A DNA stretch of 64,000 nucleotides from Candidatus Nealsonbacteria bacterium DGGOD1a (GTDB lineage Bacteria; Patescibacteriota; Minisyncoccia; Minisyncoccales; UBA5738), in assembly GCA_022530585.1 (NCBI GenBank), contig CP092821.1, positions 198,222 through 262,221 on the forward strand. Reading direction: 5' to 3'. Below are positions 1 to 64,000 of this stretch, piece by piece; positions within the stretch are counted from its first letter, which is position 1, and each line of letters opens with the position of its first letter. The position numbers were made by a program, and so were the translations under genes. The notes under the pieces were generated by a model that saw only the letters and a program-made list of their open reading frames with translations, ran no database searches and was not told where the DNA came from.

Positions 1-237
1 CTTTTGCGCGATTACGGCATTTCGGTGACACTTTCGGGAAGCTATGCCAATTTTAAGGATTTTCTGTCCCGGATTGAAAATTCCAGCCGCATGATCAAGG
101 TGAATTCGGTTGGCGTGAGCACAGAAAAGGAATCATCTTCGGAAGAGCCGCGGTTCAAGGCCGATAAGACCGGAGAAACCGGCGAGGTTCTTGAATATAC
201 GGTGGAAATGAAGGCTAATTATTGCGAGCAGCCCTAA
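1..237 (+). CDS. PilO-like type IV pilus assembly protein, C-terminal part (5' end lies outside the window)
   Basis: The frame is open from base 1 to TAA at 235-237. The segment ISVTLSGSYANFKDFLSRIENSSRMIKVNSV resembles the C-terminal domain of PilO. It lies immediately upstream of pilB/pilT/pilC. Confidence 0.5.
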   Translation, partial: LLRDYGISVTLSGSYANFKDFLSRIENSSRMIKVNSVGVSTEKESSSEEPRFKADKTGETGEVLEYTVEMKANYCEQP

Positions 238-284
238 AGGTTCGTATTTTCTTTAATCTTTTCAATCAATAACCATTACTTAAT

Positions 285-614
285 ATGGCAATTACTTTTG
301 AAGAAAAAAACAATAATGTCAGAAATATCGCAATCGTCGCGGTAATCGCGGTATTTTTAATCGTGGCGGGAATTTTCGCGTGGAAATCAATTCAGGAACC
401 GCCGGTTGTTAATTTGATTCCGGCGGAGAGCGCGATTCAAATCAGAACCGAGATATTGGACGATCCGCGGCTTGCCGCGCTGGAGCTGTTTCCCGAAATA
501 CCGCCGGCCGCCGCGCCGGCCGTCAGGGACAATCCTTTCGTAAAGAATAAGGCTCAATCGGCGACAAGCACATTCGTTCTTGAAAATCAACCGTCCGAAA
601 ATATCGCGCCATAA
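285..614 (+). CDS. small membrane-anchored protein of the pilus locus (function unknown)
   Basis: 109-aa ORF with one N-terminal TM helix (IAIVAVIAVFLIVAGIFAW) followed by a Pro/Ala-rich tail. It sits between the pilO-like gene and pilB. No motif was recognised. Confidence 0.4.
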   Translation: MAITFEEKNNNVRNIAIVAVIAVFLIVAGIFAWKSIQEPPVVNLIPAESAIQIRTEILDDPRLAALELFPEIPPAAAPAVRDNPFVKNKAQSATSTFVLENQPSENIAP

Positions 615-665
615 CGGATTCGCGGCAAAGAAACCGCAGATTCAGTTTAATTTTTGAGTTGGAAA

Positions 666-2426
666 ATGTCATTTTTAACCAAACAACTTATTATCAGTAA
701 AGCAATCACCCAGGAGCAAGCGGTCGCGATTGAAACGGATTTAAGAAATAATCCCGCCAAAACCGAAGAAGAATTGTTATTGTCGAGCGGGTTGATTGAA
801 GAAGGAAAGCTGTTCGAATTGAAAAGCCAGGTTTTGGGCATGCCTTTTGTTTCCAGTCCGCCCGAGGATCTTTCTTTGGAAGTGTTGCAAACCATTCCCG
901 AGGAAACCGCCAAATTCTACCGGATGATACCTTTGGGCGAAAAAAAATCCGAGGTTACCGTCGGTATGGTTTATCCCGAAGATTTGAAGGCGCAGGAAGC
1001 GCTCAAATTTCTGGCGCGGAAAAATGATTTTGCCTACCAGGTGGTTTTGATAACGCCAAAAATATTCAATGCCCTTTTGGGAAAATACCGCGATTTAAAA
1101 AAAGAAGTCGGCAAGGCGCTGGAAGAGTTCAGGGAAGAGGAAGAGACCGAAACGGATACTTCGCGCCGTCCGCAGTTTGAAACGATGTCGAATGTTGAGG
1201 ACGCGCCGATCGCCAAAATCGTGAATGTTGTTTTGCGCAACGCGCTTGACGGAGCGGCGTCGGATATTCATATCGAGCCCAGCCGCACCAAATTGCGGGT
1301 GCGTTTTCGGGTGATGGGCGAGCTTTATTCTTCGATATTTTTACCGTTGAACATTGCCAACGCGGTGTTGGCGCGCATCAAAATAATGTCGAATATGAAA
1401 ATTGACGAGAATCGCGTGCCGCAGGACGGCCGTTTTTCAATGAAGATTGATTCCAAAAATATTGATTTTCGCGTGTCCACGCTGCCGACGGCTTTGGGGG
1501 AAAAAGTGGTAATGAGAATCCTTGATCCGGATGCCGGATACAAAACATTCGAAGATTTGGGGCTTGACGGGAGGAATCTTGAACTGGTCAGAAAGGCGAT
1601 TGATGAACCGTTCGGCTTGATTTTGGTTACCGGCCCCACCGGATCGGGCAAGAGCACGACTCTTTACGCGGTTTTGCAGGAAGTCAACAGCGACAAGATC
1701 AATATCATCAGTTTGGAGGATCCGGTGGAATATTTTTGCGACGGCGTGAACCAATCGCAAGTCCGGCCGGAGATCGGTTTTGATTTCGCTTCCGGTTTGC
1801 GCAGTATTTTGCGCCAGGATCCGGATGTGATTATGGTTGGTGAAATCCGCGACGAAGAAACCGCGCTTTTAACGATTCATTCGGCATTGACCGGCCATTT
1901 GGTGCTGTCAACGCTCCATACCAATGATTCTTTGGGCGTGGTGCCGCGCCTCGTTGATTTGAAAGTGCAATCATATTTAATTCCTTCGACCCTTACCCTG
2001 GCGCTGGCTCAGCGTTTGGTGCGGCGGCTTTGTCCGGATTGCAAGAAAAAAGTCGAAGCAAAAGGGTTTTTAAAGGAAAAAATTATTGATGAGTTCAAGG
2101 ATATTCCGGCCGCGTCGCGGGTTGATGTCGAATTGGGGGATCCGATCTATATTTGGGAGCCGGTTGGCTGTCCCAAATGCAATCGACAGGGATTTTCGGG
2201 CCGGGTTGGTATTTTTGAAACGCTGGAAATGACTCCGGAATTGGGCGAAATAATATTAAAAGACCTTTCCGGAACCGCGCTTAGCGCGGAAGGAAAACGC
2301 CAGGGGATGACAACGATGCGCCAGGACGGAATTTTAAAGGCTTTAAGAGGAGTGACCACGATTGAAGAAGTTTTGAAAGCGACCGAAGAAGACGCGGTGC
2401 CGGTGGTGATCGAACCCAAATCGTAA
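666..2426 (+). CDS. pilB: type IV pilus assembly (extension) ATPase PilB/GspE family
   Basis: ATG at 666 lies in frame with the TTG at 654. Features: N-terminal T2SSE_N-like region, Walker A GPTGSGKST, RQDPDVIMVGEIRD, His box STLHTND, and the tetracysteine CPDC...CPKC. Confidence 0.9.
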   Translation: MSFLTKQLIISKAITQEQAVAIETDLRNNPAKTEEELLLSSGLIEEGKLFELKSQVLGMPFVSSPPEDLSLEVLQTIPEETAKFYRMIPLGEKKSEVTVGMVYPEDLKAQEALKFLARKNDFAYQVVLITPKIFNALLGKYRDLKKEVGKALEEFREEEETETDTSRRPQFETMSNVEDAPIAKIVNVVLRNALDGAASDIHIEPSRTKLRVRFRVMGELYSSIFLPLNIANAVLARIKIMSNMKIDENRVPQDGRFSMKIDSKNIDFRVSTLPTALGEKVVMRILDPDAGYKTFEDLGLDGRNLELVRKAIDEPFGLILVTGPTGSGKSTTLYAVLQEVNSDKINIISLEDPVEYFCDGVNQSQVRPEIGFDFASGLRSILRQDPDVIMVGEIRDEETALLTIHSALTGHLVLSTLHTNDSLGVVPRLVDLKVQSYLIPSTLTLALAQRLVRRLCPDCKKKVEAKGFLKEKIIDEFKDIPAASRVDVELGDPIYIWEPVGCPKCNRQGFSGRVGIFETLEMTPELGEIILKDLSGTALSAEGKRQGMTTMRQDGILKALRGVTTIEEVLKATEEDAVPVVIEPKS

Positions 2427-2499
2427 TTTCGATTTTTCTTTCCATTGTTTCGCCGAATGCGCTATACTTATATTAATTGGATGGCCGCAAATAAAAAAT

Positions 2500-2922
2500 A
2501 TGCCGATAAAAAATAACGAAAAAAATAACGAAGGAAAAAGAATTCTTGTCGTTGAAGACGATCCGTTTTTGTCCGATATTTACAATACCAAATTGAAACA
2601 AGGCGGATTCGATGTCGATTCGGCGATGACCGGAGAGGAGTGTTTGCAAAAACTGAATTCCAAGAATTACGATTTGATGCTGCTTGATATCGTATTGCCG
2701 CAACTGGACGGATGGGAAGTGATGGCGCGCGTCAGGGAAATGCGGCAGAAAAACCCGGATTCCGATCTTAATCGTTTGAAAATTATTATTTTATCCAACC
2801 TCGGGCAAAAAGAGGAGATTAAGAAAGGATTGGAGCTTGGAGCCGACGGTTTTATGATCAAGGCGCATTTCACTCCCAGCGAAATCGCGGAAGAAATAAA
2901 CAAAACATTAAATATAAAATGA
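2500..2922 (+). CDS. stand-alone response-regulator receiver (CheY/PilH-like)
   Basis: 140 aa. Motifs VVEDD, LMLLDIVLPQLDG (phospho-acceptor Asp) and IKAHF (conserved Lys). There is no output domain. Confidence 0.85.
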   Translation: MPIKNNEKNNEGKRILVVEDDPFLSDIYNTKLKQGGFDVDSAMTGEECLQKLNSKNYDLMLLDIVLPQLDGWEVMARVREMRQKNPDSDLNRLKIIILSNLGQKEEIKKGLELGADGFMIKAHFTPSEIAEEINKTLNIK

Positions 2923-3065
2923 AATTGAAGAATTGGTTCGGCGGACGGTTTTACCGAACCGATAATGTTAGATTCTCGGAGTTGAAATTTTGCCGAACGA
3001 AATTTTAACGATATATTTTTTCCCCGAATTTTGATTTTTGATATTTACATTTTAAATTCGCGATT

Positions 3066-4127
3066 ATGGATTATTCCCAATTACTTGAAAAATTTCTCGC
3101 GGTTACGGTGCAAAAAGAAGCGTCCGATCTTCATATGTCGGCCGGATATCCTCCCATCATCCGCGTCAACGGCGAGTTGTGGGCGATTCCAAAAGAGCCC
3201 AATCTTTCGCCGCGCGACAGCCAGGGGCTGGCGTTTGCCATGATGACTCCCGAACAGCAGAACCAATTTTTGAAGTTCAAAGAAATCGATTTTTCCTACG
3301 CGTTTCAGGGCAAAGAGCGTTTCCGCACCAATATCTTTTTCCAGAAGGGATGCATATCGTGCGCTTTGCGGTTGATTCCGACCAAAATACGCACATTGAA
3401 AGAACTTAATCTGCCGCCGGTTTTGCAGAAATTCGTTGAAGCGGAACAGGGTTTCGTTCTGATCACCGGCCCGGCGTCGCACGGCAAGTCTACCACATTG
3501 GCGGCGTTTATCGACGCGATCAATCATTCGCGCTGCGATCATATAATTACCATCGAGGATCCGATCGAATACTTGTTTACCCCGGATGCTTCCGTGATCG
3601 AGCAAAGAGAGTTGAATTCCGACACCTATTCGTTTTCAATGGCGTTGCGGTCGGTTTTCCGCCAGGATCCGGATGTGATCATGATCGGTGAAATGCGCGA
3701 TGTGGAAACGATTTCCACGGCGCTGACCGCCGCGGAAACCGGCCATTTGGTGTTCGCGACATTGCACACGAATTCGGCTTCGCAAAGCATCCACCGCATC
3801 GTTGATTCGTTCCCGGCCGAACAGCAGGCGCAAATCCGCGCCCAGCTTTCCTCTTCGCTTTTGGGAATTGTATCCCAGCGGCTGATTTTATCGAACAAAG
3901 GAGGCATGGTGCCCGCCTGTGAAGTGCTTTTCAATAATTTTGCCGTGGGCAATCTTATCCGTGAAAACAAAATTCACGAAATTCCGCTGGTCATCGAAAC
4001 TTCTTCGAAGGACGGGATGATTTCGCTTAACAAATCGCTGGCCAATCTGGTGAAAAACGGCGACATTTCACTGGAAAAAGCGATATCGCATTCTTTGAAT
4101 CCGCAGGAGTTGGAAGCGTTAATCTAA
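3066..4127 (+). CDS. pilT: twitching-motility (retraction) ATPase PilT family
   Basis: 353 aa. Motifs ASDLH, Walker A variant GPASHGKST, IEDPIEY, RQDPDVIMIGEMRD and ATLHTNSA. Confidence 0.9.
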   Translation: MDYSQLLEKFLAVTVQKEASDLHMSAGYPPIIRVNGELWAIPKEPNLSPRDSQGLAFAMMTPEQQNQFLKFKEIDFSYAFQGKERFRTNIFFQKGCISCALRLIPTKIRTLKELNLPPVLQKFVEAEQGFVLITGPASHGKSTTLAAFIDAINHSRCDHIITIEDPIEYLFTPDASVIEQRELNSDTYSFSMALRSVFRQDPDVIMIGEMRDVETISTALTAAETGHLVFATLHTNSASQSIHRIVDSFPAEQQAQIRAQLSSSLLGIVSQRLILSNKGGMVPACEVLFNNFAVGNLIRENKIHEIPLVIETSSKDGMISLNKSLANLVKNGDISLEKAISHSLNPQELEALI

Positions 4128-4281
4128 AAAATTCGAAGCACGAATGTCGAATATCGAAACAAATTTAAAATTCGAATGTTCAAATGTCCGAAACGAAATT
4201 TAAAATTCGTTTTAAAATTTCGAAATTTGAAACTTCAGATTTGTTTCGATATTCGATATTCGATATTCGAAATCTGAAATT
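4128..4281. repeat. AT-rich palindromic intergenic module, 'TTCGAA/CGAATAT' dialect (P1)
   Basis: Fills the pilT-pilC spacer. The arms cgaatatcgaaacaaat and atttgtttcgatattcg are inverted copies. The left ~40 nt (aaaattcgaagcacgaa..tcgaata.tcgaaacaa) recur at 38880-38920. Confidence 0.6.
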
Positions 4282-5487
4282 ATGAGGTTCGTATATCAAG
4301 CCAGGTTGAAAAACGGGGAAGTCAAATCCGGGGTGATGGAGGCTGATTCGGTGCAGACCGCGGCCGAGATTTTGCGCCGCGACGATCTTTTCGTCACATT
4401 CCTGAAGAAAGAGGATCAGAGCCTCGCCAAAAGATTTCATTTTTTCGAGGGGGTTTCGGGAAAAGATGTCGCGATTTTTTCGCGCCAGCTGGCGGTGATG
4501 TTTCACGCCAATGTGTCGCTGGTCGAGTCTTTGCGGGTTATCGGCGCCCAGCTTGCCAACCAGAATTTTCGGGAAAAGATTCTAAAGATTTCCCAAGTCG
4601 TCGAGGCGGGATCGCCCTTGTCGGCCGCCTTGGCCAAATATCCGGATATTTTTTCGCCGTTTTTCGTCGCCATGGTGCGCGCCGGCGAGGTTTCGGGCAA
4701 CCTTTCGGAACAGTTCAATTATCTGGCCAATTATCTTGAAAAACAATATTATCTGGAAGGGAAAGTGAAGGGCGCCATGGTTTATCCGATCGTCATTCTG
4801 GTGGTGATGGTGGCCGTGCTGTTCCTTTTGGCCTATTTCGTGATGCCGAGTATGGTGGAAATGCTGACCAGCGCCGGCGTTGAATTGCCGCCGCTGACCC
4901 AGTTTGTGATTGCCGCCACGAATTTCATCCGGGGTATCGGGGGAGTTTTGGCATTGCTCGCGGCGATCGCTTCGGTGGTGGTCATCATGAGGGTTTCCCG
5001 GACGAAAAAAGGCAAAGAATTTTTTGATCGTCTGGCGCTGCGCATTCCAATATTCAACAATCTCACGAAAATGCTTTGCGTGAGCCGTTTCGCGGACAAT
5101 CTTTCCACGCTGATCACGGGCGGAATTCCGATCACCCAGGCTCTGGAAATTACCAGCACGATCGTCGGGAACACGGTTTACCGCGATGTGATTATGAAAA
5201 CCTGCGACGGGGTGCGCAAGGGGCAAACGATTTCTTCGATACTCTTTAATTATCCCGAACTCTTTGCGCCGATGTTTTCACAAATGATCCTCGTGGGCGA
5301 GCAAACCGGTTCGCTGGATAAAAGCTTGCTGGTTATGGTGTCGTTTTATGAAAAAGAGACGGAGCGGTCGATTGACAGTATGCTGATACTTATCGAACCG
5401 ATAATGATCATTGTCCTCGGTTTGGTCGTGGGCGGAGTGGTGGCGTCGGTGATGATACCGCTTTATTCGTCGATGGGAGCCGCCTAA
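4282..5487 (+). CDS. pilC: type IV pilus platform protein PilC/GspF family
   Basis: 401 aa with duplicated T2SSF-type domains, three hydrophobic TM segments, and the motifs LSxALxxYPxxFSPxFVAMVRAGEVSG and FAPMFSQMILVGEQTGSL. Confidence 0.9.
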   Translation: MRFVYQARLKNGEVKSGVMEADSVQTAAEILRRDDLFVTFLKKEDQSLAKRFHFFEGVSGKDVAIFSRQLAVMFHANVSLVESLRVIGAQLANQNFREKILKISQVVEAGSPLSAALAKYPDIFSPFFVAMVRAGEVSGNLSEQFNYLANYLEKQYYLEGKVKGAMVYPIVILVVMVAVLFLLAYFVMPSMVEMLTSAGVELPPLTQFVIAATNFIRGIGGVLALLAAIASVVVIMRVSRTKKGKEFFDRLALRIPIFNNLTKMLCVSRFADNLSTLITGGIPITQALEITSTIVGNTVYRDVIMKTCDGVRKGQTISSILFNYPELFAPMFSQMILVGEQTGSLDKSLLVMVSFYEKETERSIDSMLILIEPIMIIVLGLVVGGVVASVMIPLYSSMGAA

Positions 5488-5584
5488 AACAATTTCTATC
5501 TTGCAATCTACCGCGTAAATTTGATAAAATAAACGAACCGCGAACCGGTGCGGCCGCCAGAAGCGGCAACCGGCGCGGCCAATT

Positions 5585-5998
5585 ATGAAAACAAACAAAA
5601 ATCGCTTATCAGCCGATATCGATTGGGGAATGAATTCTGTTTTTATCGTGCCGATTTTGGTGGTTTTTTTTGGCGTCGTCATAACCGCGCAGATGGCGGC
5701 GATCAAGCTGGTGGGCGGATTTTTTTACTCCAGAGAAGTTGACACGCAAAATGTTTTAAAAAACAGCCGCAGTATTGAAATTCCGGCAATTTCCCGCTTG
5801 AGTCCGCTTTCCGAATTTTCAATGTCGGGATCGGACGGACGGATAGTTTCCGGCGCGGATATTCTTGAATTCTTGCCCGCGGATATTTTTGTTTTGCCGT
5901 TTGCCGCCGCCGCTTTGTTTTTGGCGCGGCGCGGGGAAACGGTTGCCGAATTTATTTATGAGAGCGATTGTATTCGGATTCGTCCGCCGATAGTTTGA
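5585..5998 (+). CDS. hypothetical membrane protein (weak call)
   Basis: 137-aa ORF with one TM helix ([22 protein letters not shown]) between pilC and the pilin. No recognisable motif. Confidence 0.3.
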
Positions 5999-6138
5999 TA
6001 AATCCCTTTTTGTTTTTTCGGAATTTATCTAAAACTAAAGCGAGATTGTTGAATAATTGTTTTTGGACAATTTTAAACTTGACGGTATCGGCAAATTGGC
6101 CAAGTCCAATAATTATCCGGCGATCCGGGAATAATCAT

Positions 6139-6654
6139 ATGTTGATAGCCAATAAAAAAAACGGTTTGCCAAGGCAAGGTTTCACCCTTATTGAATTGCT
6201 GGTGGTTATCGCCATTATCGGCATTTTGGCCGGTATGGTGCTGGTGTCGATGGGCGGCGCGCGAGCCAAAGCCCGGGACGCCAAAAGAATGTCGGATATG
6301 CGCCAGCTGGTTTCGGCGCAGGAGATGTATTACGGCGAGGCGGATATGTATCATCCCGCGGCAAGCGGCATGGCTACGGGAACGATTTCTTATTTGGGTA
6401 ATGTTTACATGAGGATTCCGGCGGATCCGGGCGGACACGCGACTCAAATCGCGTGCGGAACCGCCGACAGCAAAGGCTATTATTGCGCGATTGCCAATAC
6501 CGCCAGTCCTGCTACCCGCCAGCAGTTTTGCTATTACGCTCGGTTGGAAGGCGAATCGAAATATTACACCGCGTCCCACGGCGGCAATGTTAAAAGAACC
6601 GCCGGCGTGGGTATTGCCGTGCCCACATTGGCCAATTGCAATACGGCCAATTAG
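6139..6654 (+). CDS. type IV major pilin, paralog 1 (prepilin with class III signal)
   Basis: The internal ATG at 6139 gives the leader [14 protein letters not shown]|[21 protein letters not shown], i.e. a G|F cleavage/methylation site followed by a hydrophobic helix. The longer ORF from 5968 would bury this signal. Confidence 0.85.
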
Positions 6655-6722
6655 TCAGTATGGGTGAAACCTATTTGATAACGATAATGATAGTGATAGA
6701 ATAATAAAAGGTCGAACTATCC

Positions 6723-6749
6723 GGCAATAAATAGTAAATATTTATTGCC
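6723..6749 (+). terminator. hairpin downstream of pilin 1 (weak terminator candidate)
   Basis: ggcaataaata-gtaaa-tatttattgcc forms an 11-bp perfect stem. No clear T-run follows. Confidence 0.35.
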
Positions 6750-6790
6750 ATTGATTGAGAATGTCAGTTTAAAAAAAATTATAAAGAATT

Positions 6791-7261
6791 ATGACAAATC
6801 GCAAAGAGGGTTTCACCCTTATTGAATTGCTGGTGGTTATCGCCATTATCGGCATTTTGGCCGGCATGGTGTTGGTGTCGATGGGCGGCGCGCGGCAAAA
6901 AGCCCGGGACGCCAAAAGAATGTCGGATATGCGCCAATTGCTTTCGGCGCAGGAGATGTATTACGGCGAAAAGGACGCGTATTATCCGGTATTGACGGAC
7001 AATAGCGTGGCTACGGGAACGATTGCCAACGGCACTACGGTTTATATGACTGTTCCGGTGGATCCGGGATCTCCTGCCAGTGCTTGCACTGCCGGTACCA
7101 CTGCCAATGTTTACTGCGCGATGGCAAACACCGGCGACCTGCAGAAGTTTTGCTATTTCGCGCGTTTGGAGGGCGAGGCGAAATATTACACCGCGTCCCA
7201 AGGCGGCAATGTCAAGAAGACCACAAAACCGACTTTGGCCACTTGCAATACGGCGGACTAG
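6791..7261 (+). CDS. type IV major pilin, paralog 2
   Basis: Leader MTNRKEG|[26 protein letters not shown]. The N-terminal ~55 codons and the C-terminal FCYxARLEGExKYYTASxGGNVK block are near-identical to paralog 1. The centre is divergent. Confidence 0.85.
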   Translation: MTNRKEGFTLIELLVVIAIIGILAGMVLVSMGGARQKARDAKRMSDMRQLLSAQEMYYGEKDAYYPVLTDNSVATGTIANGTTVYMTVPVDPGSPASACTAGTTANVYCAMANTGDLQKFCYFARLEGEAKYYTASQGGNVKKTTKPTLATCNTAD

Positions 7262-7282
7262 CCAAGGAATCGAACACAGAGA

Positions 7283-7306
7283 ATCGGCGAGTTTCGCCGA
7301 TTTTTC
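7283..7306 (+). terminator. intrinsic terminator after pilin 2
   Basis: atcggcga-gtt-tcgccgat forms an 8-bp stem followed by ttttt. Confidence 0.7.
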
Positions 7307-7359
7307 GTTACGCGGCCGTTGTGATAAAATAAATTCGTCGAATGATTTTTCCAAGATGT

Positions 7360-7461
7360 CTTGAATTATGAAACGCTTTGCATTCGGGGTCTATCCCTTG
7401 CGTAATCGCAAGGGTTAGACCCCTCTAAAGCATTTGCATTTAATGATTTCGCAATTCAAAG
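7360..7461. mobile_element. 102-bp palindromic MITE-like element, copy 1
   Basis: Terminal inverted repeats cttgaattatgaaacgctttg / gatttcgcaattcaaag. The central hairpin is ggggtctatcccttgcg-taatc-gcaagggttagacccc. A near-identical copy lies at 57395-57496. Confidence 0.6.
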
Positions 7462-7464
7462 AAT

Positions 7465-7626
7465 ATGGATATTTTATTTTGGTATGTTTTTGTTTCGATA
7501 TTCGCCGTCGGTATGATTGTCGGCAGTTTTTTGAATTGCTTGATCTGGCGATTGCATAATAATGAAAGCGCGCGGGGAGGGTTGACTTTGCAATTACTGT
7601 TTGCGCAATTAAAATACAGACAGTAA
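7465..7626 (+). pseudogene. orphan 5' fragment of prepilin peptidase gene (pilD remnant, 53 codons)
   Basis: MDILFWYVFVSIFAVGMIVGSFLNCLIWR... 7465-7574 matches 8621-8730 and includes a 73-nt exact run. After the homology ends it reads into unrelated sequence, with a stop at 7624-7626. Confidence 0.75.
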
Positions 7627-7642
7627 CACTATTTGTATTTGA

Positions 7643-8420
7643 ATGATACGGATGGAAAATAAAAAAATTGCATCATACGCTTTTATTGACGCTTCCAATC
7701 TGTTCTATGGCGGGGAGAAAAGTTTGGGTTGGAAAATAGATTACGAAAATCTTTTTGAATATTTAACGGAAAAATATTCAGTAAGAAAAGTTTTTTATTT
7801 TGGCGGCGCGGAAATCCATAAATTCAATTTTGACTATTTAAAAAATGATACCGTGCCGATTGCCGAATTGAAAAAATATCTTAAAAATGAAATCAAAACC
7901 GGCGGCAGTAAGTTAAATGAAGCGGATATGATATTATTAAGCCGGCATTTGCAGAGAGTTAAGTTCTATTCCAAGCTTGAGTCTTTTGGATATGAATTGC
8001 GGCTTAAACCCGTAAAATTATATTATCACGATAGTAGTACGGTTAAAAAAGCGAATTGCGATGTTGATATGGCCTTTTATTGAGTGCAATACCTCGGGGC
8101 TTTGCCCCGGGGTGCACCAAGAGGATTCCAAAGGGGTGCCCCCTTTGGTCGTCGTGCGGGGTTCATACCCCGCTCGACGAAATACATTTGGAAAATATAT
8201 TTTTGATTTGATGAAGGAAATGAACAATTTTGATAAAGCGATCATTCTTTCCGGCGATGGCGATTTTTTACCGGTTTTGAAATATTTGAAAGCGTGCGGC
8301 AAGGGAATAACCATATTATCCCGCGGCCCGAGAACCGCGCGCGAAATTCGGCAATTTGCCGGTTCTGATTTCAGGGATTTTACCAGGCTGGAAAGAATAT
8401 TGAAGTTTGACGGGAAATAA
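7643..8420 (+). pseudogene. NYN/LabA-like (PIN-related) nuclease-domain gene interrupted by a 118-nt insertion
   Basis: The N-part ends ...KANCDVDMAFY* at 8083. The C-part resumes as IFDLMKEMNNFDKAIILSGDGDFLPVLKYLK in another frame. Deleting 8081-8198 joins the two in frame. The motifs FIDASNL, CDVD and SGDGDF fit the NYN fold. Confidence 0.7.
8081..8198 (+). mobile_element. three-hairpin repeat element, copy A (inserted inside the NYN gene)
   Basis: Three hairpins: cggggc-ttt-gccccg, ccaaagggg-tgc-cccctttgg and gcgggg-ttcata-ccccgc. Linker aagaggattcc. Flanked by tat/tat. Copies at 18578-18690 and 55153-55267 share the same architecture. Confidence 0.6.
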
Positions 8421-8424
8421 ACTA

Positions 8425-8512
8425 CCGCGCGTCGTCAGGGTATTCTTGCGGAAAAGTTTGTTTCCCCGCCATTCATCCCCGGGGCAAAGCCCCGAGGTAT
8501 TCTGGCGGGTAA
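8425..8512 (-). repeat. partial/diverged copy D of the three-hairpin element (inverted relative to copy A)
   Basis: 8474-8498 is the exact reverse complement of the 25 nt aatacctcggggctttgccccgggg at 8088-8112. An atgaatggcgggg segment (cf. ttgatggcgggg) follows. The middle hairpin is missing. Confidence 0.4.
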
Positions 8513-8620
8513 ATAACAAAAAGCGGACATGCGAAATATCCGCTTCACGTTTAGTAAGCATATACTATCATTCGACAAGACATTGTCAATAGCGAGCGTA
8601 GCAAGCATTGTATAAACATT

Positions 8621-9460
8621 ATGGATTTTATTTTTTGGTATGTTTTTGTTTCGATATTCGCCGTCGGTATGATTGTCGGCAGTTTTTTGAATTGCTTGAT
8701 CTGGCGATCCTATAATAACGAAAGCGCGCTGGCCGGCCGGTCGTATTGCCCGAATTGCCGCCATAAACTGGCGTGGTTTGATTTGGTTCCTTTGTTCAGT
8801 TTTTTATTTTTGCGCGCCAAATGCCGTTATTGCGAAAAACCGATATCGTGGCAATATCCTTTGGTTGAGTTGGCAACCGGAATTCTTTTCGTCGCCGCGG
8901 CGCGGGCGTTCGCCTCCGGGATTTTTAACGGTTATCTGCCGGTGATTTCCGCGCTTGAGCTGTTGGCGTATTGGGCGATTTTGTCTTCGCTGGTTGTGGT
9001 GTTTGTCGCGGATTTGCGCTGGTATTTTATTCCCGACGGCGCGATCGCCGCGGGGATTTTTGGCGCCGCGGTTTTAACGATCGCGCGATTTTTTGAAAGC
9101 GATTTTATTTTTCACCGATTCGATTGGAACATAATTTTCAATCCGCTGTTGTCGGGGCTGTTCGCCGCGCTGTTTTTTCTGGCGATATTTTTGTTTTCGC
9201 GCGGAAAGTGGATCGGCTTTGGCGATGTCAAATACGCGCTTTTGATGGGATTGGCGCTTGGTTTTCCCGAGACTTTGCTGGCGCTGTTCCTTGCGAATTT
9301 TTTTGGTGCTATAATAGGTTTAGGATTGATCGCGGTTCGGCGCAAGAAGATGTCGTCGGAGATTCCTTTCGGGCCGTTTCTGGTTGGCGGAACGCTGGTC
9401 GCGCTGTTCTTTTCCGGTTCGATACTGAATTGGTATTTGTCGATAGGGATGCATAATTAA
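8621..9460 (+). CDS. pilD: prepilin peptidase / N-methyltransferase (A24 family)
   Basis: 279 aa. N-terminal Zn-finger-like CPNCRHKL...CRYCEKPISWQYPLVELATG, multiple TM helices, and the catalytic-Asp contexts ADLRWYFIPD and IGFGDVKYA. Confidence 0.9.
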   Translation: MDFIFWYVFVSIFAVGMIVGSFLNCLIWRSYNNESALAGRSYCPNCRHKLAWFDLVPLFSFLFLRAKCRYCEKPISWQYPLVELATGILFVAAARAFASGIFNGYLPVISALELLAYWAILSSLVVVFVADLRWYFIPDGAIAAGIFGAAVLTIARFFESDFIFHRFDWNIIFNPLLSGLFAALFFLAIFLFSRGKWIGFGDVKYALLMGLALGFPETLLALFLANFFGAIIGLGLIAVRRKKMSSEIPFGPFLVGGTLVALFFSGSILNWYLSIGMHN

Positions 9461-9576
9461 AAATTTAAAAATCAAAATGAAAAACGACAAATTAAAATAT
9501 TAAAATGTCGAATTTCAATTTTGTCATTTTCCATTTTGATTTTTACATTTTGCATTAAGCTTCATAAATAGGCGCG
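9461..9576. repeat. AT-rich palindromic intergenic module, 'AAATCAAAATG/TGACAA' dialect (P2)
   Basis: aaaaatcaaaatgaaaaacgacaaa ... ttttgtcattttccattttgattttt are long imperfect inverted arms spanning the whole pilD-to-minor-pilin spacer. Confidence 0.6.
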
Positions 9577-10158
9577 ATGGAAATATTACACATAAAGCAA
9601 TTTGCCGGGGCAATTCGCTCAAAACGAGGGTTCACCTTAATTGAGCTGATTACGGTAACCGCGATCATTTTGGTTATCAGCGCCATCTCCATTCCCAATT
9701 ACCGCCAGGGCGGCCGCCAAACGGCGCTGGATATGCAGGCCAATCGGTTCGCGCAGGATTTGCGGCGGATTCAGGAATGGTCGCTGGCGGCGCATCAGGT
9801 GGGCGGCCAGGCAAAACGCGGCTACGGAATATCTTTATCCCAAGGAAACGGCCCGTACATAATTTATCTTGACGACGGCAATAATGGCGGGTCGATTCTT
9901 CCCGGCAACGGGAAATATGACGCTTCTTTCGATACCGTTCAGGAAACTATCGCTCTTGACGGCAAAATTGAAATCGCGGCGTGCGTACCGGCGTGCGCGG
10001 CGACTCCGGCCAGCGTCGAATATATGCCGTCCAATTCGGCGACATGGATAAACGGGATTGAAAGCCAGCCGACCCAGCAGATTAATTTTCGCGTAAAGAA
10101 TACTTCAATGATTCGTTCGGTGATTGCGAATAAAGCAGGATTGATCTATGTCCAATAA
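9577..10158 (+). CDS. minor pilin / pseudopilin with N-terminal methylation motif
   Basis: Leader ...SKRG|FTLIELITVTAIILVISAISIPNY, with no similarity to the major pilins beyond the helix. Confidence 0.75.
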   Translation: MEILHIKQFAGAIRSKRGFTLIELITVTAIILVISAISIPNYRQGGRQTALDMQANRFAQDLRRIQEWSLAAHQVGGQAKRGYGISLSQGNGPYIIYLDDGNNGGSILPGNGKYDASFDTVQETIALDGKIEIAACVPACAATPASVEYMPSNSATWINGIESQPTQQINFRVKNTSMIRSVIANKAGLIYVQ

Positions 10159-10708
10159 TTGTCCGAGAAAAACAAATAACCGATGTTTCGGGTTCACGCT
10201 TATCGAGGTGATGACGGCGCTGACCATAATTATGGTGGGCATTGTGGGTGTTTACGGGCTGGTCAATCAAACTCTTTCCGCGTCAAAAGCCGCGTCAATG
10301 CAATTAACCGCGGCTTATCTGGGAAAGGAGGGGGTCGAGATCGTCAGAAACATTCGCGACGGCAATTATTTAAAATCGCTTAATGGCGAGCCGGGTTATG
10401 ACCAAGATCGCGGTTGGATGAGCGGACTGGCATCTTCCGGGAGTCCGGACAATGTTAATTGCAGTACTGGTTGCGGCGCGGATTATTCGATGCAATTGCT
10501 CAATCGGGATTATGACGCCGTGCCGCTCAAATTTGACGGCAATTTCTATAATTATTCAACGGGCGGCGACACTCCCTATAAAAGAATTATCACCGTGAAT
10601 CATAGTGGCGGCGATTTTTTGGAAGTTATTGTCCGCGTTGACTGGATTGAACATGGCCGAAATCATTCGATGACGGTTCGGGAAAATCTTTACGATTGGT
10701 GGGATTAG
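10148..10708 (+). CDS. minor pilin (PilV/GspI-like) with N-terminal methylation motif
   Basis: Leader ...NRCFG|FTLIEVMTALTIIMVGIVGVYGL. It overlaps the previous gene by 11 nt, which suggests translational coupling. Confidence 0.75.
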   Translation: MSNNCPRKTNNRCFGFTLIEVMTALTIIMVGIVGVYGLVNQTLSASKAASMQLTAAYLGKEGVEIVRNIRDGNYLKSLNGEPGYDQDRGWMSGLASSGSPDNVNCSTGCGADYSMQLLNRDYDAVPLKFDGNFYNYSTGGDTPYKRIITVNHSGGDFLEVIVRVDWIEHGRNHSMTVRENLYDWWD

Positions 10709-10823
10709 CAAGACGCCGCGCCCGTTTCGGCGGTTGTGGCAATTTTAAAATTTATTTATAATAAAAACAGCGCGGTTTGATTTGTCCGTCCGGCCGCGGG
10801 ATATTTTAATTTTAATTTAAAAA

Positions 10824-13088
10824 ATGAATAAAAAAACATTGTTGAATTCTGTTTTGGCGATTTCTTTGGCGGCGTTGCTCTTTGGAACGAATGTCGTTTC
10901 GGTCAATGCTTCGGCCACGAAAGCCAATTTGGAAATTTGCGCTTCCGCCGGCGAATGTATTTCAGGCAATTGCAATAGTTTGATTTGCTGTCCTTCGGGC
11001 ACTTGCGGATGGGGCGATGGAGTTAATTTTGTCCGCGAATGCGTTGCCAGCGGCCAAATTCGAGAAAATTCCTGGGCGAGTTTGATTTGCCGTTCCGGGA
11101 TATGGAAAGTGCGGTTGAATGGCTGGGGTTGCAATAATTCGGCTTGGGGCGGTTGCGATGAGGGATGGTGCCAAACTTTCGGCGATGCCGGTTTTTGCCG
11201 AAGTTGCGCTTTTGACTCTGGCTTGGCTCAAGGTTGTGCCAACGGTGAAGCATGTCCTTCGGGAACTTTATGCAATAATACGGTTTGCTGCCCTTCGGGT
11301 ACTTGCGGTTATGGAGACGGCCTTGTTTTTGGTCGCCAATGCGTGGCTAGCGGCGAAATAAGAGAAAATCTTTGGGGCCGGCAGATATGCCGCAACGGGG
11401 TTTGGAAGACCTTGGTGGGCGGCTGGGGTTGTGATGTTTTTGGGGAGTGCGAATCCGGAAGTTGCCAGGAGATTGGCGGTTACCATTATTGCATATCTTC
11501 CTTGCCGTTTTCTTCTGCGTACACTTCAACCGCTTACAATACGGGAATGTATTGCCAGGGGACTTGCCGTACTTGCGCGTCAGAGGGCAATGTTTGCGGC
11601 AATATGAGCGATAATTGCGGCAGTACAATTAATTGCGGCACATGCACCGGTGGCCAGAGTTGTTACAATAACCGTTGCGTTTTTTGTTTGCCGGGAACTG
11701 TTTCCGGGTGCAAAGTATGTAAATCCGATGGTAGTGCTTGGCAGGATGACGATGCCAAATGTTTAACCAACCAAATCTGTTCTTTGGGGGTTTGTATGGC
11801 CCGTAGTAGTTCCGATAGTCTCTACATTGTTTCAATTGCCATTGCCAACGGCGGCGCCGCCGGATACATCGATATCGGCGATACCATCAAAATTACTTTC
11901 AGCAAAGCCATCGATCCGGCTTCAATCAACAGCGGCCTTTCATCGGGAAGTTATGTTTCCGGCGTCTCTTCTTCCCAGATCGGCGGCGTGAGCGTTTCTT
12001 CGACGGGCATAGTGAATATTAACGGCATCGCCCTTTTTGATACGGGAACGGTGGACGATTCCGGCACTTTCACTTCCAAACTGGCGCTTGATTCCGCGGG
12101 GAAAGTTTTGACCGTAACACTGACGAGCGGCAATGCCATTAGAGTCGTCAGCGAGAATTATAGCGGTACCGTTCAGTTCGGAAATACGGTGAAAGATACC
12201 AACGGCAACGCAATGGCAAGCGATGCGGCCATCGATGATCCGATCGGAGGTTCCGCCGGCACGCTTTCCATTTCTTCCATTGCCATTACCAACGGCGGCG
12301 ATAAAAATTACATTGATATTGGCGATACTGTCAGAATCGCTTTTAGCGAGGCCATCGACCCGGCTTCAATCAGCGGCGGCCTTAATGAAGGCGATTATGT
12401 TTCCGGCGTTTCTTCTTCCCAGACCGGCGGCGTGAGCGTCTCTTCGACAGGCATCGTGACCATCAAAAATATCGCTGTTTTCGACGCTGGTTCGGTGGAT
12501 GATTCCGGCACTTTCACTTCCAAGCTGGCTTTGAGTTCCACCGGCAAAATTTTAACCATTACGCTGACCGGCGGTGGCAATATCAGGATTGCCAATGAGA
12601 GTTTCGGCAGTGCCAGCCAGATTGGCGGTACGGTGGAAAATGTCGATGGCAACGCGATGGAAGAAAAAACTTCCATCGGCAAGCCCGCGGGCGGGTTTGG
12701 GGAAGAAGGCAGTATCGGTGCCAGCGGCGACCTTTCCGTGCTTTATGCCCAGATTGAAGCCTTGAAAGCTGAAATTACGGCTTTGCAAAAACAGTTGGCG
12801 GCGATGGGGACAACGGGAACCGGTTCTTATTCTTGCGCCGGAATCACCAAATACCTTTATTACGGGATAACCGATCCGGAAGTTTCTTGTTTGCAAAATT
12901 TTTTGAAATCGCAAGGTTACGCGGTGTTGGCAACCGGTACCTACGATTTAGCCACTAAAGCCGCCGTCAAGCAGTTTCAGGAAAAATATGCTCGCGAGAT
13001 ACTTGCTCCTTACGGATTAACCTCGGGTTCGGGCAATGTGGGCAATGATACCCGCGGCAAGATTAATCAGCTTATGGCGGTAAAATAA
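10824..13088 (+). CDS. secreted Cys-rich surface protein: 2x Cys-knot-like module, 2x Ig-like (SbsA-type) repeat, coiled coil, C-terminal peptidoglycan-binding domain
   Basis: Sec signal (..VSVNA|SA). The module CxxGxxCxSGxxCNNTVCCPSGxCGxGD...C(V/R)ASG(Q/E)IREN..W occurs twice. A 146-aa repeat (IAIxNGGxxxYIDIGDTxxIxFSxAIDPASI) occurs twice. Coiled coil LSVLYAQIEALKAEITALQKQL. PG_binding_1-like segment GITDPEVSCLQNFLKSQGY...AVKQFQEKY. Confidence 0.75.
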   Translation: MNKKTLLNSVLAISLAALLFGTNVVSVNASATKANLEICASAGECISGNCNSLICCPSGTCGWGDGVNFVRECVASGQIRENSWASLICRSGIWKVRLNGWGCNNSAWGGCDEGWCQTFGDAGFCRSCAFDSGLAQGCANGEACPSGTLCNNTVCCPSGTCGYGDGLVFGRQCVASGEIRENLWGRQICRNGVWKTLVGGWGCDVFGECESGSCQEIGGYHYCISSLPFSSAYTSTAYNTGMYCQGTCRTCASEGNVCGNMSDNCGSTINCGTCTGGQSCYNNRCVFCLPGTVSGCKVCKSDGSAWQDDDAKCLTNQICSLGVCMARSSSDSLYIVSIAIANGGAAGYIDIGDTIKITFSKAIDPASINSGLSSGSYVSGVSSSQIGGVSVSSTGIVNINGIALFDTGTVDDSGTFTSKLALDSAGKVLTVTLTSGNAIRVVSENYSGTVQFGNTVKDTNGNAMASDAAIDDPIGGSAGTLSISSIAITNGGDKNYIDIGDTVRIAFSEAIDPASISGGLNEGDYVSGVSSSQTGGVSVSSTGIVTIKNIAVFDAGSVDDSGTFTSKLALSSTGKILTITLTGGGNIRIANESFGSASQIGGTVENVDGNAMEEKTSIGKPAGGFGEEGSIGASGDLSVLYAQIEALKAEITALQKQLAAMGTTGTGSYSCAGITKYLYYGITDPEVSCLQNFLKSQGYAVLATGTYDLATKAAVKQFQEKYAREILAPYGLTSGSGNVGNDTRGKINQLMAVK
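11029..11620 (+). repeat. ~590-nt block nearly identical to 15871-16462 (dispersed duplicate inside two different genes)
   Basis: At an offset of 4842 nt I see only a handful of substitutions: gatgttt/gatcttt, caggagatt/caaaagatt, ttctgcg/ttccgcg. The flanks diverge on both sides. Confidence 0.85.
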
Positions 13089-13091
13089 TAA

Positions 13092-15584
13092 ATGGCGCCA
13101 GTTCGAAAATTATTTGATTTTGAAAATTTCAATAAAAAAACAGCGGGGGCGGTTTTGGCCGTTGCCGCGGTTTTTTGTTTCGCGTTTTTCGCCGCCGCGC
13201 GGGCCGAAGAAGATTGCGTTCCCAATTTCGTCCATAGCCGCTATGAGTGCGGCGACGCGGAAAAAGACGGTTGTAAAGGAACTTTGAAGGATATTTGGTG
13301 CGATACGGCTTGCGGCTCCGGTTGTACGGTTCATTCGCAAACCGCGTGCCAAGGATGGCAAAAATGCGACGCGGGCAAAGGGTCTTGCGCTTGCGCCGGA
13401 TCGTGTTTGGCAAAAAAAGAATATCAAGCAAAAAACGACCGATATTACGATAAACCGTTTTGCGATCATGGCAAACCGCCGGATGCGTGTGGCAATAATG
13501 GCCCCGACGACCGCACTATGCCGCTGAAATTCGATTGGGAAAACAACGCTCTTTTTGGCGGCGCGGGCAATATTCAATCCTATACGATAGAAATTGACAA
13601 CGACAATTACCAGCTTCAGCAGGAAGGCGAATTCAAGAAAGTTTTGCCTTATGACCATTTTGTTTCGACGATCGACGGCGGAACCTGTTTTTTTAATTCT
13701 TCTTCGGAGATAACTTGGCGGGTTAAGCCGTGCTGCAAGGCCGATGGAACGGAATGCGGCAGTTATAAAGACTTCAAATTTTCCACGACCTCGGCACCGG
13801 AATTGATTGCTCCTTATGACGCGGATTGGGTATATGGCAAATGCACTTCATGGATATATAATCCCACGCCTCCGCCGCAGTTATGCCAAAATGTGCTGCA
13901 ATCCGAACCGGGCGATTGGGTTCTGCGGTGCCAGCCGTTTTGCGTTTCGAACAGTTATTCTTTCAAGGGGATGCAATTAAGGTGGTGTGCGGCCAAATTA
14001 CCGGCCGAATACCAGACATCGGATAAAGTGGCATATGCCAAATCGTACAAGCTGATGGTTTTATCCGATGAAAAAGAGAAAAATGCTCTGAAATGCCATC
14101 CGCTTTTGAGTTCAACCGGCAAATGCAAAGCTGAAGATGTTATTGTCGACCCGCAATTGCCGGATAATTCGGTTGTTAAGTATCCGGAGCAGAGCCGCCA
14201 GCATTTCGCGCTTTTCACGCGCGATCGGCTTTATGACTGGTCGGTGCAAACTTGTTTTGACGATATTGCCTATAAATGCGGCGGCGGCAGTCAATCATGG
14301 AAATTTACAACCAAGATCGAATTGATCGGAGTTCCGGGAGCGGTTTCGCCCAAAAACGATCCGAACGGAATTGAACCGGTGGGCTTGCCGCTGGCGATAA
14401 CATGGACTATTCCGGACGGCGCGAATTCATTCGTTTATCAGGCTTCTTTTTTACCGGGCAGCAAAAAAGTCGACTGGCCGACGGTTCCGAATGAAAAAAT
14501 GAATGCCAATGAAAAAAAATTATTCGATGCGGATAATTTAAAGCCCGACACGGAATACAAGTGGCGAGTTAAAGCTTGCGCTTATTTCAATTCTTCCGAT
14601 TGCGACAGCTGGTCCGAATGGTTTGTTTTCCGTACCACGGGCCGGCCGCCCAAGCCCGAAACGATGAAAGTCGAAGGCAATGTCCCGGCGATTTTTTCCT
14701 GGGAAGCGGTACCCGGCGCGAAATCCTACAATTTCAGCCTTTTCAAATCCAGCGGCGAAACCAAAACCGCGCTTTTAAACGATATTGAATTTTTGAAAAA
14801 CCCGAAATACACTCTTGGGTATCCCGACATTGGCCAGGCGCAAAGTTATTCGTGGAAAGTCCAGACCTGCGCTCATTCCGATGGCACGGTTTGCGGCGCG
14901 TGGAGCGGCGAAAAACCGTTCACCGCTTCCGAGCTGCAGGGGGCGGCCGATTTGAAGCCCGGGGCCGGTTCCACGGTCTGGGCCGATCAAGTATCGCAAA
15001 ATATATCCTGGGGAGAAGTTAAGGGCGCAGTTGCCTACCATTATGTTTTGGAATTTGTTTCATCGGCGGAAAAGCAAGAATGTGTTCAGGAAAAGATCGA
15101 CAAAATAATTTCGCGGACATCGGATGTCGCGGAATTAAAATGCCTGGGCGGTTACCGTTTGGCGGTGCGGCCTTGCGCCGATGCCGGATGCGAAAGCTCC
15201 GGTCCGGAAAGCGAAACAGATTTTATTTTGTCCCAGCATATTCCGGAAAACAAATCCGCGTTCGCGCTTTGCGGCGTCGGTTATGATGATCCGCAAACCG
15301 CTTGGAACGATCGGGAAGCTTGTCAGCCCAAGCATTTGCTGCTGCTGGCAAAAGTTTTTATTGATTTTCTGCTTTTTAAATTATCGGTGTTTCTTTTGCC
15401 GATTCTGGCATTGATCACGGGCTTGATTTTCTATTCGCCGCTGGGCGGTCAGGATATCATGGGAAAAATCAAAATGATGTGGAAAGCGATCGGCATCGGT
15501 TACGCGCTTATGATTTTTGCCTGGATTATCGTCGGAATTTTAATGCAAATCGCCGGTTTTTCCGGGAGTTGGTGGAGGTTGTAG
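13092..15584 (+). CDS. secreted multi-FN3-like Cys-containing protein with C-terminal two-helix VirB2/TrbC-pilin-like membrane domain
   Basis: Sec signal (..FAAARA|EE). Five repeats end in [YT]xW[RKS]V[KQ]xC...C..W..F.T (TWRVKPC, YDWSVQTC, YKWRVKAC, YSWKVQTC, YRLAVRPC). FN3-type starts such as FSWEAVPGAKSY. C-terminus LPILALITGLIFYSPLGGQDIMGKIKMMWKAIGIGYALMIFAWIIVGIL. It starts 4 nt after the previous gene. Confidence 0.7.
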   Translation: MAPVRKLFDFENFNKKTAGAVLAVAAVFCFAFFAAARAEEDCVPNFVHSRYECGDAEKDGCKGTLKDIWCDTACGSGCTVHSQTACQGWQKCDAGKGSCACAGSCLAKKEYQAKNDRYYDKPFCDHGKPPDACGNNGPDDRTMPLKFDWENNALFGGAGNIQSYTIEIDNDNYQLQQEGEFKKVLPYDHFVSTIDGGTCFFNSSSEITWRVKPCCKADGTECGSYKDFKFSTTSAPELIAPYDADWVYGKCTSWIYNPTPPPQLCQNVLQSEPGDWVLRCQPFCVSNSYSFKGMQLRWCAAKLPAEYQTSDKVAYAKSYKLMVLSDEKEKNALKCHPLLSSTGKCKAEDVIVDPQLPDNSVVKYPEQSRQHFALFTRDRLYDWSVQTCFDDIAYKCGGGSQSWKFTTKIELIGVPGAVSPKNDPNGIEPVGLPLAITWTIPDGANSFVYQASFLPGSKKVDWPTVPNEKMNANEKKLFDADNLKPDTEYKWRVKACAYFNSSDCDSWSEWFVFRTTGRPPKPETMKVEGNVPAIFSWEAVPGAKSYNFSLFKSSGETKTALLNDIEFLKNPKYTLGYPDIGQAQSYSWKVQTCAHSDGTVCGAWSGEKPFTASELQGAADLKPGAGSTVWADQVSQNISWGEVKGAVAYHYVLEFVSSAEKQECVQEKIDKIISRTSDVAELKCLGGYRLAVRPCADAGCESSGPESETDFILSQHIPENKSAFALCGVGYDDPQTAWNDREACQPKHLLLLAKVFIDFLLFKLSVFLLPILALITGLIFYSPLGGQDIMGKIKMMWKAIGIGYALMIFAWIIVGILMQIAGFSGSWWRL

Positions 15585-15653
15585 TGTAGTTCTGTTATGA
15601 TATCTTTTTAATTCTAAAAATAGGTTTCGGTTTATAAACTTGTATGAACATAT

Positions 15654-18509
15654 ATGATTAGACTTGGAAAAAATATAGGATTTGCCATTTTGATTTCCGT
15701 GCTTGCAATCGGCGGTTGTTGGCACTTTTTCAACTTTCAAAATGATTCCTTGGTTGAGGCTGACAGCTTGCAGGGTTGCGCCAGCGGTGAAGCCTGCCCT
15801 TCAGGTACGGCTTGCAACAATACGGTCTGTTGCCCGTCCGGTTATTGCGGTTGGGGCGATAATGTTTATTTTGTCCGCGAATGCGTTGCCAGCGGCCAAA
15901 TTCGAGAAAATTCCTGGGCGAGTTTGATTTGCCGTTCCGGGATATGGAAAGTGCGGTTGAATGGCTGGGGTTGCAATAATTCGGCTTGGGGCGGTTGCGA
16001 TGAGGGATGGTGCCAAACTTTCGGCGATGCCGGTTTTTGCCGAAGTTGCGCTTTTGACTCTGGCTTGGCTCAAGGTTGTGCCAACGGTGAAGCATGTCCT
16101 TCGGGAACTTTATGCAATAATACGGTTTGCTGCCCTTCGGGTACTTGCGGTTATGGAGACGGCCTTGTTTTTGGTCGCCAATGCGTGGCTAGCGGCGAAA
16201 TAAGAGAAAATCTTTGGGGCCGGCAGATATGCCGCAACGGGGTTTGGAAGACCTTGGTGGGCGGCTGGGGTTGTGATCTTTTTGGGGAGTGCGAATCCGG
16301 AAGTTGCCAAAAGATTGGCGGTTACCATTATTGCATATCTTCCTTGCCGTTTTCTTCCGCGTACACTTCAACCGCTTACAATACGGGAATGTATTGCCAG
16401 GGGACTTGCCGTACTTGCGCGTCAGAGGGCAATGTTTGCGGCAATATGAGCGATAATTGCGGCGGTACGATTTATTGCGGCGATTGTTCTTCCGGCCAAA
16501 CTTGCGCTTCCGGCCAATGCGTTTCTAGTTGTGTCAATGATTGTTCTTCCAGCGGCGCCAAGCAATGCGGCGGCAACGGTGTCCAAACCTGCGGCAATTA
16601 CGATGCCGACAGCTGTTTGGAATGGAGTGCGGCGGTTGCCTGTTCTTCGGGACAAATCTGTGCGTCCGGCCAATGCGTTTCTAGTTGTGTCAATGATTGT
16701 TCTTCCAGCGGCGCCAAGCAATGCGGCGGCAACGGTGTCCAAACCTGCGGCAATTACGATGCCGACAGCTGTTTGGAATGGAGCGCGGCGGTTGCCTGTT
16801 CTTCGGGACAAATCTGTGCGTCCGGCGTTTGCGTTGCCAGTAGCGACGATTGTACCGCCGAGTATTCCAAAAAATGTTATAACGGCAATGTTTATTGGTA
16901 TGATTCTTGCGGAGTTCGCGGCGATGTTTACCAGAATTGCGGTAATAGCGGGTCGACCTCAAATTATCAATGCGGCGGTAATTGGCTTCAGCAGGAAACC
17001 GTTGTTAGAGATTGCGCCGCCGGCGCGTGCACTCAAGATTCATCATGGAATAATGTTCAGGATTGCGCTTTGAGCGGCAAGATATGTAAAAATGGCGTTT
17101 GTATTGCCGCCTGTGTCAATGATTGTTCTTCTAGCGGCGCCAAGCAATGCGGCGGCAACGGTGTCCAAACCTGCGGCAATTACGATGCCGACAGCTGTTT
17201 GGAATGGAGCGCGGCGGTTGCCTGTTCTTCGGGACAAATCTGTGCGTCCGGCGTTTGCGGCGTTAAAGACGCGCTTGCGCCTGTAATTTCAGGTTTGGCG
17301 CCTTCGGGGAAAGCATACAATTCCAGCGTGGTTTTGGTTGCGACCACCAACGAGGCCGCGGATTGCCGTTATAGCTGGTATGATAGAAGTTTTGACCAGA
17401 TGACTTTACCGTTCAAAACTTCAAACAAGCTTTATCATTCGGCGCCGGTATCTTTGAGTTCTTACGGCAAGTACACTTATTATGTGCGTTGCAAAGACGC
17501 TTTCGGCAATGCCAATCAGATACCAAGCAAAATATCGTTTGATTATGTTTCGGCAACCGGTGCCGCCACTATTGCCGCGCCAAATATTCAAGCGTCTTCA
17601 ACTGTTTCATCCACCGCGGGTCTCGCGGATAAAACTCCGGCGGCGATTTCCGGTCTGGCGCCATCGGGCGCCATCACCAATGCCACGACCGTTATTTCTT
17701 GCGTTACCGGCGAAAAAGCGACTTGCAGGTACGATATTGCCGATACGGATTACGATTCGATGGAAAATACGATGGATACCGCCGCCGGCGTTCATCAGAG
17801 CAAAACAATAACATTGTCCAGTCCCGGAAATTACAATTACTATGTCCGTTGCAAAGACGCGGCGGGCAACAAGAACGCCGATTCGGTTAAAATCAATTTT
17901 GATTACGCGCCAGCTTCAAAAGTTCCGCCGGTAGTTTCCGAATTGCAACCTGCCAGCCCGGTTTATCAGAAAAGCGTAATGCTGACGGCGGTTACCGATA
18001 AGGCGGCTCAATGCCGCTGGTCAACCCGGGATCAGGATTTTGACGCGATGCCGGGACAATTTTCGGCAACCGATGGCCAAAACCAGCAAGCGATAGTGGA
18101 TTTAAACGATTACGGCCGATACGATTATTATGTGCGGTGCAAAGATGACGCGGGCGGCAAGGCCGCGGTTTCTTCGGTGATTAGTTTTGAATATAAAAAT
18201 CCGGAGCTGGAAGCCGCGGTTTTAAATGAAGTCGCCATTCCCGCTCAACAAGAACCTGTCGCTTGCGGAAAACCGGTTGCCGGCGCCAGCGACGGCGCTT
18301 GCAGCGCCGCGGTTGATTGTGTTTGCGATCCGGACTGCTCGGCCGGCGGCGGCGATGATCCTGATTGCGCCGCCGCGGCTGATAATTCAAGCGCCGCCGG
18401 CAATTTGTTGATTATCGCTATTCCGGTTGTCCTGATCGTTGTTGTCGTCGCGTTGATCGCGGCGGTGAAAAAAAGACGCGGCGGGGAAGACGGCGGCGAA
18501 GAAAACTAA
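15654..18509 (+). CDS. giant Cys-rich surface protein: shared N-terminal Cys modules, 52-aa Cys repeats, 3x Ig-like repeats, C-terminal TM anchor
   Basis: N-terminal signal/possible lipobox LAIGGC. Residues ~70-270 are near-identical to the 10824 protein. Four copies of C(V/x)NDCSSSGAKQCGGNGVQTCGNYDADSCLEWSAAVACSSGQICASG. Three repeats of SGLAPSG...CRY...Y.YYVRCKDxxGN. C-terminal LLIIAIPVVLIVVVVALIAAV-KKRRGGEDGGEEN. Confidence 0.75.
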   Translation: MIRLGKNIGFAILISVLAIGGCWHFFNFQNDSLVEADSLQGCASGEACPSGTACNNTVCCPSGYCGWGDNVYFVRECVASGQIRENSWASLICRSGIWKVRLNGWGCNNSAWGGCDEGWCQTFGDAGFCRSCAFDSGLAQGCANGEACPSGTLCNNTVCCPSGTCGYGDGLVFGRQCVASGEIRENLWGRQICRNGVWKTLVGGWGCDLFGECESGSCQKIGGYHYCISSLPFSSAYTSTAYNTGMYCQGTCRTCASEGNVCGNMSDNCGGTIYCGDCSSGQTCASGQCVSSCVNDCSSSGAKQCGGNGVQTCGNYDADSCLEWSAAVACSSGQICASGQCVSSCVNDCSSSGAKQCGGNGVQTCGNYDADSCLEWSAAVACSSGQICASGVCVASSDDCTAEYSKKCYNGNVYWYDSCGVRGDVYQNCGNSGSTSNYQCGGNWLQQETVVRDCAAGACTQDSSWNNVQDCALSGKICKNGVCIAACVNDCSSSGAKQCGGNGVQTCGNYDADSCLEWSAAVACSSGQICASGVCGVKDALAPVISGLAPSGKAYNSSVVLVATTNEAADCRYSWYDRSFDQMTLPFKTSNKLYHSAPVSLSSYGKYTYYVRCKDAFGNANQIPSKISFDYVSATGAATIAAPNIQASSTVSSTAGLADKTPAAISGLAPSGAITNATTVISCVTGEKATCRYDIADTDYDSMENTMDTAAGVHQSKTITLSSPGNYNYYVRCKDAAGNKNADSVKINFDYAPASKVPPVVSELQPASPVYQKSVMLTAVTDKAAQCRWSTRDQDFDAMPGQFSATDGQNQQAIVDLNDYGRYDYYVRCKDDAGGKAAVSSVISFEYKNPELEAAVLNEVAIPAQQEPVACGKPVAGASDGACSAAVDCVCDPDCSAGGGDDPDCAAAADNSSAAGNLLIIAIPVVLIVVVVALIAAVKKRRGGEDGGEEN
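16512..16823 (+). repeat. tandem 156-nt (52-codon) coding repeat, two near-identical units; third unit at 17112-17258
   Basis: ggccaatgcgtttctagttgtgtcaatgattgttcttccagcggcgccaagcaatgcggc... restarts at 16668. A related module lies in the 53119 gene. Confidence 0.85.
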
Positions 18510-18577
18510 AAAAAGATCCGTGTTTTTCAGGCGTTTGTTTTTGCCATACCCTCTTGCGAATGAGAGTTTGAGGTTTA

Positions 18578-18690
18578 TTCTTTTTATACCCCGTCGGCTT
18601 GCCGCGGGGGACAAAAAGAATGAGGATTCCAAAGGAAGCATCTTTTGGTTGATGGCGGGGTTAATACCCCGACATCAATGCATTTTTTAT
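18578..18690 (+). repeat. three-hairpin repeat element, copy B
   Basis: ttctttttataccccgtcggcttgccgcgggggacaaaaagaatgaggattccaaaggaagcatcttttggttgatggcggggttaataccccgacatcaatgcattttttat. Located between the giant protein gene and the SEDS gene. Confidence 0.6.
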
Positions 18691-18723
18691 TTTTGGCGCT
18701 TGTTGGTTTAATATGGAGGGTAT

Positions 18724-19842
18724 ATGAATTTTATAATTGCCCATTTTAAGCGGTTTGATTGGATTATGGCTTTCGCGGCTGTTTTTTTGGCGTCGATCGG
18801 CCTGTTGTCGCTTTATAGCAGTTCGCTTCATTCCGGAGATTTTACCAATTTCAATAAACAGCTGGTCTTTTTGGGGATCGGATTCGTTCTGATGCTGGCA
18901 ATGAGTTTTTTTGACTGGCGGATTTTTCGCGAAAATTCGGCGATTATTTTGGCGCTTTATTTTTTGTCGGTGGCGGCGCTGGCCGGGCTGTTTTTTTTCG
19001 GCTCGGACAACCGCGGCGTGCGGACTTGGTACGACCTTGGGTTGGTCACGCTTGATCCGATCGAGTTGTTGAAACCCGTACTTTTGATTTTGCTGGCGAA
19101 ATATTTTTCCAGCCGCCATGTGGCGATGTACCAGATCCGCCATACTTTGCTTACCGGAGCGTACATAGCTTTGCCCGCGGCGTTGATATTTTTTCAGCCG
19201 AATCTTGGGCCGTGTTTGGTGATTCTCGGCCTTTGGGTCGGGATGCTGGCGATTTCAGGAATAAAGTTGCGCCATTTTTTATTGTTATTTTTGGTTTTTT
19301 TGGTCACTTTCGTCCTTGGTTGGATGTTTTTGATGAAAGATTATCAGAAAGCGCGGCTGATGAGTTTCTTTGTTCCGTACGATCCGTTGGGGGTGTCGTG
19401 GAGCCAGAACCAGACCAAAATCGCGGTGGGAACCGGCGGGTTGCTGGGCAAGGGTATCGGCGGAGGATCGCAAACCCAGTATGGTTTTCTGTCTGAACCG
19501 CAAACGGATTTTATTTTTGCCGCGATCAGCGAAGAATTCGGCATTGTCGGGATAACCGTGCTGTTGTTGCTGCTGTTGGCGTTGATATGGCGCGTTACGC
19601 GCGCGGCGGCGCGGGCGCGGGATAATTTTTTTCGGCTTTTCGCGGCCGGTTTTGCGACTTTGTTGCTGGTTGAGGCGGCAATTCATATTGGCGTGAATAT
19701 CGGATTTTTACCGATTATCGGCCTGCCTTTGCCGCTGGTCAGCTATGGCGGTTCCAATCTCGTTGCCACTTTCGCGGCGCTGGGGATTGTTCAAGGAATA
19801 GTTTCTTGCTCCAAAACCGACATTGAAACGGAGAATCGATAA
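18724..19842 (+). CDS. SEDS-family peptidoglycan glycosyltransferase (RodA/FtsW)
   Basis: 372 aa with ~10 TM segments. Motifs GxxTWYxLG..LDPIELLKP, FQPNLGP, QTDFIFAAISEEFG and LPLVSYGGS. ggaggg lies 5 nt upstream of the ATG. Confidence 0.85.
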   Translation: MNFIIAHFKRFDWIMAFAAVFLASIGLLSLYSSSLHSGDFTNFNKQLVFLGIGFVLMLAMSFFDWRIFRENSAIILALYFLSVAALAGLFFFGSDNRGVRTWYDLGLVTLDPIELLKPVLLILLAKYFSSRHVAMYQIRHTLLTGAYIALPAALIFFQPNLGPCLVILGLWVGMLAISGIKLRHFLLLFLVFLVTFVLGWMFLMKDYQKARLMSFFVPYDPLGVSWSQNQTKIAVGTGGLLGKGIGGGSQTQYGFLSEPQTDFIFAAISEEFGIVGITVLLLLLLALIWRVTRAAARARDNFFRLFAAGFATLLLVEAAIHIGVNIGFLPIIGLPLPLVSYGGSNLVATFAALGIVQGIVSCSKTDIETENR

Positions 19843-19926
19843 GCAACGGGTTTTCCACAGGCCGTCGGGTTGTGTTTGTCGCCGACAAAGAATATAATAT
19901 CAATATCAGTGTTTTAAAAATACAAT

Positions 19927-22197
19927 ATGTTAAAAATTATTCCCAAAATCGTTGTTTATCTGGCTTTGTTTTTGATACCGTTGTTCACGCTGCCGTTCAC
20001 GGGAGACGCGCTTGATTTTCAGAAACAGTTTTTGCTGTTCACTCTTACCGGCGCGGGAATTTTCTTTTGGATATGGAATGTTCTAAGCGAAAAGAAGCTG
20101 GATATCAATCTTAATCCTTTGCATTTTTTCGCGGCCGGTTCCGTGGTCGTGATCTTGATTTCGAGCATCTTTTCCTTATATAGTTACGGGAGTTTGTGGG
20201 GCGCGCCTTTGCCGGTGGCGGAAAGTTTTGTCACGGCGTTGAGTTTTATATTTTTATATTTTTTGATCGTCAACAATTTTAAAAAGATCGAAACATATAA
20301 TTTAATCGCGGTTGCGACGATTTCGGCGACAATCGCGGCCATATACGGTATTTTGCAGGCGTGGGGGGTTTATTTGTTGCCGTTCTTGAGCTATACCAAA
20401 GAAGCCTCGTTCAATACGATCGGAACGGCCAACAGTCTGTCTCTTTACGCGGCGATAATCTTGGCGACGATTTTCCCGCTTTTGTTTGTCAAAAAAAATC
20501 CTTACCGGCGCTTAATGGCCGTTTGCACCGGATTTTTGTTTTTCGCGCTGGTGTTTTTCAACGGCGTTATCACTTACTTTTTCCCGGTAAAAGCCGGGAG
20601 CGGCGGCTATGAGCTTTCGTTGGCGCCGTGGATCGTGCTGGCGGTCAGCGGGTTGGCGACATTTGTTTTTTCCGTCAGCGATCAAAAATTTTTGACCAAA
20701 AATTCGCGCGCCAAGAGCGCTTCTTTCGCGGTGCTGTTTGTGGCGCTTTTGTTTCTTGTTTTCAATATTTTCGCCAAAGATATGGTTTTTGGAGTCCATG
20801 GATCGTCGATGAAGGCGATAAAAGCGCAAACGGCCGTGGAACTGGCGTTGGATTCGCGCGCCTCGACGGATATCGCGATCAATGTGTTAAAACAGTCTTC
20901 GCAGGTATTTTTTCTGGGGTCCGGTCCCGGAACTTTCATTTATGATTATGTAAAATTCAAACCCCAGGATTTAAACCAGGATAATTTCGCTTGGAATATA
21001 ACTTTCTTTGCCGGGTCTTCCGAGATGATCAATCGGCTCGCGACCACCGGATTGCTGGGCATAGTCGCTTTGCTGTTGATCGTGGTGTTCTGGACCATAG
21101 AAGCATTCCGCACGCTGACCGGGGAAGACGATGACGAAGGATTGCCGCTGGCGGTTTTTGGCGGTTGGCTGGCGATTGTGGTGGCAATGTTTTTCTATCC
21201 GTTCAATTTCAGCTTGGCAATGCTTTTTTGGGTGTTTATGGCAATGATTATTGTGATGGACGAAGAAAAGATGGTGTCGTTGCCGTTAAAATCGGTGCGG
21301 ATGAATTACGCGATAACTCTGACATTTGTCGCGATATTGGTGTTGGAGCTCGGATTGTTGGTTTGGACTTCAAGGCGCTATTACGCCGAAGCGGAATATC
21401 TGTCGGCGGTCAAAGCTTTGCAAAGCAACAACCTTGCCGGCGCCATCAAGAGTCTCGAATCGGCGGCCAATTCCACCGATCGCTTGCAGGACAATTATTT
21501 AACCGGATTATCGCAAATATATTTGGCGCAGGCGCGCGAAGAATTGAACAAGCAGGATGCCAAACCCGAGGACGCGATGAAAGCCGCTTCTCCCTATATC
21601 CAAACCGCGGTTAACGCGGCAATGTTAAGCACCGATACGGCCAATCCGAACAATTCGACTAATTGGGCGGCTCGGGGCTATATTTACCGCCAATTGGTCG
21701 GGATTAGCGACGGATTTGATATTTGGGCGATCAATATGTACCAAAAATCCATCAGTTTGGAACCGAACAATCCTTCGCTGTGGACCGAGCTCGGCCAGGT
21801 ATACATATTGAAAAAAGATTTGGACAAAGCCAAAGACAGTTTTAACCGGGCTATAATCCTGCGTCCGCAATATATTGATCCTCATTACTACTTGGCGTTG
21901 ATTCACGACCAGCAAAACAACAAAGAGGAGGCGATCAAAGAATTGGAAATCGTGGCTCAGCTTTTGCCCGCTACGGATCAAGCTTCGATCGATAATGTTT
22001 CCAAGGCCATTGAAAATTTGCGGCAAGGCAATTCGCTTGGCGGCCAGTCGGCCGATCAAACCGCGAACGGGTTTCAAGCGGAAACAATAGTCCCGCAGGA
22101 CGGTTCGGATTCCGCTTCGACCACTAATCCTGGAGCCGCGGGCGAGTCTGAATTCGTTCCTTTTGCGCCTTCCGGCGATAATCCGGTACAGCCGTAA
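19927..22197 (+). CDS. polytopic membrane protein (O-antigen ligase/Wzy-like) fused to C-terminal TPR repeats
   Basis: 756 aa. The N-terminal ~470 aa are a series of TM helices. The C-terminal ~250 aa show TPR-type periodicity (AEAEYLSAVKALQSNNLAGAI..., LEPNNPSLWTELGQVYILKKDLDKAKDSFNRAIILRPQY). The family assignment is tentative. Confidence 0.55.
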   Translation: MLKIIPKIVVYLALFLIPLFTLPFTGDALDFQKQFLLFTLTGAGIFFWIWNVLSEKKLDINLNPLHFFAAGSVVVILISSIFSLYSYGSLWGAPLPVAESFVTALSFIFLYFLIVNNFKKIETYNLIAVATISATIAAIYGILQAWGVYLLPFLSYTKEASFNTIGTANSLSLYAAIILATIFPLLFVKKNPYRRLMAVCTGFLFFALVFFNGVITYFFPVKAGSGGYELSLAPWIVLAVSGLATFVFSVSDQKFLTKNSRAKSASFAVLFVALLFLVFNIFAKDMVFGVHGSSMKAIKAQTAVELALDSRASTDIAINVLKQSSQVFFLGSGPGTFIYDYVKFKPQDLNQDNFAWNITFFAGSSEMINRLATTGLLGIVALLLIVVFWTIEAFRTLTGEDDDEGLPLAVFGGWLAIVVAMFFYPFNFSLAMLFWVFMAMIIVMDEEKMVSLPLKSVRMNYAITLTFVAILVLELGLLVWTSRRYYAEAEYLSAVKALQSNNLAGAIKSLESAANSTDRLQDNYLTGLSQIYLAQAREELNKQDAKPEDAMKAASPYIQTAVNAAMLSTDTANPNNSTNWAARGYIYRQLVGISDGFDIWAINMYQKSISLEPNNPSLWTELGQVYILKKDLDKAKDSFNRAIILRPQYIDPHYYLALIHDQQNNKEEAIKELEIVAQLLPATDQASIDNVSKAIENLRQGNSLGGQSADQTANGFQAETIVPQDGSDSASTTNPGAAGESEFVPFAPSGDNPVQP

Positions 22198-22211
22198 CCC
22201 AATCGCTCGCA

Positions 22212-22417
22212 GGGGATAGGCCCTTGCCGGCGAATCGCGGATGCAAAATTAAAGGGGCCAATCTTCGCATTAACGAGGGATATTGAAATCAGATTTAGAA
22301 ACCGCGCTAAAAGTGCGAAAATTAAGGAATCAAATGATTTCAATGATTCCCATCACCGGTGCGGGTTCATAGTGTGATGTGAATAGGCCCTTTAATTTTA
22401 GGTTTCGGCGAATGGCC
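22212..22417. repeat. nested-hairpin region containing degenerate arms of the GGGATAGACCC palindromic family
   Basis: Outer pairing is aaaattaaaggggcc (22247) with ggccctttaatttt (22386). Inner pairing is gggatattgaaatca (22277) with tgatttcaatgattccc (22335). The motifs gggataggccctt..ccggcgaatcg and attaacgagggata recur at 52840-52893. Confidence 0.45.
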
Positions 22418-22428
22418 ACGCGACAAAA

Positions 22429-22457
22429 TTGACAGATTTTGATTCATCTGCTAGAAT
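22429..22457 (+). promoter_or_regulatory. sigma70-like promoter (TTGACA-17-TAGAAT) upstream of rpoB
   Basis: ttgaca at 22429-22434, an exact 17-nt spacer, and tagaat at 22452-22457. It is ~290 nt upstream of the rpoB ATG. Confidence 0.45.
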
Positions 22458-22536
22458 TATAAGTTGTTGGAGCCCGATTGCGTCAGTTAATTAAATTTTC
22501 CGCCTTGATCGCAATTAATTCATAAATTTTGGACAA

Positions 22537-22577
22537 AAGCATACCCCGTAATTCAAGAGGGTATTTTTGCTTTTTTG
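22537..22577 (+). terminator. terminator/attenuator-like hairpin plus T-run within the rpoB leader
   Basis: ataccc-cgtaattcaaga-gggtat followed by ttttgctttttt, ~80-110 nt downstream of the predicted promoter. Confidence 0.4.
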
Positions 22578-22619
22578 TTGCGTCTTAGCCTCGTTTTTCT
22601 GTTTTTCAGTGGAATTTTA

Positions 22620-22748
22620 GTGAAAATTTAAAATTTAGAAATCAAAAATCAAAATGACAATGTAAAATTGAAAAATTATTCAATTCGATGATTCTCAATT
22701 TTAAAATGTAATTTTCAATTTTGATATTTTATTTTTTAATTTATTATT
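22620..22748. repeat. AT-rich palindromic intergenic module, P2 dialect
   Basis: gaaatcaaaaatcaaaatgacaatgtaaaattgaaaaatta ... aaaatgtaattttcaattttgatatttt, ending at the rpoB start codon. Confidence 0.55.
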
Positions 22749-25700
22749 ATGGCGGCGCTTAAAACAAAAAATTTCGGCAAAGCAAATGTATCGCTGCCTT
22801 TGCCGTATTTGCTCGTGCTTCAAAAAGAAAGCTGGGATATGTTCTGGGGAAACGATTTAAAAGAGCTTTTTACCGAGATTTCGCCCATTCGCGATTACAC
22901 CGGCAAAGAGCTTGAGCTTTGGATCGAGGATTTTAAACTCGACGAAACCAAATATAAAAACGATCTTGAAGCGCGGATGAACAATGATTCCTATGAAGCG
23001 TCGATCCGGGTTAAGGTCAGGCTGGTTAATTTAAAAACCAAGGAATCCAAGACGCAGGAAATTTTTCTGTGCGATTTTCCGTTAATGACCGAAAGGGGAA
23101 CCTTTATCGTCAATGGCGTGGAGCGCGTTTGCATTTCCCAGTTGATCCGTTCGGCGGGCGTGTTTTTTTCGGCGCAAAACATCGGCGGAAAAAACTTTTT
23201 TGGCACTAAAATTATTCCCAATCGCGGTTCCTGGCTGGAGTTGGAAACCGCCCATACCGGCTTTATCGGCGTGAAAATCGACCGCAAGCGCCGCGTTCCG
23301 GCGACGACTTTGTTGCGAGCCTTCGGCATTGACAACGACAACGCGATCAAAGAGCTTTTCGCCGATGTTAACAAAGGCGAGGTTGATTTTATCGAGGAAA
23401 CCATTAAAAAAGATCCGACCCACAACCAGGCCGAGGCCTTGGTGGAAATATACCAGCGTTTGCGGCCCGGAGATCTGGCCACCGCCGACACGGCCAAGGA
23501 ATTGATTTGGAATATGTTCTTTAATTTTGAACGGTATGACCTTTCCAAAGTGGGGCGCTGGAAGATGTGGAAGCGTCTGCCGCAACTCAAAGCCAAAGAC
23601 AAAACCGGCGATAAAGTTGAAATGAAAGACCGGGTTTTAACCGTGGACGATATCGTCGCGGTGATCAAAGAAATTATTCGTTTGAACAACGATCCTTTGG
23701 CAAAACCCGACGAAATCGATCATTTGGGCAATCGCCGCGTGCGGACTTTGAATGAGCTTTTGGTTAACCGCCTGCGGTTGGGTTTTATGAGAATGGAGCG
23801 CATCATCAAAGACCGGATGTCGACTTTGGAAGTTGTCGATTTGTCGCCGATGCAGTTGATCAACCCCCGGCCGGTGATGGCGGTGATCAAGGAATTTTTT
23901 TCCAGTTCGCAATTATCGCAGTTTATGGACAACGAAAATCCGCTGTCGGAACTTGAACACAAACGCCGTCTGGCGGCAACCGGCCCGGGCGGTTTGACCC
24001 GCGAACGCGCGGGATTTGAAGTGCGCGATGTCCAGCCTTCGCATTACGGCCGCATTTGTCCGATCCAAACTCCGGAAGGCCCCAATGTGGGCTTGGTGGG
24101 CTATTTGGCGTCTTACACCAAGATCAATAATTTCGGTTTTCTGGAAACGCCGTATTATAAAGTTACCAAAGGCAGAGTGACCGATGAACTGGTATATATG
24201 ACCGCGGACGAAGAAGAAAAATACAATATCGCCACCGCGATCGCGCCTTTGGACGAAAAGAACAATATCATTCCCAAAAAACTGGAAGCCAGAATGAAGG
24301 GCGAACCGGAAATTTGCGCCAAGGAAGATATTGATTATATTGATGTTTCGCCGCAGCAAATTCTTTCGGTGGGTACTTCGCTGATTCCGTTTTTACAGAA
24401 CGACGATGCCAACCGCGCGTTGATGGGTTCTAATATGCAGCGGCAATCGACGCCGCTGGTTAAGCCCGATCCGCCGCTGGTGATGACTGGCAGCGAGGAA
24501 AGGATTGCCCATGATTCGGGCCATATTTTGTTGGCCGAGGGCGCGGGCGTGGTCACCGAAGTTGACGGCAGCCATATCACCGTCAAATACGATGACAAGG
24601 AACTGGGCGAAAAAACTTATTATTTGAGAACATTTTTGAGAACCAATCAATATACTTGTTTCCATCAGAGCGCGATTGCCAAAAAAGGCAAAAAAGTGAA
24701 AAAGGGCGAAGCGATGTGCGATGGCGGTTCGATTGTCAACGGCCATCTGGCTTTGGGCCACAATATTCTGGTGGCGTTCACTTCATGGCGCGGCGGAAAT
24801 TTTGAAGACGCGATTTTGCTTTCGGAGAAATTGGTCGCCAACGACAAATTCACCACGATCCATATGGAGAATTTCGCCTGCGATGTGCGCGAAACCAAAC
24901 TGGGTCCGGAAATGACCACCTATGATATCCCCAATGTCTCCGAGGAAAAACTTAAAGATTTGGACGAAGAAGGAGTGGTTCGTATCGGCGCCGAAGTCAA
25001 GCCCAATGATATTTTGGTGGGCAAGATTTCGCCCAAGGGCGAACAGGAGCTGACCGCCGAAGAGCGTTTGTTGCGCTCGATTTTCGGCGAGAAAGCCAAA
25101 GATGTAAAAGACACTTCGTTGATGATGGAACATGGCAAGCGCGGCCGCGTGGTGGGAGTTAAGGTGTTTTCGCGCGAACAGGGCCACAAGCTTGAGCCGG
25201 GCGTGATCAAAAGGATCGAAATTGAAATCGCGGAATTGAGAAAAGTGCGCGCGGGCGACAAGCTTGCCGGACGCCACGGGAACAAAGGCGTTATTTCGCG
25301 CGTTTTGCCGATAGAAGAAATGCCCTATTTGGAAGACGGCACGCCTGTGGATATGGTGTTAAATCCGATGGCGGTGGCGTCCCGTATGAATTTGGGACAG
25401 ATTTTGGAAACGCATTTGGGTTACGCGGCGCATGAATTGGGTTATCACGCGGTTACGCCGTCGCTTTCCGGCGCCAAGGAATCCGATATCAAAGTGGAAT
25501 TAAAAAAGGCCGGATTGTCCGAAGACGGCAAGGAAAAACTTTTTGACGGCCGGACCGGTTTGCAGTTTCCGGGAAAAATTACCGTTGGTTACATTTATAT
25601 GATGAAACTTATCCACATGGTCGAGGATAAGATACATACCCGCAGTATTGGACCGTATTCGCTGATCACGCAGCAGCCTCTGGGAGGCAAAGCGCAGTTT

Positions 25701-25943
25701 GGCGGCCAGCGGTTCGGTGAGATGGAAGTGTGGGCTCTTGAAGGTTACGGCGCGGCATTTACCTTGCAGGAAATGCTGACGATCAAATCCGACGATATCG
25801 CTGGACGCGCGGCTACTTACGAGACCATTCTTCGGGGAGAAGAAATTAAACATCCAAACATACCGGCAGCGTTTAATCTTATGGTCAGCGAACTCAAATC
25901 GCTGGGGTTGAGCGTCGAGGTAAAAGAAAAACAATGCGAGTAG
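22749..25943 (+). CDS. rpoB: DNA-directed RNA polymerase subunit beta
   Basis: 1064 aa. Canonical blocks: [18 protein letters not shown], [44 protein letters not shown] and [14 protein letters not shown]. Confidence 0.97.
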
Positions 25944-28900
25944 AAGACTTACAATCGATCCGAATTAAGCTGGCATCGCCCGAGGAGGTAATTTCCTGGT
26001 CGCATGGCGAGATTACCAAACCCGAAACCATCAATTACCGCACTCAGCGGCCGGAAAAGGATGGCTTGTTTTGCGAGAAGATTTTTGGTCCCGAGCGCGA
26101 TTATGAGTGTTATTGCGGCAAATACAAACGAGTGCGCTATAAGGGCATAGTTTGCGATCGTTGCGGCGTTGAAGTTACCAAAAGCAGCGTTCGCCGCGAC
26201 CGGATGGGCCATATCAAACTGGCTTGCCCGGTTTCGCATATCTGGTTTTTGAGGGGCGTGCCGTCGCGCATCGGACAGGTTTTGGATCTGCCCATGTTGC
26301 AGTTGGAAAAGGTGATCTATTTCGCGTCGTATGTGATTATCACCGTTGACGAAGAGGAAAAGAAAAGTATCGCCGCGCAGATTGAAGCGGAATTTAACGA
26401 AAAAACAAAAACCCAGAAAAAAATACTCGGTTTGGAAAATTCGCAAAACACGGCAAAAGACGATAAAGCCGCGCAAAAAGAACTTCAGGGGGCGCTGGAA
26501 GAATTGCGCGACGCCCGCGACCGGGCCAAATCCGAATTGAACAGCATTCAGTTTATGCGCGTGATTTCGGAAGCGGAATACCGCAATTTGTCGTTGAAAT
26601 ACGGCCAATGTTTTTCGGCCGGTACCGGCGCGGAAACCATTCGCAAACTTTGCGAGAAAGTCGATATCGACAAGACCATCGAGGTTTTGAAAAAGAAACT
26701 GGAAGAATCTTCGCCCGAAGAAAAACGCAAGATATATATCAGGTTGAAACTTTTGCAGGGGATACAGCAAGCCGGAATCCGTCCGGAATGGATGCTGATC
26801 ACCGCGTTGCCGGTTTTACCCGCGGATTTGCGCCCGATCGTCCAACTGGATGGCGGCCGCTATGCCAGCTCGGATTTGAACGATCTTTACCGCCGCGTGA
26901 TCAATCGCAACAACCGTTTGAAATATCTGCAGGAGATCGGCGCGCCCGAAGTGATCGTGCGCAACGAAAAAAGAATGTTGCAGGAAGCCGTGGATTCGCT
27001 GATCGATAACGGGATGAGAAAAGGCACCACGACGCAGGCAACCACCGGCGGCCGCAGGCTTTTGAAATCCTTGGCCGATATGCTGAAAGGCAAACAGGGC
27101 CGGTTCCGCCAGAATCTTTTGGGCAAGCGCGTGGATTATTCGGGCCGTTCGGTTATCGTGGTCGGGCCGCATTTGCGTTTGAACCAGGTGGGCATTCCCA
27201 AGAAAATGGCGCTGGAATTGTTTAAGCCTTTTGTCATCCGCCGCATTTTGGAAAAAGAAATGGCGTTTAATGTGCGCGGCGCGTCGCGTTTGATCGAGGC
27301 CGAGACCGACGAAATCTGGGCGATTTTGGAAGAAGTGGTAAAAAATAAATTGGTGTTGATCAACCGCGCGCCGACTTTGCATCGTTTGAGCATTCAGGCG
27401 TTCAATCCGGTTTTGATCGAGGGCGAAGCTTTGCAAATCCATCCGATGGTCTGCAAGGCGTTTAACGCTGATTTTGACGGCGATCAAATGGCGGTTCATC
27501 TGCCGTTGTCGGAGATGGCCCAAAAAGAAGCGCGCGAAAGGATGCTTTCGAGTTTGAATTTGCTCAAGCCCGCCAAAGGTACGCCCGTAGTCACGGTTTA
27601 TCAGGATATGGTGCTGGGTTGTTATTGGCTGACCACCCAAGTGCCCGGCGCCAAAGGCGAAGGCAAAGTCTTTGCCACGCCCGGAGAAGCGATTTTATAC
27701 TATGAATTTGGCGAAGTTGATTTGCGCGCCAAGATCAAAGTGCGCGACATCAAGCCGTCGGCGCCCGGGTTTATCGAGACCACCGCGGGCCGCATTATCT
27801 TTAACCAGACTTTGCCCGATGATTTCCGTTATGTGAATCAAATGGTGAAAGTTAAGGATTTGGAGAGCATTGCCGAAGATATCATTCGCAAATACGACAC
27901 CGCGACCACCGAGGATACTTTGGATTTGATAAAGGAACTCGGTTTTGAATACTCAACCGTGTCCGGGATTTCATGGGGCATGGATGATTTGCATGTTCCG
28001 GTGGAAAAAGCCGGCATCGTCAAAGACGCGGAAAAGGAAGTGGAGAAAACCGAGGACTATTACGCCAAAGGCCTTCTTTCCCGCGATGAAAAGAAAAACA
28101 AGATCATCGATATCTGGTCAAAAGCCAAATCGACAATCGAGGCTTTGGTGCCGAAAACTTTGTCCAATACCAGCTCGGTATACCAAATGATCGACGCGGG
28201 CGCGCGCGGTTCATGGTCCCAGCCGGTACAAATGGCGGGTATGAAAGGTTTGGTGGTTGATCCTTCCGGCGATATTATCGAACTGCCGGTGAAGAATTCC
28301 TACAAAGAAGGTTTGGATGTGTTGGAATACTTTAATTCCACTCATGGCGCGCGCAAAGGCACGGTGGATACGGCATTGCGCACTTCAACCGCCGGCTATC
28401 TGACGCGGCGCTTGGTTGATGTGGCGCATGAAGCGATAATCTCCGAAAATGATTGCGGCGATACCGAAGGTTTTGATGTGCTTTTCCGCGACTCCGAAGA
28501 GATCGGCCAAAATTTTCTTTATAAAGTTGTCGGCCATGTTTCGATGGAGAATATCAAATCTTCCAAGACCAAGGAGATGATTGTCAAGGAAGGCGAATTG
28601 ATCGATTGGGAAACCGGCCGCAAATTGATTGACGAGAATATCGAGAAGATTAAAGTACGCTCGCCTTTGTCGTGCAAATCAATTCATGGTCTTTGCCAGA
28701 AATGCTACGGTTGGGATTTGGGCAACAACAAGATGGTGCGTATGGGCGAAGCGGTTGGCATTATCGCGGCCCAGTCCATTGGCGAACCGGGAACTCAATT
28801 GACAATGAGAACATTTCATACCGGCGGCGTGGCTTCGGGCGCGGATATTACTTCGGGTCTTCCGCGCGTGGAAGAAATTTTTGAAGCGCGCATTCCCGGC

Positions 28901-29698
28901 GGCAAGGCCGAAATTTGTCCGGCGGACGGCACAGTTCTCGAGATAATCTCCGAAAAAGGACAAAATAAAATTATCAAGATCAAGATAAAATCCAAAGACG
29001 CGGCCAAGGATGCGAAAGAAACCAAAGCTTCCCGCGAAGCCAAGGCGGCTGAAGCGCAGAAGGCGGCCAAAGAAGGCCAGCTGCCCAAAGGTTACCAGAT
29101 TATTGATTTTTCGGCGCCTTCAAATGTCAATGTTTTGGTGAAAGCGGGCGACGAAATCAAGAAAGGCCAGCCGCTTTGGGAAGGCAGTTTGGATTTAAAA
29201 GAATTATACAAATTTGTCGGCAAAGATGTGGCCCAAAGATACATTCTCAAGGAAGTCCAGCGCATTTACAGTTCGCAGGGCGCGACCATCCACGACAAAC
29301 ACATAGCGGTGATTATCCGCCAAATGTTCTCGCGGGTGAAGATCAAAGACCCGGGCGACAGTTTGTTCACTCCCAAGGAAGTGATCGAAATCAAACAGGT
29401 GCTTGAGGCCAATGAAATACTTGCCAAACAAGGCAAAAAATTGGTGGAATTCGTGCCGGTGCTTTTGGGTGTTTCCAAGGTGGCGTTAACGACCGGTTCA
29501 TGGTTGTCATCGGCATCGTTCCAAGAAACTTCGCGCGTGTTGATCAAGGCCAGCCTTGAACGGTTGGAGGACAAACTCGACGGTTTGAAAGAAAATGTGA
29601 TCATCGGCAAGCTTATTCCGGCGGGCACGGGTTTTCATTATCAAATCAACAAAGACGCGGCCCAAGCCGCGGCGCGGGAAGAAGCGGGCAAAGAGTAA
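25934..29698 (+). CDS. rpoC: DNA-directed RNA polymerase subunit beta'
   Basis: 1254 aa. Motifs: Zn finger CxCGKY...[28 protein letters not shown] and the trigger-loop region [16 protein letters not shown]. The ATG overlaps the rpoB 3' end by 10 nt. Confidence 0.97.
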
Positions 29699-29723
29699 TT
29701 GTGTGATTTTCATAATTCTGCGT

Positions 29724-32700
29724 ATGAAAAGAAACGCCAATCGCCATAATCGTTTTTTAAATTTTGGATTGGCCGCGCAAGCGGCCATTTTGGCGTTGGT
29801 GCTGTTGTCGGTATCGTTCTTGCCGCGCGTTATTTTTGCCGCCACATTCACCGTTGCGCCGGATAGCGAATACCAAACCATCCAATCCGCGATTGGCGCG
29901 TCGAGCAATGGCGATACGGTTTTGGTTGCGCCCGGAGTTTACCGCGAGAATGTGGCTTTCGGGGGCAGGATTATTTTAAAAGCTGAAAATGCTGCGCCGG
30001 GCGCCACGGTTATCGAAGCCGTTGATCCCGCCGTGTCGGCGATCACGGCGGCGGGTCCGGCTGAAATCAACGGCTTTACCATCCGCGGCGCGACCAACAG
30101 CGCCGGCATCCGCTTGAATTACGGCGCTTGGGAAGCCAAGATTAGCAACAACATCATCGAATCCAATCTGGATGGAATATATATCGTGAACTATGGTTCC
30201 GGCAATTCCGAAATCACCCGCAATATCTTCCGCGACAATACCGGATATGACATCAATCTGCCGGCGGAATATAACTCGTCGGCTGGAGTGAGTACTCAAA
30301 GCGCCGGCAACATTATCTATCTGAATGATTTCTACGGCACGCTGTATCCCTACCAAGACTATGTCAATTACTGGAATTCGCAAGAAGAGCTTGGCTATAA
30401 ATATCAAAACAAAATTTATCGCGGCAAACCGGGCAATTACCAGCCCCAATGCCAAACGGAAGATCCGGACGGCGACGGCATTGGCAATGCCGCTTGCCCG
30501 ATCGGCGGCTACACCGACAGTTTCCCGCTGGTCCAACCGTTTGAAAATTACGAGATTGCCGGCGGCAAAGACAAATTCGTCTATGTCGCTTTGGGCGATT
30601 CCTACCAATCCGGCGAAGGCGCGGGGAATTCCATTGAGGGCGCCGAAGAATATCTTGCCCGCGGGTACGAGCAAGGCACCTATACCGACACATTGATTGC
30701 CGGCGACAATTCTTGCCATCGCGCTCTGCAAAACTATGCCAAAATCAACAAAAACAAATTCCATCCCGAATTGAACGACGAAGATATTGTTTTGATCGAT
30801 TTAACCTGCAGCGGCGCAAAGATTGAAAATGGAAGCCAGCCGCCGGTGATCGGCGATATGGCCGCCGATCAAATTGCGCCCGATTCACAGCTTCAACAAG
30901 CATTGAACAAACTGAATGACGCCGGGTTAACTCCTGCTGATGTGGACTTGGTTACCGTTGGCATGGGCGGTAACGGTGCCGGATTCGTAGAAATTATCCA
31001 AGCTTGTCTTTTGCCCAATATCTTGCGCAAAGCGTTACAGGAATATCCCAATCCTCCGGCGGAGATCAAAACTTTGGTGGATATGTTTGCTTCGTGCAAG
31101 AATATTGACGATAATTTATTTGACAGCAATGCCGCGATCAACGCGCTTTATGCCAAAGAAGTTTGGGCGCAAAATAAAATTTTGCAAACTTTTGCCAAGG
31201 CCCGCGTGATTCAAGCGGATTATCCCGACATTCTTCCCCGAAACACCAAATCGCTTTCCTATTGCGGGGGTTTGCGCAAAGAAGACATCGGCTATGCCCG
31301 CGGGAAAGTGAATGCCATCAATGAAAAAATCAATCAAGCAAAGCTTGCGGTTGCGCAAAGCAATCCGCGGCTGGAGCTGGCAAGTTTGCAAAGTTCTTTG
31401 GGCGGCAACGCTCTTTGTCCGGCCAATGCCGCAACCGCGTTGGCAAATGGCGTCAAAGAAGCCAACCTTAACGCCGAAATCAGGCGACTGCTCAATCTTG
31501 ACGGCAACGGCGACGCGCAGTCCCGCGCGCTGATTGATAACTTGTTGGCGGCGTATAATTCTTGGAAGCAATGCTTGGGTGTTCACTTGAATGTATTTGA
31601 CGGTGGCGCGGATTGCGATACGGGAGAGGCGAAAAGGCAGCTATATTATTATTGGCAAAACATAGAGCAGTATTTGAAAGATAGACTTAATAATAAATTA
31701 TTACCTAATTTTATTGAGCCAGAGCAAGTTAGCAGTGAGAATAGTGAAATACGCTATGATCGCTCAAAAGGATTATTCCATCCCAATGCCAAAGGTTATG
31801 ATGTTATCGCTTGCAATATTCTGGCCGCGTACAACAAAACCGGCGCGGAGGATTGCTTGTCCTCCTCGGGCCAAGCGGTGATGGACGCGGTTAACGGGGT
31901 TTTGATTAACAATGTCCCGATCGATATTTTACCCGGGCAAATGATGAGCCTCTATTTGGGCGGCTTCACTTCGGGCGCGATTGTTCCAATAGTGATTCTT
32001 TCCGAGCCCCAAAAAATCGGAGAAGCGACTGCCGATGAAAACGGGATTATTGACACGGAAATTCTATTGCCCGAAATGAGTCCCGGCGCGCATACGATTG
32101 TTTTGGAGAGTCAAAATGACGCAGGGGCGGGCATTGCCAAGCAATTTCGGGTGAATTATCCGGGATTGCCGCGCGCGGGAGAGAGTTATGGCATTTATTT
32201 TGACAATGTTGCCGCCGGCGCGGGAGAAGAGATTAACATTATCTACGGCGGCGCGGATTTTGGCAGTTTGACTTCCGACGAAGACGGCGGGGTCTTCGTG
32301 GAATTGCCGGTCTTTGAAGGCCAAGAGCTGTTTCAAGCAATGGCAAAAAATCAAACCACGGGAGAAGTTTTGCAAACAAGCGCCGAAGTTGAAAAGCCGC
32401 GCCAATCCTTGCGGTCGCTTGCCGTCAAAACCGCTTTCATCAAATGGCAAAAAGCGAAAAATAAAAATCAAGAATTTGCCATTGCCGGGCAATTTGAATT
32501 GCCGCGAGATTTTTCAAAAGACAATTTGGCGAAAAACATAGAGTTAAAATTGATTTTTTCCGGCGGTAAAACTGCCGTTGCCAGTTTAAGTTTCAAAGAA
32601 AACAATATCTTTTGGAAATATGAAAAATTGGCCGCCGCGCAAAATCTGAAAATCAGCCGCGCGATTGTCTATTGGTCGCCGGAGAAAAAGTTCTGCGGCA

Positions 32701-32948
32701 ACAGCAAAATTTGCGCCGCCGCGCTCAAAAACAAAAATTGGTTCTATCTGCAAGGCGAGCTGGAAAATCTCGGCTTGGAAATTGATAAAACCGGCGAGAT
32801 GGAAATTGAGATTGTCCTGCCGGCAAGGATCGCCGACTTGGCCGGCAGGCAAAAATTGCCGATGAAAAAAATCGGCAATCAAAGATTTTACAATTCCGCT
32901 TGGCCGTTGAGTTTTTGGCCGCAAAACTTGGAAAGTTTCTATAAATAA
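29724..32948 (+). CDS. secreted right-handed beta-helix protein fused to an SGNH/GDSL-type esterase domain
   Basis: The ATG at 29724 gives the signal MKRNANRHNRFLNFGLAAQAAILALVLLSVSFLPRVIFA. Beta-helix start YQTIQSAIGASSNGDTVLVAPGVYREN. Ca-binding-like DPDGDGIGN. SGNH block I FVYVALGDSYQSGEGAG, then CHRALQNYAK. Confidence 0.7.
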   Translation: MKRNANRHNRFLNFGLAAQAAILALVLLSVSFLPRVIFAATFTVAPDSEYQTIQSAIGASSNGDTVLVAPGVYRENVAFGGRIILKAENAAPGATVIEAVDPAVSAITAAGPAEINGFTIRGATNSAGIRLNYGAWEAKISNNIIESNLDGIYIVNYGSGNSEITRNIFRDNTGYDINLPAEYNSSAGVSTQSAGNIIYLNDFYGTLYPYQDYVNYWNSQEELGYKYQNKIYRGKPGNYQPQCQTEDPDGDGIGNAACPIGGYTDSFPLVQPFENYEIAGGKDKFVYVALGDSYQSGEGAGNSIEGAEEYLARGYEQGTYTDTLIAGDNSCHRALQNYAKINKNKFHPELNDEDIVLIDLTCSGAKIENGSQPPVIGDMAADQIAPDSQLQQALNKLNDAGLTPADVDLVTVGMGGNGAGFVEIIQACLLPNILRKALQEYPNPPAEIKTLVDMFASCKNIDDNLFDSNAAINALYAKEVWAQNKILQTFAKARVIQADYPDILPRNTKSLSYCGGLRKEDIGYARGKVNAINEKINQAKLAVAQSNPRLELASLQSSLGGNALCPANAATALANGVKEANLNAEIRRLLNLDGNGDAQSRALIDNLLAAYNSWKQCLGVHLNVFDGGADCDTGEAKRQLYYYWQNIEQYLKDRLNNKLLPNFIEPEQVSSENSEIRYDRSKGLFHPNAKGYDVIACNILAAYNKTGAEDCLSSSGQAVMDAVNGVLINNVPIDILPGQMMSLYLGGFTSGAIVPIVILSEPQKIGEATADENGIIDTEILLPEMSPGAHTIVLESQNDAGAGIAKQFRVNYPGLPRAGESYGIYFDNVAAGAGEEINIIYGGADFGSLTSDEDGGVFVELPVFEGQELFQAMAKNQTTGEVLQTSAEVEKPRQSLRSLAVKTAFIKWQKAKNKNQEFAIAGQFELPRDFSKDNLAKNIELKLIFSGGKTAVASLSFKENNIFWKYEKLAAAQNLKISRAIVYWSPEKKFCGNSKICAAALKNKNWFYLQGELENLGLEIDKTGEMEIEIVLPARIADLAGRQKLPMKKIGNQRFYNSAWPLSFWPQNLESFYK

Positions 32949-32953
32949 AAAAT

Positions 32954-33463
32954 ATGAACAAAAAATTAAAGGTGGTTTTGCGCATTATTCTGATAGTAAT
33001 TGCGGTGGTGACGGTTGTCGCGATGATTGTGTTGTTGGCGATGTTTAATCAGTTAAAACAGGGAGTAATTACGCCTTTAGCACCACTAGGATTAGAGACC
33101 TTGCCTTGCGAGCCAAAGAGCCAAGTTGAGCTTGGTTCGCCATACACCGGCGGAGAAACTGCTGAGTTTTCAACAAGCGGAAGTGATTTATATTTTATCG
33201 CGAGGTATTTTCATCATGGCGGTATTTTGGATCTTAAAAAATATACAACAGGGGTCTATGTTGGGTTATTAGAAAAAAAACCAATATGGGATACTCAAAG
33301 AAATATAATCAGCAATATTTCTATGGAAATTAATTTTAGTGAAGGGTATTATGGCACATTAACTTTGCCTGCCGGCCGTTATTGGCTTTGGTCGGGGTCG
33401 GGGGACATTGTGATTTATAGTTGCGAGGAGGGCGGGGTGAGCGATCCCAAGCCGGTGCGGTAG
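32954..33463 (+). CDS. small N-terminally anchored secreted protein, paralog A
   Basis: 169 aa. TM helix, then LPCEPKSQVELGSPYTGGETAEFSTSGSDLYFIARYFHHGG ... LPAGRYWLWSGSGDIVIYSCEEGGVSDPKPVR. It is paralogous to 34303-34820. Confidence 0.55.
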   Translation: MNKKLKVVLRIILIVIAVVTVVAMIVLLAMFNQLKQGVITPLAPLGLETLPCEPKSQVELGSPYTGGETAEFSTSGSDLYFIARYFHHGGILDLKKYTTGVYVGLLEKKPIWDTQRNIISNISMEINFSEGYYGTLTLPAGRYWLWSGSGDIVIYSCEEGGVSDPKPVR

Positions 33464-33605
33464 GAAATAAATTTGTTTTGGTCGGGGCGGTTGGTTTTTA
33501 CGCCGAAAACAAAAAAGCAAATGATGTTTTAAGTTTTTTACAAAGAGAGGGGGTGAACCCGCTCTTAGGTATTCGCGGGAAAATAAAACAATAATCAAAT
33601 AAAAT

Positions 33606-34070
33606 ATGTTTTTATCAATTGATCCGGACATAGATATCAAAGCCGCCTTTGTTTTGTTGATTATCTGCGGTTTTTTCGCCGCGTGGCTTTTGAAGAAAAC
33701 AAAAAATGTGTTTGTTTCGTTGGCGATGCTGTCGGTTTTTGCAGATTCTATTTTTTTGTTGTATGGGGATTCAATGATATATGGTGTTTATTCAATTGAA
33801 TGGTTATTTAGCTTTTCATTTTTTGTTTGGCCAGTAATAAATACGATATTGGTACTTTTTTTAGTCAAAAATAAACTTTTTATTGTTTGGTGGGTTTCTT
33901 TCGCGATAAATTCAGTCCTTGCTTCCTCTTTCGCTTGGCGGATACCATTTTATTGGTTTACTTTATTTGCTTTAAATATTTGGCCGATGGTTGATTTTAT
34001 TTTGTTTGCAATTATCGCAGCTAAGCTTTTGCATGATCCAAACAAGTTTTTAAATCTTTCAAAGAAGTGA
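33606..34070 (+). CDS. small polytopic membrane protein (unknown function)
   Basis: 154 aa with 4-5 hydrophobic helices. Visibly AT-rich codon usage. Lies between the two paralogs. Confidence 0.5.
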   Translation: MFLSIDPDIDIKAAFVLLIICGFFAAWLLKKTKNVFVSLAMLSVFADSIFLLYGDSMIYGVYSIEWLFSFSFFVWPVINTILVLFLVKNKLFIVWWVSFAINSVLASSFAWRIPFYWFTLFALNIWPMVDFILFAIIAAKLLHDPNKFLNLSKK

Positions 34071-34302
34071 TTTTGTTTTTGGGTCTGTACTACGCATTTA
34101 ATTAGTCTACTTGATTTATGGACTATGGAGGCAGAAAAGTAGGGGAAAAGTTGGGGAAATTTTATTTTTATTTTTGTATTAGTAGGGGTATTGATTTGCT
34201 GGTAAAAGAGATTCAAAAATCGGCGGGCAAGGGGATCAAAATCGATATCGTAAATTTGTTGGTGGATTCGTTGAAATACATTAAAATAAGATTGGGAATA
34301 AA

Positions 34303-34820
34303 ATGAACAAAAAAATCAAAACCACTGTAATAGCCGCGGCCATTCTGGGATTGCTGGCGTTGATATGGTTTTTCGCCGCGGACTATCTGTTTGTGTTCAT
34401 TCTTTCAAAGATTTTCCCGCCCGGCCCGCCGGCGCCGACAACGCAACTGCTTCCCTGCGACGGCAATCCGGCCAGCCAAGTGGAGTTGGGGTATCCTCAT
34501 GAAGGTGGGCCAGTTGCGGAGTTCGTTACATCCGGTGAACCAATATATGTTATTGCGCGGCGATTTGAACATTCTGGGATATTTGGGTCATTTAGAGGAT
34601 CTACTGCCATCAATATAGGGAATGTAGCTATTTTGCCGTCATACGATGAAAGGAGGAATACTATTACTAATTCATTTAAAAATATAAGTATAAAGGAGAA
34701 GGATTTTGGCGAGGTTGATTTGCCTGCCGGCCGTTATTGGCTTTGGTCAAGCGCGGGGGCGATATCGTGGTCTACAGTTGCGATCCCAATGGCGTGAGCG
34801 ATCCCAAGCCGGTAAAATAA
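34303..34820 (+). pseudogene. paralog B of the small secreted protein, with apparent -1 nt frameshift in a G-run near the 3' end
   Basis: The sequence reads LPAGRYWLWSSAGAISWSTVAIPMA* in frame. One extra G in gcgggggcgat (about 34755) would instead give ...SSAGGDIVVYSCDPNGVSDPKPVK*, ending at 34820 and matching the paralog A C-terminus. Confidence 0.5.
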
Positions 34821-34839
34821 TTGTTATTAAACTTTGCGT

Positions 34840-37122
34840 ATGAAAAGAAAATCGAATCGAAATCATAAAAAAAATAATTTTCATTTTGAGCTGCCCGCTT
34901 CAATCAAATTCCCCGGCCAAACCGGGCGGTGGGCGGCGGGTATCGCGCTGATTGTTTTGGCGCTGGTTTTGGCGTTGGGATTTTTTGGGCTCGCGGGCAT
35001 GGTGGGCAATTGGTTCGTCGCGATGCTGGCGGCGGCGGCGGGCGGCGCGGTGTTTGCCTTGCCTTTTGTTTTGTTCTTCGCCGGGATAATTTGTTTTTCC
35101 CGCCGGCAGGAACATTTCGCGGGACCGCTGGTTTTGGCCGGAATTCTATTTTTGTCGGGATTGAGCGGGTTGTTGGCGAATTATGACATTACCGCCCGCA
35201 ACGGCGGCAATATCGGTTATTATTTGGCATTGCCGATGTACAACCTGTTTGGTTTTTGGGTGGCAATGATTTTTTATGCCGGAGTTCTGGCCGCGTCCGC
35301 GTCGATTTTTTGGTGGCTTTTGGGACAGCCGATGCCGGATTTTTCAAAATTGGAGTTTAAAGTTTCTTCGGCAAAAAAAGAAAAGCGGCCGGTTTTGGCG
35401 AATGCCAAAAATCCGTTGTCGACGAGCGGCATTTTTAGAAACCAAAAAACCGATACCAAAACGACAATCAATTTGCCCAAATTCACCAAATTTGATGTCA
35501 AGAAAACGGTTACCAAGAACGATAAAAGCGAAAGCGGGGCCGGGCAAAAAGCCGCCGGGGCGCGGAGCGCGCTGATTGCCAAGCTGCAGTATAAAACTCC
35601 GTCGATCGATCTTTTGGACAAGCGCGATTCGGCGCCGCTGGCGGGCGATACGGCCCAGAACGCGGCGATCATCAAAAAAACTTTGGAAAATTTCGGTATT
35701 CCGGTGGAGATGTCGCCGGAAATTATTGTCGGTCCGTCGGTAACGCAATACGCGCTAAAGCCCGCCGAGGGCATTAAGCTTTCCAAGATTACCGCGCTTT
35801 CCAACGATCTTTCGCTGTCGTTGGCCAGTTCTTCCATCCGCATCGAAGCGCCCATTCCGGGCAAATCTTTGGTCGGAGTTGAGGTTCCGAACAAAAGCCG
35901 CGCGGGCGTGGGTTTGCGCGACCTTATTTCCAACGACCAATTCCAGCAGTCGCCTTCCAATTTATTGCTTGCTTTGGGCAAGGATATTTTGGGCAGTCCG
36001 ATCTATGCCGATATCGCGCGCATGCCGCACTTGCTGGTGGCGGGCGCGACCGGCACGGGCAAAACCATATTCTTGAATAGCGTGTTGACGGCATTGCTGT
36101 ATCGCAACCCGCCGGAAATGTTGCGCTTGATTTTGGTTGATCCCAAACGCGTGGAAATGCGCGGTTATAACAAACTGCCGCATCTTTTAACCCCGGTGAT
36201 TTTCGATGTGAACAAAACTATCGGCGCGCTCAAGTGGGCGATCGCGGAAATGGACCGCCGCTTTGATATTTTGGGCGAAAAAGAATCGCGCAATATCGGC
36301 AGTTATAATGAAAAATGCGCCAAGGACGGCGACGAACCTTTGCCTTATATCGTTTTTGTGATTGATGAAATGGCGGATTTGATGGCCACCAAGGGCAAGG
36401 AAATCGAAGCCGGGATCGTGCGATTGGCGCAAATGGCGCGCGCCGTGGGCATCCATTTGATTGTGGCGACCCAGCGTCCAAGCGTGGAAGTGATCACCGG
36501 TTTGATCAAGGCGAATATCACTTGCCGGGTGGCGTTTCAAGTGGCGTCGCAAATCGATTCACGCACGATTTTGGATATTTCCGGCGCGGAAAAATTGCTG
36601 GGTGCCGGCGATCTGTTGTTTATGTCGGCCGAGTACCCCAAGCCGAAACGGATTCAGGGACCTTATATTTCCGAGAAAGAAAGCAAAAAAGTTTTGGACT
36701 GGATCAAGGAGAACAATCCCCAGCCGGAATTCAAGATCGAAGACGGTGTTTTGGAAAGCTTGGTTATGGGCGAGGCCGGCCGGGAATACAACGGCAATGG
36801 CAGTATGTTCAATGTTACCGAATCCACCGGCGAAGGGTTTGGCGATGATCCGATGTATGAACAGGCAAAAACAGTGGTGGTGCAGGCGCGCAAAGCCTCG
36901 GCGTCGTTTTTGCAGCGCCGGTTGCGCGTGGGTTATGCCCGCGCGGCAAGATTGATCGACTTGCTTGAAGAACGGGGAGTGGTTGGCGCCGGCGATGGCG
37001 CCAAACCCCGCGATGTCTTGGTTTCCGCGATTGACGCGGGAATACAAACTCCGGGAGGGATGTCGGGCGATGTCAATGATATCGAAGGCGGCCAAAGCGA
37101 TGACGGCTGGCAGAAAGTTTGA
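34840..37122 (+). CDS. ftsK: DNA translocase FtsK/SpoIIIE
   Basis: N-terminal TM helices and a linker. Motor domain with Walker A VAGATGTGKT and VIDEMADLM. C-terminal winged-helix gamma domain (ASASFLQRRLRVGYARAARLIDLLEERGVV). Confidence 0.9.
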   Translation: MKRKSNRNHKKNNFHFELPASIKFPGQTGRWAAGIALIVLALVLALGFFGLAGMVGNWFVAMLAAAAGGAVFALPFVLFFAGIICFSRRQEHFAGPLVLAGILFLSGLSGLLANYDITARNGGNIGYYLALPMYNLFGFWVAMIFYAGVLAASASIFWWLLGQPMPDFSKLEFKVSSAKKEKRPVLANAKNPLSTSGIFRNQKTDTKTTINLPKFTKFDVKKTVTKNDKSESGAGQKAAGARSALIAKLQYKTPSIDLLDKRDSAPLAGDTAQNAAIIKKTLENFGIPVEMSPEIIVGPSVTQYALKPAEGIKLSKITALSNDLSLSLASSSIRIEAPIPGKSLVGVEVPNKSRAGVGLRDLISNDQFQQSPSNLLLALGKDILGSPIYADIARMPHLLVAGATGTGKTIFLNSVLTALLYRNPPEMLRLILVDPKRVEMRGYNKLPHLLTPVIFDVNKTIGALKWAIAEMDRRFDILGEKESRNIGSYNEKCAKDGDEPLPYIVFVIDEMADLMATKGKEIEAGIVRLAQMARAVGIHLIVATQRPSVEVITGLIKANITCRVAFQVASQIDSRTILDISGAEKLLGAGDLLFMSAEYPKPKRIQGPYISEKESKKVLDWIKENNPQPEFKIEDGVLESLVMGEAGREYNGNGSMFNVTESTGEGFGDDPMYEQAKTVVVQARKASASFLQRRLRVGYARAARLIDLLEERGVVGAGDGAKPRDVLVSAIDAGIQTPGGMSGDVNDIEGGQSDDGWQKV

Positions 37123-37436
37123 TTTGTATTCGACTTTGAATTACAAAACTAGCGTTTGGGGAAATTTGACTTCAGCTTTTGGGAAGTCAATTTTCACCAA
37201 ACGCGGCGGTAACCGCGCGAATTCTGAAATCAAATTTCCACGATTACATTGAAAATTGATTTCAAAATTCGCTTTGCATGATTTTCCAATTTCAAAACGG
37301 GCGCCCGCCCGTTTTTTGATTGGAATAAAACAAAAAGAGGAAATCTAAATTTTATCATCCGACATATAAATATTTTTAATCATTTACAACAGGTTCCTCG
37401 ACAAATGTATATCATAAAAAACTACTTTTGTCAAGA

Positions 37437-37465
37437 TTGGTGGATGGGCAAATAATCGGTATAAT
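37437..37465 (+). promoter_or_regulatory. candidate promoter TTGGTG-17-TATAAT upstream of recA
   Basis: A perfect -10 tataat at 37460-37465 and ttggtg 17 nt upstream. It is ~95 nt before the recA ATG. Confidence 0.35.
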
Positions 37466-37561
37466 CAATGATACTGCGACTTACCGCGGCACATTTTAGC
37501 GTAAAATATTACCTAATTATTTCGAACATTCGAGTTTCGAATATTCGAACATTGAAAAACT

Positions 37562-38617
<1,056 letters not shown>

Positions 38618-38643
38618 AGATTGCAAGATTTATGAACACACCG

Positions 38644-38671
38644 AAAAACGCCCGCTTTAGCGGGCGTTTTT
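38644..38671. terminator. bidirectional intrinsic terminator between convergent recA and rpsR
   Basis: aaaaacgcccgc-ttta-gcgggcgttttt forms a 7-bp GC stem with an A-run and a T-run on either side. Confidence 0.8.
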
Positions 38672-38688
38672 CAGCGTGAAAGTTTGGA

Positions 38689-38874
38689 TTATGGAAGCAG
38701 GGCCAGGAAGCGGGCGCGTTTCACTTCGCGCGCAACCATTCGCTGGTGCGTGGCGCACACGCCGGTTTTCTTTTTGGGTTTGATTTTTCCCATTCCGGAA
38801 GTGAAATGCTGGAGGGTCTCGGTGTCTTTGTAGTTGATTTCTTGAATATTTCTTTGGCAAAAATAGCAAGCCAT
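38689..38874 (-). CDS. rpsR: 30S ribosomal protein S18
   Basis: The internal ATG at 38874 gives MACYFCQRNIQEINYKDTETLQHFTSGMGKIKPKKKTGVCATHQRMVAREVKRARFLALLP. Confidence 0.9.
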   Translation of the reverse strand: MACYFCQRNIQEINYKDTETLQHFTSGMGKIKPKKKTGVCATHQRMVAREVKRARFLALLP

Positions 38875-39033
38875 AATTTTAGGAAAATTCGAAGCACGAA
38901 ACTCGAATATTCGAAACAATTTTCAAATTATCAAATGGCCAAATTTTCAAAATGAATCCGTTTGAATATTTGGAAATTTGAACATTCGAATTTGTTTCGG
39001 ATTTCGAACATTCGGATATTCGGATTTAGCAGT
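38875..39033. repeat. AT-rich palindromic intergenic module, P1 dialect
   Basis: aaaattcgaagcacgaaactcgaatattcgaaacaa ... gaacattcgaatttgtttcggatttcgaacattcgg. It shares its left ~40 nt with 4130-4170. Confidence 0.6.
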
Positions 39034-39543
39034 TTAGAAAGGGATGTCCTTTACATTGATGTCGCCGTCTTCTTCGATGATCGGGATATCGGTTTCCTCG
39101 GGCGCGGATTTGGCCGCCGGATTTGCTTCGCCATAACCTTGGGCGGAGGCGGGTTTCTGGTTGTAATTCGCCGGTGTTTGCGGAGATTGATAGCCGCCGC
39201 TTGATTCATTGTTGCGCGGGCCCAATTGCATCGATTCGGCGATGATTTCGGTGCGATAGCGTTTATTGCCCGCCTGATCTTGCCAATCCCGCGTTTGGAG
39301 CCGGCCTTCAAACATTGCCAGAGATCCTTTTTTCAGATACTGTCCGGCGATTTCCGCCAGCCGTCCAAAGAGAACCAGATTGTGAAATTCGGTTTTTTGC
39401 TGGCGCTGGTTGGTGTTTTTGTCGACATAGAACCGGTCGGTCGCCAGACCGAAATTCGCCACTTGCTGGCCGCTGGGCATGACTCGGATTTCCGGATCGC
39501 GCGTGAGCCGGCCGATCAAGAATACTTTGTTTAGATTCATCAA
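39034..39543 (-). CDS. ssb: single-stranded DNA-binding protein
   Basis: OB fold [19 protein letters not shown]...[14 protein letters not shown], a Gly/Pro/Gln-rich linker, and the acidic tip [18 protein letters not shown]. Confidence 0.92.
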
Positions 39544-39670
39544 ATTAAAATCAAAATGTAAAAATCAAAATGAAAAATGACAATGCAAAATTAAAAATTA
39601 TTAAATTTTAAAATTTGCCCATTTCACATTTTAAATTGTAATTTTGATTTTTGATTTTTCAATTTACAAT
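39544..39670. repeat. AT-rich palindromic intergenic module, P2 dialect
   Basis: aaaatcaaaatgtaaaaatcaaaatgaaaaatgacaatgcaaaattaaaaatta ... cacattttaaattgtaattttgatttttgatttt, inside the rpsF-ssb-rpsR operon. Confidence 0.6.
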
Positions 39671-40282
39671 TTACTTTAGGATTTCGTCCAGTTTTTCCTC
39701 AATGTCGCGCAATTCGGCTTTGATTTTTGTCCGGCGTTTGGGTTTGGCGGGTTTCGCTTCTTCGGAAGCGGGTTTTTCTTCCTTGGTTTCTTCTTTGGGA
39801 ATTTCGATTTTTTCTTCCTTGGTTTCTTTAATTTCTTTTTCCGCAATTTCCGCCGCGGGTTTTTCCGCCTTTTTTTCTTCCGCCGCGGGGAAGCTTTGCG
39901 CTACGGTTGTTTCGATTCCCGCGGACGCGGTTCTTGCCGCGGGCCGTTCGCGCCGCGGTTCTCTTTTCAGCTTTTCCGGGTCATACCAAATTACCAAGCC
40001 GCGCAGTATTTCGGGGATCGTGTCGGTTTCTTTTTTAAAATCAACCGCGAACGCCGGTTCGCTCTGAAATAGGATGGTATTAACATAGGCCGCATCTTGT
40101 TTTTTAATGCGGTAAGCCAGCCTTTTTTTATAGGATTTGGGCAGGTCGGTGACAGTGCCGTTTTTGGCGGTTATCAGCGCGACCAACTTATCTTGAAGCT
40201 TTTTGGCCTCATCCTCGGGCATATCCTGCCGGGTCAGGTAAGTGAACTCGTAATGCTTCATCATATTGCTTTTTTCGGCCAT
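39671..40282 (-). CDS. rpsF: 30S ribosomal protein S6 with long Lys/Glu-rich C-terminal extension
   Basis: MKHYEFTYLTRQDMPEDEAKKLQDKLVALI... forms the S6 core (~100 aa). About 100 aa of KE-rich low complexity follow. The start may be the MMKHYE Met. Confidence 0.85.
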   Translation of the reverse strand: MAEKSNMMKHYEFTYLTRQDMPEDEAKKLQDKLVALITAKNGTVTDLPKSYKKRLAYRIKKQDAAYVNTILFQSEPAFAVDFKKETDTIPEILRGLVIWYDPEKLKREPRRERPAARTASAGIETTVAQSFPAAEEKKAEKPAAEIAEKEIKETKEEKIEIPKEETKEEKPASEEAKPAKPKRRTKIKAELRDIEEKLDEILK

Positions 40283-40421
40283 CTGTTAATGGGTCCGGCG
40301 TATTTTTGTTGTCGCCGGAGATGGCTTTGATTATAAGCATATATTAGCAACAAAATTCGGATTAGTCAATGTTGGCCACTCTCGGTATTTTTGGTAAAAT
40401 ATAACATAAAAATAAATTCTT

Positions 40422-41837
40422 ATGATTAAAGATAATATCTTTCGAGGTTATGATATTCGCGGTACTTATCCCGACGAGTTGAATGAAAACGCGGTTTATT
40501 GGACTACCAAGGCATTTTGCGAGCTTTACCCCGCTTTGCACAAGGTAGTTTTGGCGCGCGATCCTCGTCCCAGTTCGCCGGTGCTGGCCGATGCCGCCCG
40601 CAAAGCGTTTTTAGAAGCGGGAATGGAAGTGATTGACTTGGATATCGCGCCGGATCCGTTGTGGTATTTTTCCATATTTCATTATAAATATGATGGCGGT
40701 TTGATGATTTCCGGGTCGCATAACCCTTCGCATCATAACGGGCTGACTTACCATGCAAGAAAAACCGCAGATGTCGCCAGCGAGGAGCTGATGGGTGAAT
40801 CATTGCAGGAGTTGAGATGCTTGGCGCAATCTTTGGAAACAGAGGGTGCAACGGGAAATCCGACGGGGAAAGTTGTCAAAACCGATGTCTCTCAAGAATA
40901 TATTGATTATATTGCTTCAAGAATAAAAATCAGCCGACCGTTAAAAATTGTTTTGGATACCGGCAATGGCGCGTGCGGTTACTTGCCGGAAAAAGTTTTC
41001 AAGCGTCTTGGTTGCCATGTGGAAACAATGTACGCCGATTTTGACGGAACCTTCCCGCATCATTTACCCGATCCGTATGTAGAAGCCAATCGCAAAGATT
41101 TGGAAGCCAGGGTTTTGGAAACCGGCGCCGATATGGGTTTTATATATGATACGGACGGCGATCGGGTGGGTATTATCGACAATCGCGGTCGGGCGGCCAA
41201 TGGCGATGACACTTTGTTGATTTTGGCGCGGCAGGCCGTGGCGCGGAAAAACGGGCTGGTGGTGCATTGCATGCGCGCTTCCAAAGCGCTTATTGACGAT
41301 ATGAATCGCCTTGGCGCGACCACAATGTTTTCGGTTTCGCACCATAATGCCATTCGCGAAAATGTAAAAAAATTCAACGCGGTTTTTGGCGGCGAAATAA
41401 CTTTTCACTATGCGTTTCCGCAGGATTATTATTTGGTGGACGATGCGATTTTCGCTTCCATTAAATTGGCGCAAGTCGCCGCCGATCAGCCGGATTTTGC
41501 CGCGTATGTCGATTCACTGCCGCGTTATAGCGCGAGTCCGGAATTGAATGTCGATTGCGCCGATGATGTGAAATTCGGCGTAATCGCCAATTTGCAAAAA
41601 TATCTGCGCGACAATGATTATGATTTTATCGATGTTGACGGTGCGCGCATAAATTTTGAACATGGCTGGGCGCTGGCAAGATGCTCTAACACCGCGCCGG
41701 TGATCAAATGCAAATTTGAAGGCGAAACCTCCGAAGCCCTGCGCGAAATCGAGCAAACTGCCCTGCCGATATTTAAAAATTGCGGCATTCCCATCACCGA
41801 AAAAGATTACCAAACATTGAAATTGATTGAAAAATAA
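40422..41837 (+). CDS. phosphomannomutase/phosphoglucomutase (alpha-D-phosphohexomutase family)
   Basis: 471 aa. Active-site loop ISGSHNPSHHNG, metal loop YDTDGDRVG, and sugar-binding GGEITFHY. Confidence 0.85.
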   Translation: MIKDNIFRGYDIRGTYPDELNENAVYWTTKAFCELYPALHKVVLARDPRPSSPVLADAARKAFLEAGMEVIDLDIAPDPLWYFSIFHYKYDGGLMISGSHNPSHHNGLTYHARKTADVASEELMGESLQELRCLAQSLETEGATGNPTGKVVKTDVSQEYIDYIASRIKISRPLKIVLDTGNGACGYLPEKVFKRLGCHVETMYADFDGTFPHHLPDPYVEANRKDLEARVLETGADMGFIYDTDGDRVGIIDNRGRAANGDDTLLILARQAVARKNGLVVHCMRASKALIDDMNRLGATTMFSVSHHNAIRENVKKFNAVFGGEITFHYAFPQDYYLVDDAIFASIKLAQVAADQPDFAAYVDSLPRYSASPELNVDCADDVKFGVIANLQKYLRDNDYDFIDVDGARINFEHGWALARCSNTAPVIKCKFEGETSEALREIEQTALPIFKNCGIPITEKDYQTLKLIEK

Positions 41838-41877
41838 GCCACAGGGGTTCAACCCCTGTTAGACTGTTGGTTATGAG

Positions 41878-41903
41878 AAACGCCCGGTTTGAGGGCGTTT
41901 TTT
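41878..41903. terminator. intrinsic terminator between convergent phosphohexomutase and trpS
   Basis: aacgccc-ggtttga-gggcgtt followed by ttttt. A second hairpin, acagggg-ttcaa-cccctgt, lies at 41842-41860. Confidence 0.75.
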
Positions 41904-41905
41904 GA

Positions 41906-42898
41906 TTAAGATATTAAACCCATGGCGGTTTTTACTTCGTGCATGGTTTCGCTGGCGAGAGTTTGCGCTTTTGCCGCGCCTTTTTTTAATATGTCGTTTA
42001 TATAAACTTGGCGCGTCATCAGCTCGTTGCGCTTGCGGCGCAGCGGCTCCAAATAATCAATCAGCGTTTGCGCGGTTATTTTTTTGAATTCGGAATAGCT
42101 TTTTCCTTTAAATTCCTGTTCCAGCCGGCTTACCGGTAAATTCCGTATCAGCGCGTTGATCGCCAAAAGGTTTGAAATCCCCGGCTTTTTCTTGGAGTCG
42201 AATTTAATAACTTTTTCGGTGTCGGTAACCGCGCTTGTTATTTTCTTCCGGATTGATTCGGGTTCCTCGAACAGGCCGATGCATCCTTTGGGATTGCCGG
42301 TCTTGGACATTTTCTTTTCCGGCTCGGCCAGCGACATTACTTTGGCTCCGGTTTCGGGAATTATTGATTGCGGTTCCTTTAAAATTTTTCCGAATTGGTT
42401 GTTGAAATAACGCGCGATCGCGCGGGTTAATTCAACATGCTGTTGCTGGTCTTTGCCGATCGGCACCCCGTCGGTTTTATAAAGCAGGATGTCGGCGGCC
42501 ATCAGCAAAGGATAATTGAACAATCCGGCGTTTACATACTCGGGATGCTGTTTTGATTTGTCTTTGAATTGCGTCATCCGCTTTAATTCGCCCATGGGCG
42601 TCACGGTTCCCAAGAGCCATGCCAATTCGCAATGTTCTTTGACCGCGGATTGCGTGAACAAAACGCATTTGTCGGGATTCAACCCGACCGCCAGATAATC
42701 CACGGCCAATTCGAATATCCGGGATTGCAATTTTCGCGGATCAAAAGGCGTGGTTATCGCGTGCAAGTCAACCACGCAAAATATCGATTCGGCTTGATTT
42801 TGCAAATCGATCCATTGCCTGATCGCGCCCAGATAGTTTCCCAAATGAATGTCGCCCGTGGGGCGAATGCCGGAAAAAATTCTCATAACAATTTTCAA
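41906..42898 (-). CDS. trpS: tryptophan--tRNA ligase
   Basis: 330 aa, class I synthetase. HIGH-type GIRPTGDIHLGNYLGA, KMSKT present, and GxDQxQH as GKDQQQHVE. Confidence 0.93.
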   Translation of the reverse strand: MKIVMRIFSGIRPTGDIHLGNYLGAIRQWIDLQNQAESIFCVVDLHAITTPFDPRKLQSRIFELAVDYLAVGLNPDKCVLFTQSAVKEHCELAWLLGTVTPMGELKRMTQFKDKSKQHPEYVNAGLFNYPLLMAADILLYKTDGVPIGKDQQQHVELTRAIARYFNNQFGKILKEPQSIIPETGAKVMSLAEPEKKMSKTGNPKGCIGLFEEPESIRKKITSAVTDTEKVIKFDSKKKPGISNLLAINALIRNLPVSRLEQEFKGKSYSEFKKITAQTLIDYLEPLRRKRNELMTRQVYINDILKKGAAKAQTLASETMHEVKTAMGLIS

Positions 42899-43030
42899 TT
42901 TTCAAGATCCAATTTTCAATGAATGATTCAATGTTTCAATGAATCAAACGGGATGCGCGGCATTTCGTTTGGAAATTGATTCATTGGAAATTGATTCTAA
43001 ATTGAAAATTGTAAATTGAAAATTATGATT
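42899..43030. repeat. AT-rich palindromic intergenic module, 'CAATTTTCAATTTTCAA' dialect (P3)
   Basis: caattttcaattttcaag...caatgaatcaaacgggatgcgcggcatttcgtttgg...ttgaaaattgtaaattgaaaatt, with terminal inverted arms and an inner caaacg/cgtttg hairpin. Confidence 0.55.
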
Positions 43031-45064
43031 TTAGATTTCAATGATGACCGGTAAAATCATCGGCCTTCTTTCCGTCCGCGTGAACAGAAAATCGCCGATC
43101 TTGTTGCGGATATCGTCTTTGACATAGCTCCAATTTACCGCGCCGTTGGCACTGGTGGCTTTATCGATGATTTCCACGGTTTTGCGCCGAGTTTCTTTCA
43201 GCAGGTCTTTTGATTCGCGCAGATAAACAAAGCCGCGCGAAATGATATCGGGAGATCCTTTTACTTTGCCGGTGAGCCGGTCGATGACGGTTACGATCAC
43301 GAACATACCGTCATGCGCCAGCACTTGCCGGTCGCGTAAAACCACTTCGCCGATATCTCCCACTCCCAAACCGTCGACCATAATATACGAGGCCGGGACA
43401 TTTTCTTTTTCAAGGATTATCTGGCGCGGGTCTACCGTGACCACTTGGCCGTTTTCCGCGATTACGATACAATTGTCGGGAATTCCCACCGAACGCGCAA
43501 GATCGGTATTGGCCACCAGCATCGAATATTGGCCGTGGATCGGCATAAAGAATTTGGGCCGCATAATGCGCATCATCTCCGTCAATTCTTCCTGTTGGGC
43601 ATGGCCGCCGGCATGAATATCCATCATTTTATAATGGTATACTTTGACGCCTTGGCGCAAAATTTCGTCTTTCAGATTTTGTACCGTGCGTTCGTTGCCG
43701 GGAATCACCGAAGACGAGAAGATCACCGAATCGCCTTTTCTGAAGCGCAGAAAGCGATGTTCGCGATTGACGATTTTCATCAATACCGCGTCGGCTTCGC
43801 CTTGGGCGCCGGTGCAGATCACGGTTGACCGGTCGTCGGGATAGTTGTCGACTTCGCCTAGCTGGATAAAAGTATTTTTATTGGCGTGGATGTATTTTAA
43901 TTGGCGGCAAACTTCGACATTGTTTTTCATTGAATAACCGTCAATGGCAACTTTGCGCCCGTATTTTTCCGAAAGAAAAATAAGCTGCTGGATGCGGTTT
44001 AGCAGGGATCCGAAAGTGGCCGCGATGATCCTGCCTTTTGATTCTTGAAATATCTTTTCCAGATTTTCGAAAATTTCCTTTTCCGACAACGAATGGCCCG
44101 GTTCTTCGGCGCCGGTTGAATCGGAAAGCAGAAGCAATATGCGGCGGTTTCCGATATCCCGCAGGCGTTTGAAGTCGGTGGGTTTTTCGTTCACCGGGTT
44201 GCTGTCGAACTTGAAGTCGGAAGTATCGATAATATTGCCCACGGGCGTTTGCACGAATATCCCGAAATTGTCGGGGATGTTGTGGTTCAGCCGGAAAAAT
44301 TCCACGGTGAATGGCCCGAGCGTCGCGCGCGTGCCGTCATGAGCTTCTTCAATATCCATTTTTGGCAAACCGGGGAAATCGTCTTGGCGTTTCATAATGA
44401 TCGCTTTGGTGAGCGGAGAGGCGATCATCCTCAATCCCGGATGCCAGATTTTATCGATGATGTAGGGCACGGCGCCGATATGGTCATAATGGCCATGCGT
44501 GAAAACAACGCCGACAATATTTTTCGTTTTGTTTTTCAGATAATCGATATTGGGAATGATATAGTCGATCCCGGGCATATCTTCGCCGGGCATTCTGAAT
44601 CCCATGTCCAAAATCAAAATTGAGTTCTCGTATTCCAGCAATGTCATATTGCGGCCGACTTCTCCCAACCCTCCCAGAGGAATAACGCGCAGAGTTTTGC
44701 CGCCGGCGGGCCGGAGAGGCGTCGGAGGCAAATTGCCGCCCGGTTGAATTTGCCGCGGCGCGAATCGCCGCCTTCGAGAATCACGATTCCGGTTTTGCCG
44801 CGGGTTGCGTTTTAAAACCGGTTCGGTTTCTTTTGGCGCGAATACCGTGTCGTTTTGGGAAGCGTTTTCGGCTTGTTGCCGCCGCGGCGCGACGGAAGTC
44901 TGTTTTAGTATTCTTTCAAGCGCGCCGTCAAGCTCGTTGGCGGGAAGTTTTTGTTTCTTCGGCGGCATCGGCGGGCGGTTTTGGCCGCGCGCTCTTTGGT
45001 TGGCCGGATTGTTTCGGCCGTTTGATAAATTATCCGAGTTAACGGAATTTTGTGAGAAATCCAT
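43031..45064 (-). CDS. rnj: ribonuclease J (metallo-beta-lactamase/beta-CASP) with Arg/Asn/Pro-rich N-terminal extension
   Basis: Motifs VFTHGHYDHIG, beta-CASP and a C-terminal domain. The start is set at MDFSQNS (45064), but the ORF is open to 45193, so the true start is uncertain. Confidence 0.85.
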   Translation of the reverse strand: MDFSQNSVNSDNLSNGRNNPANQRARGQNRPPMPPKKQKLPANELDGALERILKQTSVAPRRQQAENASQNDTVFAPKETEPVLKRNPRQNRNRDSRRRRFAPRQIQPGGNLPPTPLRPAGGKTLRVIPLGGLGEVGRNMTLLEYENSILILDMGFRMPGEDMPGIDYIIPNIDYLKNKTKNIVGVVFTHGHYDHIGAVPYIIDKIWHPGLRMIASPLTKAIIMKRQDDFPGLPKMDIEEAHDGTRATLGPFTVEFFRLNHNIPDNFGIFVQTPVGNIIDTSDFKFDSNPVNEKPTDFKRLRDIGNRRILLLLSDSTGAEEPGHSLSEKEIFENLEKIFQESKGRIIAATFGSLLNRIQQLIFLSEKYGRKVAIDGYSMKNNVEVCRQLKYIHANKNTFIQLGEVDNYPDDRSTVICTGAQGEADAVLMKIVNREHRFLRFRKGDSVIFSSSVIPGNERTVQNLKDEILRQGVKVYHYKMMDIHAGGHAQQEELTEMMRIMRPKFFMPIHGQYSMLVANTDLARSVGIPDNCIVIAENGQVVTVDPRQIILEKENVPASYIMVDGLGVGDIGEVVLRDRQVLAHDGMFVIVTVIDRLTGKVKGSPDIISRGFVYLRESKDLLKETRRKTVEIIDKATSANGAVNWSYVKDDIRNKIGDFLFTRTERRPMILPVIIEI

Positions 45065-45262
45065 TTCTAAAATGTTAAAGATTGGCGTTTCGCGGGCGCG
45101 ATGAGTGCATTGCGTTTCGCGGAAACCGCTTATCTTTTTAATTATACTAAGTTCTGCGCGAGAATTGGTATTAAGGAAGTTTTCCAAAGACAATCGGCGT
45201 CTTTTATGGAATAATACCGAATGTTGCGCGGGACATTTTGTGTCCTTTGCGCAACGCTTAGC

Positions 45263-45347
45263 GTGGTGCGGGCAGGAGGGGTTGAACCTCCATGATGTTA
45301 CTCACACGGCCCTGAACCGTGCGCGTCTGCCAATTCCGCCATGCCCG
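45263..45347 (-). tRNA. tRNA-Leu (anticodon CAG), CCA encoded
   Basis: The reverse complement GCGGGCA-TG-GCG-GAATTGGCAGA-CGC-G-CACGG-TTCAGGG-CCGTG-(13-nt variable arm)-GGAGG-TTCAACC-CCTCC-TGCCCGC-A-CCA folds as a class II cloverleaf. Confidence 0.9.
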
Positions 45348-45374
45348 CGAGAGCCCTTCGCCCGAAGGCGAAGG

Positions 45375-45513
45375 AATTTTCAATAAACAATTTTCAATTT
45401 TCAAACAAATGCGAATAACGCGTTTCGTTTGCCTTATTGAATCATAAGCAAAGCTTGATTTCGTTTTGCTCAATTTGAAAATTCAATGAAAATTAAAAAT
45501 TGTAAATTGAAAA
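45375..45513. repeat. AT-rich palindromic intergenic module, P3 dialect
   Basis: caattttcaattttcaaac ... gaaaattaaaaattgtaaattgaaaatt. The inner module gcaaagcttgatttcg... is the reverse complement of 49477-49510. Confidence 0.55.
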
Positions 45514-46416
45514 TTAATTGAGCTTCAGGTTCTTGATGTATTCCCGGATGTCTTCCGAATAATCCGGGTGGTTGAGGGCGAACTCAATCACGGTTTTTAG
45601 GTATTCGGTCTTGTTGCCGGTGTCATAGTATTTTCCGTTTTTGATTTCGCAGGCGTACATCGGATAGCCTTCTTGTATCAGTTTGTTGATCGCGTCCACC
45701 AGCCAGATTTCGCCGCCTTTTGACGGTTGAAGATTTTCAATGATGCCAAAAACTTGCGGAGGAAGAATGTAGGCGCCGTGGGTGGCCAGATTGGAAGGCG
45801 CTTCTTCGGGCAAGGGTTTTTCCACGATTTTTTTAATTCGGAAAATACCGTCTTCAACTTTTTCCATATCCGCGATGCCATAGCGGGTTACATCGTCTTT
45901 GGATTCGATGCGGACTCCGGAAATAACTCCGCCGCCGTATTTTTCGTGCACATCGATGATTTGCCGCAGGCGGGGAGGATTGGCCGTGATAAATTCGTCT
46001 CCCCACATCACCGCGAAATATTCGCCGCTGATGACCGGTTTTGCGGCCAACACCGGCATGGCGTTGCCGTAGTAATCGCTCTTTTGCCGGATATATAAAA
46101 AGTTTGCCAATCCGGCGATGTCTTTAATCGTTTGCAAAGCTTTGGTTTTGCCTTGAGTTTCCAAAAATCTTTCCAGATCGCTTGATCGGTCAAAATGGTC
46201 TTCGATGGCTCGCTTTTGCCATCCGGTGATAAGAATCACATCTTTAATGCCGCTGGCGACCGCTTCTTCGACCACATATTGAATCACCGGTTTATCGATG
46301 ATCGGCAACATTTCTTTGGGCATTGCTTTGGTGGCGGGCAAAAAACGGGTGCCCCAACCCGCGGCCGGGATTACCACTTTCGTTATTTTATCTCCGGTAT
46401 TGTTTTGTTTTTGCAT
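45514..46416 (-). CDS. galU: UTP--glucose-1-phosphate uridylyltransferase
   Basis: Motifs VIPAAGWGTRFLPATKAMPKEMLPIIDKPVIQYVVEEA and VDLxxKP-like EKP. ATG at 46416; an in-frame TTG at 46431 is also possible. Confidence 0.88.
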   Translation of the reverse strand: MQKQNNTGDKITKVVIPAAGWGTRFLPATKAMPKEMLPIIDKPVIQYVVEEAVASGIKDVILITGWQKRAIEDHFDRSSDLERFLETQGKTKALQTIKDIAGLANFLYIRQKSDYYGNAMPVLAAKPVISGEYFAVMWGDEFITANPPRLRQIIDVHEKYGGGVISGVRIESKDDVTRYGIADMEKVEDGIFRIKKIVEKPLPEEAPSNLATHGAYILPPQVFGIIENLQPSKGGEIWLVDAINKLIQEGYPMYACEIKNGKYYDTGNKTEYLKTVIEFALNHPDYSEDIREYIKNLKLN

Positions 46417-46536
46417 ATTGTTTTTTCGCAACGCAAGTTTCCCTTATGAAGGGGAATCAATCTTTGAGATTTTTTCAACCGCGATTCTCGGCTGATTTGA
46501 ATTATTTGATAATAACATATTTTAAAGAATTTGCAA

Positions 46537-48510
46537 CTATTTCCAAATCCTTTTTGTGTCGGTATACCAGTCGGCGATGCCGGCGAAGCGTTGGCCCGGG
46601 CCGGTGATGATGCCGGTTTTCACTCCTTTGACATCTTTGGAAGCGATGAAAATATAACTTGGATTGTAAAGGAATATCGCGGGTTCTTCTTTGGCTATCA
46701 TATCCTGGAAAATACGCAGTTTCTCTTCGCGCGCGTTTTGGTCGGTTAGGCCGCGTATTTCTTCCAGAAGCTTATCGGCGTCTTTGTTTTCGTATTGCGC
46801 GAAATTTAATCCCGGATCGGCTTTTTGGCTGGAATGCCAGAAAGGGTACGGGTCGGGGATCGTGCCCAGCGCTTGTCCGAAAAGCAAGGCTTCGTAGGCG
46901 CGCGGTTTGACGCTGTCGCGTTCGATATTGGCAATATCCACCGCGTTGATATTCACGGTTACGCCAATTTTGGCCCATTGGTTTTTGATGATTTGGGCCA
47001 CCGCGTTGAACGGCTCTTGTTTGGCGATAGTTAAGGTTATGTTTAATTGCGCGGTTGTGTTGCCCGAAGGGAAACAAACCGCGTTTAATTTCTCGCGCGT
47101 GGCAAGCTTGACTTCGCCGGTGGCTTTCTCGATCTTTTGCGGATCAAGAATGTCGGCGCGGTATTTTTCTTGGAATAATTTAACCGCTTCCAAGGTTTGA
47201 TCGCCGAAATTGCCGTTGGCTTCCAAAGAGGGCATTACTTCGCGGGCCAGGCATTTTTGCAGTTCTTTTACATCGGAGTTCAAGTTCGTTCCTTTTACCA
47301 GCGTTTTGTTGAATTGAAATGCCGGTTGCCGGCTGGTGTTTTTCGCCCGCAAACCGTCCGATCCCTGTTTGTAGCCGGCATCGTCAAGGATTTGGTTCGC
47401 TTTTTGAATGTCGTAATCATAAACTGTTGCCGGAGCCGCGAGAGAATATATATCCGTTGGCACGGGCGAATCAACGGTTGCGCCTTTGCCGCCCAAGGCA
47501 TTGGTCAGTATCTCGTTTTTATCGGTGGCGTAAGCCAATGCCGCGCGCACCTGCGCGTCTTCAAGAACTTTGTTGGCGTCGGGGTTGAAAAATATCGCGA
47601 AATAGCGCGGCATTGAATAATTGAAAGAATTCGCGCCCGCCAGTCCGGAGACGCCGATATCCGCGGAAGGGACGAAGCCTTGCACGCGCCCGCGCTTAAA
47701 GGCCGAGACCAGATCGGCGTAATTGTCAAAGAAAACAAAGGTTATCTTTTGCAGGTTCGATTTTTGGCCGTAAAATTTGGGATTTCTTTCCAATTCGATT
47801 GATGTGGCCTGGCCGTCTTTGGCAAGATTCAGTTTTTTAACGAGGTATGCTCCGGAAACTACCGGATTCAGATTGAACGGCGAAAGCGGAAAATTATCCG
47901 AATTGGCGGCGGTCCAAATATGCGAGGGAATGAGCTTGAGAGTGCAATTTTCCAAGAAAGAAGCGTAAGGATTTTTCAATTTGAGGCGGAAGCCGGTGTC
48001 GGAAATTTTTTCGGTTTCCACGCCGATCCATTGCGGCCGCAAAGGACTTTTATAGGCCGGGTCCTGGATGGTTTTGATGGTATAAATCGCGTCTTCGCTG
48101 GTAATCGGCGCGCCGTCGGACCAATAAAGGTTGTCTTTTAATGTGAATTCATAGGTTTTGCCATCATCGGAGATATTATAGTCGGCCAATCCGCTCGTGA
48201 TTCGGCCGTTTGAATCGTATTCCAGCAATCCGGCAAAAAGCAGGCGCGCGATATCCTGGTCGGCGCTGTATGAATCCGAATAGACCGGATTCAAAAAACG
48301 CGGTTGGCCCACAATGCCTTCGATGTAACTGCCGTTATCGGCGGCGACAGTCATTGTGCGGTTGGCGTACAAGGCCGCGGTTAAAGTTATCGCCGAAGCA
48401 ACCGCCAAAAACGCAAAAATAAAAAACGCCGGTTTTTCTTTGCGGGAGAGGATTTTAAAAAATTGCTTCCATTGAACGAGCGAAGGAAACTTCATTAATT
48501 CGCTTCGCAA
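46537..48510 (-). CDS. extracellular solute-binding protein, family 5 (peptide/nickel type) with inserted peptidoglycan-binding-like domain
   Basis: 657 aa. N-terminal anchor, then SBP_bac_5-like body (YIEGIVGQPRFLNP, YEFTLKDNLYWSDGAPITSED). Residues ~401-480 (DVKELQKCLAR...GNFGDQTLEAVKLFQEKY) resemble the PG_binding_1 domain of the 10824 protein. Confidence 0.75.
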   Translation of the reverse strand: MRSELMKFPSLVQWKQFFKILSRKEKPAFFIFAFLAVASAITLTAALYANRTMTVAADNGSYIEGIVGQPRFLNPVYSDSYSADQDIARLLFAGLLEYDSNGRITSGLADYNISDDGKTYEFTLKDNLYWSDGAPITSEDAIYTIKTIQDPAYKSPLRPQWIGVETEKISDTGFRLKLKNPYASFLENCTLKLIPSHIWTAANSDNFPLSPFNLNPVVSGAYLVKKLNLAKDGQATSIELERNPKFYGQKSNLQKITFVFFDNYADLVSAFKRGRVQGFVPSADIGVSGLAGANSFNYSMPRYFAIFFNPDANKVLEDAQVRAALAYATDKNEILTNALGGKGATVDSPVPTDIYSLAAPATVYDYDIQKANQILDDAGYKQGSDGLRAKNTSRQPAFQFNKTLVKGTNLNSDVKELQKCLAREVMPSLEANGNFGDQTLEAVKLFQEKYRADILDPQKIEKATGEVKLATREKLNAVCFPSGNTTAQLNITLTIAKQEPFNAVAQIIKNQWAKIGVTVNINAVDIANIERDSVKPRAYEALLFGQALGTIPDPYPFWHSSQKADPGLNFAQYENKDADKLLEEIRGLTDQNAREEKLRIFQDMIAKEEPAIFLYNPSYIFIASKDVKGVKTGIITGPGQRFAGIADWYTDTKRIWK

Positions 48511-48623
48511 TTTTCAATTTTTCCGCCAAAGGACGGGTCCGCCTCCGGCGGACAATTTTCAAACAAAATACAAATTCGCATTTCGTTTGATATATTGAAT
48601 CATTGAAAATTGGAGTTTGAAAA
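48511..48623. repeat. AT-rich palindromic intergenic module, P3 dialect, with embedded GC hairpin
   Basis: gcaattttcaattttt-ccgccaaaggacgggtccgcctccggcggac-aattttcaaac...gaaaattggagtttgaaaatt. The GC module is repeated at 49431-49466. Confidence 0.55.
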
Positions 48624-48845
48624 TTATTTTTGGAACAGGTTGTAGATTGCCAAGCCGATGAAAACGACCGCCAGGGCGATGGTGGCGCGGAATATCTTTT
48701 TTTGGATGCCGCGCTGGGTCGAATAAGCGCCGCTGGATTGTCCGAACGCCGAACCCAAGCCCGCGCCGCCGCGCTGTTGCAGTAAAACCAAGCCGATGAT
48801 GGCCGCGGAAATCACGATTTGAACGATGGCGATAATATTGTCCAT
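48624..48845 (-). CDS. secG: preprotein translocase subunit SecG
   Basis: 73 aa with two TM helices and a Gly-rich loop LLQQRGGAGLGSAFGQSSGAYSTQRG. Confidence 0.8.
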   Translation of the reverse strand: MDNIIAIVQIVISAAIIGLVLLQQRGGAGLGSAFGQSSGAYSTQRGIQKKIFRATIALAVVFIGLAIYNLFQK

Positions 48846-49171
48846 AAAATAGAATTAAATATCATTATTGTCAGGGTCGCGGCCAAAAGCGGCCAAATTC
48901 CTTGAATGCGCAATTCCGGCACCAGGGCGTCGGCCAGCCAAACCATTGACATATCTATTACTAAACTAAATAAATTTAAAGTCAAGATTCGCAGGGGCAG
49001 CGACAACAATTTCAAGATCGGCGCGATTGCCAGATTCAGCAGGGCGATGCAAAATCCGGCAAACAGCAAAATTTGCCATTCGCCGCTATATTCAATGTTT
49101 GGCACGAACCGCGCCGCGACATACAGTCCCATCCCGCTTCCGATTGTGTAAGCGATCAATTTTCCCAACAT
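48812..49171 (-). CDS. small 4-TM membrane protein (phage-holin-4_2/DUF360-like)
   Basis: 119 aa. GLYVAARFVPNIEYSGEWQILLFAGFCIALLNLAIAPILKLLSLPLRILTLNLFSLVID fits that family's pattern. It overlaps the secG start by 34 nt. Confidence 0.55.
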   Translation of the reverse strand: MLGKLIAYTIGSGMGLYVAARFVPNIEYSGEWQILLFAGFCIALLNLAIAPILKLLSLPLRILTLNLFSLVIDMSMVWLADALVPELRIQGIWPLLAATLTIMIFNSILWTILSPSFKS

Positions 49172-49394
49172 TTAATTTGAATTGAGGTCGTTCCCCTGCG
49201 AAGCTTGGCGTAGCAGGGGTGCGACCTCGGCAAACTGTATTTTGAATTCCGTATCATTCTTCCATTCTACCAAACCCTACTGAATTGGCAATAAAAAATG
49301 TAAATCATTTTGACAAGAATTTGACAAACAATTTGGGAAATTATACATAGATAGTACGGATTATCAGTCGAAGGTCGCGATTGATAATCGCAAA

Positions 49395-49611
49395 CATTAA
49401 AACAATTTTCAATTTTCAAACTCCAATTTTCCCGCCAAAGGACGGATCCGCCTCCGGCGGACAATGAATTTCCAAATTGAGCGTAGCGAAATCAAGCTTT
49501 GCTTATTTTCAATGAATCAAACAGAATGCCAATTTAAATTTTGTTTGTAATATTGGAATTTGGAACATTCATCGAAAATTGATAATTGGAAATTGAAAAT
49601 TATCCAGAATT
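49395..49611. repeat. AT-rich palindromic intergenic module(s), P3 dialect, upstream of groES
   Basis: caattttcaattttcaaactccaatttt-cccgccaaaggacggatccgcctccggcggac-...-gaaaattgataattggaaattgaaaatt. Confidence 0.55.
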
Positions 49612-49908
49612 ATGAAAATATCTCCGTGCGCCGATAATATATTGATCGAATCGATCAAAGGCGAAGAAAAAACCAAATCAGGCATATTTTTACCGGAAAC
49701 CGCTTCAAAGGAACGGCCCGAACAGGGCAAGGTGATTGCCGCGGGTCCGGGCAAAAAAAATAAAAAGGGCGAAATAATCCCTGTTTCAATAAAAGTGGGC
49801 CAGAAAGTTTTGTTTTCAAAATACGGCCCCAACGAAATCAAAGTCGACGGCAAAGAATATTTGATCGCCAAAGAAGACGATATACTTGCGATAATCGAAG
49901 AAAATTAA
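49612..49908 (+). CDS. groES: co-chaperonin GroES
   Basis: 98 aa. Motifs P..D.ILIE....EEKTKSGIFLPETA, GKVIAAGPG and KVGQKVLFSKYG. Confidence 0.95.
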   Translation: MKISPCADNILIESIKGEEKTKSGIFLPETASKERPEQGKVIAAGPGKKNKKGEIIPVSIKVGQKVLFSKYGPNEIKVDGKEYLIAKEDDILAIIEEN

Positions 49909-51654
<1,746 letters not shown>

Positions 51655-51693
51655 AGAAATAATCATTGATAAATTATCATTGATTGGCGCAAA

Positions 51694-51720
51694 CGCCCCC
51701 GCAAGGGGGCGCTTGCTTTT
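51694..51720 (+). terminator. terminator-like hairpin after groEL
   Basis: cgccccc-gcaa-gggggcg followed by cttgctttt. Confidence 0.6.
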
Positions 51721-51752
51721 GACAAGCTGGTTAAAAGTGTTAAATTCAAAAT

Positions 51753-51986
51753 ATGAAACAGATGTTGCATTATAATATTATTTTGCGGCCCGAGCCGGAG
51801 GGCGGTTTTACGGTGTTGGTGCCGGCATTGCCCGGGTGCGTCACCTATGGCAAGGATTTAGACGAAGCGCGGCGAATGGCAAAAGAAGCGATTGAATTAT
51901 ACATAGAAGATTTAAAGGCGCATAAAGATGAAATTCCCAATGGCAGGGATTATTTGATCTCGTCTTTGGAAATCGTTTCCGTCTAA
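51753..51986 (+). CDS. hicB: HicB-family antitoxin (UPF0150 fold)
   Basis: 77 aa. YNIILRPEPEGGFTVLVPALPGCVTYGKDLDEARRMAKEAIELYIEDL is the classic HicB N-domain pattern. Confidence 0.8.
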   Translation: MKQMLHYNIILRPEPEGGFTVLVPALPGCVTYGKDLDEARRMAKEAIELYIEDLKAHKDEIPNGRDYLISSLEIVSV

Positions 51987-51987
51987 T

Positions 51988-52212
51988 ATGGCCAAACTAC
52001 CCGCGATTACCCCGAAAAAGCTGATAAGCATATTGGAGAAATCCGGCTTTGCGGTGAGTCGCGTTTCGGGCAGTCATGTTATTTTGAATCGTCCGACTGA
52101 CAAAAGAAGGATAATCGTGCCTTGCCATACGAAAGATTTGCCGAAAGGAACATTGATGTCAATTTTGCATGAGGCGGGAATTGATAAAGATCAATTAAAA
52201 GATTTGGTTTAA
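51988..52212 (+). CDS. hicA: HicA mRNA-interferase toxin
   Basis: 74 aa. PKKLISILEKSGFAVSRVSGSHVILNRP....IVPCHTKDLPKGTLMSILHEAG, including the catalytic GSH motif. It starts 2 nt after hicB. Confidence 0.85.
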   Translation: MAKLPAITPKKLISILEKSGFAVSRVSGSHVILNRPTDKRRIIVPCHTKDLPKGTLMSILHEAGIDKDQLKDLV

Positions 52213-52376
52213 ATAAATATGGAAATTTTGATCAATCAAGATTTTTGTTGCCGCGGCTTCACTTTTATCAAAAAGCGGCGTTTTGTGAATGTAAAGCGTA
52301 AAGCGTGAAACTCAAAGTTCAATATTCAAAGTTTATTCATCGCCGCCCGGGAGCGGTTTTTAATTTTATTCACACA

Positions 52377-52775
52377 ATGCCCAAATATCAAATCAAAAAC
52401 ATTGCCGCCGGTTTGTTGAAACCCCACGAAGAAATTTGCCCGATTCATTCGCGAAACTTGCTGGCTCAAATCAAAAAAGACCGATGCCTCAAAAATCCGA
52501 TAATCGTCGACAAAGATACGATGGTGATTTTGGACGGCCATCATCGTTATAATTTGTTGAAACTGCTGGGTTGTAATTTTATTCCGTGCTGTTTGGTTGA
52601 TTATCAAGCCCCGGAGATCGGCGTTTCCTGCTGGCGCGAGGGTGAAAAAATCAGCAAAAAAGAAGTTCTTGCCGCCGGCTTATCCGGCAAGCTGTTGCCT
52701 CAAAAAACTTCTCGCCATATCATTCCCGACCGCCCCATCGGCATGGATATCGCGCTTTCGGAATTGAAATTGTGA
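52377..52775 (+). CDS. ParB/Srx-fold nuclease-domain protein (stand-alone)
   Basis: ATG at 52377. LLKPHEEI...NPIIVDKDTMVILDGHHRYNLLKLLG matches the ParB-like N-terminal nuclease domain. There is no HTH/dimerisation part. Confidence 0.65.
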   Translation: MPKYQIKNIAAGLLKPHEEICPIHSRNLLAQIKKDRCLKNPIIVDKDTMVILDGHHRYNLLKLLGCNFIPCCLVDYQAPEIGVSCWREGEKISKKEVLAAGLSGKLLPQKTSRHIIPDRPIGMDIALSELKL

Positions 52776-52776
52776 C

Positions 52777-52893
52777 CGTTCGCCGGGATGCGGGTTTTCG
52801 TATTTCAAAAGGGTCTATTCTTGCTGCCCGTCCCGAAGCTTGTCCCGAGATTAACGAGGGATAGACCCTTGAAATCCCGTCCCCGGCGAATCG
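52777..52893. repeat. long palindromic element related to the GGGATAGACCC family (variant M3)
   Basis: The arms cgttcgccgggatgcgggttttcgtatttcaaaagggtctat and atagacccttgaaatcccgtccccggcgaatcg are inverted. The core gggtctat/atagaccc is shared with 7388-7432 and 57422-57466. Confidence 0.5.
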
Positions 52894-53118
52894 TTGCTTG
52901 AAATTACCTTTACAATCCGTGGCCTTATTATAAAGTAAAGATGGAGGTAATTACTTTAAATTATGGGATTGGTCCGCAGTGAAAAATTTTGAATTGGAAT
53001 CGCGTCGGAAAAAATTTTGAAATATACTTGGCAAAAAGTATGTTGAAAATTTTTTTCAACGGCACAACCCAAAATAAAATTTTGTAGTGGGATTGATTTC
53101 GTAATTCAAAGGAATAAG

Positions 53119-55086
53119 ATGATTTTATTTATGCGCTCGCTGTTTTTGCTATCGTTGGTTTTTTTTGGGTTTTCGGCGCTGAATGCCGATGCCGCCAGCG
53201 GTTATTTTATCAAGGTAAACACCCACACCCATACGGCATGGGATAATACTAATGGTTACGGGTCCGATGGGCGAAACACTTTGGCGGAAATGGTTGATGC
53301 TTACAAATCAAAGGGATATAATTTGCTGGTGATCACCGATCATAATTCCTATGATGGAACAAAAACAAGCAGTTTGACTCAAGGTTATTTTGTAAATCGG
53401 GTCAATCCTTTTACGCCTTGCGATTCTTACAGCGATCCGGCGAACAAGTTTTTGTGCATCAGCGGCGAAGAGCTGACTCCCGGCATTGGAGTTTTCGGCG
53501 ATCATGCTCATCATGCCTTATTGGTGGGAGGAAAAAAACCATGGACAAATTTCGATGATAACGCGGATAATATCAAGAAAGCTTTCAGTTCGACGATATC
53601 TCAAGGAGGTTTTGCGGTTATTGCCCATCCAAGCTCAAAAAATCCGCTTTATGATCACAAAGGATTCAAGTTGGCGGACAATGAAACATATTGGACGCTT
53701 CCCGAATTAAAGAGTTTTGATTATACCGCGATGGAAATTAGCGCCACTACATCTGTCGCGTGGTGGGACGAGGTTCTGAAGTCCAAGCTTGACAGAAAAG
53801 TTTTTGGAATTCTTGGCGACGACGCGCACAGCGCGGCGGCGGCGGGGAAAAAATGGATACAGGCGTATGTGGCGGAATTGTCAAAAGAAGCGTTTCTAAA
53901 CGCGGTCAATCAGGGATACTTTTATTCTTCTACCGGGCCAAGTATGAATAGCGACGCGTTTTCATTTAAATGCGACAATGGCACAACTTACAATATGGGC
54001 CAAACCATTGGAACCATTGAATGCGGTAAAGGAAAATTCAAAGCCGGCGTGGTTGCCAGTGCCTCAAACGCTTTCGTTAAAAATATCAAAATCATTAAAA
54101 ACGGAGCGGTGATTTATAATAAAACTGATTGCCCAAAAGCTCAACAGTGTTCGTTTGAGTTTCCTCAAACAATAAAGGATGCCGCTTATTACCGTATGGA
54201 AGCCACGGATTCGGCGGGTAAATCATTATGGAGCAATCCAATCTGGTCGGTGGTTGAGTCCGCCCGTGTTGCCGTGTGCGCCAATGATTGCGCTTCCGGT
54301 ACCAAGCAATGCAGCGGCAACGGCGTCCAGACCTGCGGCAATTACGATACCGACAGCTGTCTGGAATGGTCTTTGCCAACCCCTTGCTCCTCCGGCCAGA
54401 TTTGTTCCTCGGGTTCTTGTTCCGCCGCCAGTTGTACCGGAGAATGTTCCGAATCCGGTACCAAGCAATGCAGCGGCAACGGCGTCCAGACCTGCGGCAA
54501 TTACGATACCGACAGCTGTCTGGAATGGAGCGCGGCGGTTAATTGCGCTTCCGGCCAGACCTGCTCCCAGGGCGTTTGCGTTGCCGCGTGCGCCAATGAT
54601 TGCGCTTCCGGTACCAAGCAATGCAGCGGCAACGGCGTCCAGACCTGCGGCAATTACGATACCGACAGCTGTCTGGAATGGTCTTTGCCAACCCCTTGCT
54701 CCTCCGGCCAGATTTGTTCCTCGGGTTCTTGTTCCGCCGCCAGTTGTACCGGAGAATGTTCCGAATCCGGCGCCAAGCAATGCAGCGGCAACGGCGTCCA
54801 GACCTGCGGCAATTACGATACCGACAGCTGTCTGGAATGGTCTTTGCCAACCCCTTGCTCCTCCGGCCAGATTTGTTCCTCGGGTTCTTGTTCCGCCGCC
54901 AGTTGTACCGGAGAATGTTCCGAATCCGGCGCCAATAGCAGCGATTATGATATCGATAGCGCTGATCAGGTTTGTCCCAACGGCGTTTGTTCAAATTTGG
55001 ATTATATACAATCGCAGATCAATGTGATACAAAAAGCAATCAGCCGGCTCTTTGACCTGTTGGCAGCATTGAGAGAGGGCCGTTAA
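53119..55086 (+). CDS. secreted PHP-domain phosphoesterase fused to 4.3 copies of the 52-aa Cys-rich module
   Basis: Signal ..SALNADA|AS. PHP motifs KVNTHTHTAWD, LLVITDHN, AIAHP and GDDAH. Then CANDCASGTKQCSGNGVQTCGNYDTDSCLEWS... repeats, and a C-terminal amphipathic helix. Confidence 0.7.
   Translation: MILFMRSLFLLSLVFFGFSALNADAASGYFIKVNTHTHTAWDNTNGYGSDGRNTLAEMVDAYKSKGYNLLVITDHNSYDGTKTSSLTQGYFVNRVNPFTPCDSYSDPANKFLCISGEELTPGIGVFGDHAHHALLVGGKKPWTNFDDNADNIKKAFSSTISQGGFAVIAHPSSKNPLYDHKGFKLADNETYWTLPELKSFDYTAMEISATTSVAWWDEVLKSKLDRKVFGILGDDAHSAAAAGKKWIQAYVAELSKEAFLNAVNQGYFYSSTGPSMNSDAFSFKCDNGTTYNMGQTIGTIECGKGKFKAGVVASASNAFVKNIKIIKNGAVIYNKTDCPKAQQCSFEFPQTIKDAAYYRMEATDSAGKSLWSNPIWSVVESARVAVCANDCASGTKQCSGNGVQTCGNYDTDSCLEWSLPTPCSSGQICSSGSCSAASCTGECSESGTKQCSGNGVQTCGNYDTDSCLEWSAAVNCASGQTCSQGVCVAACANDCASGTKQCSGNGVQTCGNYDTDSCLEWSLPTPCSSGQICSSGSCSAASCTGECSESGAKQCSGNGVQTCGNYDTDSCLEWSLPTPCSSGQICSSGSCSAASCTGECSESGANSSDYDIDSADQVCPNGVCSNLDYIQSQINVIQKAISRLFDLLAALREGR
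54277..54935 (+). repeat. tandem coding repeats (~156-nt unit, 312-nt higher-order period)
   Basis: tgcgccaatgattgcgcttccggtaccaagcaatgcagcggcaacggcgtccagacctgcggcaattacgataccgacagctgtctggaatgg recurs at 54277 and 54589. tgtaccggagaatgttccgaatccgg units alternate with it. Confidence 0.85.
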
Positions 55087-55152
55087 TTTTGGCAGGGGAA
55101 TCTTGATTATCATTTACAATTTTGAATTTTATTGTAGAGTAGAATTACAATA

Positions 55153-55267
55153 ATAAAAAAATACATTGATGTCGGGGCATTAACCCCGCCATCAACCAAA
55201 GGATGTTTCCTTTGGAATTCTCATTCTTTTTGTTCCCCGCAGCGAGCTGACGGGGTATAAAAAGAAT
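55153..55267 (-). repeat. three-hairpin repeat element, copy C
   Basis: The reverse complement reads ttctttttataccccgtcagctcgctgcggggaacaaaaagaatgagaattccaaaggaaacatcctttggttgatggcggggttaatgccccgacatcaatgtatttttttat. Confidence 0.6.
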
Positions 55268-55275
55268 CAAAAAAT

Positions 55276-55842
55276 ATGGATATTATCACAATCGGTATTT
55301 TGGCGGTCGCGGCGGTTTTTTTCGTGTGGCTGGTTTCGGCCTATAACGGTTTGGTGGCGTTGAAAAACCGCGCCAAAGAAGCGTGGGCCGATATTGATGT
55401 GCAATTAAAACGCCGGTATGATTTGATTCCCAATTTGATGGAAACCGTGAAGGGTTACGCGGCGCACGAAAAACAAGTGTTGGAAAATGTCACCGCGGCC
55501 AGATCCGCGGCGATGGACGCCAAGACGCCGGAAGAGAAAATCGAAAAAGAAAACGCGCTGTCGCAAACCTTAAAGAGCCTGTTTGCCGTGGCGGAAAACT
55601 ATCCCGATTTGAAAGCATCGGCGAACTTTTTGGAACTTCAGCGCGAATTGTCCGATACCGAAGACAAAATTCAGGCGGCGCGCCGGTTCTATAACGGCAA
55701 TGTGCGCGACTTCAATATCAAGATCGAAAGCTTTCCGTCAAATATCGTGGCCGGCATATTCAGCTTCAAGCAAATGGCGCTGTTTGAAATCGCCAACCAA
55801 GCCGAACGCGAAGCTCCCAAGGTGAGCTTTGAGCAGAAATAA
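55276..55842 (+). CDS. lemA: LemA family protein
   Basis: 188 aa. N-terminal TM, YNGLVALKNRAKEAWADIDVQLKRRYDLIPNL, ENYPDLKA and ARRFYNGNVRDFN. Confidence 0.88.
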   Translation: MDIITIGILAVAAVFFVWLVSAYNGLVALKNRAKEAWADIDVQLKRRYDLIPNLMETVKGYAAHEKQVLENVTAARSAAMDAKTPEEKIEKENALSQTLKSLFAVAENYPDLKASANFLELQRELSDTEDKIQAARRFYNGNVRDFNIKIESFPSNIVAGIFSFKQMALFEIANQAEREAPKVSFEQK

Positions 55843-55933
55843 AACTTTTAATGTTTATAATTTCTTCGCGCTGTTTTTATAAAAAAACGGCGCGGATTTG
55901 TCTTGTCGGAGAATTTCAATTTTTCATTTTTTT

Positions 55934-56830
55934 ATGGCTACCATATACACCCATGCGGATGAAAATATCAGAAAAACATGGTTGTTGCTAACCTTCTTTT
56001 TTGTTTTTCTCATCGGTTTGGGATGGCTGTTGTCGCAGGCGCTGGGGGATTCGGGCTTTCTTTATGTCGCGGCGGCGATCGCGGTGTTTCAAAGTTTTTT
56101 CAGCTATTGGTTTAGCGATAAAATCGTGCTTTCAATGGCGGGCGCGCGCCCGATTGAAAAGCGCGATAAACCCGAACTTTATCGAATCGTGGAGAACCTT
56201 TGCATTACCGCCGGTTTGCCTTTGCCCAAAATTTATATCATTGAAGAAGCCCAGCCCAACGCGTTTGCCACCGGGCGCGACAAAAATCACGCCGTGGTGG
56301 CGGTAACCCGCGGCTTGCTGGAACGGCTTGATAAGCCGGAATTGGAAGGCGTGATCGCGCACGAATTGTCGCACATCGGCAACAAAGATATGCTTTTGCA
56401 AACAATCGTGGTGATTTTGGTGGGCGTTGTCGCCATTATTTCAGACCTGTTTTTTCGCGTCAGTTTTTGGGGCGGCGGGCGGCGCGACGATCGCGGCAAT
56501 GCCGGTTTGGTAATGCTGGCGTTTGGAATTATCGCCGCGATTTTGGCGCCGCTGGCGGCAACGATGATCCAGCTGGCGATCTCGCGCAAACGCGAATTTT
56601 TGGCGGATGCAAGTGCCGCGCTGTTAACCCGCTATCCCGATGGCTTGGCAAGCGCTTTGCGAAAAATTTCGGCCGATCCCAATCCTCTGCGCGCGGCCAA
56701 AGATTCCACCGCGCATTTATACATTGCCAATCCGTTTCGCGGCAAGCAAAAAAACTGGTTTTCCAAATTGTTTTTGACCCACCCGCCGGTGGAAGACCGC
56801 ATCAAAGCGCTCACCGATATGGCAATCTAG
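55934..56830 (+). CDS. htpX: zinc metalloprotease HtpX (M48 family)
   Basis: ATG at 55934. TM helices, NAFATG, HELSHIGNKD (HExxH) and EFLADASAALLT. Confidence 0.9.
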   Translation: MATIYTHADENIRKTWLLLTFFFVFLIGLGWLLSQALGDSGFLYVAAAIAVFQSFFSYWFSDKIVLSMAGARPIEKRDKPELYRIVENLCITAGLPLPKIYIIEEAQPNAFATGRDKNHAVVAVTRGLLERLDKPELEGVIAHELSHIGNKDMLLQTIVVILVGVVAIISDLFFRVSFWGGGRRDDRGNAGLVMLAFGIIAAILAPLAATMIQLAISRKREFLADASAALLTRYPDGLASALRKISADPNPLRAAKDSTAHLYIANPFRGKQKNWFSKLFLTHPPVEDRIKALTDMAI

Positions 56831-56838
56831 CGAAAATC

Positions 56839-56871
56839 AAAAATCGCATAGGTGAAACCTATGCGATTTTT
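56839..56871. terminator. bidirectional intrinsic terminator between htpX and the convergent gene
   Basis: aaaaatcgcatagg-tgaaa-cctatgcgattttt. Confidence 0.75.
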
Positions 56872-56891
56872 GTTTTAACTGTCTTGCTTGC

Positions 56892-57374
56892 TTAATTAGC
56901 TTTGGCGATGATGGCGGTGTAGTTTTTGCCGTAGGCTTTGGCGCATTTGGGGCAAGTGGTGTACCACATATACATTTTCTCGATTTTCAATCCTTTTTCT
57001 TTGGCGAAATTTTCAAAATCTTGGCACCATTTGCCGGTGTCTTTGAAATCGCCTTCATAGACTTTGCTCAAAAATTTCCCCGACAAAACAATATTCTCCG
57101 CGTCCGGGACGGCTTTATCCACGGCAACATACAAATCCATATTCCATTTTGAGGTATGGTCCGAAAGCGCCAGCCAATCCGGAGCTTTCGCGCCGGCTTT
57201 GTCTATTTTTGCCATCAGTTTCATGATGACGCCGCCGAAATTTACCGGCATATAAAATAAAGTGAAAACCTTGCCTTTGATGAATTTTTTGTCTTGCCAC
57301 TCAAAAACTTTGCCGTCCCATGGTTCGGGATTGAATTTGGGACAGCACCCGGTTTCTTGAATTTCGTTCTCCAT
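56892..57374 (-). CDS. conserved hypothetical cytoplasmic protein with CC...CPKC cysteines
   Basis: 160 aa. GCCPKFNPEPWDGKVFEWQDKKFIKG...YMWYTTCPKCAKAYGKNY. I recall the N-terminal CCPxFxPxxWD pattern from uncharacterised proteins but cannot name the family. Confidence 0.6.
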   Translation of the reverse strand: MENEIQETGCCPKFNPEPWDGKVFEWQDKKFIKGKVFTLFYMPVNFGGVIMKLMAKIDKAGAKAPDWLALSDHTSKWNMDLYVAVDKAVPDAENIVLSGKFLSKVYEGDFKDTGKWCQDFENFAKEKGLKIEKMYMWYTTCPKCAKAYGKNYTAIIAKAN

Positions 57375-57394
57375 ATTTTTACCTTGCTTATATT

Positions 57395-57496
57395 CTTTGA
57401 ATTACGAAACGCTTTGTATTTGGGGTCTATCCCTTGCGTAATCGCAAGGGTTAGACCCCTTCAAGGCATTTGAATTCAATGGTTTCGTAATTCAAG
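57395..57496. mobile_element. 102-bp palindromic MITE-like element, copy 2
   Basis: ctttgaattacgaaacgctttgtatttggggtctatcccttgcgtaatcgcaagggttagaccccttcaaggcatttgaattcaatggtttcgtaattcaag. Most positions are identical to 7360-7461. Confidence 0.6.
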
Positions 57497-57660
57497 ATTA
57501 TATTGATTGTTTGAATTGCTCGACTTTTAATTGATTTTAACTCTTTTTTCGTTTATAGTATATCCGTATCGCGCCAAAAACTGATTTTTGGATGGGAGAT
57601 ATGCAAGCATGATTTAAATCGTATTTAAGTACGATTTAAATATAGTGAATATATTTTTTT

Positions 57661-57748
57661 GGAGGGGTCGCATAGCGGCCGAGTGCGCGCGCTTGGAAAG
57701 CGCGTATACCGCAAGGTATCGCGGGTTCAAATCCCGCCCCCTCCGCCA
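57661..57748 (+). tRNA. tRNA-Ser (anticodon GGA), CCA encoded
   Basis: GGAGGGG...CGCGC-TTGGAAA-GCGCG-(long variable arm TATACCGCAAGGTATC)-GCGGG-TTCAAAT-CCCGC-CCCCTCC-G-CCA. Confidence 0.92.
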
Positions 57749-57776
57749 AGATTACCAAGTTTGAAGAAAAAACATT

Positions 57777-58508
57777 ATGTCGGAATATGTAATTTCAAAA
57801 ACTGAAATTAACCGAAGAAAAAAAGCTTATGCCACATTATCGATTAGCTTGATTGTTGGCCAAATTTTGGCATCGATGATATTAGATTTCCCAATCACTA
57901 TCGTTAATTATTTTTACTTTATCATAGCGTTCTTTCTATTGGGTGTGTTATCTTTTAGATCGCTTAATTTTCTATTGCACGCTAAAATCGTTTTGTCTAC
58001 TCAACTGCTTGAGAGAATAAACAACAAAACAATTGAAAGATTTATAATAGCAAATATTGTTAGAGTAAAAATTAAGAGAACAACTAAAAATACTATCAGG
58101 GAAATTTATATTTGGCTTCGAGATGGAAAGAGTGTATTTATTTCTGCCATTGAAAATTTTGAGCAATTTAAAGATGATCTAATAAGCAAGCTTGATAAAA
58201 ATGTTGCCGTAAAGGAAATACACGAACCAATTTATTTCGATCATCCATTGTTTTATTCAATTCTTGGTTTGCCAATTAGCTTTATTGGCATATATCTTAT
58301 TAAGTTAATCACAAATTTTGATTACGCGAAAATTGGGATAGTTTTACTTACTTTTTTGGTTTATTTATTTGCGGTTGGTATTTATTTTATTTATGCAAAG
58401 CCTATCTCAAAAAGATATGGCGAACAAACACGAATAATAGATTTTTTACTTGGGGCATTTATGGTTTGTTCAGGGATTATGTGTATTGTCCTTATCAAAA
58501 TGGCATAG
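57777..58508 (+). CDS. membrane protein of low-GC islet (2 TM + soluble domain + 3 TM)
   Basis: 243 aa, strongly AT-rich codons, no recognisable catalytic motif. Confidence 0.55.
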   Translation: MSEYVISKTEINRRKKAYATLSISLIVGQILASMILDFPITIVNYFYFIIAFFLLGVLSFRSLNFLLHAKIVLSTQLLERINNKTIERFIIANIVRVKIKRTTKNTIREIYIWLRDGKSVFISAIENFEQFKDDLISKLDKNVAVKEIHEPIYFDHPLFYSILGLPISFIGIYLIKLITNFDYAKIGIVLLTFLVYLFAVGIYFIYAKPISKRYGEQTRIIDFLLGAFMVCSGIMCIVLIKMA

Positions 58509-58625
58509 GATAGTGTATATAATCAACAAATTTTAATCGCAAAGTTTGGCACCTCAAAATATTCTGGTTTTTTTTGGTAAATTAGTCTTAGTTTTCGTAT
58601 AATCAAGTCAAGAGTCCGAATATTG

Positions 58626-58676
58626 AATCGTTTTATCGGTTCAAACTTCCGGACATCGCCACCGCCAGTAGTTTTG
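58626..58676 (+). repeat. 51-nt direct repeat DR1 (partner at 60125-60175)
   Basis: aatcgttttatcggttcaaacttccggacatcgccaccgccagtagttttg versus aaccgtcttatcggttcaaagttgcggacatcgcccccgccaataattttg: 44 of 51 positions match. Confidence 0.7.
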
Positions 58677-58765
58677 AAAAGTAGCAGTGAAAAAGACCTT
58701 ATTCTACCGCTACTTTTCTAAAACGAAATTTGATAAAATGAGTTAACCCTAAAGGGATTCGAACT

Positions 58766-59938
58766 ATGGAAAAATTTGAACAACAAAACAATCCAGAGAC
58801 AATTTCTAAATTCGAAGATTTTAGAGGTTTAGATTTGTCTGGAAAAGATTTAAGAGCGATACCAGTTGAGGTTTTAATAACTGCCGATTTTGATACACAA
58901 ACGACATGGCCAGAACAAAATAAATTACCGGCTGGTTTTAATCCAGAAAAAATAATTGATGAAGCAAAAAATCCTGGGCTTGGAATAGGTGGGTTACATC
59001 AAAAAGGAATAGACGGTCGAGGGGTTAGAGTTGCTATCATTGATCAGACTTTGTCATCCGAAACAGGAGAGTTCGTAGCACATTCAGAGTATGCTACAAA
59101 CATTATTGATTATAAAGAATATGGTGACGCAAAAGACGAAAGTGTAAGCATGCACGGCCCCGCTGTTGTTAGTTTGTTGGTAGGAAAAACATGCGGAGTC
59201 GCATCGAGAGCTGAACTTTTTTACAGAGCTACACCGTCAGGAAGAGATTTTGATCACAAAGCGGATGCATTGTTCGATATCATTGAATTCAATAGAACAC
59301 TTCCTCCTAAAGATAGAATTAGAGTAGTAAGTTGCTCGGTAGGTTATATGGAAGAAAAACCGGAACCGGGTTTGAAAAGATGGATTGAAGCTATTAAGAA
59401 GGCCGAGACAGAAGGCATTATAGTTTCCGATGTTGGTGATAGAACTGGTGTTGACTACATAGGAGGTGGAACGAGTGATGATAAAAATGACCCAGAGAAC
59501 TACAGTCGAGCATTGTTTTCGAAAGATCAAGGAAACGAGGAGTTGGATAAAGTTTTTGCGGAATCTGACGGAGGTGTTGACTTGATTTTGAGAAAAATAA
59601 GAGAAATAAAAAAGGATGAAGTTTCAAATATCCCTGATTCGGTTTTGAGAGAAAAAATACAGAAAGCCGTGGAGGACAGAGGAAAAGAAATAATAATTCC
59701 ATGTGACTACAGAACAATGGCGTCTAATGAGGGGTCGGAAGAATATATGTATAATGGAAAAGGAGGAATGAGCTGGGCTGTCCCATTCTTATCGGGTCTA
59801 TTTGCGTTAGCTTTTCAAGTTAATCCCAACCTTGCAAAAGAGGAAATTGCAGACGCAATAAATACAACTGCAAGTGTAAGCAAAAAAGGATTAAAGGTAG
59901 TTAACCCAAGGGCGTTTATTGAAGCTATTCAAATATAG
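58766..59938 (+). CDS. subtilisin-like serine peptidase (S8 family), no signal peptide
   Basis: Catalytic contexts VAIIDQT (Asp), SMHGPAVVSLL (His) and GGMSWAVPFLSGLFALA (Ser). AT-rich. Confidence 0.7.
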   Translation: MEKFEQQNNPETISKFEDFRGLDLSGKDLRAIPVEVLITADFDTQTTWPEQNKLPAGFNPEKIIDEAKNPGLGIGGLHQKGIDGRGVRVAIIDQTLSSETGEFVAHSEYATNIIDYKEYGDAKDESVSMHGPAVVSLLVGKTCGVASRAELFYRATPSGRDFDHKADALFDIIEFNRTLPPKDRIRVVSCSVGYMEEKPEPGLKRWIEAIKKAETEGIIVSDVGDRTGVDYIGGGTSDDKNDPENYSRALFSKDQGNEELDKVFAESDGGVDLILRKIREIKKDEVSNIPDSVLREKIQKAVEDRGKEIIIPCDYRTMASNEGSEEYMYNGKGGMSWAVPFLSGLFALAFQVNPNLAKEEIADAINTTASVSKKGLKVVNPRAFIEAIQI

Positions 59939-60124
59939 CCGATTGTAGCGATTATAGACTTAAATTCACTTTGTGCACCGGAAGTTGGGAAAAATCACAC
60001 TTCCATCGCATATTGTTGATATTAGTAGATTTTTTGAGCAAAAAGAGGAATTTCGTACCATTCTGGCTTTTCTCTGTAAATTTTCCTTAATTGCCATATA
60101 CTCTTATCAAGATTACTGAAGTCT

Positions 60125-60175
60125 AACCGTCTTATCGGTTCAAAGTTGCGGACATCGCCCCCGCCAATAATTTTG
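60125..60175 (+). repeat. 51-nt direct repeat DR2
   Basis: See DR1. Together they bracket the S8 peptidase gene. Confidence 0.7.
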
Positions 60176-60420
60176 CGGACAAAATTTGCGGTAGTTGGCA
60201 ATCGGCGGTTTGCTTGTGGGCGCTTGCCGCCATTGGCGCGGTCGCGCGGGGCGCGGGAAAGGCGGTTGCCGAGATCTCAACGAGACAGCCGTTGCTTGAA
60301 AATCCGCGGACCGATATTGTTATTGGTTTTTTTGTTTGGAATGGGTTAAAATCAATCAAAAGCGATAAGCGATGTTCCGAGGTGTTCCGGCGGATAAATA
60401 AAAAATAATAATAAAAAATT

Positions 60421-60804
60421 ATGGAAGAAGAAAAAGAGCCAAAAACAGAAAAAGAAGCGGCCGCGGCCATGGGCGGCCAATCCGCGGAAGCGAAAAAAAT
60501 CGCGCCAAAGGAAAAGAATACGGGGATGGCAATGGTGGCTTATATCGTGTTTTTCATTCCTTTGCTCACCGAAAGCAAGGACGATCCGTTCGTGAAATTT
60601 CATGTCAAACAGGGATTAACGCTGTTTGTGGCGTGGATTGCCATGGGCTTTGCGAGTATGATACCGCTCATCGGCTGGACGCTGGCGCCGTTCTTGAGTT
60701 TGGCGATGCTGGCGCTGATGGTCATCGGGATAATGAACGCCAACAAAGGGGAGAAAAAGCCTTTGCCGCTGATCGGCAAATATGCCGACAATTTTAAAAT
60801 CTGA
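60421..60804 (+). CDS. small membrane protein (DUF4870-like)
   Basis: 127 aa. ...ESKDDPFVKFHVKQGLTLFVAWI..., then two further TM helices. This pattern is typical of that family. Confidence 0.6.
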   Translation: MEEEKEPKTEKEAAAAMGGQSAEAKKIAPKEKNTGMAMVAYIVFFIPLLTESKDDPFVKFHVKQGLTLFVAWIAMGFASMIPLIGWTLAPFLSLAMLALMVIGIMNANKGEKKPLPLIGKYADNFKI

Positions 60805-60807
60805 TTT

Positions 60808-60855
60808 ATTAGACCTACTGCGTAAATATTTACGCAGTAGGTCTAATATTTTTTT
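60808..60855 (+). terminator. strong intrinsic terminator
   Basis: attagacctactgcgtaaata/tatttacgcagtaggtctaat form a perfect long stem, followed by attttttt. Confidence 0.85.
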
Positions 60856-60944
60856 GAAAAACCCGCGATTGTTATTTTTCGCGGATTTTTTGTATAATAA
60901 TAATGCGTGCTGTGCCGCGAGTTTTTGCTTAAAGTAATTATAAA

Positions 60945-62210
60945 ATGGTTTTCGCCCTCCCCAAAATTTTAATGTTCGGTTGGGAATTTCCGCCTCACAA
61001 TTCCGGCGGATTGGGTGTGGCCTGCCAAGGTTTGACCGGCGGTTTGGCGTCGTTGGGAGCAAAAATAACTTTTGTTTTGCCCAAAAAAATCAATTGCCAG
61101 CCGGCGCCGTGCCGCTTTGTTTTCGGGGATGCATGGACCGGCAAAAAAAGATATTTGTCCGGAGTTGATATGATCGCGGTTAATTCGCCGCTGTCGCCCT
61201 ACCTGACCGCGGAGAGTTATTCGCGGGAGATTGATCGCTGGGGAGAAAAAGATTTCACGCCGCGGCATTCAATCTGGCGCGAAGATTTGGTGGGGGAAGC
61301 GATGCGCTACGGCGAGATTGCCGAAAATATCGCGCGAGTCGAAGATTTTGATGTGATCCATTGCCATGATTGGCTTTCTTTGCCCGCGGGGATGGCCGCC
61401 AAAAGGGCTTCGGGCAAGCCGCTGGTGTTCCATATCCATGCCACCGAATACGACCGGGTGGGCGAAAACGGGTTGAATCGCGACATTTGCCTTATCGAAA
61501 AACGGGGGTTTGAAATTGCCGACGCGGTGGCCGCGGTGAGCGATTATACCAAGCGGCGTGTTGTCGACTGCTATGGCGCCGCGCCGGAAAAAATCACGGT
61601 GGTGCCCAACGCCGTCAATCACGCGGAATACGCGCCGGCGGTTTCCGACGAATTTTTAAAATTGAAAAAAAACGGCAAAAAAATCGTGTTGTTCGTGGGG
61701 CGGCTCACATTCCAAAAGGGGCCGGATTATTTTTTGAAAGCCGCGCGCGCCGTGGCGCGGATTGATAAAAGCGCGATGTTTGTTTTTTCCGGATCGGGAG
61801 ATATGGAGCGGTGGCTGATCGAAGAAGCCGCGCGGCTGGGATTGGCCGACCGAGTGGTTTTTGCCGGATTCTTGCGCGGCGCGGATTTGGCGCGTCTTTA
61901 CAAAGCCGCGGATTTATATGTGATGCCGTCGGTGTCCGAACCGTTCGGGCTCACTTCGCTTGAAGCGCTGGCCAGCGGCGCGCCGATATTGGTTTCGCGT
62001 CAGTCGGGAGTGGGAGAAATGGTTTCCAATTGCTTGAAGTGCGATTTTTGGGACACAAATCAAATGGCGGCAAAAATTCTGGCGGCATTGCGCTATTCGG
62101 CGCTGGGCGAAGAATTGCGCCAAAACGGATTGGTTGAAGTTAAAAAATTCGACTGGGTCGATTCGGCAAAAAAATGCTTGGGAATTTACCAAAGCGTTAT
62201 GACCGCTTAA
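60945..62210 (+). CDS. glycosyltransferase (glycogen/starch-synthase-like, GT4/GT5 type)
   Basis: 421 aa. N-terminal FPPHNSGGLGVACQGL and C-terminal PSVSEPFGLTSLEALASGAPILVS (EX7E-type). Confidence 0.8.
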   Translation: MVFALPKILMFGWEFPPHNSGGLGVACQGLTGGLASLGAKITFVLPKKINCQPAPCRFVFGDAWTGKKRYLSGVDMIAVNSPLSPYLTAESYSREIDRWGEKDFTPRHSIWREDLVGEAMRYGEIAENIARVEDFDVIHCHDWLSLPAGMAAKRASGKPLVFHIHATEYDRVGENGLNRDICLIEKRGFEIADAVAAVSDYTKRRVVDCYGAAPEKITVVPNAVNHAEYAPAVSDEFLKLKKNGKKIVLFVGRLTFQKGPDYFLKAARAVARIDKSAMFVFSGSGDMERWLIEEAARLGLADRVVFAGFLRGADLARLYKAADLYVMPSVSEPFGLTSLEALASGAPILVSRQSGVGEMVSNCLKCDFWDTNQMAAKILAALRYSALGEELRQNGLVEVKKFDWVDSAKKCLGIYQSVMTA

Positions 62211-62333
62211 AATTAAAAGTTGAAAAATCAAAATGTAAAATGACAATGTAAAATAAAAAATTACAAAATCAGAATTCCGCCAGGAATTCTACCTTAATTT
62301 TTAATTTTGATTTTTACATTTTCAATTTGAAGC
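62211..62333. repeat. AT-rich palindromic intergenic module, P2 dialect, with central GC hairpin
   Basis: gaaaaatcaaaatgtaaaatgacaatgtaaaat...agaattcc-gcca-ggaattct-accttaatttttaattttgatttttacatttt. Almost the whole spacer is repeated at 63564-63698. Confidence 0.65.
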
Positions 62334-63563
62334 GTGCCCAATATTTGTCTTTATCTTCACACCCATCAGCCGCGGCGATTGAAAAAATTCTCGGTTTTCG
62401 ACATTGGCAATCATGGCGACTATTTCGATCACGAGAACAACCGGCGGATTTTGGAAAAAGTCGCGCGCAAAAGTTATTTGCCGGCCAACCGGATGTTTTT
62501 GGATTTGATCCGCAAATCGCGCGGGCGCTTCAAATTGAGCTTGAGCGTCACCGGAATTTTACTGGAGCAATTGGAGGCCGAGTTTCCCGAAGTTTTGAAA
62601 AGTTTCAGGGATTTGGTGGAGACGGGTTGCTGCGAATTGGTTTCGGAAACCTATTACCACTCTTTGGCTTCGGTTTATTCCGCGGATGAATTCCGCCATC
62701 AAGTGGCGTTGCAGAACAATGCTTTGGAAAAACATTTTGATTTCGCGCCGAAATTTTTTCGAAATACGGAATTGGTGTATAATAATAATATCGCCGCCAT
62801 GGTGGAGCAAATGGGGTTTTCCGGAATGTTGGCCGAAGGGTGGGATGAGATTTTGCAATGGCGTTCGCCCAATTTTTTATACAAGGCTAAAAACGGTTCT
62901 TTGCGCCTGCTGGCGCGGAATTACAAGCTTAGCGATGATATCGGGTTCCGTTTTTCCAATCGCGAATGGAAGGAATGGCCGCTCACGGCGGAAAAATACG
63001 CCGAGTGGGTGAATCTTTTAAACATTGATTCGGGCGCGCAAACATTGAATCTCTTTATGGATTATGAAACATTCGGCGAACACCAATGGGAAGAGACCGG
63101 GATTTTCAAATTTTTCAAAGCGCTTTTCTGGAAGATTTCGGAAAATCCGCGCAATCGATTCGTTTTGCCGTCGCGGCTGATCGAGGAAATCCAGCCGGTC
63201 GGAGAATTGGATTTTCACCGTTTGGTTTCCTGGGCGGATATGGAGCGCGATTTGAGCGCGTGGAACGGCAATAAAATGCAGCAGGCGGCGCTGGAAAACA
63301 CATACGCGCTGGAAAACACCATTAAGGAAACAAAGGATGAGGCGCTGTTGGACGAGTGGCGCAAACTGCAAACCAGCGACCACTTCTACTATATGTGCAC
63401 CAAATGGTTTTCCGACGGCGATGTGCACAAATATTTCAATCCGTACGAAAGTCCCTACGAATCGTTTATCGCGTTTATGAATATCCATAATGATTTAAAG
63501 ATTAAGGCGGAAAAAATTTTGGAGTCAAAAAAGGTCGAACAAGCAAGCATGGTTAAAAATTGA
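62334..63563 (+). CDS. glycoside hydrolase family 57 (alpha-amylase/branching-enzyme type)
   Basis: GTG start, 409 aa. Motifs LYLHTHQPRRL, ETYYHSL, FMDYETFGEHQW and WADMERDLSAWxGN. Confidence 0.85.
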   Translation: MPNICLYLHTHQPRRLKKFSVFDIGNHGDYFDHENNRRILEKVARKSYLPANRMFLDLIRKSRGRFKLSLSVTGILLEQLEAEFPEVLKSFRDLVETGCCELVSETYYHSLASVYSADEFRHQVALQNNALEKHFDFAPKFFRNTELVYNNNIAAMVEQMGFSGMLAEGWDEILQWRSPNFLYKAKNGSLRLLARNYKLSDDIGFRFSNREWKEWPLTAEKYAEWVNLLNIDSGAQTLNLFMDYETFGEHQWEETGIFKFFKALFWKISENPRNRFVLPSRLIEEIQPVGELDFHRLVSWADMERDLSAWNGNKMQQAALENTYALENTIKETKDEALLDEWRKLQTSDHFYYMCTKWFSDGDVHKYFNPYESPYESFIAFMNIHNDLKIKAEKILESKKVEQASMVKN

Positions 63564-63698
63564 GAAATCAAAATGTAAAATGACAATTTAAAATTGAAAA
63601 TTACGCGCTCGGACATATTCGTCTCTGGCGATAAAAATCAAAATTCCGCAAGGAATTTTACCTCAATTTTTAATTTTGATTTTTGCATTTTAAATTTT
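63564..63698. repeat. AT-rich palindromic intergenic module, P2 dialect (duplicate of 62211-62333 with ~35-nt insert)
   Basis: gagaaatcaaaatgtaaaatgacaatttaaaattgaaaattac[gcgctcggacatattcgtctctggcgat]aaaaatcaaaattcc-gcaa-ggaatttt-acctcaatttttaattttgatttttgcatttt. Confidence 0.65.
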
Positions 63699-64000
63699 AT
63701 GATTAAAACAGCTCCCAAAAAAAAGTTGCCGTCGATGATCACCGATGTCGAACCGGAAAAAAGTTTTTGGCTAAGCGACGGCCGCACTTTGAAAAATCTG
63801 AAAGAATTGGCAATCGCTCTTGAAACAATGGACGAGTCGGTTTGGAATTATCATGTTACCGCCGAAAAGAACGATTTTGCCAATTGGATCGAAGAGATAT
63901 TCGGGCAAAATTTGTTGGGTTCGTCCATTCGCAAGGTGAAGAGCCCGCGCACCGCCGCCAAAAGGATACAAAGCAAGCTCGAGATACCCAAGTTCTGGTC
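63699..64000 (+). CDS. hypothetical protein, 5' part (continues past window end)
   Basis: ATG at 63699, open to base 64000. FWLSDGRTLKNLKELAIALETMDESVWNYHVTAEKNDFANWIEEIFG. I did not recognise the family with confidence. Confidence 0.5.
   Translation, partial: MIKTAPKKKLPSMITDVEPEKSFWLSDGRTLKNLKELAIALETMDESVWNYHVTAEKNDFANWIEEIFGQNLLGSSIRKVKSPRTAAKRIQSKLEIPKFW

Follow-up and report, generated by a model that had tools for sequence, protein, structure and literature searches.

The duplicated start of pilD

The window, a stretch of 64,000 nucleotides from the genome of Candidatus Nealsonbacteria bacterium DGGOD1a, carries the start of the prepilin peptidase gene pilD twice. The two copies form a direct repeat of 119 nt (7458-7576 and 8614-8732) with a start-to-start spacing of 1156. 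Ten mismatches were found by direct count, at repeat positions 4, 6, 14, 17, 19, 96, 97, 98, 106 and 117; they cluster at the repeat ends and delimit an exact core of 76 nt on the plus strand (7477-7552 = 8633-8708). For ten randomly placed mismatches, an exact run of this length has a probability of 1.6e-4. The core may represent the zone of strand exchange. A sequence-only reading of the window had described a duplication of about 110 nt with 73 nt exact; the duplication was confirmed and is slightly longer. The upstream, attL-like copy (7458-7576, plus strand) consists of a native left part of pilD, the identical core and a foreign, pilD-like right part. It belongs to an orphan pilD stub of 53 codons (7465-7626, plus strand), already noted in the sequence-only reading, that is called as an ORF in other assemblies, too, and shows a weak PF06750 match at residues 15-35. 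The downstream, attR-like copy (8614-8732, plus strand) has a foreign left part (MDFIFW), the identical core and a native right part (RSYNNESALAGRSY). It heads the intact pilD (8621-9460, plus strand), an ORF of 279 amino acids with a hybrid 5' end. Both domains of an A24 prepilin peptidase were detected in this one intact ORF (8621-9457) above the Pfam cut-offs, the N-terminal domain PF06750 with 108.3 bits (2e-31) and the catalytic domain PF01478 with 38.1 bits (2e-9). The protein is 92 % identical to the relative P0121 and 92 % identical to annotated prepilin peptidases.

The duplicated pilD start is real. The arrangement recurs at 99-100 % identity in GCA_029216075.1, JGI 3300019861, JGI 3300001389 and two ENA assemblies, and both repeat junctions are spanned in at least four independent assemblies obtained from different samples with different assemblers. 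The source genome itself was closed with Illumina and PacBio reads. A chimeric join or a collapsed repeat would be suggested by one k91 assembly that breaks inside the interval (8121-8164), but this break sits in a polymorphic MITE, away from the repeats, and the probability of an assembly artefact is negligible.

A nuclease gene and a small-RNA gene between the repeats

The upstream repeat is followed by a leader (7577-7642, plus strand) with a promoter-like TTGCAA-16-TAAAAT at 7588-7615, a consensus match only. Next to it lies an NYN/LabA-like nuclease gene, a pseudogene in the window. Its N-terminal part (7643-8081, plus strand; PF01936, 31.5 bits) and its C-terminal part with the stop codon (8209-8420, plus strand; PF01936, 33.2 bits; tblastn 8202-8417) both exceed the cut-off of 24.2 bits; the rejoined protein reaches 70.8 bits and aligns across the junction of DVDMAFY and LMKE with homologs of 209 amino acids and about 70 % identity. 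The GC content of the gene is about 30 %, compared to about 50 % in the neighbouring genes. The reading frame is broken by a hairpin-rich, MITE-like insert of 127 nt (8082-8208; folding z = -7.9), flanked by ATT or by the imperfect pair TTTTATT/TTTGATT. The sister-strain contigs L106 and L107 lack this insert: they read GGCCTTTTATT directly followed by TGATGAAGG and encode an intact NYN protein of 213 amino acids, and GGCCTTTTATTTGATGAAGG is diagnostic for the MITE-free junction. To judge from these strains, the break is a recent secondary event specific to DGGOD1a. A second small palindromic insert (8421-8512) lies between the NYN stop codon and the small-RNA terminator and is present in L106 and L107 as well; in other cassettes the terminator is located within a few nucleotides of the stop codon. 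Both inserts share a hairpin of 25 nt in opposite orientation (8477-8501 and 8088-8112). They were not considered copies of one element, as this hairpin is all they have in common. The spacer between pilin and pilD contains a palindromic MITE-like element of about 100 nt (7361-7462) that is native to the site and does not belong to the cassette. Its second copy at 57397-57497 is 89 % identical, and both form long hairpins (z = -6.3 and -10.0). At the same place, the relative L102 has an element with the same termini and a different interior.

An AlphaFold2 model of the homolog P0002 (pLDDT 90.2) predicts an NYN/PIN-like fold with 2qip (E = 2.4e-7) and the T5 D15 flap endonuclease as best PDB matches. 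Two aspartates, those of FIDASN and SGDGDF, are invariant in 119 NYN sequences; the window copy itself is interrupted. With PF01936 above the curated cut-off, the predicted PIN-like fold and the conserved acidic residues, the protein belongs to the NYN/LabA-like nucleases. It resembles LabA-like NYN proteins (PF01936; PDB 2qip, VPA0982) in the Pfam match, the structural match to 2qip and the two acidic motifs. In contrast to these, the subfamily in the candidate phyla radiation (CPR) has an insertion of about 45 residues forming two helices (model residues 65-107), lacks the OST-HTH partner domain that is common in LabA-like proteins (PMC5499597), and is always paired with a small RNA. Scans with PADLOC, NCBIfam and PHROGs yielded for NYN only partial or sub-threshold matches; in PADLOC-DB 2.0 these were PDLC01154 'NYN' over the C-terminal third (E = 5e-11 to 9e-9) and the candidate HEC-09 over about 65 residues.

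According to the sequence-only reading, the interval carried only a broken NYN gene and small repeat elements. Both were found; the 'only' did not hold, as an intact small-RNA gene is located on the minus strand at 8509-8558. It comprises the 5' sequence ACUAAACGUG, an 11-bp hairpin (8546-8520, also called as terminator-like) with an invariant U.G wobble, and a U-run; the predicted transcript extends from about 8555 to about 8512 and has a length of about 45 nt. The covariance model R1 matched the gene with 62.7 bits (E = 8.5e-11), as the sole match in the 64 kb. Over 79 sequences the helix is 99.9 % paired, with compensatory changes in 9 of 11 pairs, and 126 G.U cells are valid on the minus strand only. 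The promoter TTGACA-16-TG-TAGTAT (8562-8589, minus strand) is the best promoter-like site in 7200-8800 and delimits the conserved cassette on the right; the same -35/-10 layout occurs at the same position in nearly all 79 cassettes. The motif was present in 78 of 80 loci, the remaining two having variant forms. R1 matched every NYN locus tested, including loci outside the training set, and no NYN-free locus. In Rfam 15, the only match at gathering level in the window was a tRNA. A permissive scan of 7200-8700 overlapped the small-RNA gene only with SNORD44 (8529-8579), a match of 17.9 bits (E = 1.3) that is below the gathering score of 40 and was taken as chance. A search of the window for a trans target of the conserved 5' decamer returned only the gene itself. 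The previously undescribed small RNA is strongly supported and strictly linked to the conserved NYN nuclease.

The empty site and two reciprocal hybrids

An empty site, sought among related genomes, was found in L102, the closest relative obtained. There the pilin gene directly adjoins pilD, NYN is absent and PilD is 92 % identical; the diagnostic junction is AAAGAATATGGATATTTTATTTTGG ... GGCGATCCTATAATAACGAAAGC. The left part of the stub (ATGGATATTTTATTTTGG, MDILFW) equals the empty site in L102 and L103 and the relatives P0121-P0126, whereas its right part (TTGCATAATAAT, RLHNNESA) is unlike both. The DNA alignment A4 shows the reciprocal arrangement: identity with the empty site is seen in the left part of the stub and in the right part of the full gene, while the other two parts, the stub's right and the full gene's left one, differ from it, though still homologous. 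Like the stub, the nearest PilD relatives (P0121-P0126, P0131, P0242) have MDILFW at their start, and the IWRSY of the full gene is shared by the closest five (P0121, P0242, P0122, P0123, P0125). Among natural PilD proteins, MDFIFW and R[FL]H are confined to more distant lineages. Hybrid attL- and attR-like copies thus surround an identical core at pilD, and the foreign stretch that separates the edge of the cassette from the surrogate start of pilD (8590-8613, plus strand) has no counterpart at the empty site. Reciprocal hybrids relative to an empty site imply that the incoming DNA brought along a diverged 5' fragment of pilD and that it recombined within the core. The insertion as such, and the proposal that incoming DNA supplied a surrogate 5' end that kept pilD intact, are therefore upheld. 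Less probably, instead of a gain in the window, L102 could have lost a cassette by recombination of repeat with repeat.

A cassette family in the candidate phyla radiation

The conserved cassette has a size of about 0.72 kb and consists of an NYN ORF of 209 amino acids and the convergent gene of the structured RNA of about 45 nt, which is transcribed from a predicted sigma-70-type promoter and whose terminator abuts the NYN stop codon. It was detected in 333 CPR species genomes. NYN homologs numbered 2,974 across many CPR phyla, the best 120 with 65-74 % identity. What related cassettes have in common across contexts is limited to the sequence from near the ATG to some 75-95 nt past the stop codon: homology extends no further than the ATG on one side and the -35 box on the other, and neither terminal repeats nor a recombinase are included. 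Between contexts, the most similar pair reaches 89 % identity; no two sites were seen with near-identical copies, and the copy number is low. A scan for further copies of the window's cassette lineage returned only the contig already known. The metagenome-assembled genome with the empty pilD site holds a cassette elsewhere. Of 2.9 million viral contigs in IMG/VR a single one encodes an NYN relative, thus phages are not the main carrier. In the literature on NYN with CPR, mobile elements or homing we found no description of the cassette, and the paper on the DGGOD1a genome is silent on it.

Flanking direct repeats of at least 30 bits were present around 16 of 61 cassettes and in 4 of 213 shifted controls, an enrichment of about 14-fold (Fisher p = 1.5e-8); about 70 % of the cassettes have no detectable flanking repeat. 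The repeats are locus-specific, located at gene 5' ends, at gene 3' ends or between genes, with lengths from 25 to about 760 nt. In at least 16 independent repeat-bearing loci they are 730-1050 nt apart and enclose NYN and the RNA gene alone. Some of the short 'repeats' may just reflect a shared architecture of promoter plus ATG. The repeat copies in L101, L097 and L056 differ mostly by synonymous changes, with a bias to third codon positions; this pattern agrees better with the union of two functional alleles than with decay in place.

Origin of the insertion

We consider it probable that the unit of 1,156 bp is acquired DNA and belongs to a family of compact two-gene cassettes that are passed on horizontally between CPR bacteria. 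The cassette would have arrived within DNA of another pilD lineage, bearing a pilD 5' fragment of about 119 nt, and homologous recombination inside the 76-nt core would have joined this DNA to the resident pilD, a step that would need no dedicated recombinase. Two routes are conceivable, the integration of a circular molecule by a Campbell-type crossover and an exchange of alleles with a donor already carrying the duplication. Either would yield an upstream stub of the order native-core-foreign and a downstream, complete pilD of the order foreign-core-native; because this hybrid is still complete, pilD would survive. Later, in DGGOD1a only, the 127-nt MITE-like element entered and inactivated NYN and left the small-RNA gene intact. 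The sequences show the insertion and the empty site, the hybrid repeats, the cassette family with its boundaries, the structure and strand of the RNA and the secondary insertion; the recombination route and the way in which founder insertions arise are inferred. The junction diagnostic for a circle or donor, foreign left, core and foreign right (ATTATGGATTTTATTTTTTGG ... GGCGATTGCATAATAATGAAAGC, then GGGGAGGGTTGAC), was absent as an exact pattern in one scan of metagenome contigs, thus circle and linear allelic transfer are indistinguishable. In spite of 4 differences between the core and the closest relative, both copies have the same core sequence, for which a tract of heteroduplex or gene conversion, or a donor with a very similar core, is needed. 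At a second locus, L035 (SepCysS), relatives have no NYN at the site, but the native/foreign pattern is a mosaic with few sites and does not replicate the simple pattern of pilD. Horizontal spread together with donor flanks could account for the flanking duplications across the family.

A local tandem duplication of the pilD start, with copies drifting as paralogs around an unrelated resident NYN gene, is disfavoured and hardly plausible. Tandem paralogs are indeed common at the locus, e.g., the pilins at 6178-6356 and 6809-6987, and whole paralog-like genes flank NYN in L008 and L056. But an empty site exists, the derived 5' end is on the functional pilD and the ancestral one on the stub, the mismatches are clustered, and the NYN gene is foreign in its GC content and occurs patchily across phyla. 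Likewise disfavoured, and very unlikely, is the remnant of a prophage or genomic island directed at the 5' end of pilD with a surrogate copy, which later lost its integrase and most of its cargo, the decayed element favoured by the sequence-only reading. The attL- and attR-like hybrids with an identical core are what site-specific integration into a gene produces, and one cassette is situated on a phage-like contig. Against decay, the sister strains hold the same short content of about 1.03 kb, with NYN intact and nothing else, no recombinase Pfam domain occurs within about 6 kb, and the tight spacing of the repeats at independent loci and the near absence from viral contigs point in the same direction. 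The two copies enclose the NYN gene, the small-RNA gene and small repeats and nothing else, hence no recombinase inside the element. Family members from different hosts do not use the same att core; their flanking repeats are unrelated and vary from locus to locus, consequently there is no common att site. Nothing in the sequences points to a former integrase. Of the earlier interpretation, the insertion with a surrogate pilD 5' end stands and the decayed integrase element is not supported. An IS or MITE as source of the whole cassette was rejected, as there are no terminal inverted repeats and no transposase domain and the repeats are not short or of fixed length; an integron cassette was dropped together with IS because attC, terminal repeats and a transposase are lacking.

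An autonomous element, in which NYN with or without the RNA cuts the target and inserts the cassette, leaving long, variable target duplications that then diverge, seems unlikely to us. It would explain why flanking repeats are enriched around the cassette, why some are perfect or nearly so (31 nt in L065, 26 nt in L030, 158 nt at 98.7 % in L084), why different loci are occupied in related genomes and why the left edge often coincides exactly with a host promoter or start position; the predicted fold, resembling a flap endonuclease with an inserted helical pair, would suit such an activity. It does not agree with the repeat copies of the window, which are reciprocal native/foreign hybrids instead of two native copies, nor with coding repeats that differ mainly at synonymous sites, nor with the low copy number, the limited identity between contexts and the missing terminal repeats. 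Moreover, NYN domains are mostly RNases (PMC5499597). Only with considerable doubt do we raise the wider proposal that NYN and the RNA represent a new, CPR-specific class of recombinase-less mobile elements or a homing-like system. If so, a ribonucleoprotein or structure-specific nuclease would promote its own insertion at gene starts and ends, with long variable duplications that leave neighbouring genes intact as signature, and the NYN/RNA pairing may be a new mechanism of mobility.

The locus offers a clean natural series of three states: an empty site, a site filled with an intact cassette and a site filled with a broken one. CPR bacteria (Patescibacteria) have tiny genomes and their mobile DNA is poorly known; here, a very small cassette appears to enter genes without destroying them and without an integrase.

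Comparison with known systems

Integration with a surrogate gene end is established for the lambdoid phage 21 and e14 in the icd gene of E. coli, and many elements integrate at tRNA 3' ends. The pilD case is similar in that a diverged end of the target gene appears to be carried in, recombination would occur in an identical core, and the gene stays intact with an orphan hybrid fragment on the opposite side. It differs in the duplication of a 5' end and in the small unit of only about 1.1 kb; an integrase is absent from the pilD locus, the sister strains and any family member, and the duplicated sequence depends on the locus, without a dedicated att site. A Campbell-type single crossover gives the same direct duplication of a homologous segment and the same reciprocal hybrids, and host functions suffice. 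Most known cases of such integration concern plasmids and laboratory constructs; no natural circle of less than 1.2 kb was observed here, and linear allelic transfer leads to an equal product. With the free-standing homing endonuclease genes of phages, the cassette shares the lone nuclease gene between host genes, the presence/absence polymorphism among close relatives and the presumed spread along with flanking donor markers. However, NYN is outside the known homing families, and homing is not known to leave a target duplication.

The cassette may be a selfish, toxin-antitoxin-like or defence-like module of nuclease and RNA. The RNA gene is adjacent to NYN, has its own promoter and co-occurs strictly with it, as in RNA-antitoxin modules. 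Tandem RNA repeats of a type III system were not found, the RNA being a single hairpin unit. In the window the NYN gene is broken and the RNA gene retained; this could be a hint, indirect and the sole one, at roles as toxin and antidote. Type I toxin-antitoxin systems with a convergent antisense RNA at the 3' end are represented by txpA/RatA and bsrG/SR4 of B. subtilis, and the known type I toxins are small membrane peptides. In contrast, the protein of the cassette is a predicted NYN nuclease of 209 amino acids and the RNA, with a length of just about 45 nt, terminates at the stop codon. Common to both are a protein gene with a convergent small RNA that starts just past the stop codon from its own strong promoter, as well as a compact size, a patchy distribution and horizontal spread. 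The NYN/small-RNA pair, present in hundreds of CPR species, is a concrete candidate for a new toxin-antitoxin-like or defence module.

Duplication of the pilD 5' end

A repeat search of the window revealed a 119-nt direct repeat in two copies (7458-7576 and 8614-8732), with a start-to-start spacing of 1156 nt. By pairwise alignment and direct count, the copies differ in 10 mismatches, every one in the first 19 or last 24 positions. The exact run within the repeat, the core (7477-7552 = 8633-8708), comprises 76 nt, a length with P = 1.6e-4 under random placement of 10 mismatches. The sequence-only reading, with a repeat of ~110 nt and a run of 73 nt, was thereby confirmed with small corrections, as was its assignment of the copies: the upstream one heads an orphan stub of 53 codons (7465-7626, plus strand), the downstream one the intact pilD (8621-9460, plus strand; 279 aa), in which both prepilin-peptidase domains exceed the Pfam cut-offs. 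An NYN-domain gene in two pieces sits between stub and pilD. The arrangement, junctions included, recurs at 99-100% identity in five assemblies (GCA_029216075.1, JGI 3300019861, JGI 3300001389 with two contigs, and two ENA assemblies), and both Illumina and PacBio data went into closing the DGGOD1a genome. Thus, the duplication is a real feature rather than an assembly chimera.

Within the protein collection, the PilD nearest to that of the window (P0121, 92% identity) is encoded on L102, a contig of a Minisyncoccales MAG with the gene order of the window: pilB, response regulator, pilT, pilC, two pilins, pilD and minor pilins. On this contig, the second pilin gene is followed immediately by pilD and the NYN gene is absent, which is the empty site envisaged from the sequence. 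L102 and a second empty-site relative, L103, were aligned with both repeat copies. The upstream sequence of the stub and its first ~20 nt (ATGGATATTTTATTTTGG, MDILFW) equalled the empty site; the start of the intact pilD (ATGGATTTTATTTTTTGG, MDFIFW), preceded by unrelated sequence, differed from it. At the far end of the core, the intact gene (GATCCTATAATAACGAAAGCGCGCTGGCCGG, RSYNNESALAGRSY) equalled the empty site; the stub (GATTGCATAATAATGAAAGCGCGCGGGGAGGG, RLHNNESARGG) was homologous over 26 nt (22/26) and unrelated beyond. The MDILFW start was present in the nearest PilD relatives (P0121-P0126, P0131, P0242) and IWRSY in the five nearest (P0121, P0242, P0122, P0123, P0125); MDFIFW and R[FL]H were confined to natural PilD lineages at a greater distance. 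The stub therefore reads native-core-foreign and the working pilD foreign-core-native. Such reciprocal hybrids would be the expected product of an incoming, diverged pilD 5' fragment recombining in the identical core, and support the earlier proposal that incoming DNA brought a surrogate pilD 5' end.

Other repeats are present in the vicinity. The pilin gene pair upstream of pilD consists of tandem paralogs, 91% identical in their 5' ends (6178-6356 and 6809-6987) and 85% in 3' segments (6520-6600 and 7142-7222). An AT-rich 44-nt inverted repeat, 84% complementary, occupies the spacer that separates pilD from the following pilin-like gene (9448-9563). A ~640-nt segment of the gene for a 754-aa Big_5/PG-binding protein (~11003-11639) occurs again ~4.8 kb downstream (15845-16481) with 98.7% identity. 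A palindromic element of ~100 nt with the termini TTGAATTAYGAAAC...GTTTCGYAATTCAA precedes the pilD stub (7361-7462) and lies also upstream of tRNA-Ser (57397-57497); at the pilD site of L102 (~4860-4995), the same termini enclose a different interior.

The NYN gene and its disruption

The rejoined NYN pieces scored 70.8 bits on PF01936, and the protein had 2,974 homologs at E <= 1e-5, from named sources including Parcubacteria, Kuenen-, Wolfe-, Nealson-, Brenner- and Daviesbacteria. The best 120 of these are ~209 aa long and 65-74% identical; the homolog alignment is continuous over the break between DVDMAFY and LMKE. An AlphaFold model (pLDDT 90) matched the LabA-like protein 2qip and, more weakly, T5 flap endonuclease, with a predicted insertion of a pair of long helices. 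The cassette protein is a bona fide NYN/LabA-like member.

Two ENA contigs of a sister strain (L106, L107; flanks 99% identical) have the same stub and repeats with an intact NYN gene of 213 aa. They lack a MITE-like insert of 127 nt with three hairpins that lies within the NYN frame of DGGOD1a (8082-8208), flanked by ATT or by imperfect TTTTATT/TTTGATT; the break is thus a recent, strain-specific hit. A k91 assembly of JGI 3300001389 breaks within this insert (8121-8164), a hint of polymorphism in the population. A second palindromic insert (8421-8512), between NYN stop and RNA terminator, is present in both strains. A perfect 25-nt inverted repeat (AATACCTCGGGGCTTTGCCCCGGGG; 8477-8501 versus 8088-8112, in opposite orientation) links the two inserts, which are otherwise not alike and lie on the two sides of the C-terminal half of NYN. 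Within ~6 kb in both directions, no integrase or transposase domain was recorded. The interval had been described as carrying only a broken NYN gene and repeats; the split was confirmed, but the break is strain-specific and an intact small-RNA gene is also there.

A convergent small-RNA gene and the extent of the cassette

A scan of one genome per species yielded 333 NYN-encoding stretches, of which 80 were kept, mostly from MAGs labelled Patescibacteria/CPR and a few with other bin labels. A conserved module follows the NYN stop in 78 of the 80 loci and in the window, with variant forms in the remaining two. It lies on the strand opposite NYN and consists of a promoter (TTGACA, 16-18 nt, extended -10 box TGnTAnAAT), a 5' part ~7 nt after the -10 box (ACTAAACGTG), and an 11-bp hairpin followed by a T-run up to the NYN stop codon. 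Across 79 distinct sequences aligned without gaps, 99.9% of helix cells were paired; compensatory changes affected 9 of the 11 pairs (226 cells, matched by 0/500 shuffles), and slid controls reduced the paired fraction to 32-54%. G.U cells numbered 126, including an invariant U.G, and A.C cells 0, so the helix can form only in a minus-strand transcript, which makes the element an RNA transcribed convergently to NYN. On the minus strand of the window, the promoter (8589-8562) outranks all other promoter-like sites of the region, and hairpin plus T-run were called as terminator (8546-8520). A covariance model made from the alignment found the gene at 8509-8558 (minus strand, E = 8.5e-11) as sole match in 64 kb, one match per NYN locus outside the training set, and none in NYN-free loci. 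The conserved small-RNA gene predicted by these sequence criteria matches no Rfam family.

Between related cassettes in unrelated contexts, homology extends from within a few nt of the NYN ATG to 72-95 nt past the stop, which delimits a conserved cassette of ~0.72 kb; this unit has neither terminal repeats nor a second protein gene. In 38 of 76 loci (L022-L101), versus 6% in background sequence, the end of a -10 box, often of the extended form (TGnTAnAAT), is 5-9 nt away from the NYN ATG on its upstream side, suggesting a leaderless NYN mRNA. DnaA-box cores (TTATCCAC / GTGGATAA) were observed just beyond the right cassette edge, 0-60 nt past the small-RNA -35 box, in 6/76 loci (including L025, L026, L027, L029, L035 and L063; background ~0.0075 per 120 nt), and none at the right edge of the window cassette. 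The only viral-collection contig with a cassette (L105, IMGVR_UViG_3300011999_000020, 4001-4682; NYN 55% identical, small RNA 37 bits) carries it between DNA methylase and N-acetylmuramoyl-L-alanine amidase genes, opposite in orientation to both.

Flanking repeats across the family

In the 400 nt to either side, same-strand repeats scoring 30 bits or more flanked 16/61 cassettes versus 4/213 controls, which were segments of equal size displaced inside those loci (Fisher p = 1.5e-8). The repeats measure 25-160 nt, share 80-100% identity, mostly lie 730-1050 nt apart and differ in sequence from locus to locus. Duplicated were the 5' end of the downstream gene from 1-7 nt before the ATG (L097, L044, L035, window), the 3' end of the upstream gene (L101; rplL-like in L028 and L042) or intergenic DNA (L033, L065, L084), and in L008 a whole methyltransferase gene of ~760 nt. 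Some short repeats may reflect shared promoter architecture, given the promoter position next to the NYN ATG. In L101, L097 and L056, third codon positions account for most differences between the copies (8/13, 4/6 and 20/31), the majority of which are synonymous, so both copies evolved as working genes before being joined. As at pilD, this would fit cassettes that moved together with adjoining DNA from a diverged donor.

The MAG in which the pilD site is empty has a 68%-identical cassette elsewhere, after an AAA_14/DUF4143 gene, and one MAG has two diverged cassettes (L035, L063). When the comparison that revealed the hybrids at pilD was repeated for L035, at a SepCysS gene, NYN-free relatives were found, and the native/foreign pattern was a mosaic on few sites. 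SepCysS (O-phosphoseryl-tRNA:Cys-tRNA synthase; L035 3128-4285, L109-L112) occurs in Patescibacteria MAGs with ~60% identity to archaeal enzymes; the variable region just upstream holds Fic, AAA_14/DUF4143, NUDIX or the NYN cassette. In L008, two complete methyltransferase genes (3233-3898 and 4805-5467; ~65% protein identity, 83% DNA identity in the first 300 nt) bracket NYN, and their 27-nt downstream spacer is duplicated as well, placing NYN exactly at the would-be start of the next gene.

Mechanism and comparison with known systems

At pilD, a conserved nuclease-plus-RNA cassette was acquired at an otherwise empty site, with hybrid repeats and no recombinase; family-wide, the cassette is associated with locus-specific duplications. 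Integration probably proceeded by host homologous recombination in the 76-nt core, which would represent a heteroduplex or conversion tract. The substrate could have been a small circle of cassette and one pilD fragment, from repeat-by-repeat or imprecise excision elsewhere, or a linear fragment of donor DNA already bearing the duplication. An exact-pattern scan of metagenome contigs found no donor or circle junction (foreign left, core, foreign right). The left cassette edge is often exactly where host promoter and start codon meet. A role of NYN in cassette mobility itself is improbable. The cassette resembles a toxin-antitoxin-like or defence-like selfish module, as suggested by the strict pairing of a PIN-like nuclease with a convergent small RNA, the patchy, cross-phylum distribution, a strain that kept the RNA gene with a broken nuclease gene, and weak similarity of NYN to a defence candidate. 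In a PIN-superfamily survey (PMC5499597), LabA-like proteins, which often have OST-HTH domains, figure solely as factors of RNA processing or degradation. No paper that connects NYN domains to CPR cassettes, homing or mobility came up in full-text literature searches.

The footprint had been attributed to an integrating element; the surrogate-end insertion stands, but the locus lacks the recombinase and the common att site required of an integrase element. Membership tests likewise rejected an IS or MITE identity of the cassette. Taken together, this points to a surrogate-end insertion, a known kind of footprint, here without integrase and carried by an undescribed nuclease/small-RNA cassette. 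Phage 21 and e14 integrate into icd. The pilD footprint works as in these cases or as in Campbell integration.

Follow-up and report, generated by a model that had tools for sequence, protein, structure and literature searches.

Similar hairpins stand at both ends of the element in the IS608 paradigm. IS200 of Salmonella and E. coli is very small, encodes a Y1 TnpA only, and carries a hairpin leader between its left end and the start codon, and ISDra2 of D. radiodurans has the target motif TTGAT. Pneumococcal BOX, the RPEs of Rickettsia and enterobacterial ERIC are modular, hairpin-rich dispersed repeats of approximately 100-150 nt; RPEs insert in frame and are translated, and to our knowledge BOX and ERIC are without a defined pentanucleotide target or a cognate transposase. 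Members of the IS200/IS605 group insert 3' of a target motif (TAM), carry a terminal motif (TEM) that differs from it at position 3 or 5, produce no duplication and are excised without a scar, and the TAM of ISGst2 is TTTAT (both PMC10055086). Both these elements and the PATEs (palindrome-associated transposable elements) derived from them carry subterminal palindromes on one strand; PATEs themselves have no genes and travel as single-stranded DNA with the help of a Y1 HUH transposase supplied in trans. The definition of PATEs followed here is that of PMC3119063.

The 64,000-nt stretch of DNA analyzed in this work (the window) contains a NYN/LabA gene interrupted by a structured, non-coding element of 127 nt. 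We regard the interruption as very probably a recent and polymorphic insertion of a PATE, that is, of a non-autonomous IS200/IS605 element, mobilized in trans by a Y1 HUH TnpA. With the PATEs of Haloquadratum (HqIRS) and Geobacillus stearothermophilus (ISGst mini-elements), the element shares the lack of coding capacity and of terminal inverted repeats, a near-terminal palindrome, insertion without target duplication, a tail of variable sequence that closes on a conserved oligonucleotide, young subfamilies of little internal variation, and a genome that also holds a coding IS whose end hairpin is similar (PMC3119063, PMC10055086). Unlike those PATEs, the family is hosted by CPR/Patescibacteria and its members carry three hairpins in fixed order, of which only the left one is IS-like; the element is also not a simple LE+RE deletion derivative of the resident IS copy. 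It resembles ISGst2 (IS605 family) in its TTTAT target, in a mismatch between TEM and TAM at position 3 or 5, and in an excision that would be scarless. ISGst2 and ISDra2 are autonomous and carry tnpB with a guide RNA, whereas the 602-nt IS resident in this genome holds tnpA only, with no tnpB seen. That IS recalls IS200 through its three leader hairpins, the two being set side by side by description and not by sequence, and the 127-nt element differs from IS200 in having no coding capacity. BOX, RPE and ERIC were likewise compared by description only; unlike an RPE, the element brings a stop codon and a frameshift.

The interrupted NYN/LabA gene and its two alleles

The ORF at 7643-8083 encodes 146 aa and ends ...CDVDMAFY before a TGA, and the SGDGDF motif lies downstream in another frame, within the ORF at 8061-8420, both as stated in the original prediction. 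The two halves map to abutting positions of the Pfam NYN profile (PF01936, gathering score 24.2 bits; Table 1). Deletion of 8081-8198, the 118 nt that had been proposed as the insertion, yielded the expected open frame, with a 219-aa product that scored 69.8 bits against PF01936 and aligned contiguously over the junction. The repaired protein had 2947 homologs, the full-length ones among the matches listed being 64-73% identical and all from CPR bacteria. Of 106 positions that are conserved at 90% or more, 101 are kept in the interrupted gene, including all 36 of those in the 3' piece, and no other lesion was seen. In the closed Ca. Nealsonbacteria DGGOD1a genome, each half is annotated as a protein of its own (UMX48121.1 and UMX48122.1). 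A real NYN/LabA gene is thus interrupted by a structured three-hairpin insert. The element was not associated with NYN genes outside the organism of the DGGOD1a lineage.

Public data were searched by exact-sequence look-up for the products of 118-nt and 127-nt excision. The 127-nt-excised protein was present as P0244 (216 aa) and, from the second ATG, as P0243 (213 aa); none of the entries matched the 118-nt-excised product. The search of related genomes for an uninterrupted gene, which had been suggested along with the prediction, recovered it from five assemblies of five samples (ERZ27315046, ERZ27315034, JGI 3300002219, JGI 3300002446 and ERZ922797), all of which share the window context of T2SSF, pilins and a 53-aa pilD fragment. 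In these five assemblies the empty site reads GCCTTTTAT followed directly by TTGATGAAG (in a longer view, GATATGGCCTTTTAT followed by TTGATGAAGG), and alignment of the empty-site contigs (L039-L043) to the window leaves a gap of exactly 127 nt. The organism of these contigs is of the Ca. Nealsonbacteria DGGOD1a lineage. One of them, L041, differs from the window at 8462-8551 by a run of N.

The filled allele was found in the window, in a sister contig that is 99.7% identical to it (L001), in the LQYC01 metagenome, where contigs L015 and L026 break inside the element, and in the closed Ca. Nealsonbacteria DGGOD1a genome. Outside the insertion, the gene has 0 DNA differences in 642-651 nt between the filled and the empty allele, with the 5' part 100% identical and the 3' part identical as well. 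The insertion is polymorphic and very young, and the gene is almost undecayed because the insertion is recent; the recent inactivation that had been proposed is borne out by this identity and by the conserved residues that are kept. The coexistence of the two alleles gives the polymorphism, but not the direction of change.

Table 1. Coordinates of the NYN/LabA locus, the parts of its insertion and related copies in the window
Feature	Position	Strand	Description
NYN/LabA 5' part	7643..8080	+	codons 1-146; Pfam NYN 31.5 bits, profile positions 5-80
Host target motif TTTAT (TAM), part of codons Phe-Tyr	8076..8080	+	present in the empty site (GCCTTTTAT, then TTG)
PATE-type element, subfamily D, 127 nt	8081..8207	+	127-nt gap against L039-L043; first codon in gene frame TGA
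Hairpin 1	8084..8117	+	outer stem GTGCA/TGCAC, inner stem 8092-8100/8104-8112; fold
Unpaired linker (C)AAGAGGATT	8118..8127	+	best-conserved primary sequence of the family (alignment)
Hairpin 2 (CCAAAGGGG TGC CCCCTTTGG)	8128..8148	+	fold; compensatory variants
Hairpin 3	8149..8180	+	lower stem CGTCG/CGACG, mismatch, upper stem GCGGGG/CCCCGC; fold
A/T-rich tail ending TTGAT (TEM, 8203-8207)	8181..8207	+	tail homologous among subfamilies B, C and D; lacking in the empty site
NYN/LabA 3' part (LMKEMNNFDKAIILSGDGDF...)	8208..8420	+	stop TAA 8418-8420; Pfam NYN 32.6 bits, profile positions 79-138
c4, degenerate, internally deleted relative	8417..8512	-	blastn, nhmmer, alignment, fold; boundaries inferred
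Subfamily A copy, 112 nt	18579..18690	+	intergenic, between surface-protein gene and ftsW/rodA; TAM TTTAT, TEM TTTAT
Subfamily A copy (c3), 113 nt	55153..55265	-	intergenic, antisense to both neighbours; TAM TTGAT, TEM TTTAT

Boundaries of the insertion

After the 118-nt repair, three surplus residues (IFD) remain at the junction, at a point where the spacing of F[YHW] directly followed by LMKE is invariant in 119 of 119 retrieved full-length NYN homologs. The 9 nt that encode IFD (8199-8207, ATTTTTGAT) have homologs in the right ends of other copies of the element and are therefore part of it. Every deletion register was scored against a profile of the 119 homologs. Deletion of 127 nt in the registers 8079-8205 to 8082-8208 gave AFYLMKE and 366.0 bits, against 357.5 bits for the 118-nt deletion; registers that assign TTTAT to the element gave AFDLMKE and 362.4 bits, with D never found at that position in the family. 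The repaired protein accordingly aligns perfectly over the junction in its 127-nt version, and in its 118-nt version only with a three-residue insertion.

The register of the 127-nt gap is ambiguous between 8079-8205 and 8082-8208, and the start of the subfamily D element is fixed by a tandem pair of A and D copies in L032, which reads TTTAT followed directly by TGAGTGCA. Any deletion of 118+3k nt that takes out the stop codon is in frame, and the in-frame result alone therefore did not fix the boundary. Excision of 118 nt at 8081-8198 was rejected by the homolog alignment, the profile scores and the exact look-up. The insertion is 127 nt, from 8081 to 8207, and neither the claimed length nor the precise split at 8081-8198 stands. 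With a first codon of TGA and a length that is not a multiple of 3, the insertion cuts the gene in two.

Copies of the element

The family census consisted of one conserved-core scan each of genome and metagenome collections, followed by profile searches of the fetched loci. More than 30 copies were found in several CPR MAGs (Minisyncoccales, a Saccharibacteria-labelled bin and unclassified bins) and in metagenomes; a scan of viral contigs for the element core gave 0 matches. Most copies are 110-133 nt, up to 164 nt with a nested hairpin, and too short for a transposase. They fall into four subfamilies, of which D is the type of the NYN insertion (c1) and A that of the other two full copies in the window. 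Subfamily D occupies 8 sites with unrelated flanks at 97.6-100% identity, and is young. These near-identical copies, together with the coexisting filled and empty alleles, confirm the claim of a present or past mobility. The element is also a place where assemblies break. Intergenic positions, in either orientation, were seen for 24 of the 25 copies examined, and relations to neighbouring genes are sense in 13 cases and antisense in 22, with no sense bias. We take the hairpin element to be a new family of PATEs, hosted by CPR bacteria.

The degenerate relative c4 matches c1 at 25/25 nt of the hairpin 1 inner stem, has an outer stem of its own (CCCGCCA/TGGCGGG), retains only the 3' half of hairpin 3, and ends ...GTTTAT, overlapping the NYN stop codon. 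It is present in the empty-allele contig L039 and is therefore older than the 127-nt insertion.

Three candidates were set aside during the census. L002, from the genome scan, was a tRNA T-arm false positive. A subfamily D copy in L024 had appeared to interrupt a second gene, with a 345-codon frame after excision, and this frame represents two adjacent genes, since only the downstream ORF has a homolog (P0121). Comparison of window 4134-4279 with L001 6419-6637 as a possible empty site showed the whole intergenic region replaced, which is not a clean difference.

A resident transposase and its insertion sequence

No transposase was detected in the window or in approximately 200 kb of loci, using motif heuristics and Pfam searches of unassigned ORFs. 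An intact TnpA was found by extending 10 kb past the 3' end of the window via L032 (GCA_029216075.1), an NCBI assembly from the same organism that agrees with the window at 99.6-100% identity along 11.7 kb. The ORF (L032:17949-18398), approximately 6.3 kb past the window end, encodes 149 aa, matches Y1_Tnp (PF01797) over the full profile at 106.9 bits, and has an HUH motif of HAH and a catalytic Tyr in RYIQNQ. Ca. Nealsonbacteria DGGOD1a has a protein 99% identical to it that carries the annotation of IS200/IS605 transposase; the genome paper gives 39 predicted transposases in 1.16 Mb and leaves these small elements unmentioned (bioRxiv 10.1101/2022.04.20.488981).

The TnpA gene belongs to an IS200-type element of 602 nt, the boundaries of which were taken from four independent contexts. 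It starts AATGTTTTCA right after flanks that close on TTGAT, TATAT or TAAAT, and ends ...TCATTTAC with the terminal motif TTTAC. Its left-end and right-end hairpins read CCCTG(T)CGGTCTTGCCGCAGGG-AAC. Hairpin 1 of subfamily A (CCCCGTCGGCTTGCCGCGGGG-AAC) has the same extra T, and that of subfamily C (CCCTGAGGTCTTGCCTCAGGG) matches the IS hairpin at 19/21 positions with one compensatory pair. In A, C and the IS, the hairpin stands at an equal spacing of 10-11 nt from the target motif, and a hairpin-1 profile matched the IS left end with an nhmmer E=0.004. By these matches, the IS end hairpins are homologous to hairpin 1 of the element. The left end of the IS holds three consecutive hairpins ahead of the tnpA start. 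Near its right end, the element has no second IS-type hairpin: hairpin 3 is unlike both hairpin 1 and the right-end hairpin of the IS, and lies 19-35 nt from the element end, against 3 nt between the right-end hairpin of the IS and TTTAC; the stem core CTGCGG/CCGCAG is shared in subfamily C only. In its boundaries, target motif, terminal motif and end hairpins, the IS agrees with the left-end anatomy of the family, and the TnpA and IS in the same genome are compatible with the element.

A related Y1 HUH enzyme could also act as a domesticated RAYT that spreads REP/BIME-like repeats. The enzyme class would be the same, some TnpA homologs are named 'RayT' by JGI, and nearly all copies of the element are intergenic. 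This explanation is nonetheless very unlikely, as the Y1 gene lies inside the 602-nt element, with precise ends, in at least three contexts, which identifies it as an IS rather than a single-copy RAYT with REPs at its sides, and the repeated unit is 110-130 nt with three different hairpins in fixed order rather than a series of alternating palindromes of 20-40 nt.

Target motif and element ends

Subfamily D copies lie 3' of TTTAT at 8/8 sites, and those of A and B directly 3' of TTTAT, TTGAT or TTAAT, with one CTAAT exception; as background in the window, TTTAT takes up 0.22% of positions and TT[TGA]AT 0.63%. The left flank of subfamily C deviates (ATTTA, TTTTA or TTTTT). At the right end, the TEM of D copies is TTGAT, TTAAT or TTTAT and that of A copies TTTAT, and TTTAC closes the B and C copies as well as the resident IS. 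Young copies have unequal left and right pentamers, namely TTTAT and TTGAT in c1, L018 and L023, and TTGAT and TTTAT in c3 and L004. Since the left motif differs from the right one, and the right motif travels with the subfamily, a duplication is ruled out. In L032, the terminal TTTAT of the A copy directly precedes the first base of the D copy; the end of the A element was the target for the D element.

The tat on both sides of the insertion, which the original prediction had reported as flanking it, is not a target-site duplication: it arises from the overlap of the host TTTAT with the A/T-rich tail of the element. Models with a duplication of TAT, of ATT or of 7-9 bp were rejected by the empty site and by the unequal left and right motifs. 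The ATA directly 5' of hairpin 1 could, by inspection, pair with the TAT of the TAM. Inspection of the family and IS alignments yielded neither a convincing right-end guide nor covariation between guide and TAM or TEM.

These ends also bear on a classical MITE that is moved by a DDE transposase and duplicates TA, TAT or ATT at its target, the model implicit in the original prediction. In its favour, most copies show an A/T trinucleotide at either side (tat in c1, ATT in A and D). We consider such an origin highly improbable. Terminal inverted repeats are absent, the left end (TGAGTGCAATACC) and the reverse complement of the right end (ATCAAAAATATAT) giving no match in any subfamily; the empty site holds no duplicated base beyond 3 nt of microhomology; the conserved left motif is 5-6 nt long and unequal to the right motif in young copies; L013 ends in TTTAT directly followed by CCCG, without ATT; and the joint of the tandem A and D copies has a single shared TTTAT.

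Secondary structure of the element

The three-hairpin structure that had been proposed for the insertion is real: its fold, compared with shuffled controls, gave z-scores of -6.7 to -9.3 in three copies, with -9.3 for the NYN insert, and each copy, folded singly, gives the same three hairpins. In register, 90.5% of cells in the helices are paired, against 40-56% with the partners slid. Ten pairs change on both sides, and the observed covariation was reached by 0/500 shuffles. Hairpins 2 and 3 were partly fixed by the search pattern, and invariance there is uninformative; the same pattern fixed the ATT within the linker. The outer stem of hairpin 1 is fully different among subfamilies and always pairs (GTGCA/TGCAC, TTCTTTTT/AAAAAGAA, TTATTTGG/ACTAAATAA and AAATCTGTAAC/GTTACAGATTT). 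Hairpin 2 has compensatory variants, among them CCGGAGG/CCTCCGG in L001:6412-6522. Hairpin 3 has 4 pairs with double-sided changes, and its stem is wholly replaced yet pairing in L003:7834 and L016:7880. The excess of G.T over A.C cells (43 versus 13, the cells not being independent) indicates that one particular strand folds; the folding strand of the element is the coding strand of the NYN gene. Compensatory change has kept hairpins 2 and 3 and the linker TGAGGATTCC across CPR lineages, and only hairpin 1 resembles a transposase-binding hairpin.

The same structure could be that of an element which serves primarily as a structured RNA with a function or as a cis-regulatory module (for instance a terminator, or a scaffold resembling a guide RNA), with dispersal secondary. 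The ends are less conserved than hairpins 2 and 3 and the linker, the strong covariation comes with the G.T over A.C asymmetry, and the left end of the IS has a similar three-hairpin leader before tnpA. As a primary function this is hardly credible: there is no bias towards sense orientation, the left flank varies and so holds no conserved upstream promoter, Rfam searches of the window returned only a tRNA at the gathering threshold, and the strand asymmetry is equally expected for recognition of top-strand single-stranded DNA.

Removal or skipping of the insertion at the RNA or translation level (mini-intron, ribozyme, or gene-60-type bypass from TAT to TAT), with the gene functional, is next to untenable: the matching TAT codons, the stop directly after the first of them and a hairpin at the start of the gap do resemble a bypass site, and the gene is almost undecayed, but a bypass product would still contain IFD, at odds with the fixed spacing of 119/119 homologs, no intron or ribozyme family was matched by Rfam in the window and only chance-level matches were seen in region 7300-8700 at E up to 10, 24/25 copies are intergenic in either orientation, the low decay is accounted for by how recent the insertion is (0 differences between the two alleles), and the element acts as DNA in its filled and empty alleles and its tandem insertion, so that the intron-like alternative raised with the original prediction found no support.

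Proposed mechanism and implications

The 127-nt copy lies directly 3' of TTTAT, inside the codons Phe-Tyr, without target duplication, and the in-frame TGA, together with a length that is not a multiple of 3, leaves a 146-aa ORF and an out-of-frame 3' remnant. The resident TnpA, or a close paralogue among the 39 reported transposases, may move the element as single-stranded DNA, with hairpin 1 as its putative left-end binding site. On excision, no scar would be expected, and the NYN gene would be whole again to the base.

Hairpins 2 and 3 and the linker are conserved better than the ends, which could mean an additional function. It is rather unlikely that the family is more than a passive PATE, whether through right-end recognition without an IS-type hairpin or as a transcribed RNA module, with the NYN gene serving as a reversible on/off switch in an archaeal epibiont; such a switch is conceivable because both alleles coexist with otherwise identical gene sequence.

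Insertion of a PATE is an ordinary type of event, and this one is unusually well documented, as the unbroken version of the gene is also public. For single-strand 'peel and paste' transposition, the two alleles are a clean example from nature of the states before and after, here in an uncultivated CPR bacterium. For annotation, the locus carries the caution that in-frame fusion after in-silico excision does not by itself set the boundaries of an element. The small-repeat family, previously undescribed and now with exact boundaries, fragments assemblies of these genomes and splits gene calls. In the 1.16-Mb genome of this epibiont, the many reported transposases are apparently accompanied by active non-autonomous passengers.

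Repeat families

AT-rich palindromic repeats built of motifs such as AAAATCAAAATGTAAAAT and its complement lie between many genes of the window; they may represent a further repeat family, or else promoters or terminators. The members of a second small repeat family have a hairpin at their center and inverted repeats, TTGAATT(A/G)(T/C)GAAA, at their termini, and look like a classical MITE. The first window copy lies directly upstream of the NYN cassette, whereas the other precedes the tRNA at 57661-57745 by approximately 165 nt. The repeat of Parcubacteria bacterium Gr01-1014_30 (locus L027), a hairpin of the form CCCCGTA...TACGGGG, is a further, different family of small structured repeats found in a CPR genome; it lies just downstream of an intact NYN homolog.

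Repeats in the window and at other retrieved loci
Feature	Position	Size and identity	Remark
AT-rich palindromic repeats	9452-9570; 22610-22750; 39535-39680; 49900-50005; 62204-62334; 63548-63700		examples from many intergenic sites
MITE-like repeat	7361-7459; 57397-57495; end of L022	99 nt; copies 90% identical	second small repeat family
Hairpin repeat	L027:4767-4834; L027:5473-5541	~70 nt; copies 97% identical	
Direct repeat	7458-7576; 8614-8732	119 nt; 92% identical	encloses entire NYN gene

Nested insertions in three-hairpin elements

Copies of the three-hairpin element at two other loci (L024:6150-6420 and L023:430-640) contain nested insertions of about 62 and 23 nt, respectively, both at the same site within the element, ATTCC|AAAGG, where hairpin 2 has its 5' foot. 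These insertions are reminiscent of the small repeats of Haloquadratum that target PATE palindromes (PMC3119063).

Differences between sister strains

Despite the 99.7% identity of the window to the sister contig L001, the pilT-pilC intergenic region is of wholly different sequence in the two strains, consisting in L001 (6419-6637) of an A-type three-hairpin element and an AT-rich repeat, and in the window (4134-4279) of an unrelated AT-rich palindrome with arms at 4132-4201 and 4202-4271. Single-base indels were found at 8153, in the C-run of hairpin 2, and at 8913, where the pilD frame is broken in L001 (a 227-aa call versus 279 aa); both fall in homopolymer runs, and may be artifacts of assembly and not biological differences. 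Substitutions are concentrated in the pilin gene stretch 7028-7339, which holds 17 of the 39 differences, with a second cluster in a repeat-rich surface protein gene (17521-17901), a distribution suggesting that surface structures undergo recombination or are under diversifying selection.

Genomic context of the NYN gene

Each copy of the direct repeat that encloses the NYN gene is the 5'-terminal part of pilD, the gene for prepilin peptidase, the first copy being a truncated 53-aa ORF (7465-7626). An intact NYN homolog at locus L029 is likewise flanked on either side by tandem paralogs, in that case of a methyltransferase (83% over 300 nt); at L027 the homolog has unrelated neighbors once more. 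NYN homologs number 2947 and occur across CPR classes, with an unusually uniform identity of 64-73% among the 120 listed. Taken together, the bracketing by the pilD repeat, the neighbors at L029 and L027, and the uniform identity across CPR classes suggest that the NYN gene itself wanders as a horizontally mobile cassette.

Follow-up and report, generated by a model that had tools for sequence, protein, structure and literature searches.

An unnamed eight-cysteine extracellular domain forms tandem arrays in two genes of Candidatus Nealsonbacteria DGGOD1a

Analysis of a 64,000-nucleotide window of the DGGOD1a genome (CP092821) revealed that a 52-aa cysteine-rich unit repeated in two of its genes is a copy of a widespread eight-cysteine extracellular domain that has not yet been named and that occurs in CPR/Patescibacteria, DPANN archaea, and Myxococcota/Bradymonadales. 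We consider it probable that, in this large repeat family, disulfide-bonded beads serve as a stalk or binding array and that the arrays are remodeled by recombination and conversion. DGGOD1a is an ultra-small patescibacterial epibiont attached to the archaeon Methanothrix, with a closed genome (hybrid Illumina and PacBio) from a methanogenic, strictly anoxic culture. As proposed in the first-pass annotation, one module is common to genes A and B (Table 1), where each unit scores ∼100 bits (E ∼1e-31, far above chance) against the unit HMM. Six-frame translation of the whole window yielded no further copies beyond these two genes. We did not find a description of this 52-aa repeat in the literature on CPR, DPANN, and Myxococcota; the DGGOD1a genome paper mentions neither cysteine-rich proteins nor adhesins, and the searched text of the OR-consortium proteomics supplements contained no entry for the expression of either protein.

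The unit had been described initially as carrying six cysteines in three disulfides, with an 8-residue gap after LEWS. Instead, each 52-aa period contains eight cysteines (positions 1, 5, 9, 17, 25, 33, 42, and 48) and the gap spans 4 residues. Every one of these cysteines is conserved in at least 99.7% of 954 family domains, so that up to four disulfides are to be expected rather than three. All seven window units carry the full set, spaced as C-x3-C-x7(8)-C-x7-C-x7-C-x8-C-x5-C-x3(4)-C, and the structural domain extends from the second cysteine of one period to the first of the next (∼49 aa, eight invariant cysteines). The family consensus reads C-x3-C-x-[DN]-[ED]-C-x3-G-x3-C-x-G-x-G-V-x-T-C-G-[DN]-[YF]-D-x-D-x-C-L-E-W-[GS]-x4-C-x2-G-x2-C-x2-G-x-C. 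Its best conserved feature other than cysteine is the acidic/aromatic loop G-[DN]-[YF]-D-x-D-x-C-L-E-W (family frequencies of conserved positions: D31, 0.92; W36, 0.89; G51, 0.97). Both this loop and the terminal G-x-C hairpin are present in the window units, across which GNYD[AT]DSCLEW is invariant. The reported between-gene signature (GAKQCGGNG/DADS versus GTKQCSGNG/DTDS) holds with one exception, unit B4, which has GAKQC.

A word-index homology search with either a single 55-aa unit or a 78-unit alignment returned no matches, since the index is too coarse for short cysteine-rich queries; an exhaustive profile (HMMER) search was therefore needed. Run against public proteins, as the first-pass annotation had suggested, the unit HMM retrieved 1,637 cluster representatives at an E value of ≤1e-3 (705 at ≤1e-10), with as many as 17 matched stretches in a single protein, arranged head to tail at a period of ∼52 aa. 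The module is, as anticipated, unlike any named Pfam-A or NCBIfam domain. Models of the two collections did not cover the unit in the window proteins, in 75 family members, or in repeat-rich members at E values of ≤1; for Pfam families, including EGF, Laminin_EGF, Ldl_recept_a, DUF7107, and Cu-binding_MopE, the absence of coverage extends over the window proteins and 85 family members. A PDB sequence search likewise returned no entry covering the unit. Matches to TIGR04201, DUF7107, and MXAN_6577-like models were rejected as the identity of the unit, being located outside arrays or at array ends; DUF7107 reached 23.3 bits, under its cut-off of 24.6, at the end of one family array only. Among 141 full-length members, 117 have a hydrophobic N terminus and 64 a lipobox-like motif. 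Partner domains comprise LTD, PKD, DUF11, beta-helix, M23, dockerin, SLH, ExeM-like, and, as a separate domain in one member, LDLa. The cluster representatives are mostly signal-peptide proteins. A GTDB scan placed the family in Woese-, Pace-, and Nanoarchaeota, many Patescibacteria, Myxococcales, and Bradymonadales; this taxon list is biased toward the subfamily of the window because CGNYDxD served as the seed motif (from a close alignment of 12 sequences).

Table 1. Features of genes A and B and of the neighboring paralogous block (window coordinates)
Feature	Position	Strand	Description
Paralogous copy of gene A Cys-rich block	11003..11639	+	Inside ORF 10824-13088
Gene A	15654..18509	+	951 aa; UMX48128.1 "hypothetical protein" (sequence identity); predicted modular cell-surface protein, 82 Cys
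Gene A N-terminal Cys-rich block	15845..16481	+	Two ∼90-aa modules, of a kind other than the 52-aa unit
Putative gene conversion tract	16464..16704	+	∼60% identical to sister-strain allele; both flanks nearly identical
Unit A1	16518..16673	+	aa 289-340; 103 bits
Unit A2	16674..16829	+	aa 341-392
90-aa divergent long variant or spacer module	16830..17099	+	aa 393-482; CTAEYSKKCYNGNVYWYDSCG...CKNGVC
Unit A3 and closing Cys535	17100..17258	+	A3, aa 483-534 (nt 17100-17255); sequence used for structure model
Three diverged Ig-like repeats	17271..18233 (bounds approximate)	+	∼100 aa each; weak Pfam matches Y_Y_Y (2.6e-6) and Big_13 (1.9e-5)
Gene A C-terminal transmembrane anchor	18384..18482	+	aa 911-943; followed by KKRR and acidic tail
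Gene B	53119..55086	+	655 aa from first ATG; annotated as 651 aa from 53131
PHP-type metallohydrolase domain	53209..54246	+	Gene B aa 31-376; NF038032, E = 9.9e-30, 104 bits (cut-off 80)
Unit B1	54265..54417	+	ANDC 5′ type/LPTP 3′ type
Unit B2	54418..54576	+	TGEC/AAVN type
Unit B3	54577..54729	+	ANDC/LPTP type; 98% identical to B1
Unit B4	54730..54888	+	TGEC 5′ with LPTP 3′; recombinant type
13-aa partial unit	54889..54927	+	CSAASCTGECSES
Gene B C-terminal tail	54928..55083	+	Predicted amphipathic helix; kept in PHP orthologues P0152 and P0159

Gene A is predicted to encode a membrane-anchored modular surface protein and closes a type IV pilus gene cluster, with PilB, PilT, PilC, a prepilin peptidase, and pilins encoded upstream. 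A hydrophobic stretch near the N terminus, at aa 7-26, is identified by hydropathy as a signal or lipobox-like segment. The N-terminal Cys-rich block matches its paralogous copy at 625 of 637 nt; the latter lies in a neighboring gene for a surface protein with Big_5 and PG_binding_1 domains. Rather than about four units, as first counted, gene A has three canonical ones along with a truncated pre-unit and the 90-aa divergent variant, a module type also found in the PHP homologue P0159. Likewise, the tandem pair initially called perfect is near-perfect: 155 of 156 nt are identical (16512-16667 versus 16668-16823), with the mismatch at 16628 and a longest exact run of 119 nt. TRF describes this array with a period of 156, 2.2 copies, and 96% identity.

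The product of gene B (UMX48154.1, annotated at NCBI as CehA/McbA family metallohydrolase) has a signal peptide and, by hydropathy, no transmembrane segment. Its match to NF038032 lies above the curated cut-off and is nearly full length (model positions 3 to 313 of 315), and an H-T-H-T-H motif is located at aa 35-39. The protein is accordingly annotated here as a putative secreted PHP-type metallohydrolase with predicted metal-dependent hydrolase activity. Of the initial description of its array (4.3 units at 54277-54935 in a 312-nt higher-order repeat), the higher-order repeat stands (TRF: period 312, 1.8 copies, 98%), whereas the array consists of four full units and a 13-aa partial one (nt 54265-54927). 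Near identity of the units within this gene proved true of B1 and B3 but not of B1 and B2, which share 75% over the full unit, complete (100%) identity being confined to the 73-nt core. By its end types, B4 is a recombinant of B2-type 5′ and B1-type 3′ parts.

Concerted evolution within each array, another proposal of the first-pass annotation, is supported in both genes. The sister-strain allele of gene A has a divergent first unit at the place of the near-identical pair of the window, and the pattern of identity between the two alleles points to an intragenic conversion that probably matched A1 and the 5′ end of A2 to the other units. With the paralogous block as outgroup for polarity, the sister allele matches at 25 of 27 nt and the window at 18 of 27, which marks the divergent A1 of the sister strain as the older state. 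In gene B, DNA-identical cores are embedded in synonymously saturated flanks, and B2 and B3 differ by a dS of 0.07 in the core and ∼1.07 in the flanks. Within-array identity in the family is typically 0.48, and only 3 of 100 arrays contain any pair at ≥0.9; the arrays of this genome are unusually homogeneous. Unequal recombination together with short-tract gene conversion between near-identical cores would remodel both the length and the sequence of such arrays. We rejected the possibility that L010/L014 (the sister strain at gene A) and L103/L105 (the population lacking gene B) are one and the same, as flank identities are ∼99.5% versus 88 to 98%.

Copy number, expected to vary in general, differs among assemblies in gene B but not in gene A. 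Gene B, a strain-variable locus, has four units in the closed genome and five in a long-read-style contig, both counts being backed by long reads, three in P0248 (along with other substitutions), and one in a 454-era contig; the one- and three-unit versions may be short-read collapses. Gene A shows an unchanged set of three units in four independent assemblies, and the sister strain also has three, so its copy number looks stable. Short-read contigs of several samples that break inside both arrays, a 263-N gap within the gene B array of GCA_029216075.1, and unit orders that differ between assemblies could point to an assembly artifact, affecting the repeat structure itself or else only the numbers of units. 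We nevertheless deem this highly improbable: the window comes from a closed PacBio and Illumina hybrid genome validated by read mapping, the gene A array does not differ between JGI 3300028923, JGI 3300028916, the closed genome, and the long-read-style contig, and homologous arrays occur in more than 1,600 protein clusters. The module had also been described as shuffled between the two genes. A recent copying of the array from A to B or the reverse, each copy then being homogenized separately, would fit the 90 to 93% identity of the 73-nt cores of the two genes and their core dS of 0.35 to 0.45, lower than that of the saturated flanks; moreover, the 98% identity of the 637-nt block in gene A to that of its neighbor indicates that recent intragenomic copying does occur here. 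However, A and B units share 73 to 76% protein identity, no more than the 73 to 79% reached by units of other Patescibacteria and Woesearchaeota, and foreign cores attain up to 84% nucleotide identity in an HMM-column codon comparison, so that the similarity of the A and B cores is in large part accounted for by codon usage and constraint. Synonymous sites in the A/B flanks are saturated. Furthermore, the PHP orthologues P0152 (PHP domain 70% identical to that of gene B, one module) and P0159 (the long variant plus one module) already carry the module in front of the same C-terminal helix, which argues for expansion of the B array in place. Recent transfer between the genes is therefore not supported and, as an explanation, has in our estimation little chance of being correct.

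Structure prediction, also suggested at first pass, gave a very confident model of unit A3: AlphaFold2 with a 91-sequence alignment returned two beta-hairpins (pLDDT, 95.8; pTM, 0.76), compared with a pLDDT of 37.5 for a single-sequence run on 256 aa of gene A. Foldseek found no match below an E value of 3 in PDB or BFVD, the best PDB match being ADAMTS4 (E = 3.3; probability, 0.06). The eight cysteines would pair as four disulfides, giving small rigid beads of two beta-hairpins. Twelve of the 954 domains lack some cysteine and never two together; because the cysteines do not vary, they leave no covariation signal for the disulfide partners. Eight invariant cysteines would also suit a metal-binding domain, for instance two Cys4 zinc sites or another metal center, and cysteine ligation of metal could be fitting in the anoxic habitat of the strictly anaerobic DGGOD1a. 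A PDB profile search in fact retrieved CCCH (tristetraprolin-type) zinc fingers weakly (E = 1.2e-3), with which the unit has in common the C-x8-C-x5-C spacing after an aromatic/acidic stretch. We rejected this identity as a chance or pattern resemblance: the alignment spans only 22 residues and has no histidine ligand, since the unit places a cysteine at x4 where the C-x3-H of the C-x8-C-x5-C-x3-H ligand set requires histidine. CCCH fingers are, besides, intracellular and RNA binding, whereas the unit has four further invariant cysteines and resides in secreted proteins. The family occurs overwhelmingly in secreted or lipoprotein contexts beside classic extracellular domains, including in aerobic Myxococcota, and some of its arrays are fused to thioredoxin/ResA-like domains. 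CPR encode MdbA/VKOR-type oxidative folding factors, and the enrichment of MdbA-like oxidoreductase and VKOR families in these bacteria (bioRxiv 10.1101/335083) makes disulfide-forming capacity plausible. Metal binding instead of a disulfide knot is thus unlikely in our judgment. The most likely role of the unit, as far as architecture and analogy tell, is that of a disulfide-stabilized stalk or binding array on extracellular proteins. A string of beads would act as a stalk or spacer holding the Ig-like domains (gene A) or the PHP enzyme (gene B) off the cell, toward host surface or substrate, and the conserved D-x-D...E-W acidic loop might form a Ca2+-stabilized binding surface. The units could alternatively be specific adhesin modules for the envelope of host or prey, such as the Methanothrix sheath, remodeling then altering avidity or specificity. 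The concentration of the family in organisms living by contact (CPR/DPANN episymbionts, predatory Myxococcota, and Bradymonadales), the location of gene A within a type IV pilus and surface-protein cluster, the conservation of the acidic/aromatic loop above all other noncysteine features, and the strain variability of gene B are all in line with such binding. Yet conservation is strongest in a part that is the same from unit to unit and across very different proteins, and this would equally suit a structural role. The partner domains are, moreover, highly diverse and include enzymes, and the taxon distribution derives from a motif-seeded scan. We regard specific adhesion as a possibility of some substance, although we would not expect it.

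CPR bacteria and DPANN archaea with an episymbiotic life account for a large share of microbial diversity, and, type IV pili aside, little is known of the means by which they hold on to their hosts and exploit them. In this setting, a domain with a very confident predicted structure that is common to contact-dependent organisms across the bacterial-archaeal divide is of interest, and UMX48128.1 and UMX48154.1 are concrete candidates in a culture with a known host, Methanothrix, and a closed genome. A bolder and rather doubtful interpretation, likened to the length-variable adhesin stalks of pathogens, would make the eight-cysteine module a horizontally shared "contact toolkit" domain of CPR, DPANN, and predatory Myxococcota/Bradymonadales, with a fold that no solved structure yet represents; the envelope of host or prey (here the Methanothrix sheath) would be what its arrays bind or span, and conversion along with unit gain and loss would tune reach or avidity. 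Should the domain be a passive disulfide spacer, the result would be a useful annotation of ordinary biology. In either case, no fewer than 1,637 protein clusters belong to a family that escapes current Pfam-A and NCBIfam models and provides annotators with a new model to build, and the locus offers a clean natural case of intragenic conversion and repeat-number change between strains of one CPR species.

Several known systems resemble parts of these proteins. Likeness to the CehA/McbA PHP metallohydrolases is limited to gene B, where aa 31-376 exceed the curated cut-off of NF038032 (104 versus 80 bits); that model has neither the C-terminal Cys-module array nor the terminal helix, both of which are present in gene B. 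EGF-like and laminin-type EGF, LDL-receptor class A, and thrombospondin type 3 repeats are beta-hairpin-rich modules of ∼40 to 60 aa with 6 to 8 cysteines that form rigid extracellular rods in tandem; in LDLa and TSP3, Ca2+ is bound through acidic loops of the D-x-D type. By its sequence pattern, C-x2-G-x2-C-x2-G-x-C, the C-terminal hairpin of the unit looks EGF-like. Unlike these repeats, the unit has a cysteine spacing of 3-7-7-7-8-5-4 and no match to Pfam EGF, Laminin_EGF, Ldl_recept_a, or TSP_3 even at E values of ≤1. TIGR04201 (Myxo_Cys_RPT), the repeat of TraA, is alike in that contact-dependent bacteria carry it in their surface proteins as tandem, Cys-rich, extracellular repeats, and it co-occurs with 52-aa arrays in some Myxococcota proteins. 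It differs as a 22-position repeat with three invariant cysteines. Its matches in family members score 14 to 17 bits (cut-off 25) and lie outside the arrays (e.g., residues 771-788 of P0001, whose array ends at 712), with none in the gene A or B proteins at E values of ≤1. The Cys-rich repeats of Myxococcus xanthus TraA have been proposed to form a disulfide-oxidized, rigid stalk that presents a recognition domain (PMC3325183), a precedent for the rigid-stalk idea. Next to such systems, the eight-cysteine unit represents a domain family that is new but of a familiar type.

ORF listing and Tandem Repeats Finder (TRF) revealed two plus-strand genes in the window that carry the repeated cysteine unit: gene A, encoding a surface protein, and gene B, encoding a PHP enzyme. 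The unit HMM scored ~100 bits per copy in both genes and, when run against the six-frame translation of the window, retrieved no further copies outside their arrays. The four or so units that the first-pass annotation assigned to gene A correspond to three canonical units plus a divergent 90-aa variant and a truncated pre-unit upstream of them. The tandem pair described there as perfect is near-identical (155/156 nt between 16512-16667 and 16668-16823), and each 52-aa period holds eight cysteines rather than six. Gene A units are 92 to 97% identical to each other at the DNA level. As proposed, the gene B array is a 312-nt higher-order repeat (1.8 copies, 98%; TRF), made of two alternating unit subtypes; near-identity of units within each gene holds for gene A and for B1 and B3 (98%), but not for B1 and B2 (only 75%). 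The 73-nt core of the unit is 100% identical across B1 to B3, and B4 is a recombinant of a B2-type 5′ part and a B1-type 3′ part. Between genes A and B, the cores are 90 to 93% identical and the whole units about 70 to 75%.

Genes and repeat units carrying the cysteine module (window positions)
Feature	Position	Strand	Description
Gene A	15654-18509	+	951 aa, three canonical 52-aa units
Gene A canonical unit A1	16518-16673	+	
Gene A canonical unit A2	16674-16829	+	
Gene A canonical unit A3	17100-17255	+	
Divergent long variant	16830-17099	+	90 aa, between gene A units 2 and 3
Gene B	53119-55086	+	655 aa
Gene B array	54265-54888	+	four full units, then a 13-aa stub

The unit belongs to an undescribed, widespread domain family of a familiar kind, i.e., small Cys-rich extracellular repeats. 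In proteins A and B it had no match in Pfam-A, NCBIfam, or PDB sequences, and no Pfam or NCBIfam model lay over it in the family members (75 scanned; 10 repeat-rich members at E<=1). DUF7107 and TIGR04201 were discarded as covering models, since their matches are confined to the ends of arrays or to sequence beyond them. The suggested HMM search of public proteins, run as an exhaustive hmmsearch of a 7-unit profile against 1.84 billion cluster representatives, returned 1,637 proteins at E<=1e-3, 705 at <=1e-10, and 156 at <=1e-30, with up to 17 matched stretches per protein. In the top 150 proteins, units follow one another head to tail and repeat every ~52 aa (median, 7 per protein), mostly within the N-terminal half. 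The consensus of 638 full units is C-x3-C-x-[DN]-[ED]-C-x3-G-x3-C-x-G-x-G-V-x-T-C-G-[DN]-[YF]-D-x-D-x-C-L-E-W-[GS]-x4-C-x2-G-x2-C-x2-G-x-(C). The first Cys is absent from the opening units of arrays, whereas closing units retain a trailing one; the structural domain therefore spans Cys5 to Cys1 of the next period, with eight cysteines each conserved in at least 99.7% of 954 domains. A hydrophobic N terminus occurs in 117/141 full-length members, and partner domains are typically extracellular (LTD/ExeM-like, PKD, DUF11, beta-helix/NosD, M23 peptidase, dockerin, SLH, LDLa, PPC, and thioredoxin/ResA-like). AhpC/Redoxin/ResA-like thiol-disulfide oxidoreductase domains are fused to module arrays in 3 of the 75 members of the family alignment A5, which hints at a redox link. 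The 90-aa module of gene A (CxxEYSKKCYNGNVYWYDSCG...CKNGVC) turns up again in P0159, which another organism encodes and which is a PHP homologue of 47% identity; by appearance, this module is related to the 52-aa unit but carries a long insert, and it might form a family in its own right.

Scanning of GTDB species genomes with a motif seed, which yields a biased sample, confirmed 141 loci in Woese-, Pace-, and Nanoarchaeota, many Patescibacteria lineages, Myxococcales, Bradymonadales, and Microvenator, plus a few in other MAGs, concordantly with the source names of the family proteins. In this biased sample, mean unit similarity was 0.52 between CPR and DPANN (maximum, 0.81) and 0.51 within CPR, with Myxococcota units farther from both (0.43). 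This CPR-DPANN similarity, which is not a proper phylogeny, is suggestive of interdomain exchange. A MAG labeled uncultured Methanosarcinales (L075, 7-5592) encodes a surface protein of 1,861 aa with abundant N-x-S/T sequons and a single module copy; either the domain also occurs in relatives of the host lineage or the contig was misbinned from a DPANN/CPR epibiont.

Typical family arrays are old; within-array identity averages 0.48, and unit pairs at >=0.9 occur in only 3/100 arrays, protein A being among those three. Look-ups of neighboring genes retrieved the same genome from many samples, and the gene A array was unchanged in JGI 3300028923, JGI 3300028916, and the long-read-style contig ERZ25039527 contig_115924. 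A sister-strain allele of gene A, present on two independent contigs (L010 and L014) with flanks nearly identical to the window, shares only ~60% identity with it across 16464-16704. In this allele, the first unit (CGNECSYGAKQCNGNGYQTCGNYDGDSCTEWSGITACASGQTC) is divergent and unit 2 differs at its 5′ end, but the total length equals that of the window allele. At the 5′ edge of the tract, it matches the paralogous block in the neighboring Big_5/PG_binding surface-protein gene (gene 10824; 10824-13088) at 25/27 nt, versus 18/27 for the window allele, which is therefore the derived one. The window tract was thus probably overwritten from neighboring units by gene conversion. In gene B, the contrast between core dS (0.07) and flank dS (~1.07) of B2 and B3 bears the signature of short-tract homogenization. 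Both lines of evidence uphold the anticipated concerted evolution within each array.

The predicted copy-number variability applies to gene B; the unit count of gene A looks stable. Four gene B units occur in the closed genome and JGI contigs, and five in the long-read-style contig (L104, 6506-8555), long reads being behind both counts. The five-unit array has an in-frame stop (Q to stop in CPKAQQCSF) that could be a sequencing error or mark a pseudogenized allele. Protein P0248 has three units along with other substitutions, a 454-era contig has one, and GCA_029216075.1 has an N-gap within the array. Because short-read contigs end inside both the gene A and gene B arrays, the one- and three-unit forms may be assembly collapses; the repeats themselves are real and no assembly artifact. 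At the population level, the evidence for both gene conversion and changes in copy number is unusually direct. In a related population with 88 to 98% identical flanks, an unrelated 420-aa Cys-rich secreted protein takes the place of gene B. This strain-variable slot lies between a 132-aa ORF and LemA (window about 52776-55275; L103 and L105, 6353-7615). All versions have a HicAB toxin-antitoxin pair (51753-52212) immediately upstream, and in L103/L105 LemA is followed by an additional DUF7387/HicA pair.

Gene A is clearly a mosaic, and the domain itself is promiscuous, but shuffling of the module between the two genes, as put forward in the first-pass annotation, is not supported in the sense of a recent A-to-B transfer. 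Protein identity between A and B units (73 to 76%) does not exceed that to foreign units (up to 79%; cores up to 84% at the nucleotide level), and PHP orthologues already carry the module: P0152 (70% identical) consists of PHP, linker, one module, and helix, and P0159 of PHP, the 90-aa long variant, one module, and helix. The gene B array therefore expanded in place from a single ancestral module. Gene A and gene 10824 share a 637-nt block at 98.1% identity (625/637; 15845-16481 versus 11003-11639), which is a second, much more recent sequence sharing, between neighboring surface-protein genes. This block encodes two ~90-aa Cys-rich modules of a type different from the 52-aa unit.

Structure prediction, also suggested earlier, gave a confident AF2 model (pLDDT 95.8, pTM 0.76) for a 53-aa domain in the Cys5-to-Cys1′ phase (window 17106-17264; 91-sequence alignment), with two beta-hairpins and a short bridge; a single-sequence run on 256 aa reached a pLDDT of 37.5. 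Foldseek searches with the domain model gave best E values of 3.3 in PDB and 6.2 in BFVD. Eight invariant cysteines in secreted proteins would be expected to form disulfides, to which the thioredoxin-like domains fused in some members and the MdbA/VKOR machinery enriched in CPR (bioRxiv 10.1101/335083) also point; the likely result would be a rigid bead with four disulfides. Alternatively, the module may bind metal, as the sole, weak match of a PDB profile search, to CCCH zinc fingers (E=1.2e-3), would suggest. Both share C-x8-C-x5-C spacing, and we treat the match as a pattern resemblance, while keeping metal binding as a rival to the disulfide-bonded bead.

Exact-sequence look-ups identified protein A as UMX48128.1 (“hypothetical protein”) and protein B as UMX48154.1 (“CehA/McbA family metallohydrolase”), both from Candidatus Nealsonbacteria bacterium DGGOD1a (GTDB genus UBA5738), on a contig of 1,159,797 bp. 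CP092821 is a closed genome from hybrid Illumina and PacBio sequencing of a Patescibacteria epibiont observed attached to Methanothrix in a methanogenic benzene-degrading culture; the genome paper contains no discussion of Cys-rich proteins or adhesins (bioRxiv 10.1101/2022.04.20.488981). Gene A is the last of a cluster encoding PilB, PilT, PilC, prepilin peptidase, two pilins, and two other large surface proteins, followed by FtsW/RodA and rpoB. At 654-10708, the complete type IV pilus set, which includes two N-methyl pilins, immediately precedes the three genes for large surface proteins. Protein A contains 82 Cys and three Ig-like repeats; a hydrophobic/lipobox-like segment lies at its N terminus, and a TM anchor with a KKRR stop-transfer lies at its C terminus. 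Protein B consists of a signal peptide, the PHP metallohydrolase domain (NF038032, 104 bits versus a cutoff of 80), the array, and a C-terminal helix. Between two of the surface-protein genes, an 830-aa ORF (13092-15584) is also Cys-rich at its N terminus, with weak fn3-like matches and a hydrophobic C-terminal region. Elsewhere, the 13-nt unit AAAATCAAAATGA/T is near-identical in two intergenic tandem arrays 22.7 kb apart (39547-39596, 3.8 copies; 62224-62259, 2.8 copies).

Given its type IV pilus context and the contact-dependent lifestyles of the taxa that carry it, the module may plausibly act at the host interface, and its conserved acidic/aromatic loop might also bind Ca2+ or a ligand. 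A host-contact role or a new fold, if shown, would raise the significance of the family. Strings of the proposed disulfide-bonded beads would form a stalk, a function also suggested for the Cys repeats of TraA (PMC3325183), which are unrelated.

Follow-up and report, generated by a model that had tools for sequence, protein, structure and literature searches.

Palindrome-associated transposable elements (PATEs) are tnpA-less derivatives of IS200/IS605. They lack open reading frames, measure about 100–130 nt, enter DNA 3′ of a conserved pentamer with no duplication of the target, carry a left-end hairpin homologous to that of a resident IS200, have a Y1 TnpA in trans on the same contig and coexist as several subfamilies that insert side by side. 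In each of these respects PATEs resemble the element described here, a three-hairpin repeat of about 112–127 nt, of which CPR metagenomes and MAGs contain more than 110 copies. The repeat departs from PATEs in lacking a right-end hairpin that matches the left one, in having an outer stem around hairpin 1, and in containing a conserved, covarying GAGGAUUCC-P2-P3 module (hairpins 2 and 3) that is common to phyla in which hairpin 1 is unrelated or absent.

Several other described systems invite comparison. Autonomous IS200-like elements of CPR bacteria (L179, L182, L183 and L187, with a second clade in L050 and L151–153) show the same three-hairpin order, a TTGAT, TTTAT or CTAAT target, a matching left-end foot and hairpin, and the terminal motifs TTTAC and TCTAC. 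Unlike the repeat, they span about 600 nt, bear tnpA and place a right-end hairpin 6–8 nt from the end, and their leader hairpins 2 and 3 differ in sequence (GGTAGGGGG..CCCCCTACC and CACGCGC..GCGCGTC). REP/BIME sequences with their RAYT transposases are likewise short, structured, mostly intergenic, modular or mosaic and linked to Y1 (HUH) enzymes, whereas for the repeat no REPIN doublets were seen, insertions into coding sequence occur and the TnpA linked to it is bounded by IS ends of its own. Rickettsia palindromic elements (RPEs) share the structured 100–150-nt format and can lie in protein-coding genes, as one copy does here (L058); in contrast to RPEs, copy A of the repeat is out of frame and carries a stop, the copies of the repeat mostly lie between genes, and their link to a transposase is evident. 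The omega-RNA PATEs of TnpB/IscB (Meers et al. 2023, PMC10055086) have structured ends and a TAM of the TTTAT/TTGAT type, as the repeat does, but no tnpB or iscB lies near its copies, no Rfam omega-RNA or HEARO family matches it, and its partner IS carries tnpA only. Finally, the Clostridiales-2 RNA (RF02937) has the two-hairpin layout and G-rich junctions of the GC-rich P2-P3 relatives found outside CPR bacteria; the window copies give no match to it, and the match of one relative stays below the gathering score.

The genome paper of Ca. Nealsonbacteria DGGOD1a mentions 39 transposases and does not include the three-hairpin family, and full-text queries with the core sequence, or on CPR repeats, PATEs or MITEs, returned nothing relevant. 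We conclude that the repeat is genuine, a mobile DNA element that encodes no protein and belongs to an ultra-small (CPR) bacterium. It is most likely an unusually structured version of a known kind of element and not a new class.

Copies in the window and their common fold

The window, the 64,000-nt stretch of DNA analysed here, contains three full copies, as an earlier note on the sequence had proposed, with boundaries that differ from those first given: copy A ends at 8207 instead of 8198, copy B starts at 18579, and copy C spans 55153–55265. A cmsearch of the whole window with filters off separates these copies from the next match, at 19.7 bits, and a repeat search paired copies B and C over 115 nt at 91%. 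The copies and their parts are as follows.

8081–8207, + strand: copy A (A-type), 127 nt, inside an NYN gene; cmsearch 100.2 bits
8084–8117, + strand: copy A hairpin 1, with outer stem GTGCA/TGCAC (8084–8088 with 8113–8117)
8092–8112, + strand: copy A inner IS200-type hairpin, CCTCGGGG-CTTTG-CCCCGGGG
8121–8127, + strand: copy A invariant single-stranded linker GAGGATT, running into the CC of hairpin 2
8128–8148, + strand: copy A hairpin 2, CCAAAGGGG-TGC-CCCCTTTGG
8149–8180, + strand: copy A hairpin 3, TCGTCG-T-GCGGGG-TTCATA-CCCCGC-T-CGACGA, with no spacer after hairpin 2
8181–8207, + strand: copy A 3′ tail AATACATTTGGAAAATATATTTTTGAT, last letters TTGAT (TEM-like)
18574–18578, + strand: copy B 5′ flank TTTAT
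18579–18690, + strand: copy B (B-type), 112 nt; cmsearch 92.9 bits
18579–18619, + strand: copy B hairpin 1
18622–18628, + strand: copy B linker
18629–18648, + strand: copy B hairpin 2
18649–18678, + strand: copy B hairpin 3
55153–55265, − strand: copy C (B-type), 113 nt, intergenic; cmsearch 86.3 bits
55266–55270, − strand: copy C 5′ flank TTGAT, read on the minus strand

The tail of copy B terminates in ..TTTTTTAT, and the copy lies between a surface-protein gene and ftsW/rodA. Copy C has its 5′ end 11 nt before the start codon of lemA, which lies on the other strand.

All copies share the layout recognised earlier, namely hairpin 1, a GAGGATTCC linker, hairpin 2 (CCAAAGG/CCTTTGG) and then hairpin 3; an extra outer stem on hairpin 1 and another on hairpin 3 were absent from that description. 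Both changes reported between copies B and C, from CGG/CCG to CAG/CTG in hairpin 1 and from G:T to G:C in hairpin 2, are seen in the sequences, and the proposal that selection acts on pairing rather than on sequence is borne out by strong covariation. Across 45 diverse copies, 93% of cells are paired and 156 cells are double changes, compared with 53.5 ± 6.6 after shuffling (0/500) and 13–48 in slid controls. Covariation is strong in hairpins 1 and 3, and 9 of the 12 pairs of hairpin 3 covary while its closing U-A pair is invariant. Compensatory changes in hairpin 2 are seen in copies from outside the search pattern, and the compensatory variant CCAGAGG/CCTCTGG is found in L029 and L066. The linker GAGGATT, partly fixed by the search pattern, is invariant in 45/45 aligned copies, and the single-stranded junction nucleotides stay constant beside the covarying helices. 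On the modelled strand, G.U/U.G cells number 47 against 20 A.C/C.A cells; the pairing is strand-specific.

In some subfamilies, hairpin 3 re-uses swapped hairpin-1 arms (12 nt in L052, 9 nt in L075 and 8 nt in copy B). As a systematic process this re-use was rejected as weak, the longest shared word averaging 5.8 nt within copies and 5.3 nt between them.

Orientation relative to flanking genes is variable (++ 23, −− 17, +− 9, −+ 8), as copies B and C had suggested. The top strand is the G-rich strand in 49 of the 72 loci with clear GC skew (68%, p = 0.003), as would be expected if insertion takes place into the template of the lagging strand, although the bias is moderate and gene orientation confounds it. 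The mixed orientation bears on the idea of an intrinsic terminator, or a cis-regulatory hairpin cluster, that only seems to be repeated. Such a cluster would suit the intergenic positions of copies B and C and the several GC-rich relatives placed directly after stop codons, but no U-tract directly follows a hairpin, copy A is intragenic, and more than 110 near-identical to diverged copies have sharp boundaries at the target motif. The orientation and insertion data effectively refute this reading, and we consider it extremely unlikely.

Target motif, element ends and the interrupted NYN gene

Copy A interrupts a gene of the NYN (LabA/DUF88) family, which fixes the ends of the insertion.

7643–8080, + strand: N-terminal part of the NYN gene, ending ..DVDMAFY, followed by the TGA of the element
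8076–8080, + strand: TTTAT target motif (TAM-like), coding in NYN (..TTT TAT = F Y), directly 5′ of copy A
8208–8420, + strand: C-terminal part of the NYN gene (LMKEMNNFDK..), in frame without 8081–8207

The 127 nt of the copy are inserted precisely, with TAT before and TTG after them. Intact NYN homologues (n = 2969 at E ≤ 1e-10) read CDVDMAFY-LMKEK, with no gap besides the 127 nt, and an intact homologue in L176 has the same site uninterrupted, GCTTTTTAT|TTAATG (TTTAT|TTAATG). In L172–175, a syntenic intact NYN gene lies upstream of a prepilin peptidase gene. The same ends are given by other A-type copies (L148, L128 and L179:15091-). A 118-nt boundary for copy A was rejected, for it would leave an 'IFD' that is missing from the intact homologues; with it, on the homologue alignment, fell the idea of take-off and landing at TAT..TAT.

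Copy A is out of frame and introduces an immediate stop codon. Both NYN halves are nonetheless undecayed, with 2 deviations at otherwise invariant columns compared with 0–5 in intact homologues, and the insertion is present in all datasets that contain the strain. These observations, together with a TAT codon directly before the stop codon and a stable hairpin, would fit a copy A that is removed or skipped at the level of RNA or translation, as a tiny intron or by programmed ribosomal bypass from TAT-TGA to a codon further on, leaving NYN functional. We judge this highly improbable. At 127 nt, the insertion is far shorter than any self-splicing intron and far longer than known bypass gaps, the real junction is TAT|TTG and not TAT..TAT, the copies of the family are mostly intergenic and in either orientation, and intact halves are explained more simply by a recent insertion or by precise TnpA excision. 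Excision of the latter kind would restore the NYN gene, with GCCTTTTAT|TTGATGAAG as the expected junction.

The pentamer TTTAT had been placed 5′ of all full copies. This holds for copies A and B; copy C follows TTGAT. Family-wide, the 5′ flank is TT[T/G/A]AT, with TTTA(A) in one subfamily, and it varies within subfamilies (TTTAT, TTGAT, TTAAT) while the element remains constant. The 3′ ends are specific to subfamilies (TTTAT, TTGAT, TTTAC, TTTAA) and resemble the target, A types ending in TTGAT and B types in TTTAT. Insertion 3′ of TTNAT is exact, without consistent target duplication, and the contig also has an A-type copy placed directly behind the TTTAT with which a B-type copy ends.

AT(T) stands at both junctions of copies A, B and C and of L010, L029, L039 and L148, so that a 2–3-nt AT(T) duplication may be read for A- and B-type copies taken alone. 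A MITE of a DDE (cut-and-paste) transposon that duplicates a 2–3-bp AT-rich target (AT or ATT) would leave such junctions. This target-duplication model was rejected on the subfamilies ending in TTTAC or TTTAA, whose 3′ ends are unlike their TTNAT or TTTA 5′ flanks, making duplication impossible in them. Terminal inverted repeats are lacking: the 5′ end of the element pairs with an internal segment and not with the 3′ end. The junctions of L044 also differ (ATT versus ATC), the TT conserved ahead of AT is confined to one side, unexpectedly for a symmetric target, and hairpin 1 is homologous to IS200 left ends. A DDE-type origin is accordingly very improbable.

The last hairpin, P3, differs in sequence from hairpin 1 and is located 12–31 nt from the element end; a canonical right-end hairpin equivalent to the left one was not found in the three-hairpin family. 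Several subfamilies end in GTATTTAC| or AATTTAC|, which bear some likeness to the GTATCTAC| and CATTTAC| at the right of IS200.

Relation to IS200-like elements and their transposase

As the earlier note stated, no tnpA is found within the window. The Y1 transposase with a matching end hairpin that it suggested looking for was found further along this contig as an intact Y1_Tnp gene, 6.3 kb after the window ends (PF01797; L179, 19338–19787). Its product shares 99% identity with the IS200/IS605 transposase of Ca. Nealsonbacteria DGGOD1a. The gene has matching hairpins of its own on the left and on the right, with the ends TTGAT and TTTAC. The left end of this IS200 reads TTGAT|AATGTTTTC-ACCCTGTCGGTCTTGCCGCAGGGAAC against TTTAT|TCTTTTTAT-ACCCCGTCGGCTTGCCGCGGGGGAC in copy B. 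Hairpin 1 and the same-contig IS200 have in common the A(T/G)ACC foot, the stem, a CTTG loop and a bulged T, the last of these in copies B and C, and copies of the L075 type are nearly identical to the left end of the same-contig IS200. Judged by sequence, hairpin 1 is a homologue of the hairpin that the transposase binds at the left end of IS200-like elements.

The likeness extends beyond this hairpin. Autonomous IS200 elements have near-identical left and right hairpins. In the one on this contig, the left end and leader fold into three hairpins in the same order as the repeat (z = −4.9), and the family model detects this region at 22 bits. The three-hairpin left end and leader is also present in L182, L183 and L187; we found no earlier mention of such a structure for CPR IS200 in the literature searched. 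The 1.12 Mb of copy-bearing loci contain only two TnpA matches, each preceding a copy by under 600 nt and oriented like it. The TnpA of L050 is intact (Pfam E = 3e-28) and that of L137 is decayed. An autonomous IS with the exact P2 core was found neither among about 190 loci retrieved with three TnpA queries nor at the ends of eight IS200 relatives.

A fourth, partial copy of the repeat had been claimed at 8425–8512. Its CM score is no more than 11.9 bits (E = 0.63), its overlap with the repeat is confined to the 25-mer of hairpin 1, and it aligns along its length to IS200 left ends; it was therefore rejected as a truncated copy and is listed here in its extended form.

8421–8512, − strand: relic IS200-like left end, aligning to four IS200 left ends

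On the minus strand the relic reads GTTAT|..CCAGAATACC-TCGGGGCTTTGCCCCGGGG-ATGAATGG.., with its hairpin at 8477–8497 and the 25-mer identical to copy A hairpin 1.

We propose that the repeat is probably a non-autonomous, PATE-like derivative of the IS200/IS605 type, derived from resident CPR IS200-like elements and mobilised by TnpA, because its insertion is exact, its ends resemble the target, hairpin 1 is homologous to that of IS200, a TnpA is encoded on the same contig and the pairing is strand-specific. The exact insertion 3′ of TTNAT and the IS200-like hairpin 1 thus uphold the likeness to PATEs that the window had first suggested. TnpA acting in trans would cut out the folded top strand in single-stranded form while the DNA replicates, and paste it 3′ of another TTNAT site, with hairpin 1 as the putative left-end binding site of TnpA, the 5′ flank as TAM and the 3′ terminal pentamer as TEM. 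The excised circle would be expected to carry the RE-LE junction ..TTTTTGAT|TGAGTGCAAT... Hairpins 2 and 3 would be the positional counterparts of the pair of leader hairpins found after the left-end hairpin in autonomous CPR IS200; with the GAGGAUUCC linker they are candidates for a substitute of the right-end hairpin, or may act at the RNA level. Against this derivation stand the missing canonical right-end hairpin, the absence of the GAGGAUUCC-P2 core from every autonomous IS200 examined, and the moderate orientation bias (68%), with its confounding by gene orientation. In addition, distant phyla have the core in the absence of an IS200-like hairpin 1, which is not predicted for a deletion derivative of IS200.

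The Y1 enzyme could instead be a domesticated RAYT (REP-associated Y1 transposase) that keeps an extragenic repeat of the REP/BIME type, rather than the transposase of a mobile IS200. Some JGI annotations of the contig TnpA homologues read 'REP element-mobilizing transposase RayT', the copies are mostly intergenic and modular, GC-rich relatives occur in hairpin arrays, and the RAYT mode is that of a single-hairpin element cut on both sides. The contig tnpA, however, has its own IS hairpins and TTGAT/TTTAC ends, as a mobile IS200 does, many short contigs bear close homologues of the L179 TnpA, fitting a repeated IS, and copies have inserted into genes, as in NYN, the brnT/brnA gap and a membrane-protein ORF. 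Head-to-head doublets of the REP kind (REPINs) were not seen among the copies. We regard upkeep by a RAYT as improbable.

The conserved core within and beyond CPR bacteria

Within the family, the core GAGGAUUCC-CCAAAGG..CCUUUGG is invariant. The core without an IS200-like hairpin 1 is found in Clostridia, Alphaproteobacteria, Actinobacteria, Chlamydiota, Myxococcota and Lentisphaerae. L126 begins at GAGGATTCC, directly 3′ of a stop codon, several of the GC-rich relatives likewise begin just 3′ of stop codons, and GC-rich relatives are located in hairpin arrays. A blastn search of the GC-rich core against 72,556 plasmids returned no match. A scan of viral contigs gave a handful of matches of the GC-rich type, in uninformative context.

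The three-hairpin element has no coding capacity, and the neighbours of its copies are housekeeping genes. ORF clustering around 39 and then about 150 copies revealed no recurrent neighbouring gene, and neither tnpB, iscB nor any recurrent large ORF was found next to the approximately 150 copies. Some copies lie within or between genes, in NYN, between brnT and brnA, and in a membrane-protein ORF of 503 aa, where the L058 copy is in frame. Rfam 15, searched at gathering thresholds with the window and 16 loci, yielded tRNAs only, and in E-value mode nothing below E = 1 was returned for 8040–8560; no family reaches threshold. A copy-specific guide segment was considered and rejected, as the loops are constant per subfamily and the flanks differ, with no copy-specific match to the flank.

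These data bear on whether the GAGGAUUCC-P2-P3-tail is primarily a structured non-coding RNA with a function of its own, for which the IS200-like hairpin 1 is a mere vehicle in CPR bacteria. Candidates include a transposon-borne regulator, a guide-like RNA that reads into the flank, as the omega RNAs of TnpB do, and an element of mRNA ends. Invariant single-stranded junctions beside covarying helices and an excess of G.U over A.C on the modelled strand would suit an RNA, but single-stranded DNA would be equally expected to show covariation and G.U tolerance. PATEs that carry omega RNA are known (PMC10055086), and P2-P3 occurs in many phyla without the IS200-like hairpin 1 (for example L126), yet TnpB, IscB and a recurrent neighbour gene are all missing near the copies, no segment specific to a copy matches its flank, and orientation relative to transcription is variable. 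The weak likeness of a Clostridia relative to the Clostridiales-2 RNA reaches 19.5 bits (E = 0.026), where the gathering score is 58.6. The element itself is without an Rfam match. On balance a primary RNA function is doubtful, and the PATE-like derivative mobilised by TnpA remains our preferred reading.

It is similarly unlikely, though worth considering, that the GAGGAUUCC-P2-P3 core is an undescribed, widespread structured module of its own, fused to IS200-type left ends in CPR bacteria and alone elsewhere, including some viral contigs. If so, it could be a transposon-borne RNA, whether regulator or guide-like, or an aid to the expression of interrupted genes such as the undecayed NYN; alternatively, it could be a new module of single-stranded DNA recognition that replaces the right-end hairpin.

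For the organism, these results describe a tiny CPR/Patescibacteria genome that is nonetheless dense in copies, about one per 15 kb in the 85 kb of genome covered. One copy interrupts the conserved NYN nuclease gene, and in related genomes a copy stands between a toxin gene and the antitoxin gene that goes with it. The family could serve as a marker of strain-level variation in CPR populations, and it offers a compact test system for end recognition by an IS200-type Y1 transposase in the absence of a right-end hairpin. The conservation of the three-helix module across phyla suggests frequent horizontal spread or an unrecognised function.

Folded structure and spread of the repeat family

Direct reading of the three loci revealed the hairpin layout described from sequence in the earlier note, and a covariance-model search of the 64-kb window with filters off bore out three full copies.

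8081-8207, plus strand: copy A (model match 8077-8191, 100.2 bits)
18579-18690, plus strand: copy B (92.9 bits)
55153-55265, minus strand: copy C (86.3 bits)

Because the fourth-best match reaches 19.7 bits, the window holds exactly three family members; the minus-strand segment 8397-8512, covering a supposed partial copy, scores 11.9 bits (E = 0.63) and is therefore not counted as a member by the model. Copies B and C emerged from a repeat search of the window as a 115-nt inverted repeat of 91% identity, and both base-pair changes reported between them are present (CGG/CCG to CAG/CTG in hairpin 1, G:T to G:C in hairpin 2). All CPR-type copies share the following order, where P1-P3 are the three hairpins.

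P1: outer stem from the element's first base, enclosing a GC-rich inner hairpin
Linker: GAGGAUUCC, invariant, between P1 and P2
P2: CCAAAGG..CCUUUGG
P3: directly adjoins P2, with zero spacer
Tail: GAAAYAC..., with an AT-rich motif at its end

Two copies (L033 3206-3355 and L052 3046-3172) carry ~30-nt insertions, one within hairpin 1 and one within hairpin 2, possibly nested insertions or expanded hairpins.

RNAalifold, applied to 45 diverse copies aligned with MAFFT, recovered the inner P1 stem, P2 and P3. Paired cells amounted to 93.1%, against 80.5% in shuffles. Double-change cells, which in these related sequences are non-independent events, numbered 156 against 53.5 ± 6.6 in shuffles (0/500 reached 156) and 13-48 in slid controls, upholding the proposed selection on pairing. 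Covariation involves 6/6 pairs of inner P1 and 9/12 of P3; P2 was held constant by the search pattern in pattern-derived copies, and a compensatory CCAGAGG/CCUCUGG form occurs in the model-only copies L029 and L066. The repeat family is real and statistically solid. Its covariation fits RNA and single-stranded DNA alike. Since G.U/U.G cells outnumber A.C/C.A cells on the modelled strand (47 to 20), the folding strand is the one drawn here, with TTNAT on its 5′ side.

Rfam 15 at gathering thresholds returned only tRNAs from the window and 16 loci, with no match of E < 1 around copy A; the repeat matches no Rfam family there. Clustering the ORFs found up to 3 kb from some 150 copies showed no recurrent neighbour gene. 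Orientations of flanking genes relative to the element are mixed (++ 23, -- 17, +- 9, -+ 8), as the window copies had suggested, which rules out a one-orientation terminator or leader.

Exact-pattern scans located 39 loci in GTDB representative genomes and at least 108 in JGI metagenomes, and cmsearch of 100 loci yielded 111 copies, including six overlooked by the pattern. CPR-type copies fall into many subfamilies across Minisyncoccales, Saccharibacteria and other Patescibacteria. The source contig has six copies in about 85 kb (window and both flanks), among them a B-type copy shortly before the window start (L180 8804-8918, minus strand) and a head-to-tail tandem of B-type and A-type just beyond its end (L179 14978-15217). 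Elsewhere, a copy of a tail-less subfamily (L058 977-1113) lies within a 503-aa membrane-protein ORF, in frame and without stop codons, contributing ~33 residues (..FGQTPMSIGVKNEKRIPKEDTPLVAPTDIGAK..), reminiscent of Rickettsia palindromic elements.

Insertion into an NYN gene and the target site

Copy A splits an NYN (LabA/DUF88) gene. The two halves, joined and used as a protein-database query, retrieved 2969 homologues (E <= 1e-10), the best being intact ~209-aa CPR proteins of about 70% identity. Across the junction the aligned homologues read CDVDMAFY-LMKEK. Ending copy A at 8198, as first proposed, would leave 'IFD', residues absent from every one of them; copy A is therefore the 127 nt at 8081-8207, between TAT (Y) and TTG (L). 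At the DNA level the intact homologue L176 reads GCTTTTTAT^TTAATG (^, element boundary), so the TTTAT before copy A is a pre-existing target outside the element. Related genomes (L172-175) carry an intact NYN gene in the same place, directly 5′ of prepilin peptidase and pilin genes, which makes this locus an orthologous empty site. No decay is seen in the interrupted gene, with 2 deviations at otherwise invariant columns against 0-5 in intact homologues.

The NYN locus has been rearranged here, since in L172-175 the intact gene immediately precedes that of the peptidase. The whole NYN region sits between 119-nt direct repeats, 92% identical (7458-7576 and 8614-8732), of the peptidase gene 5′ end, the upstream one being a truncated 53-aa ORF (7465-7626). 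The window has further repeats; the first listed here is unrelated to the three-hairpin family, and the second is a third family.

7361-7459 and 57397-57495: 99-nt repeat, 90% identical, whose long terminal inverted repeats (TTGAATTAYGAAAC...GTTTCGYAATTCAA) flank a GC-rich hairpin, a classic MITE-like anatomy; one copy adjoins the duplicated peptidase fragment
9450-9560, 22620-22750, 39540-39680, 49900-50005, 62204-62334 and 63548-63700: AT-rich palindromic intergenic repeats of AAAATCAAAATG/TTTTGATTTT-type units (families D4, D6, D10, I2-I24)
16485-17222 and 54268-54999: 156-nt (52-codon) tandem repeats in large surface-protein ORFs, common to these two distant loci at 63-99% identity and probably repeated Ig-like domains

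Within subfamilies the 5′ pentamer varies (TTTAT, TTGAT or TTAAT) while the element is constant; one subfamily has TTTA(A) as its 5′ flank. The 3′ ends are specific to each subfamily.

3′ ends of the subfamilies
B-type: ..TTTTTAT
A-type and L100-type: ..TTGAT or ..TCGAT
'AAATCTGTAAC' type: ..TTTTA(A)
L075 type: ..GTATTTAC
JAZDOL type: ..AATTTAC

AT(T) occurs at each junction of the A and B types, which, taken alone, are compatible with a 2-3-nt duplication. A general target duplication is excluded by the TTTAC and TTTAA types. On the contig beyond the window (L179), an A-type element starts at 15091, right behind the TTTAT that closes the B-type at 14978-15090, so the B-type end serves as the A-type target. 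IS200/IS605 'peel-and-paste' elements integrate 3′ of a TAM (TTTAT and TTGAT are examples), without duplication, and carry a transposon-encoded motif at their end (PMC10055086). The target and ends of the repeat have the hallmarks of such elements.

A presumed IS200 partner on the source contig

A tblastn search of the window and 1.12 Mb of loci with an IS608 TnpA sequence gave only two matches, each preceding a copy by <600 nt in the same orientation. The L137 gene is decayed, while that of L050 is intact (142 aa, Pfam Y1_Tnp, E = 3e-28). In L050 (4711-5425) the copy lies between brnT (toxin) and a CopG-type antitoxin gene, with the last brnT codons replaced and the intact IS200-like element 460 nt upstream. 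This element and three relatives share a left end, (T/C)T(T/A)AT^..CAGA(A/G)..CC-ACGGGCTTGCCCGTGG-(A/G)TGAATG, and, after tnpA, a right end, CCACGGGCTTGCCCGTGG-GTATCTAC^. The supposed partial copy at 8425-8512 aligns with these left ends (target, CAGAATACC foot, hairpin, ATGAATG) and is instead a relic IS200 left end; it also contains a 25-mer of copy A hairpin 1.

A Y1 transposase with a matching left-end hairpin, the object of one of the checks proposed earlier, was found by following the source contig outward from the last gene of the window. The intact 149-aa Y1_Tnp gene (L179 19338-19787) lies 6.3 kb beyond the window end, and its product shares 99% identity with the IS200/IS605 transposase from Candidatus Nealsonbacteria bacterium DGGOD1a (closed 1.16-Mb genome).

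L179 19224-19825 (window-equivalent about 70168-70769): IS200-like element, ~600 nt, intact, TTGAT target

Its left end reads TTGAT^AATGTTTTC-ACCCTGTCGGTCTTGCCGCAGGGAAC and its right end GCCCTGCGGTCTTGCCGCAGGGTCATTTAC^, the right hairpin being followed by CATTTAC. Copies B and C read TT(T/G)AT^TCTTTTTAT-ACCCCGTC(G/A)GCT(T/C)GC(C/T)GCGGGG(G/A)AC; they share a bulged T with the IS200 left end, and the stem differences are compensatory. In the alignment, L075-type copies are nearly identical to that left end, with the match reaching the outer stem and part of the linker. Left end and leader fold into hairpin 1, GGTAGGGGGATATCCCCCTACC and CACGCGCGAAAGCGCGTC, in that order, before the tnpA start, give z = -4.9 when folded as single-stranded DNA, and match the family model at 22 bits (E = 1e-5 locally). 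The same three-hairpin arrangement recurs in CPR relatives (L182, L183, L187/188). An SD-like AAGGGGGTGG (AAGGAGGTGG in L182) lies between hairpins 1 and 2, about 75 nt 5′ of the annotated tnpA start. Given this common layout, the miniature element corresponds to its presumed partner's left end and leader joined to a short right terminus. Hairpins 2 and 3 of the autonomous IS200, however, differ in sequence from P2 and P3, and the exact GAGGATTCC-CCAAAGG core was not found in any autonomous element among those examined.

Proposed mobilisation and the P2-P3 core

Most likely, the IS200-type Y1 TnpA mobilises the repeat in trans, as folded single-stranded DNA. The sequences show the target, the precise insertion, the homology of the left end and a TnpA on the contig; that this TnpA is the catalyst, and what P2 and P3 contribute, we infer. 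The top strand of the element coincides with the G-rich strand in 60/95 loci (p = 0.013) and in 49/72 with |GC skew| > 0.05 (p = 0.003), a moderate bias, confounded by gene orientation, in the direction expected for lagging-strand-template insertion; copies A and B agree with it and C disagrees.

The P2-P3 core is not confined to CPR: as GGGATTCCAAAGG..CCTTTGGTGGGGTGCGGGGCAAAGCCCCGC, at times lacking hairpin 1, it is also present in repeats from Clostridia, Alphaproteobacteria, Actinobacteria, Chlamydiota, Myxococcota and Lentisphaerae, as well as on a few viral contigs. At these loci (L004-L042; viral, L154-L170) it is embedded in genome-specific multi-hairpin repeats and often begins right after a stop codon. 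A Clostridiales example weakly matches the Rfam Clostridiales-2 motif, below threshold. This distribution may reflect either horizontal spread of the module or a separate function.

The PATE interpretation of the earlier note is supported, now with a transposase on the same contig. In canonical PATEs the left and right hairpins match, whereas in this family the final hairpin has another sequence and is separated from the end by 12-31 nt; P3 re-uses the hairpin-1 arms in swapped order in some subfamilies, a pattern that is weak family-wide. The family is an unusually structured variant of PATE-like elements, and its point of interest is the role of the invariant core.
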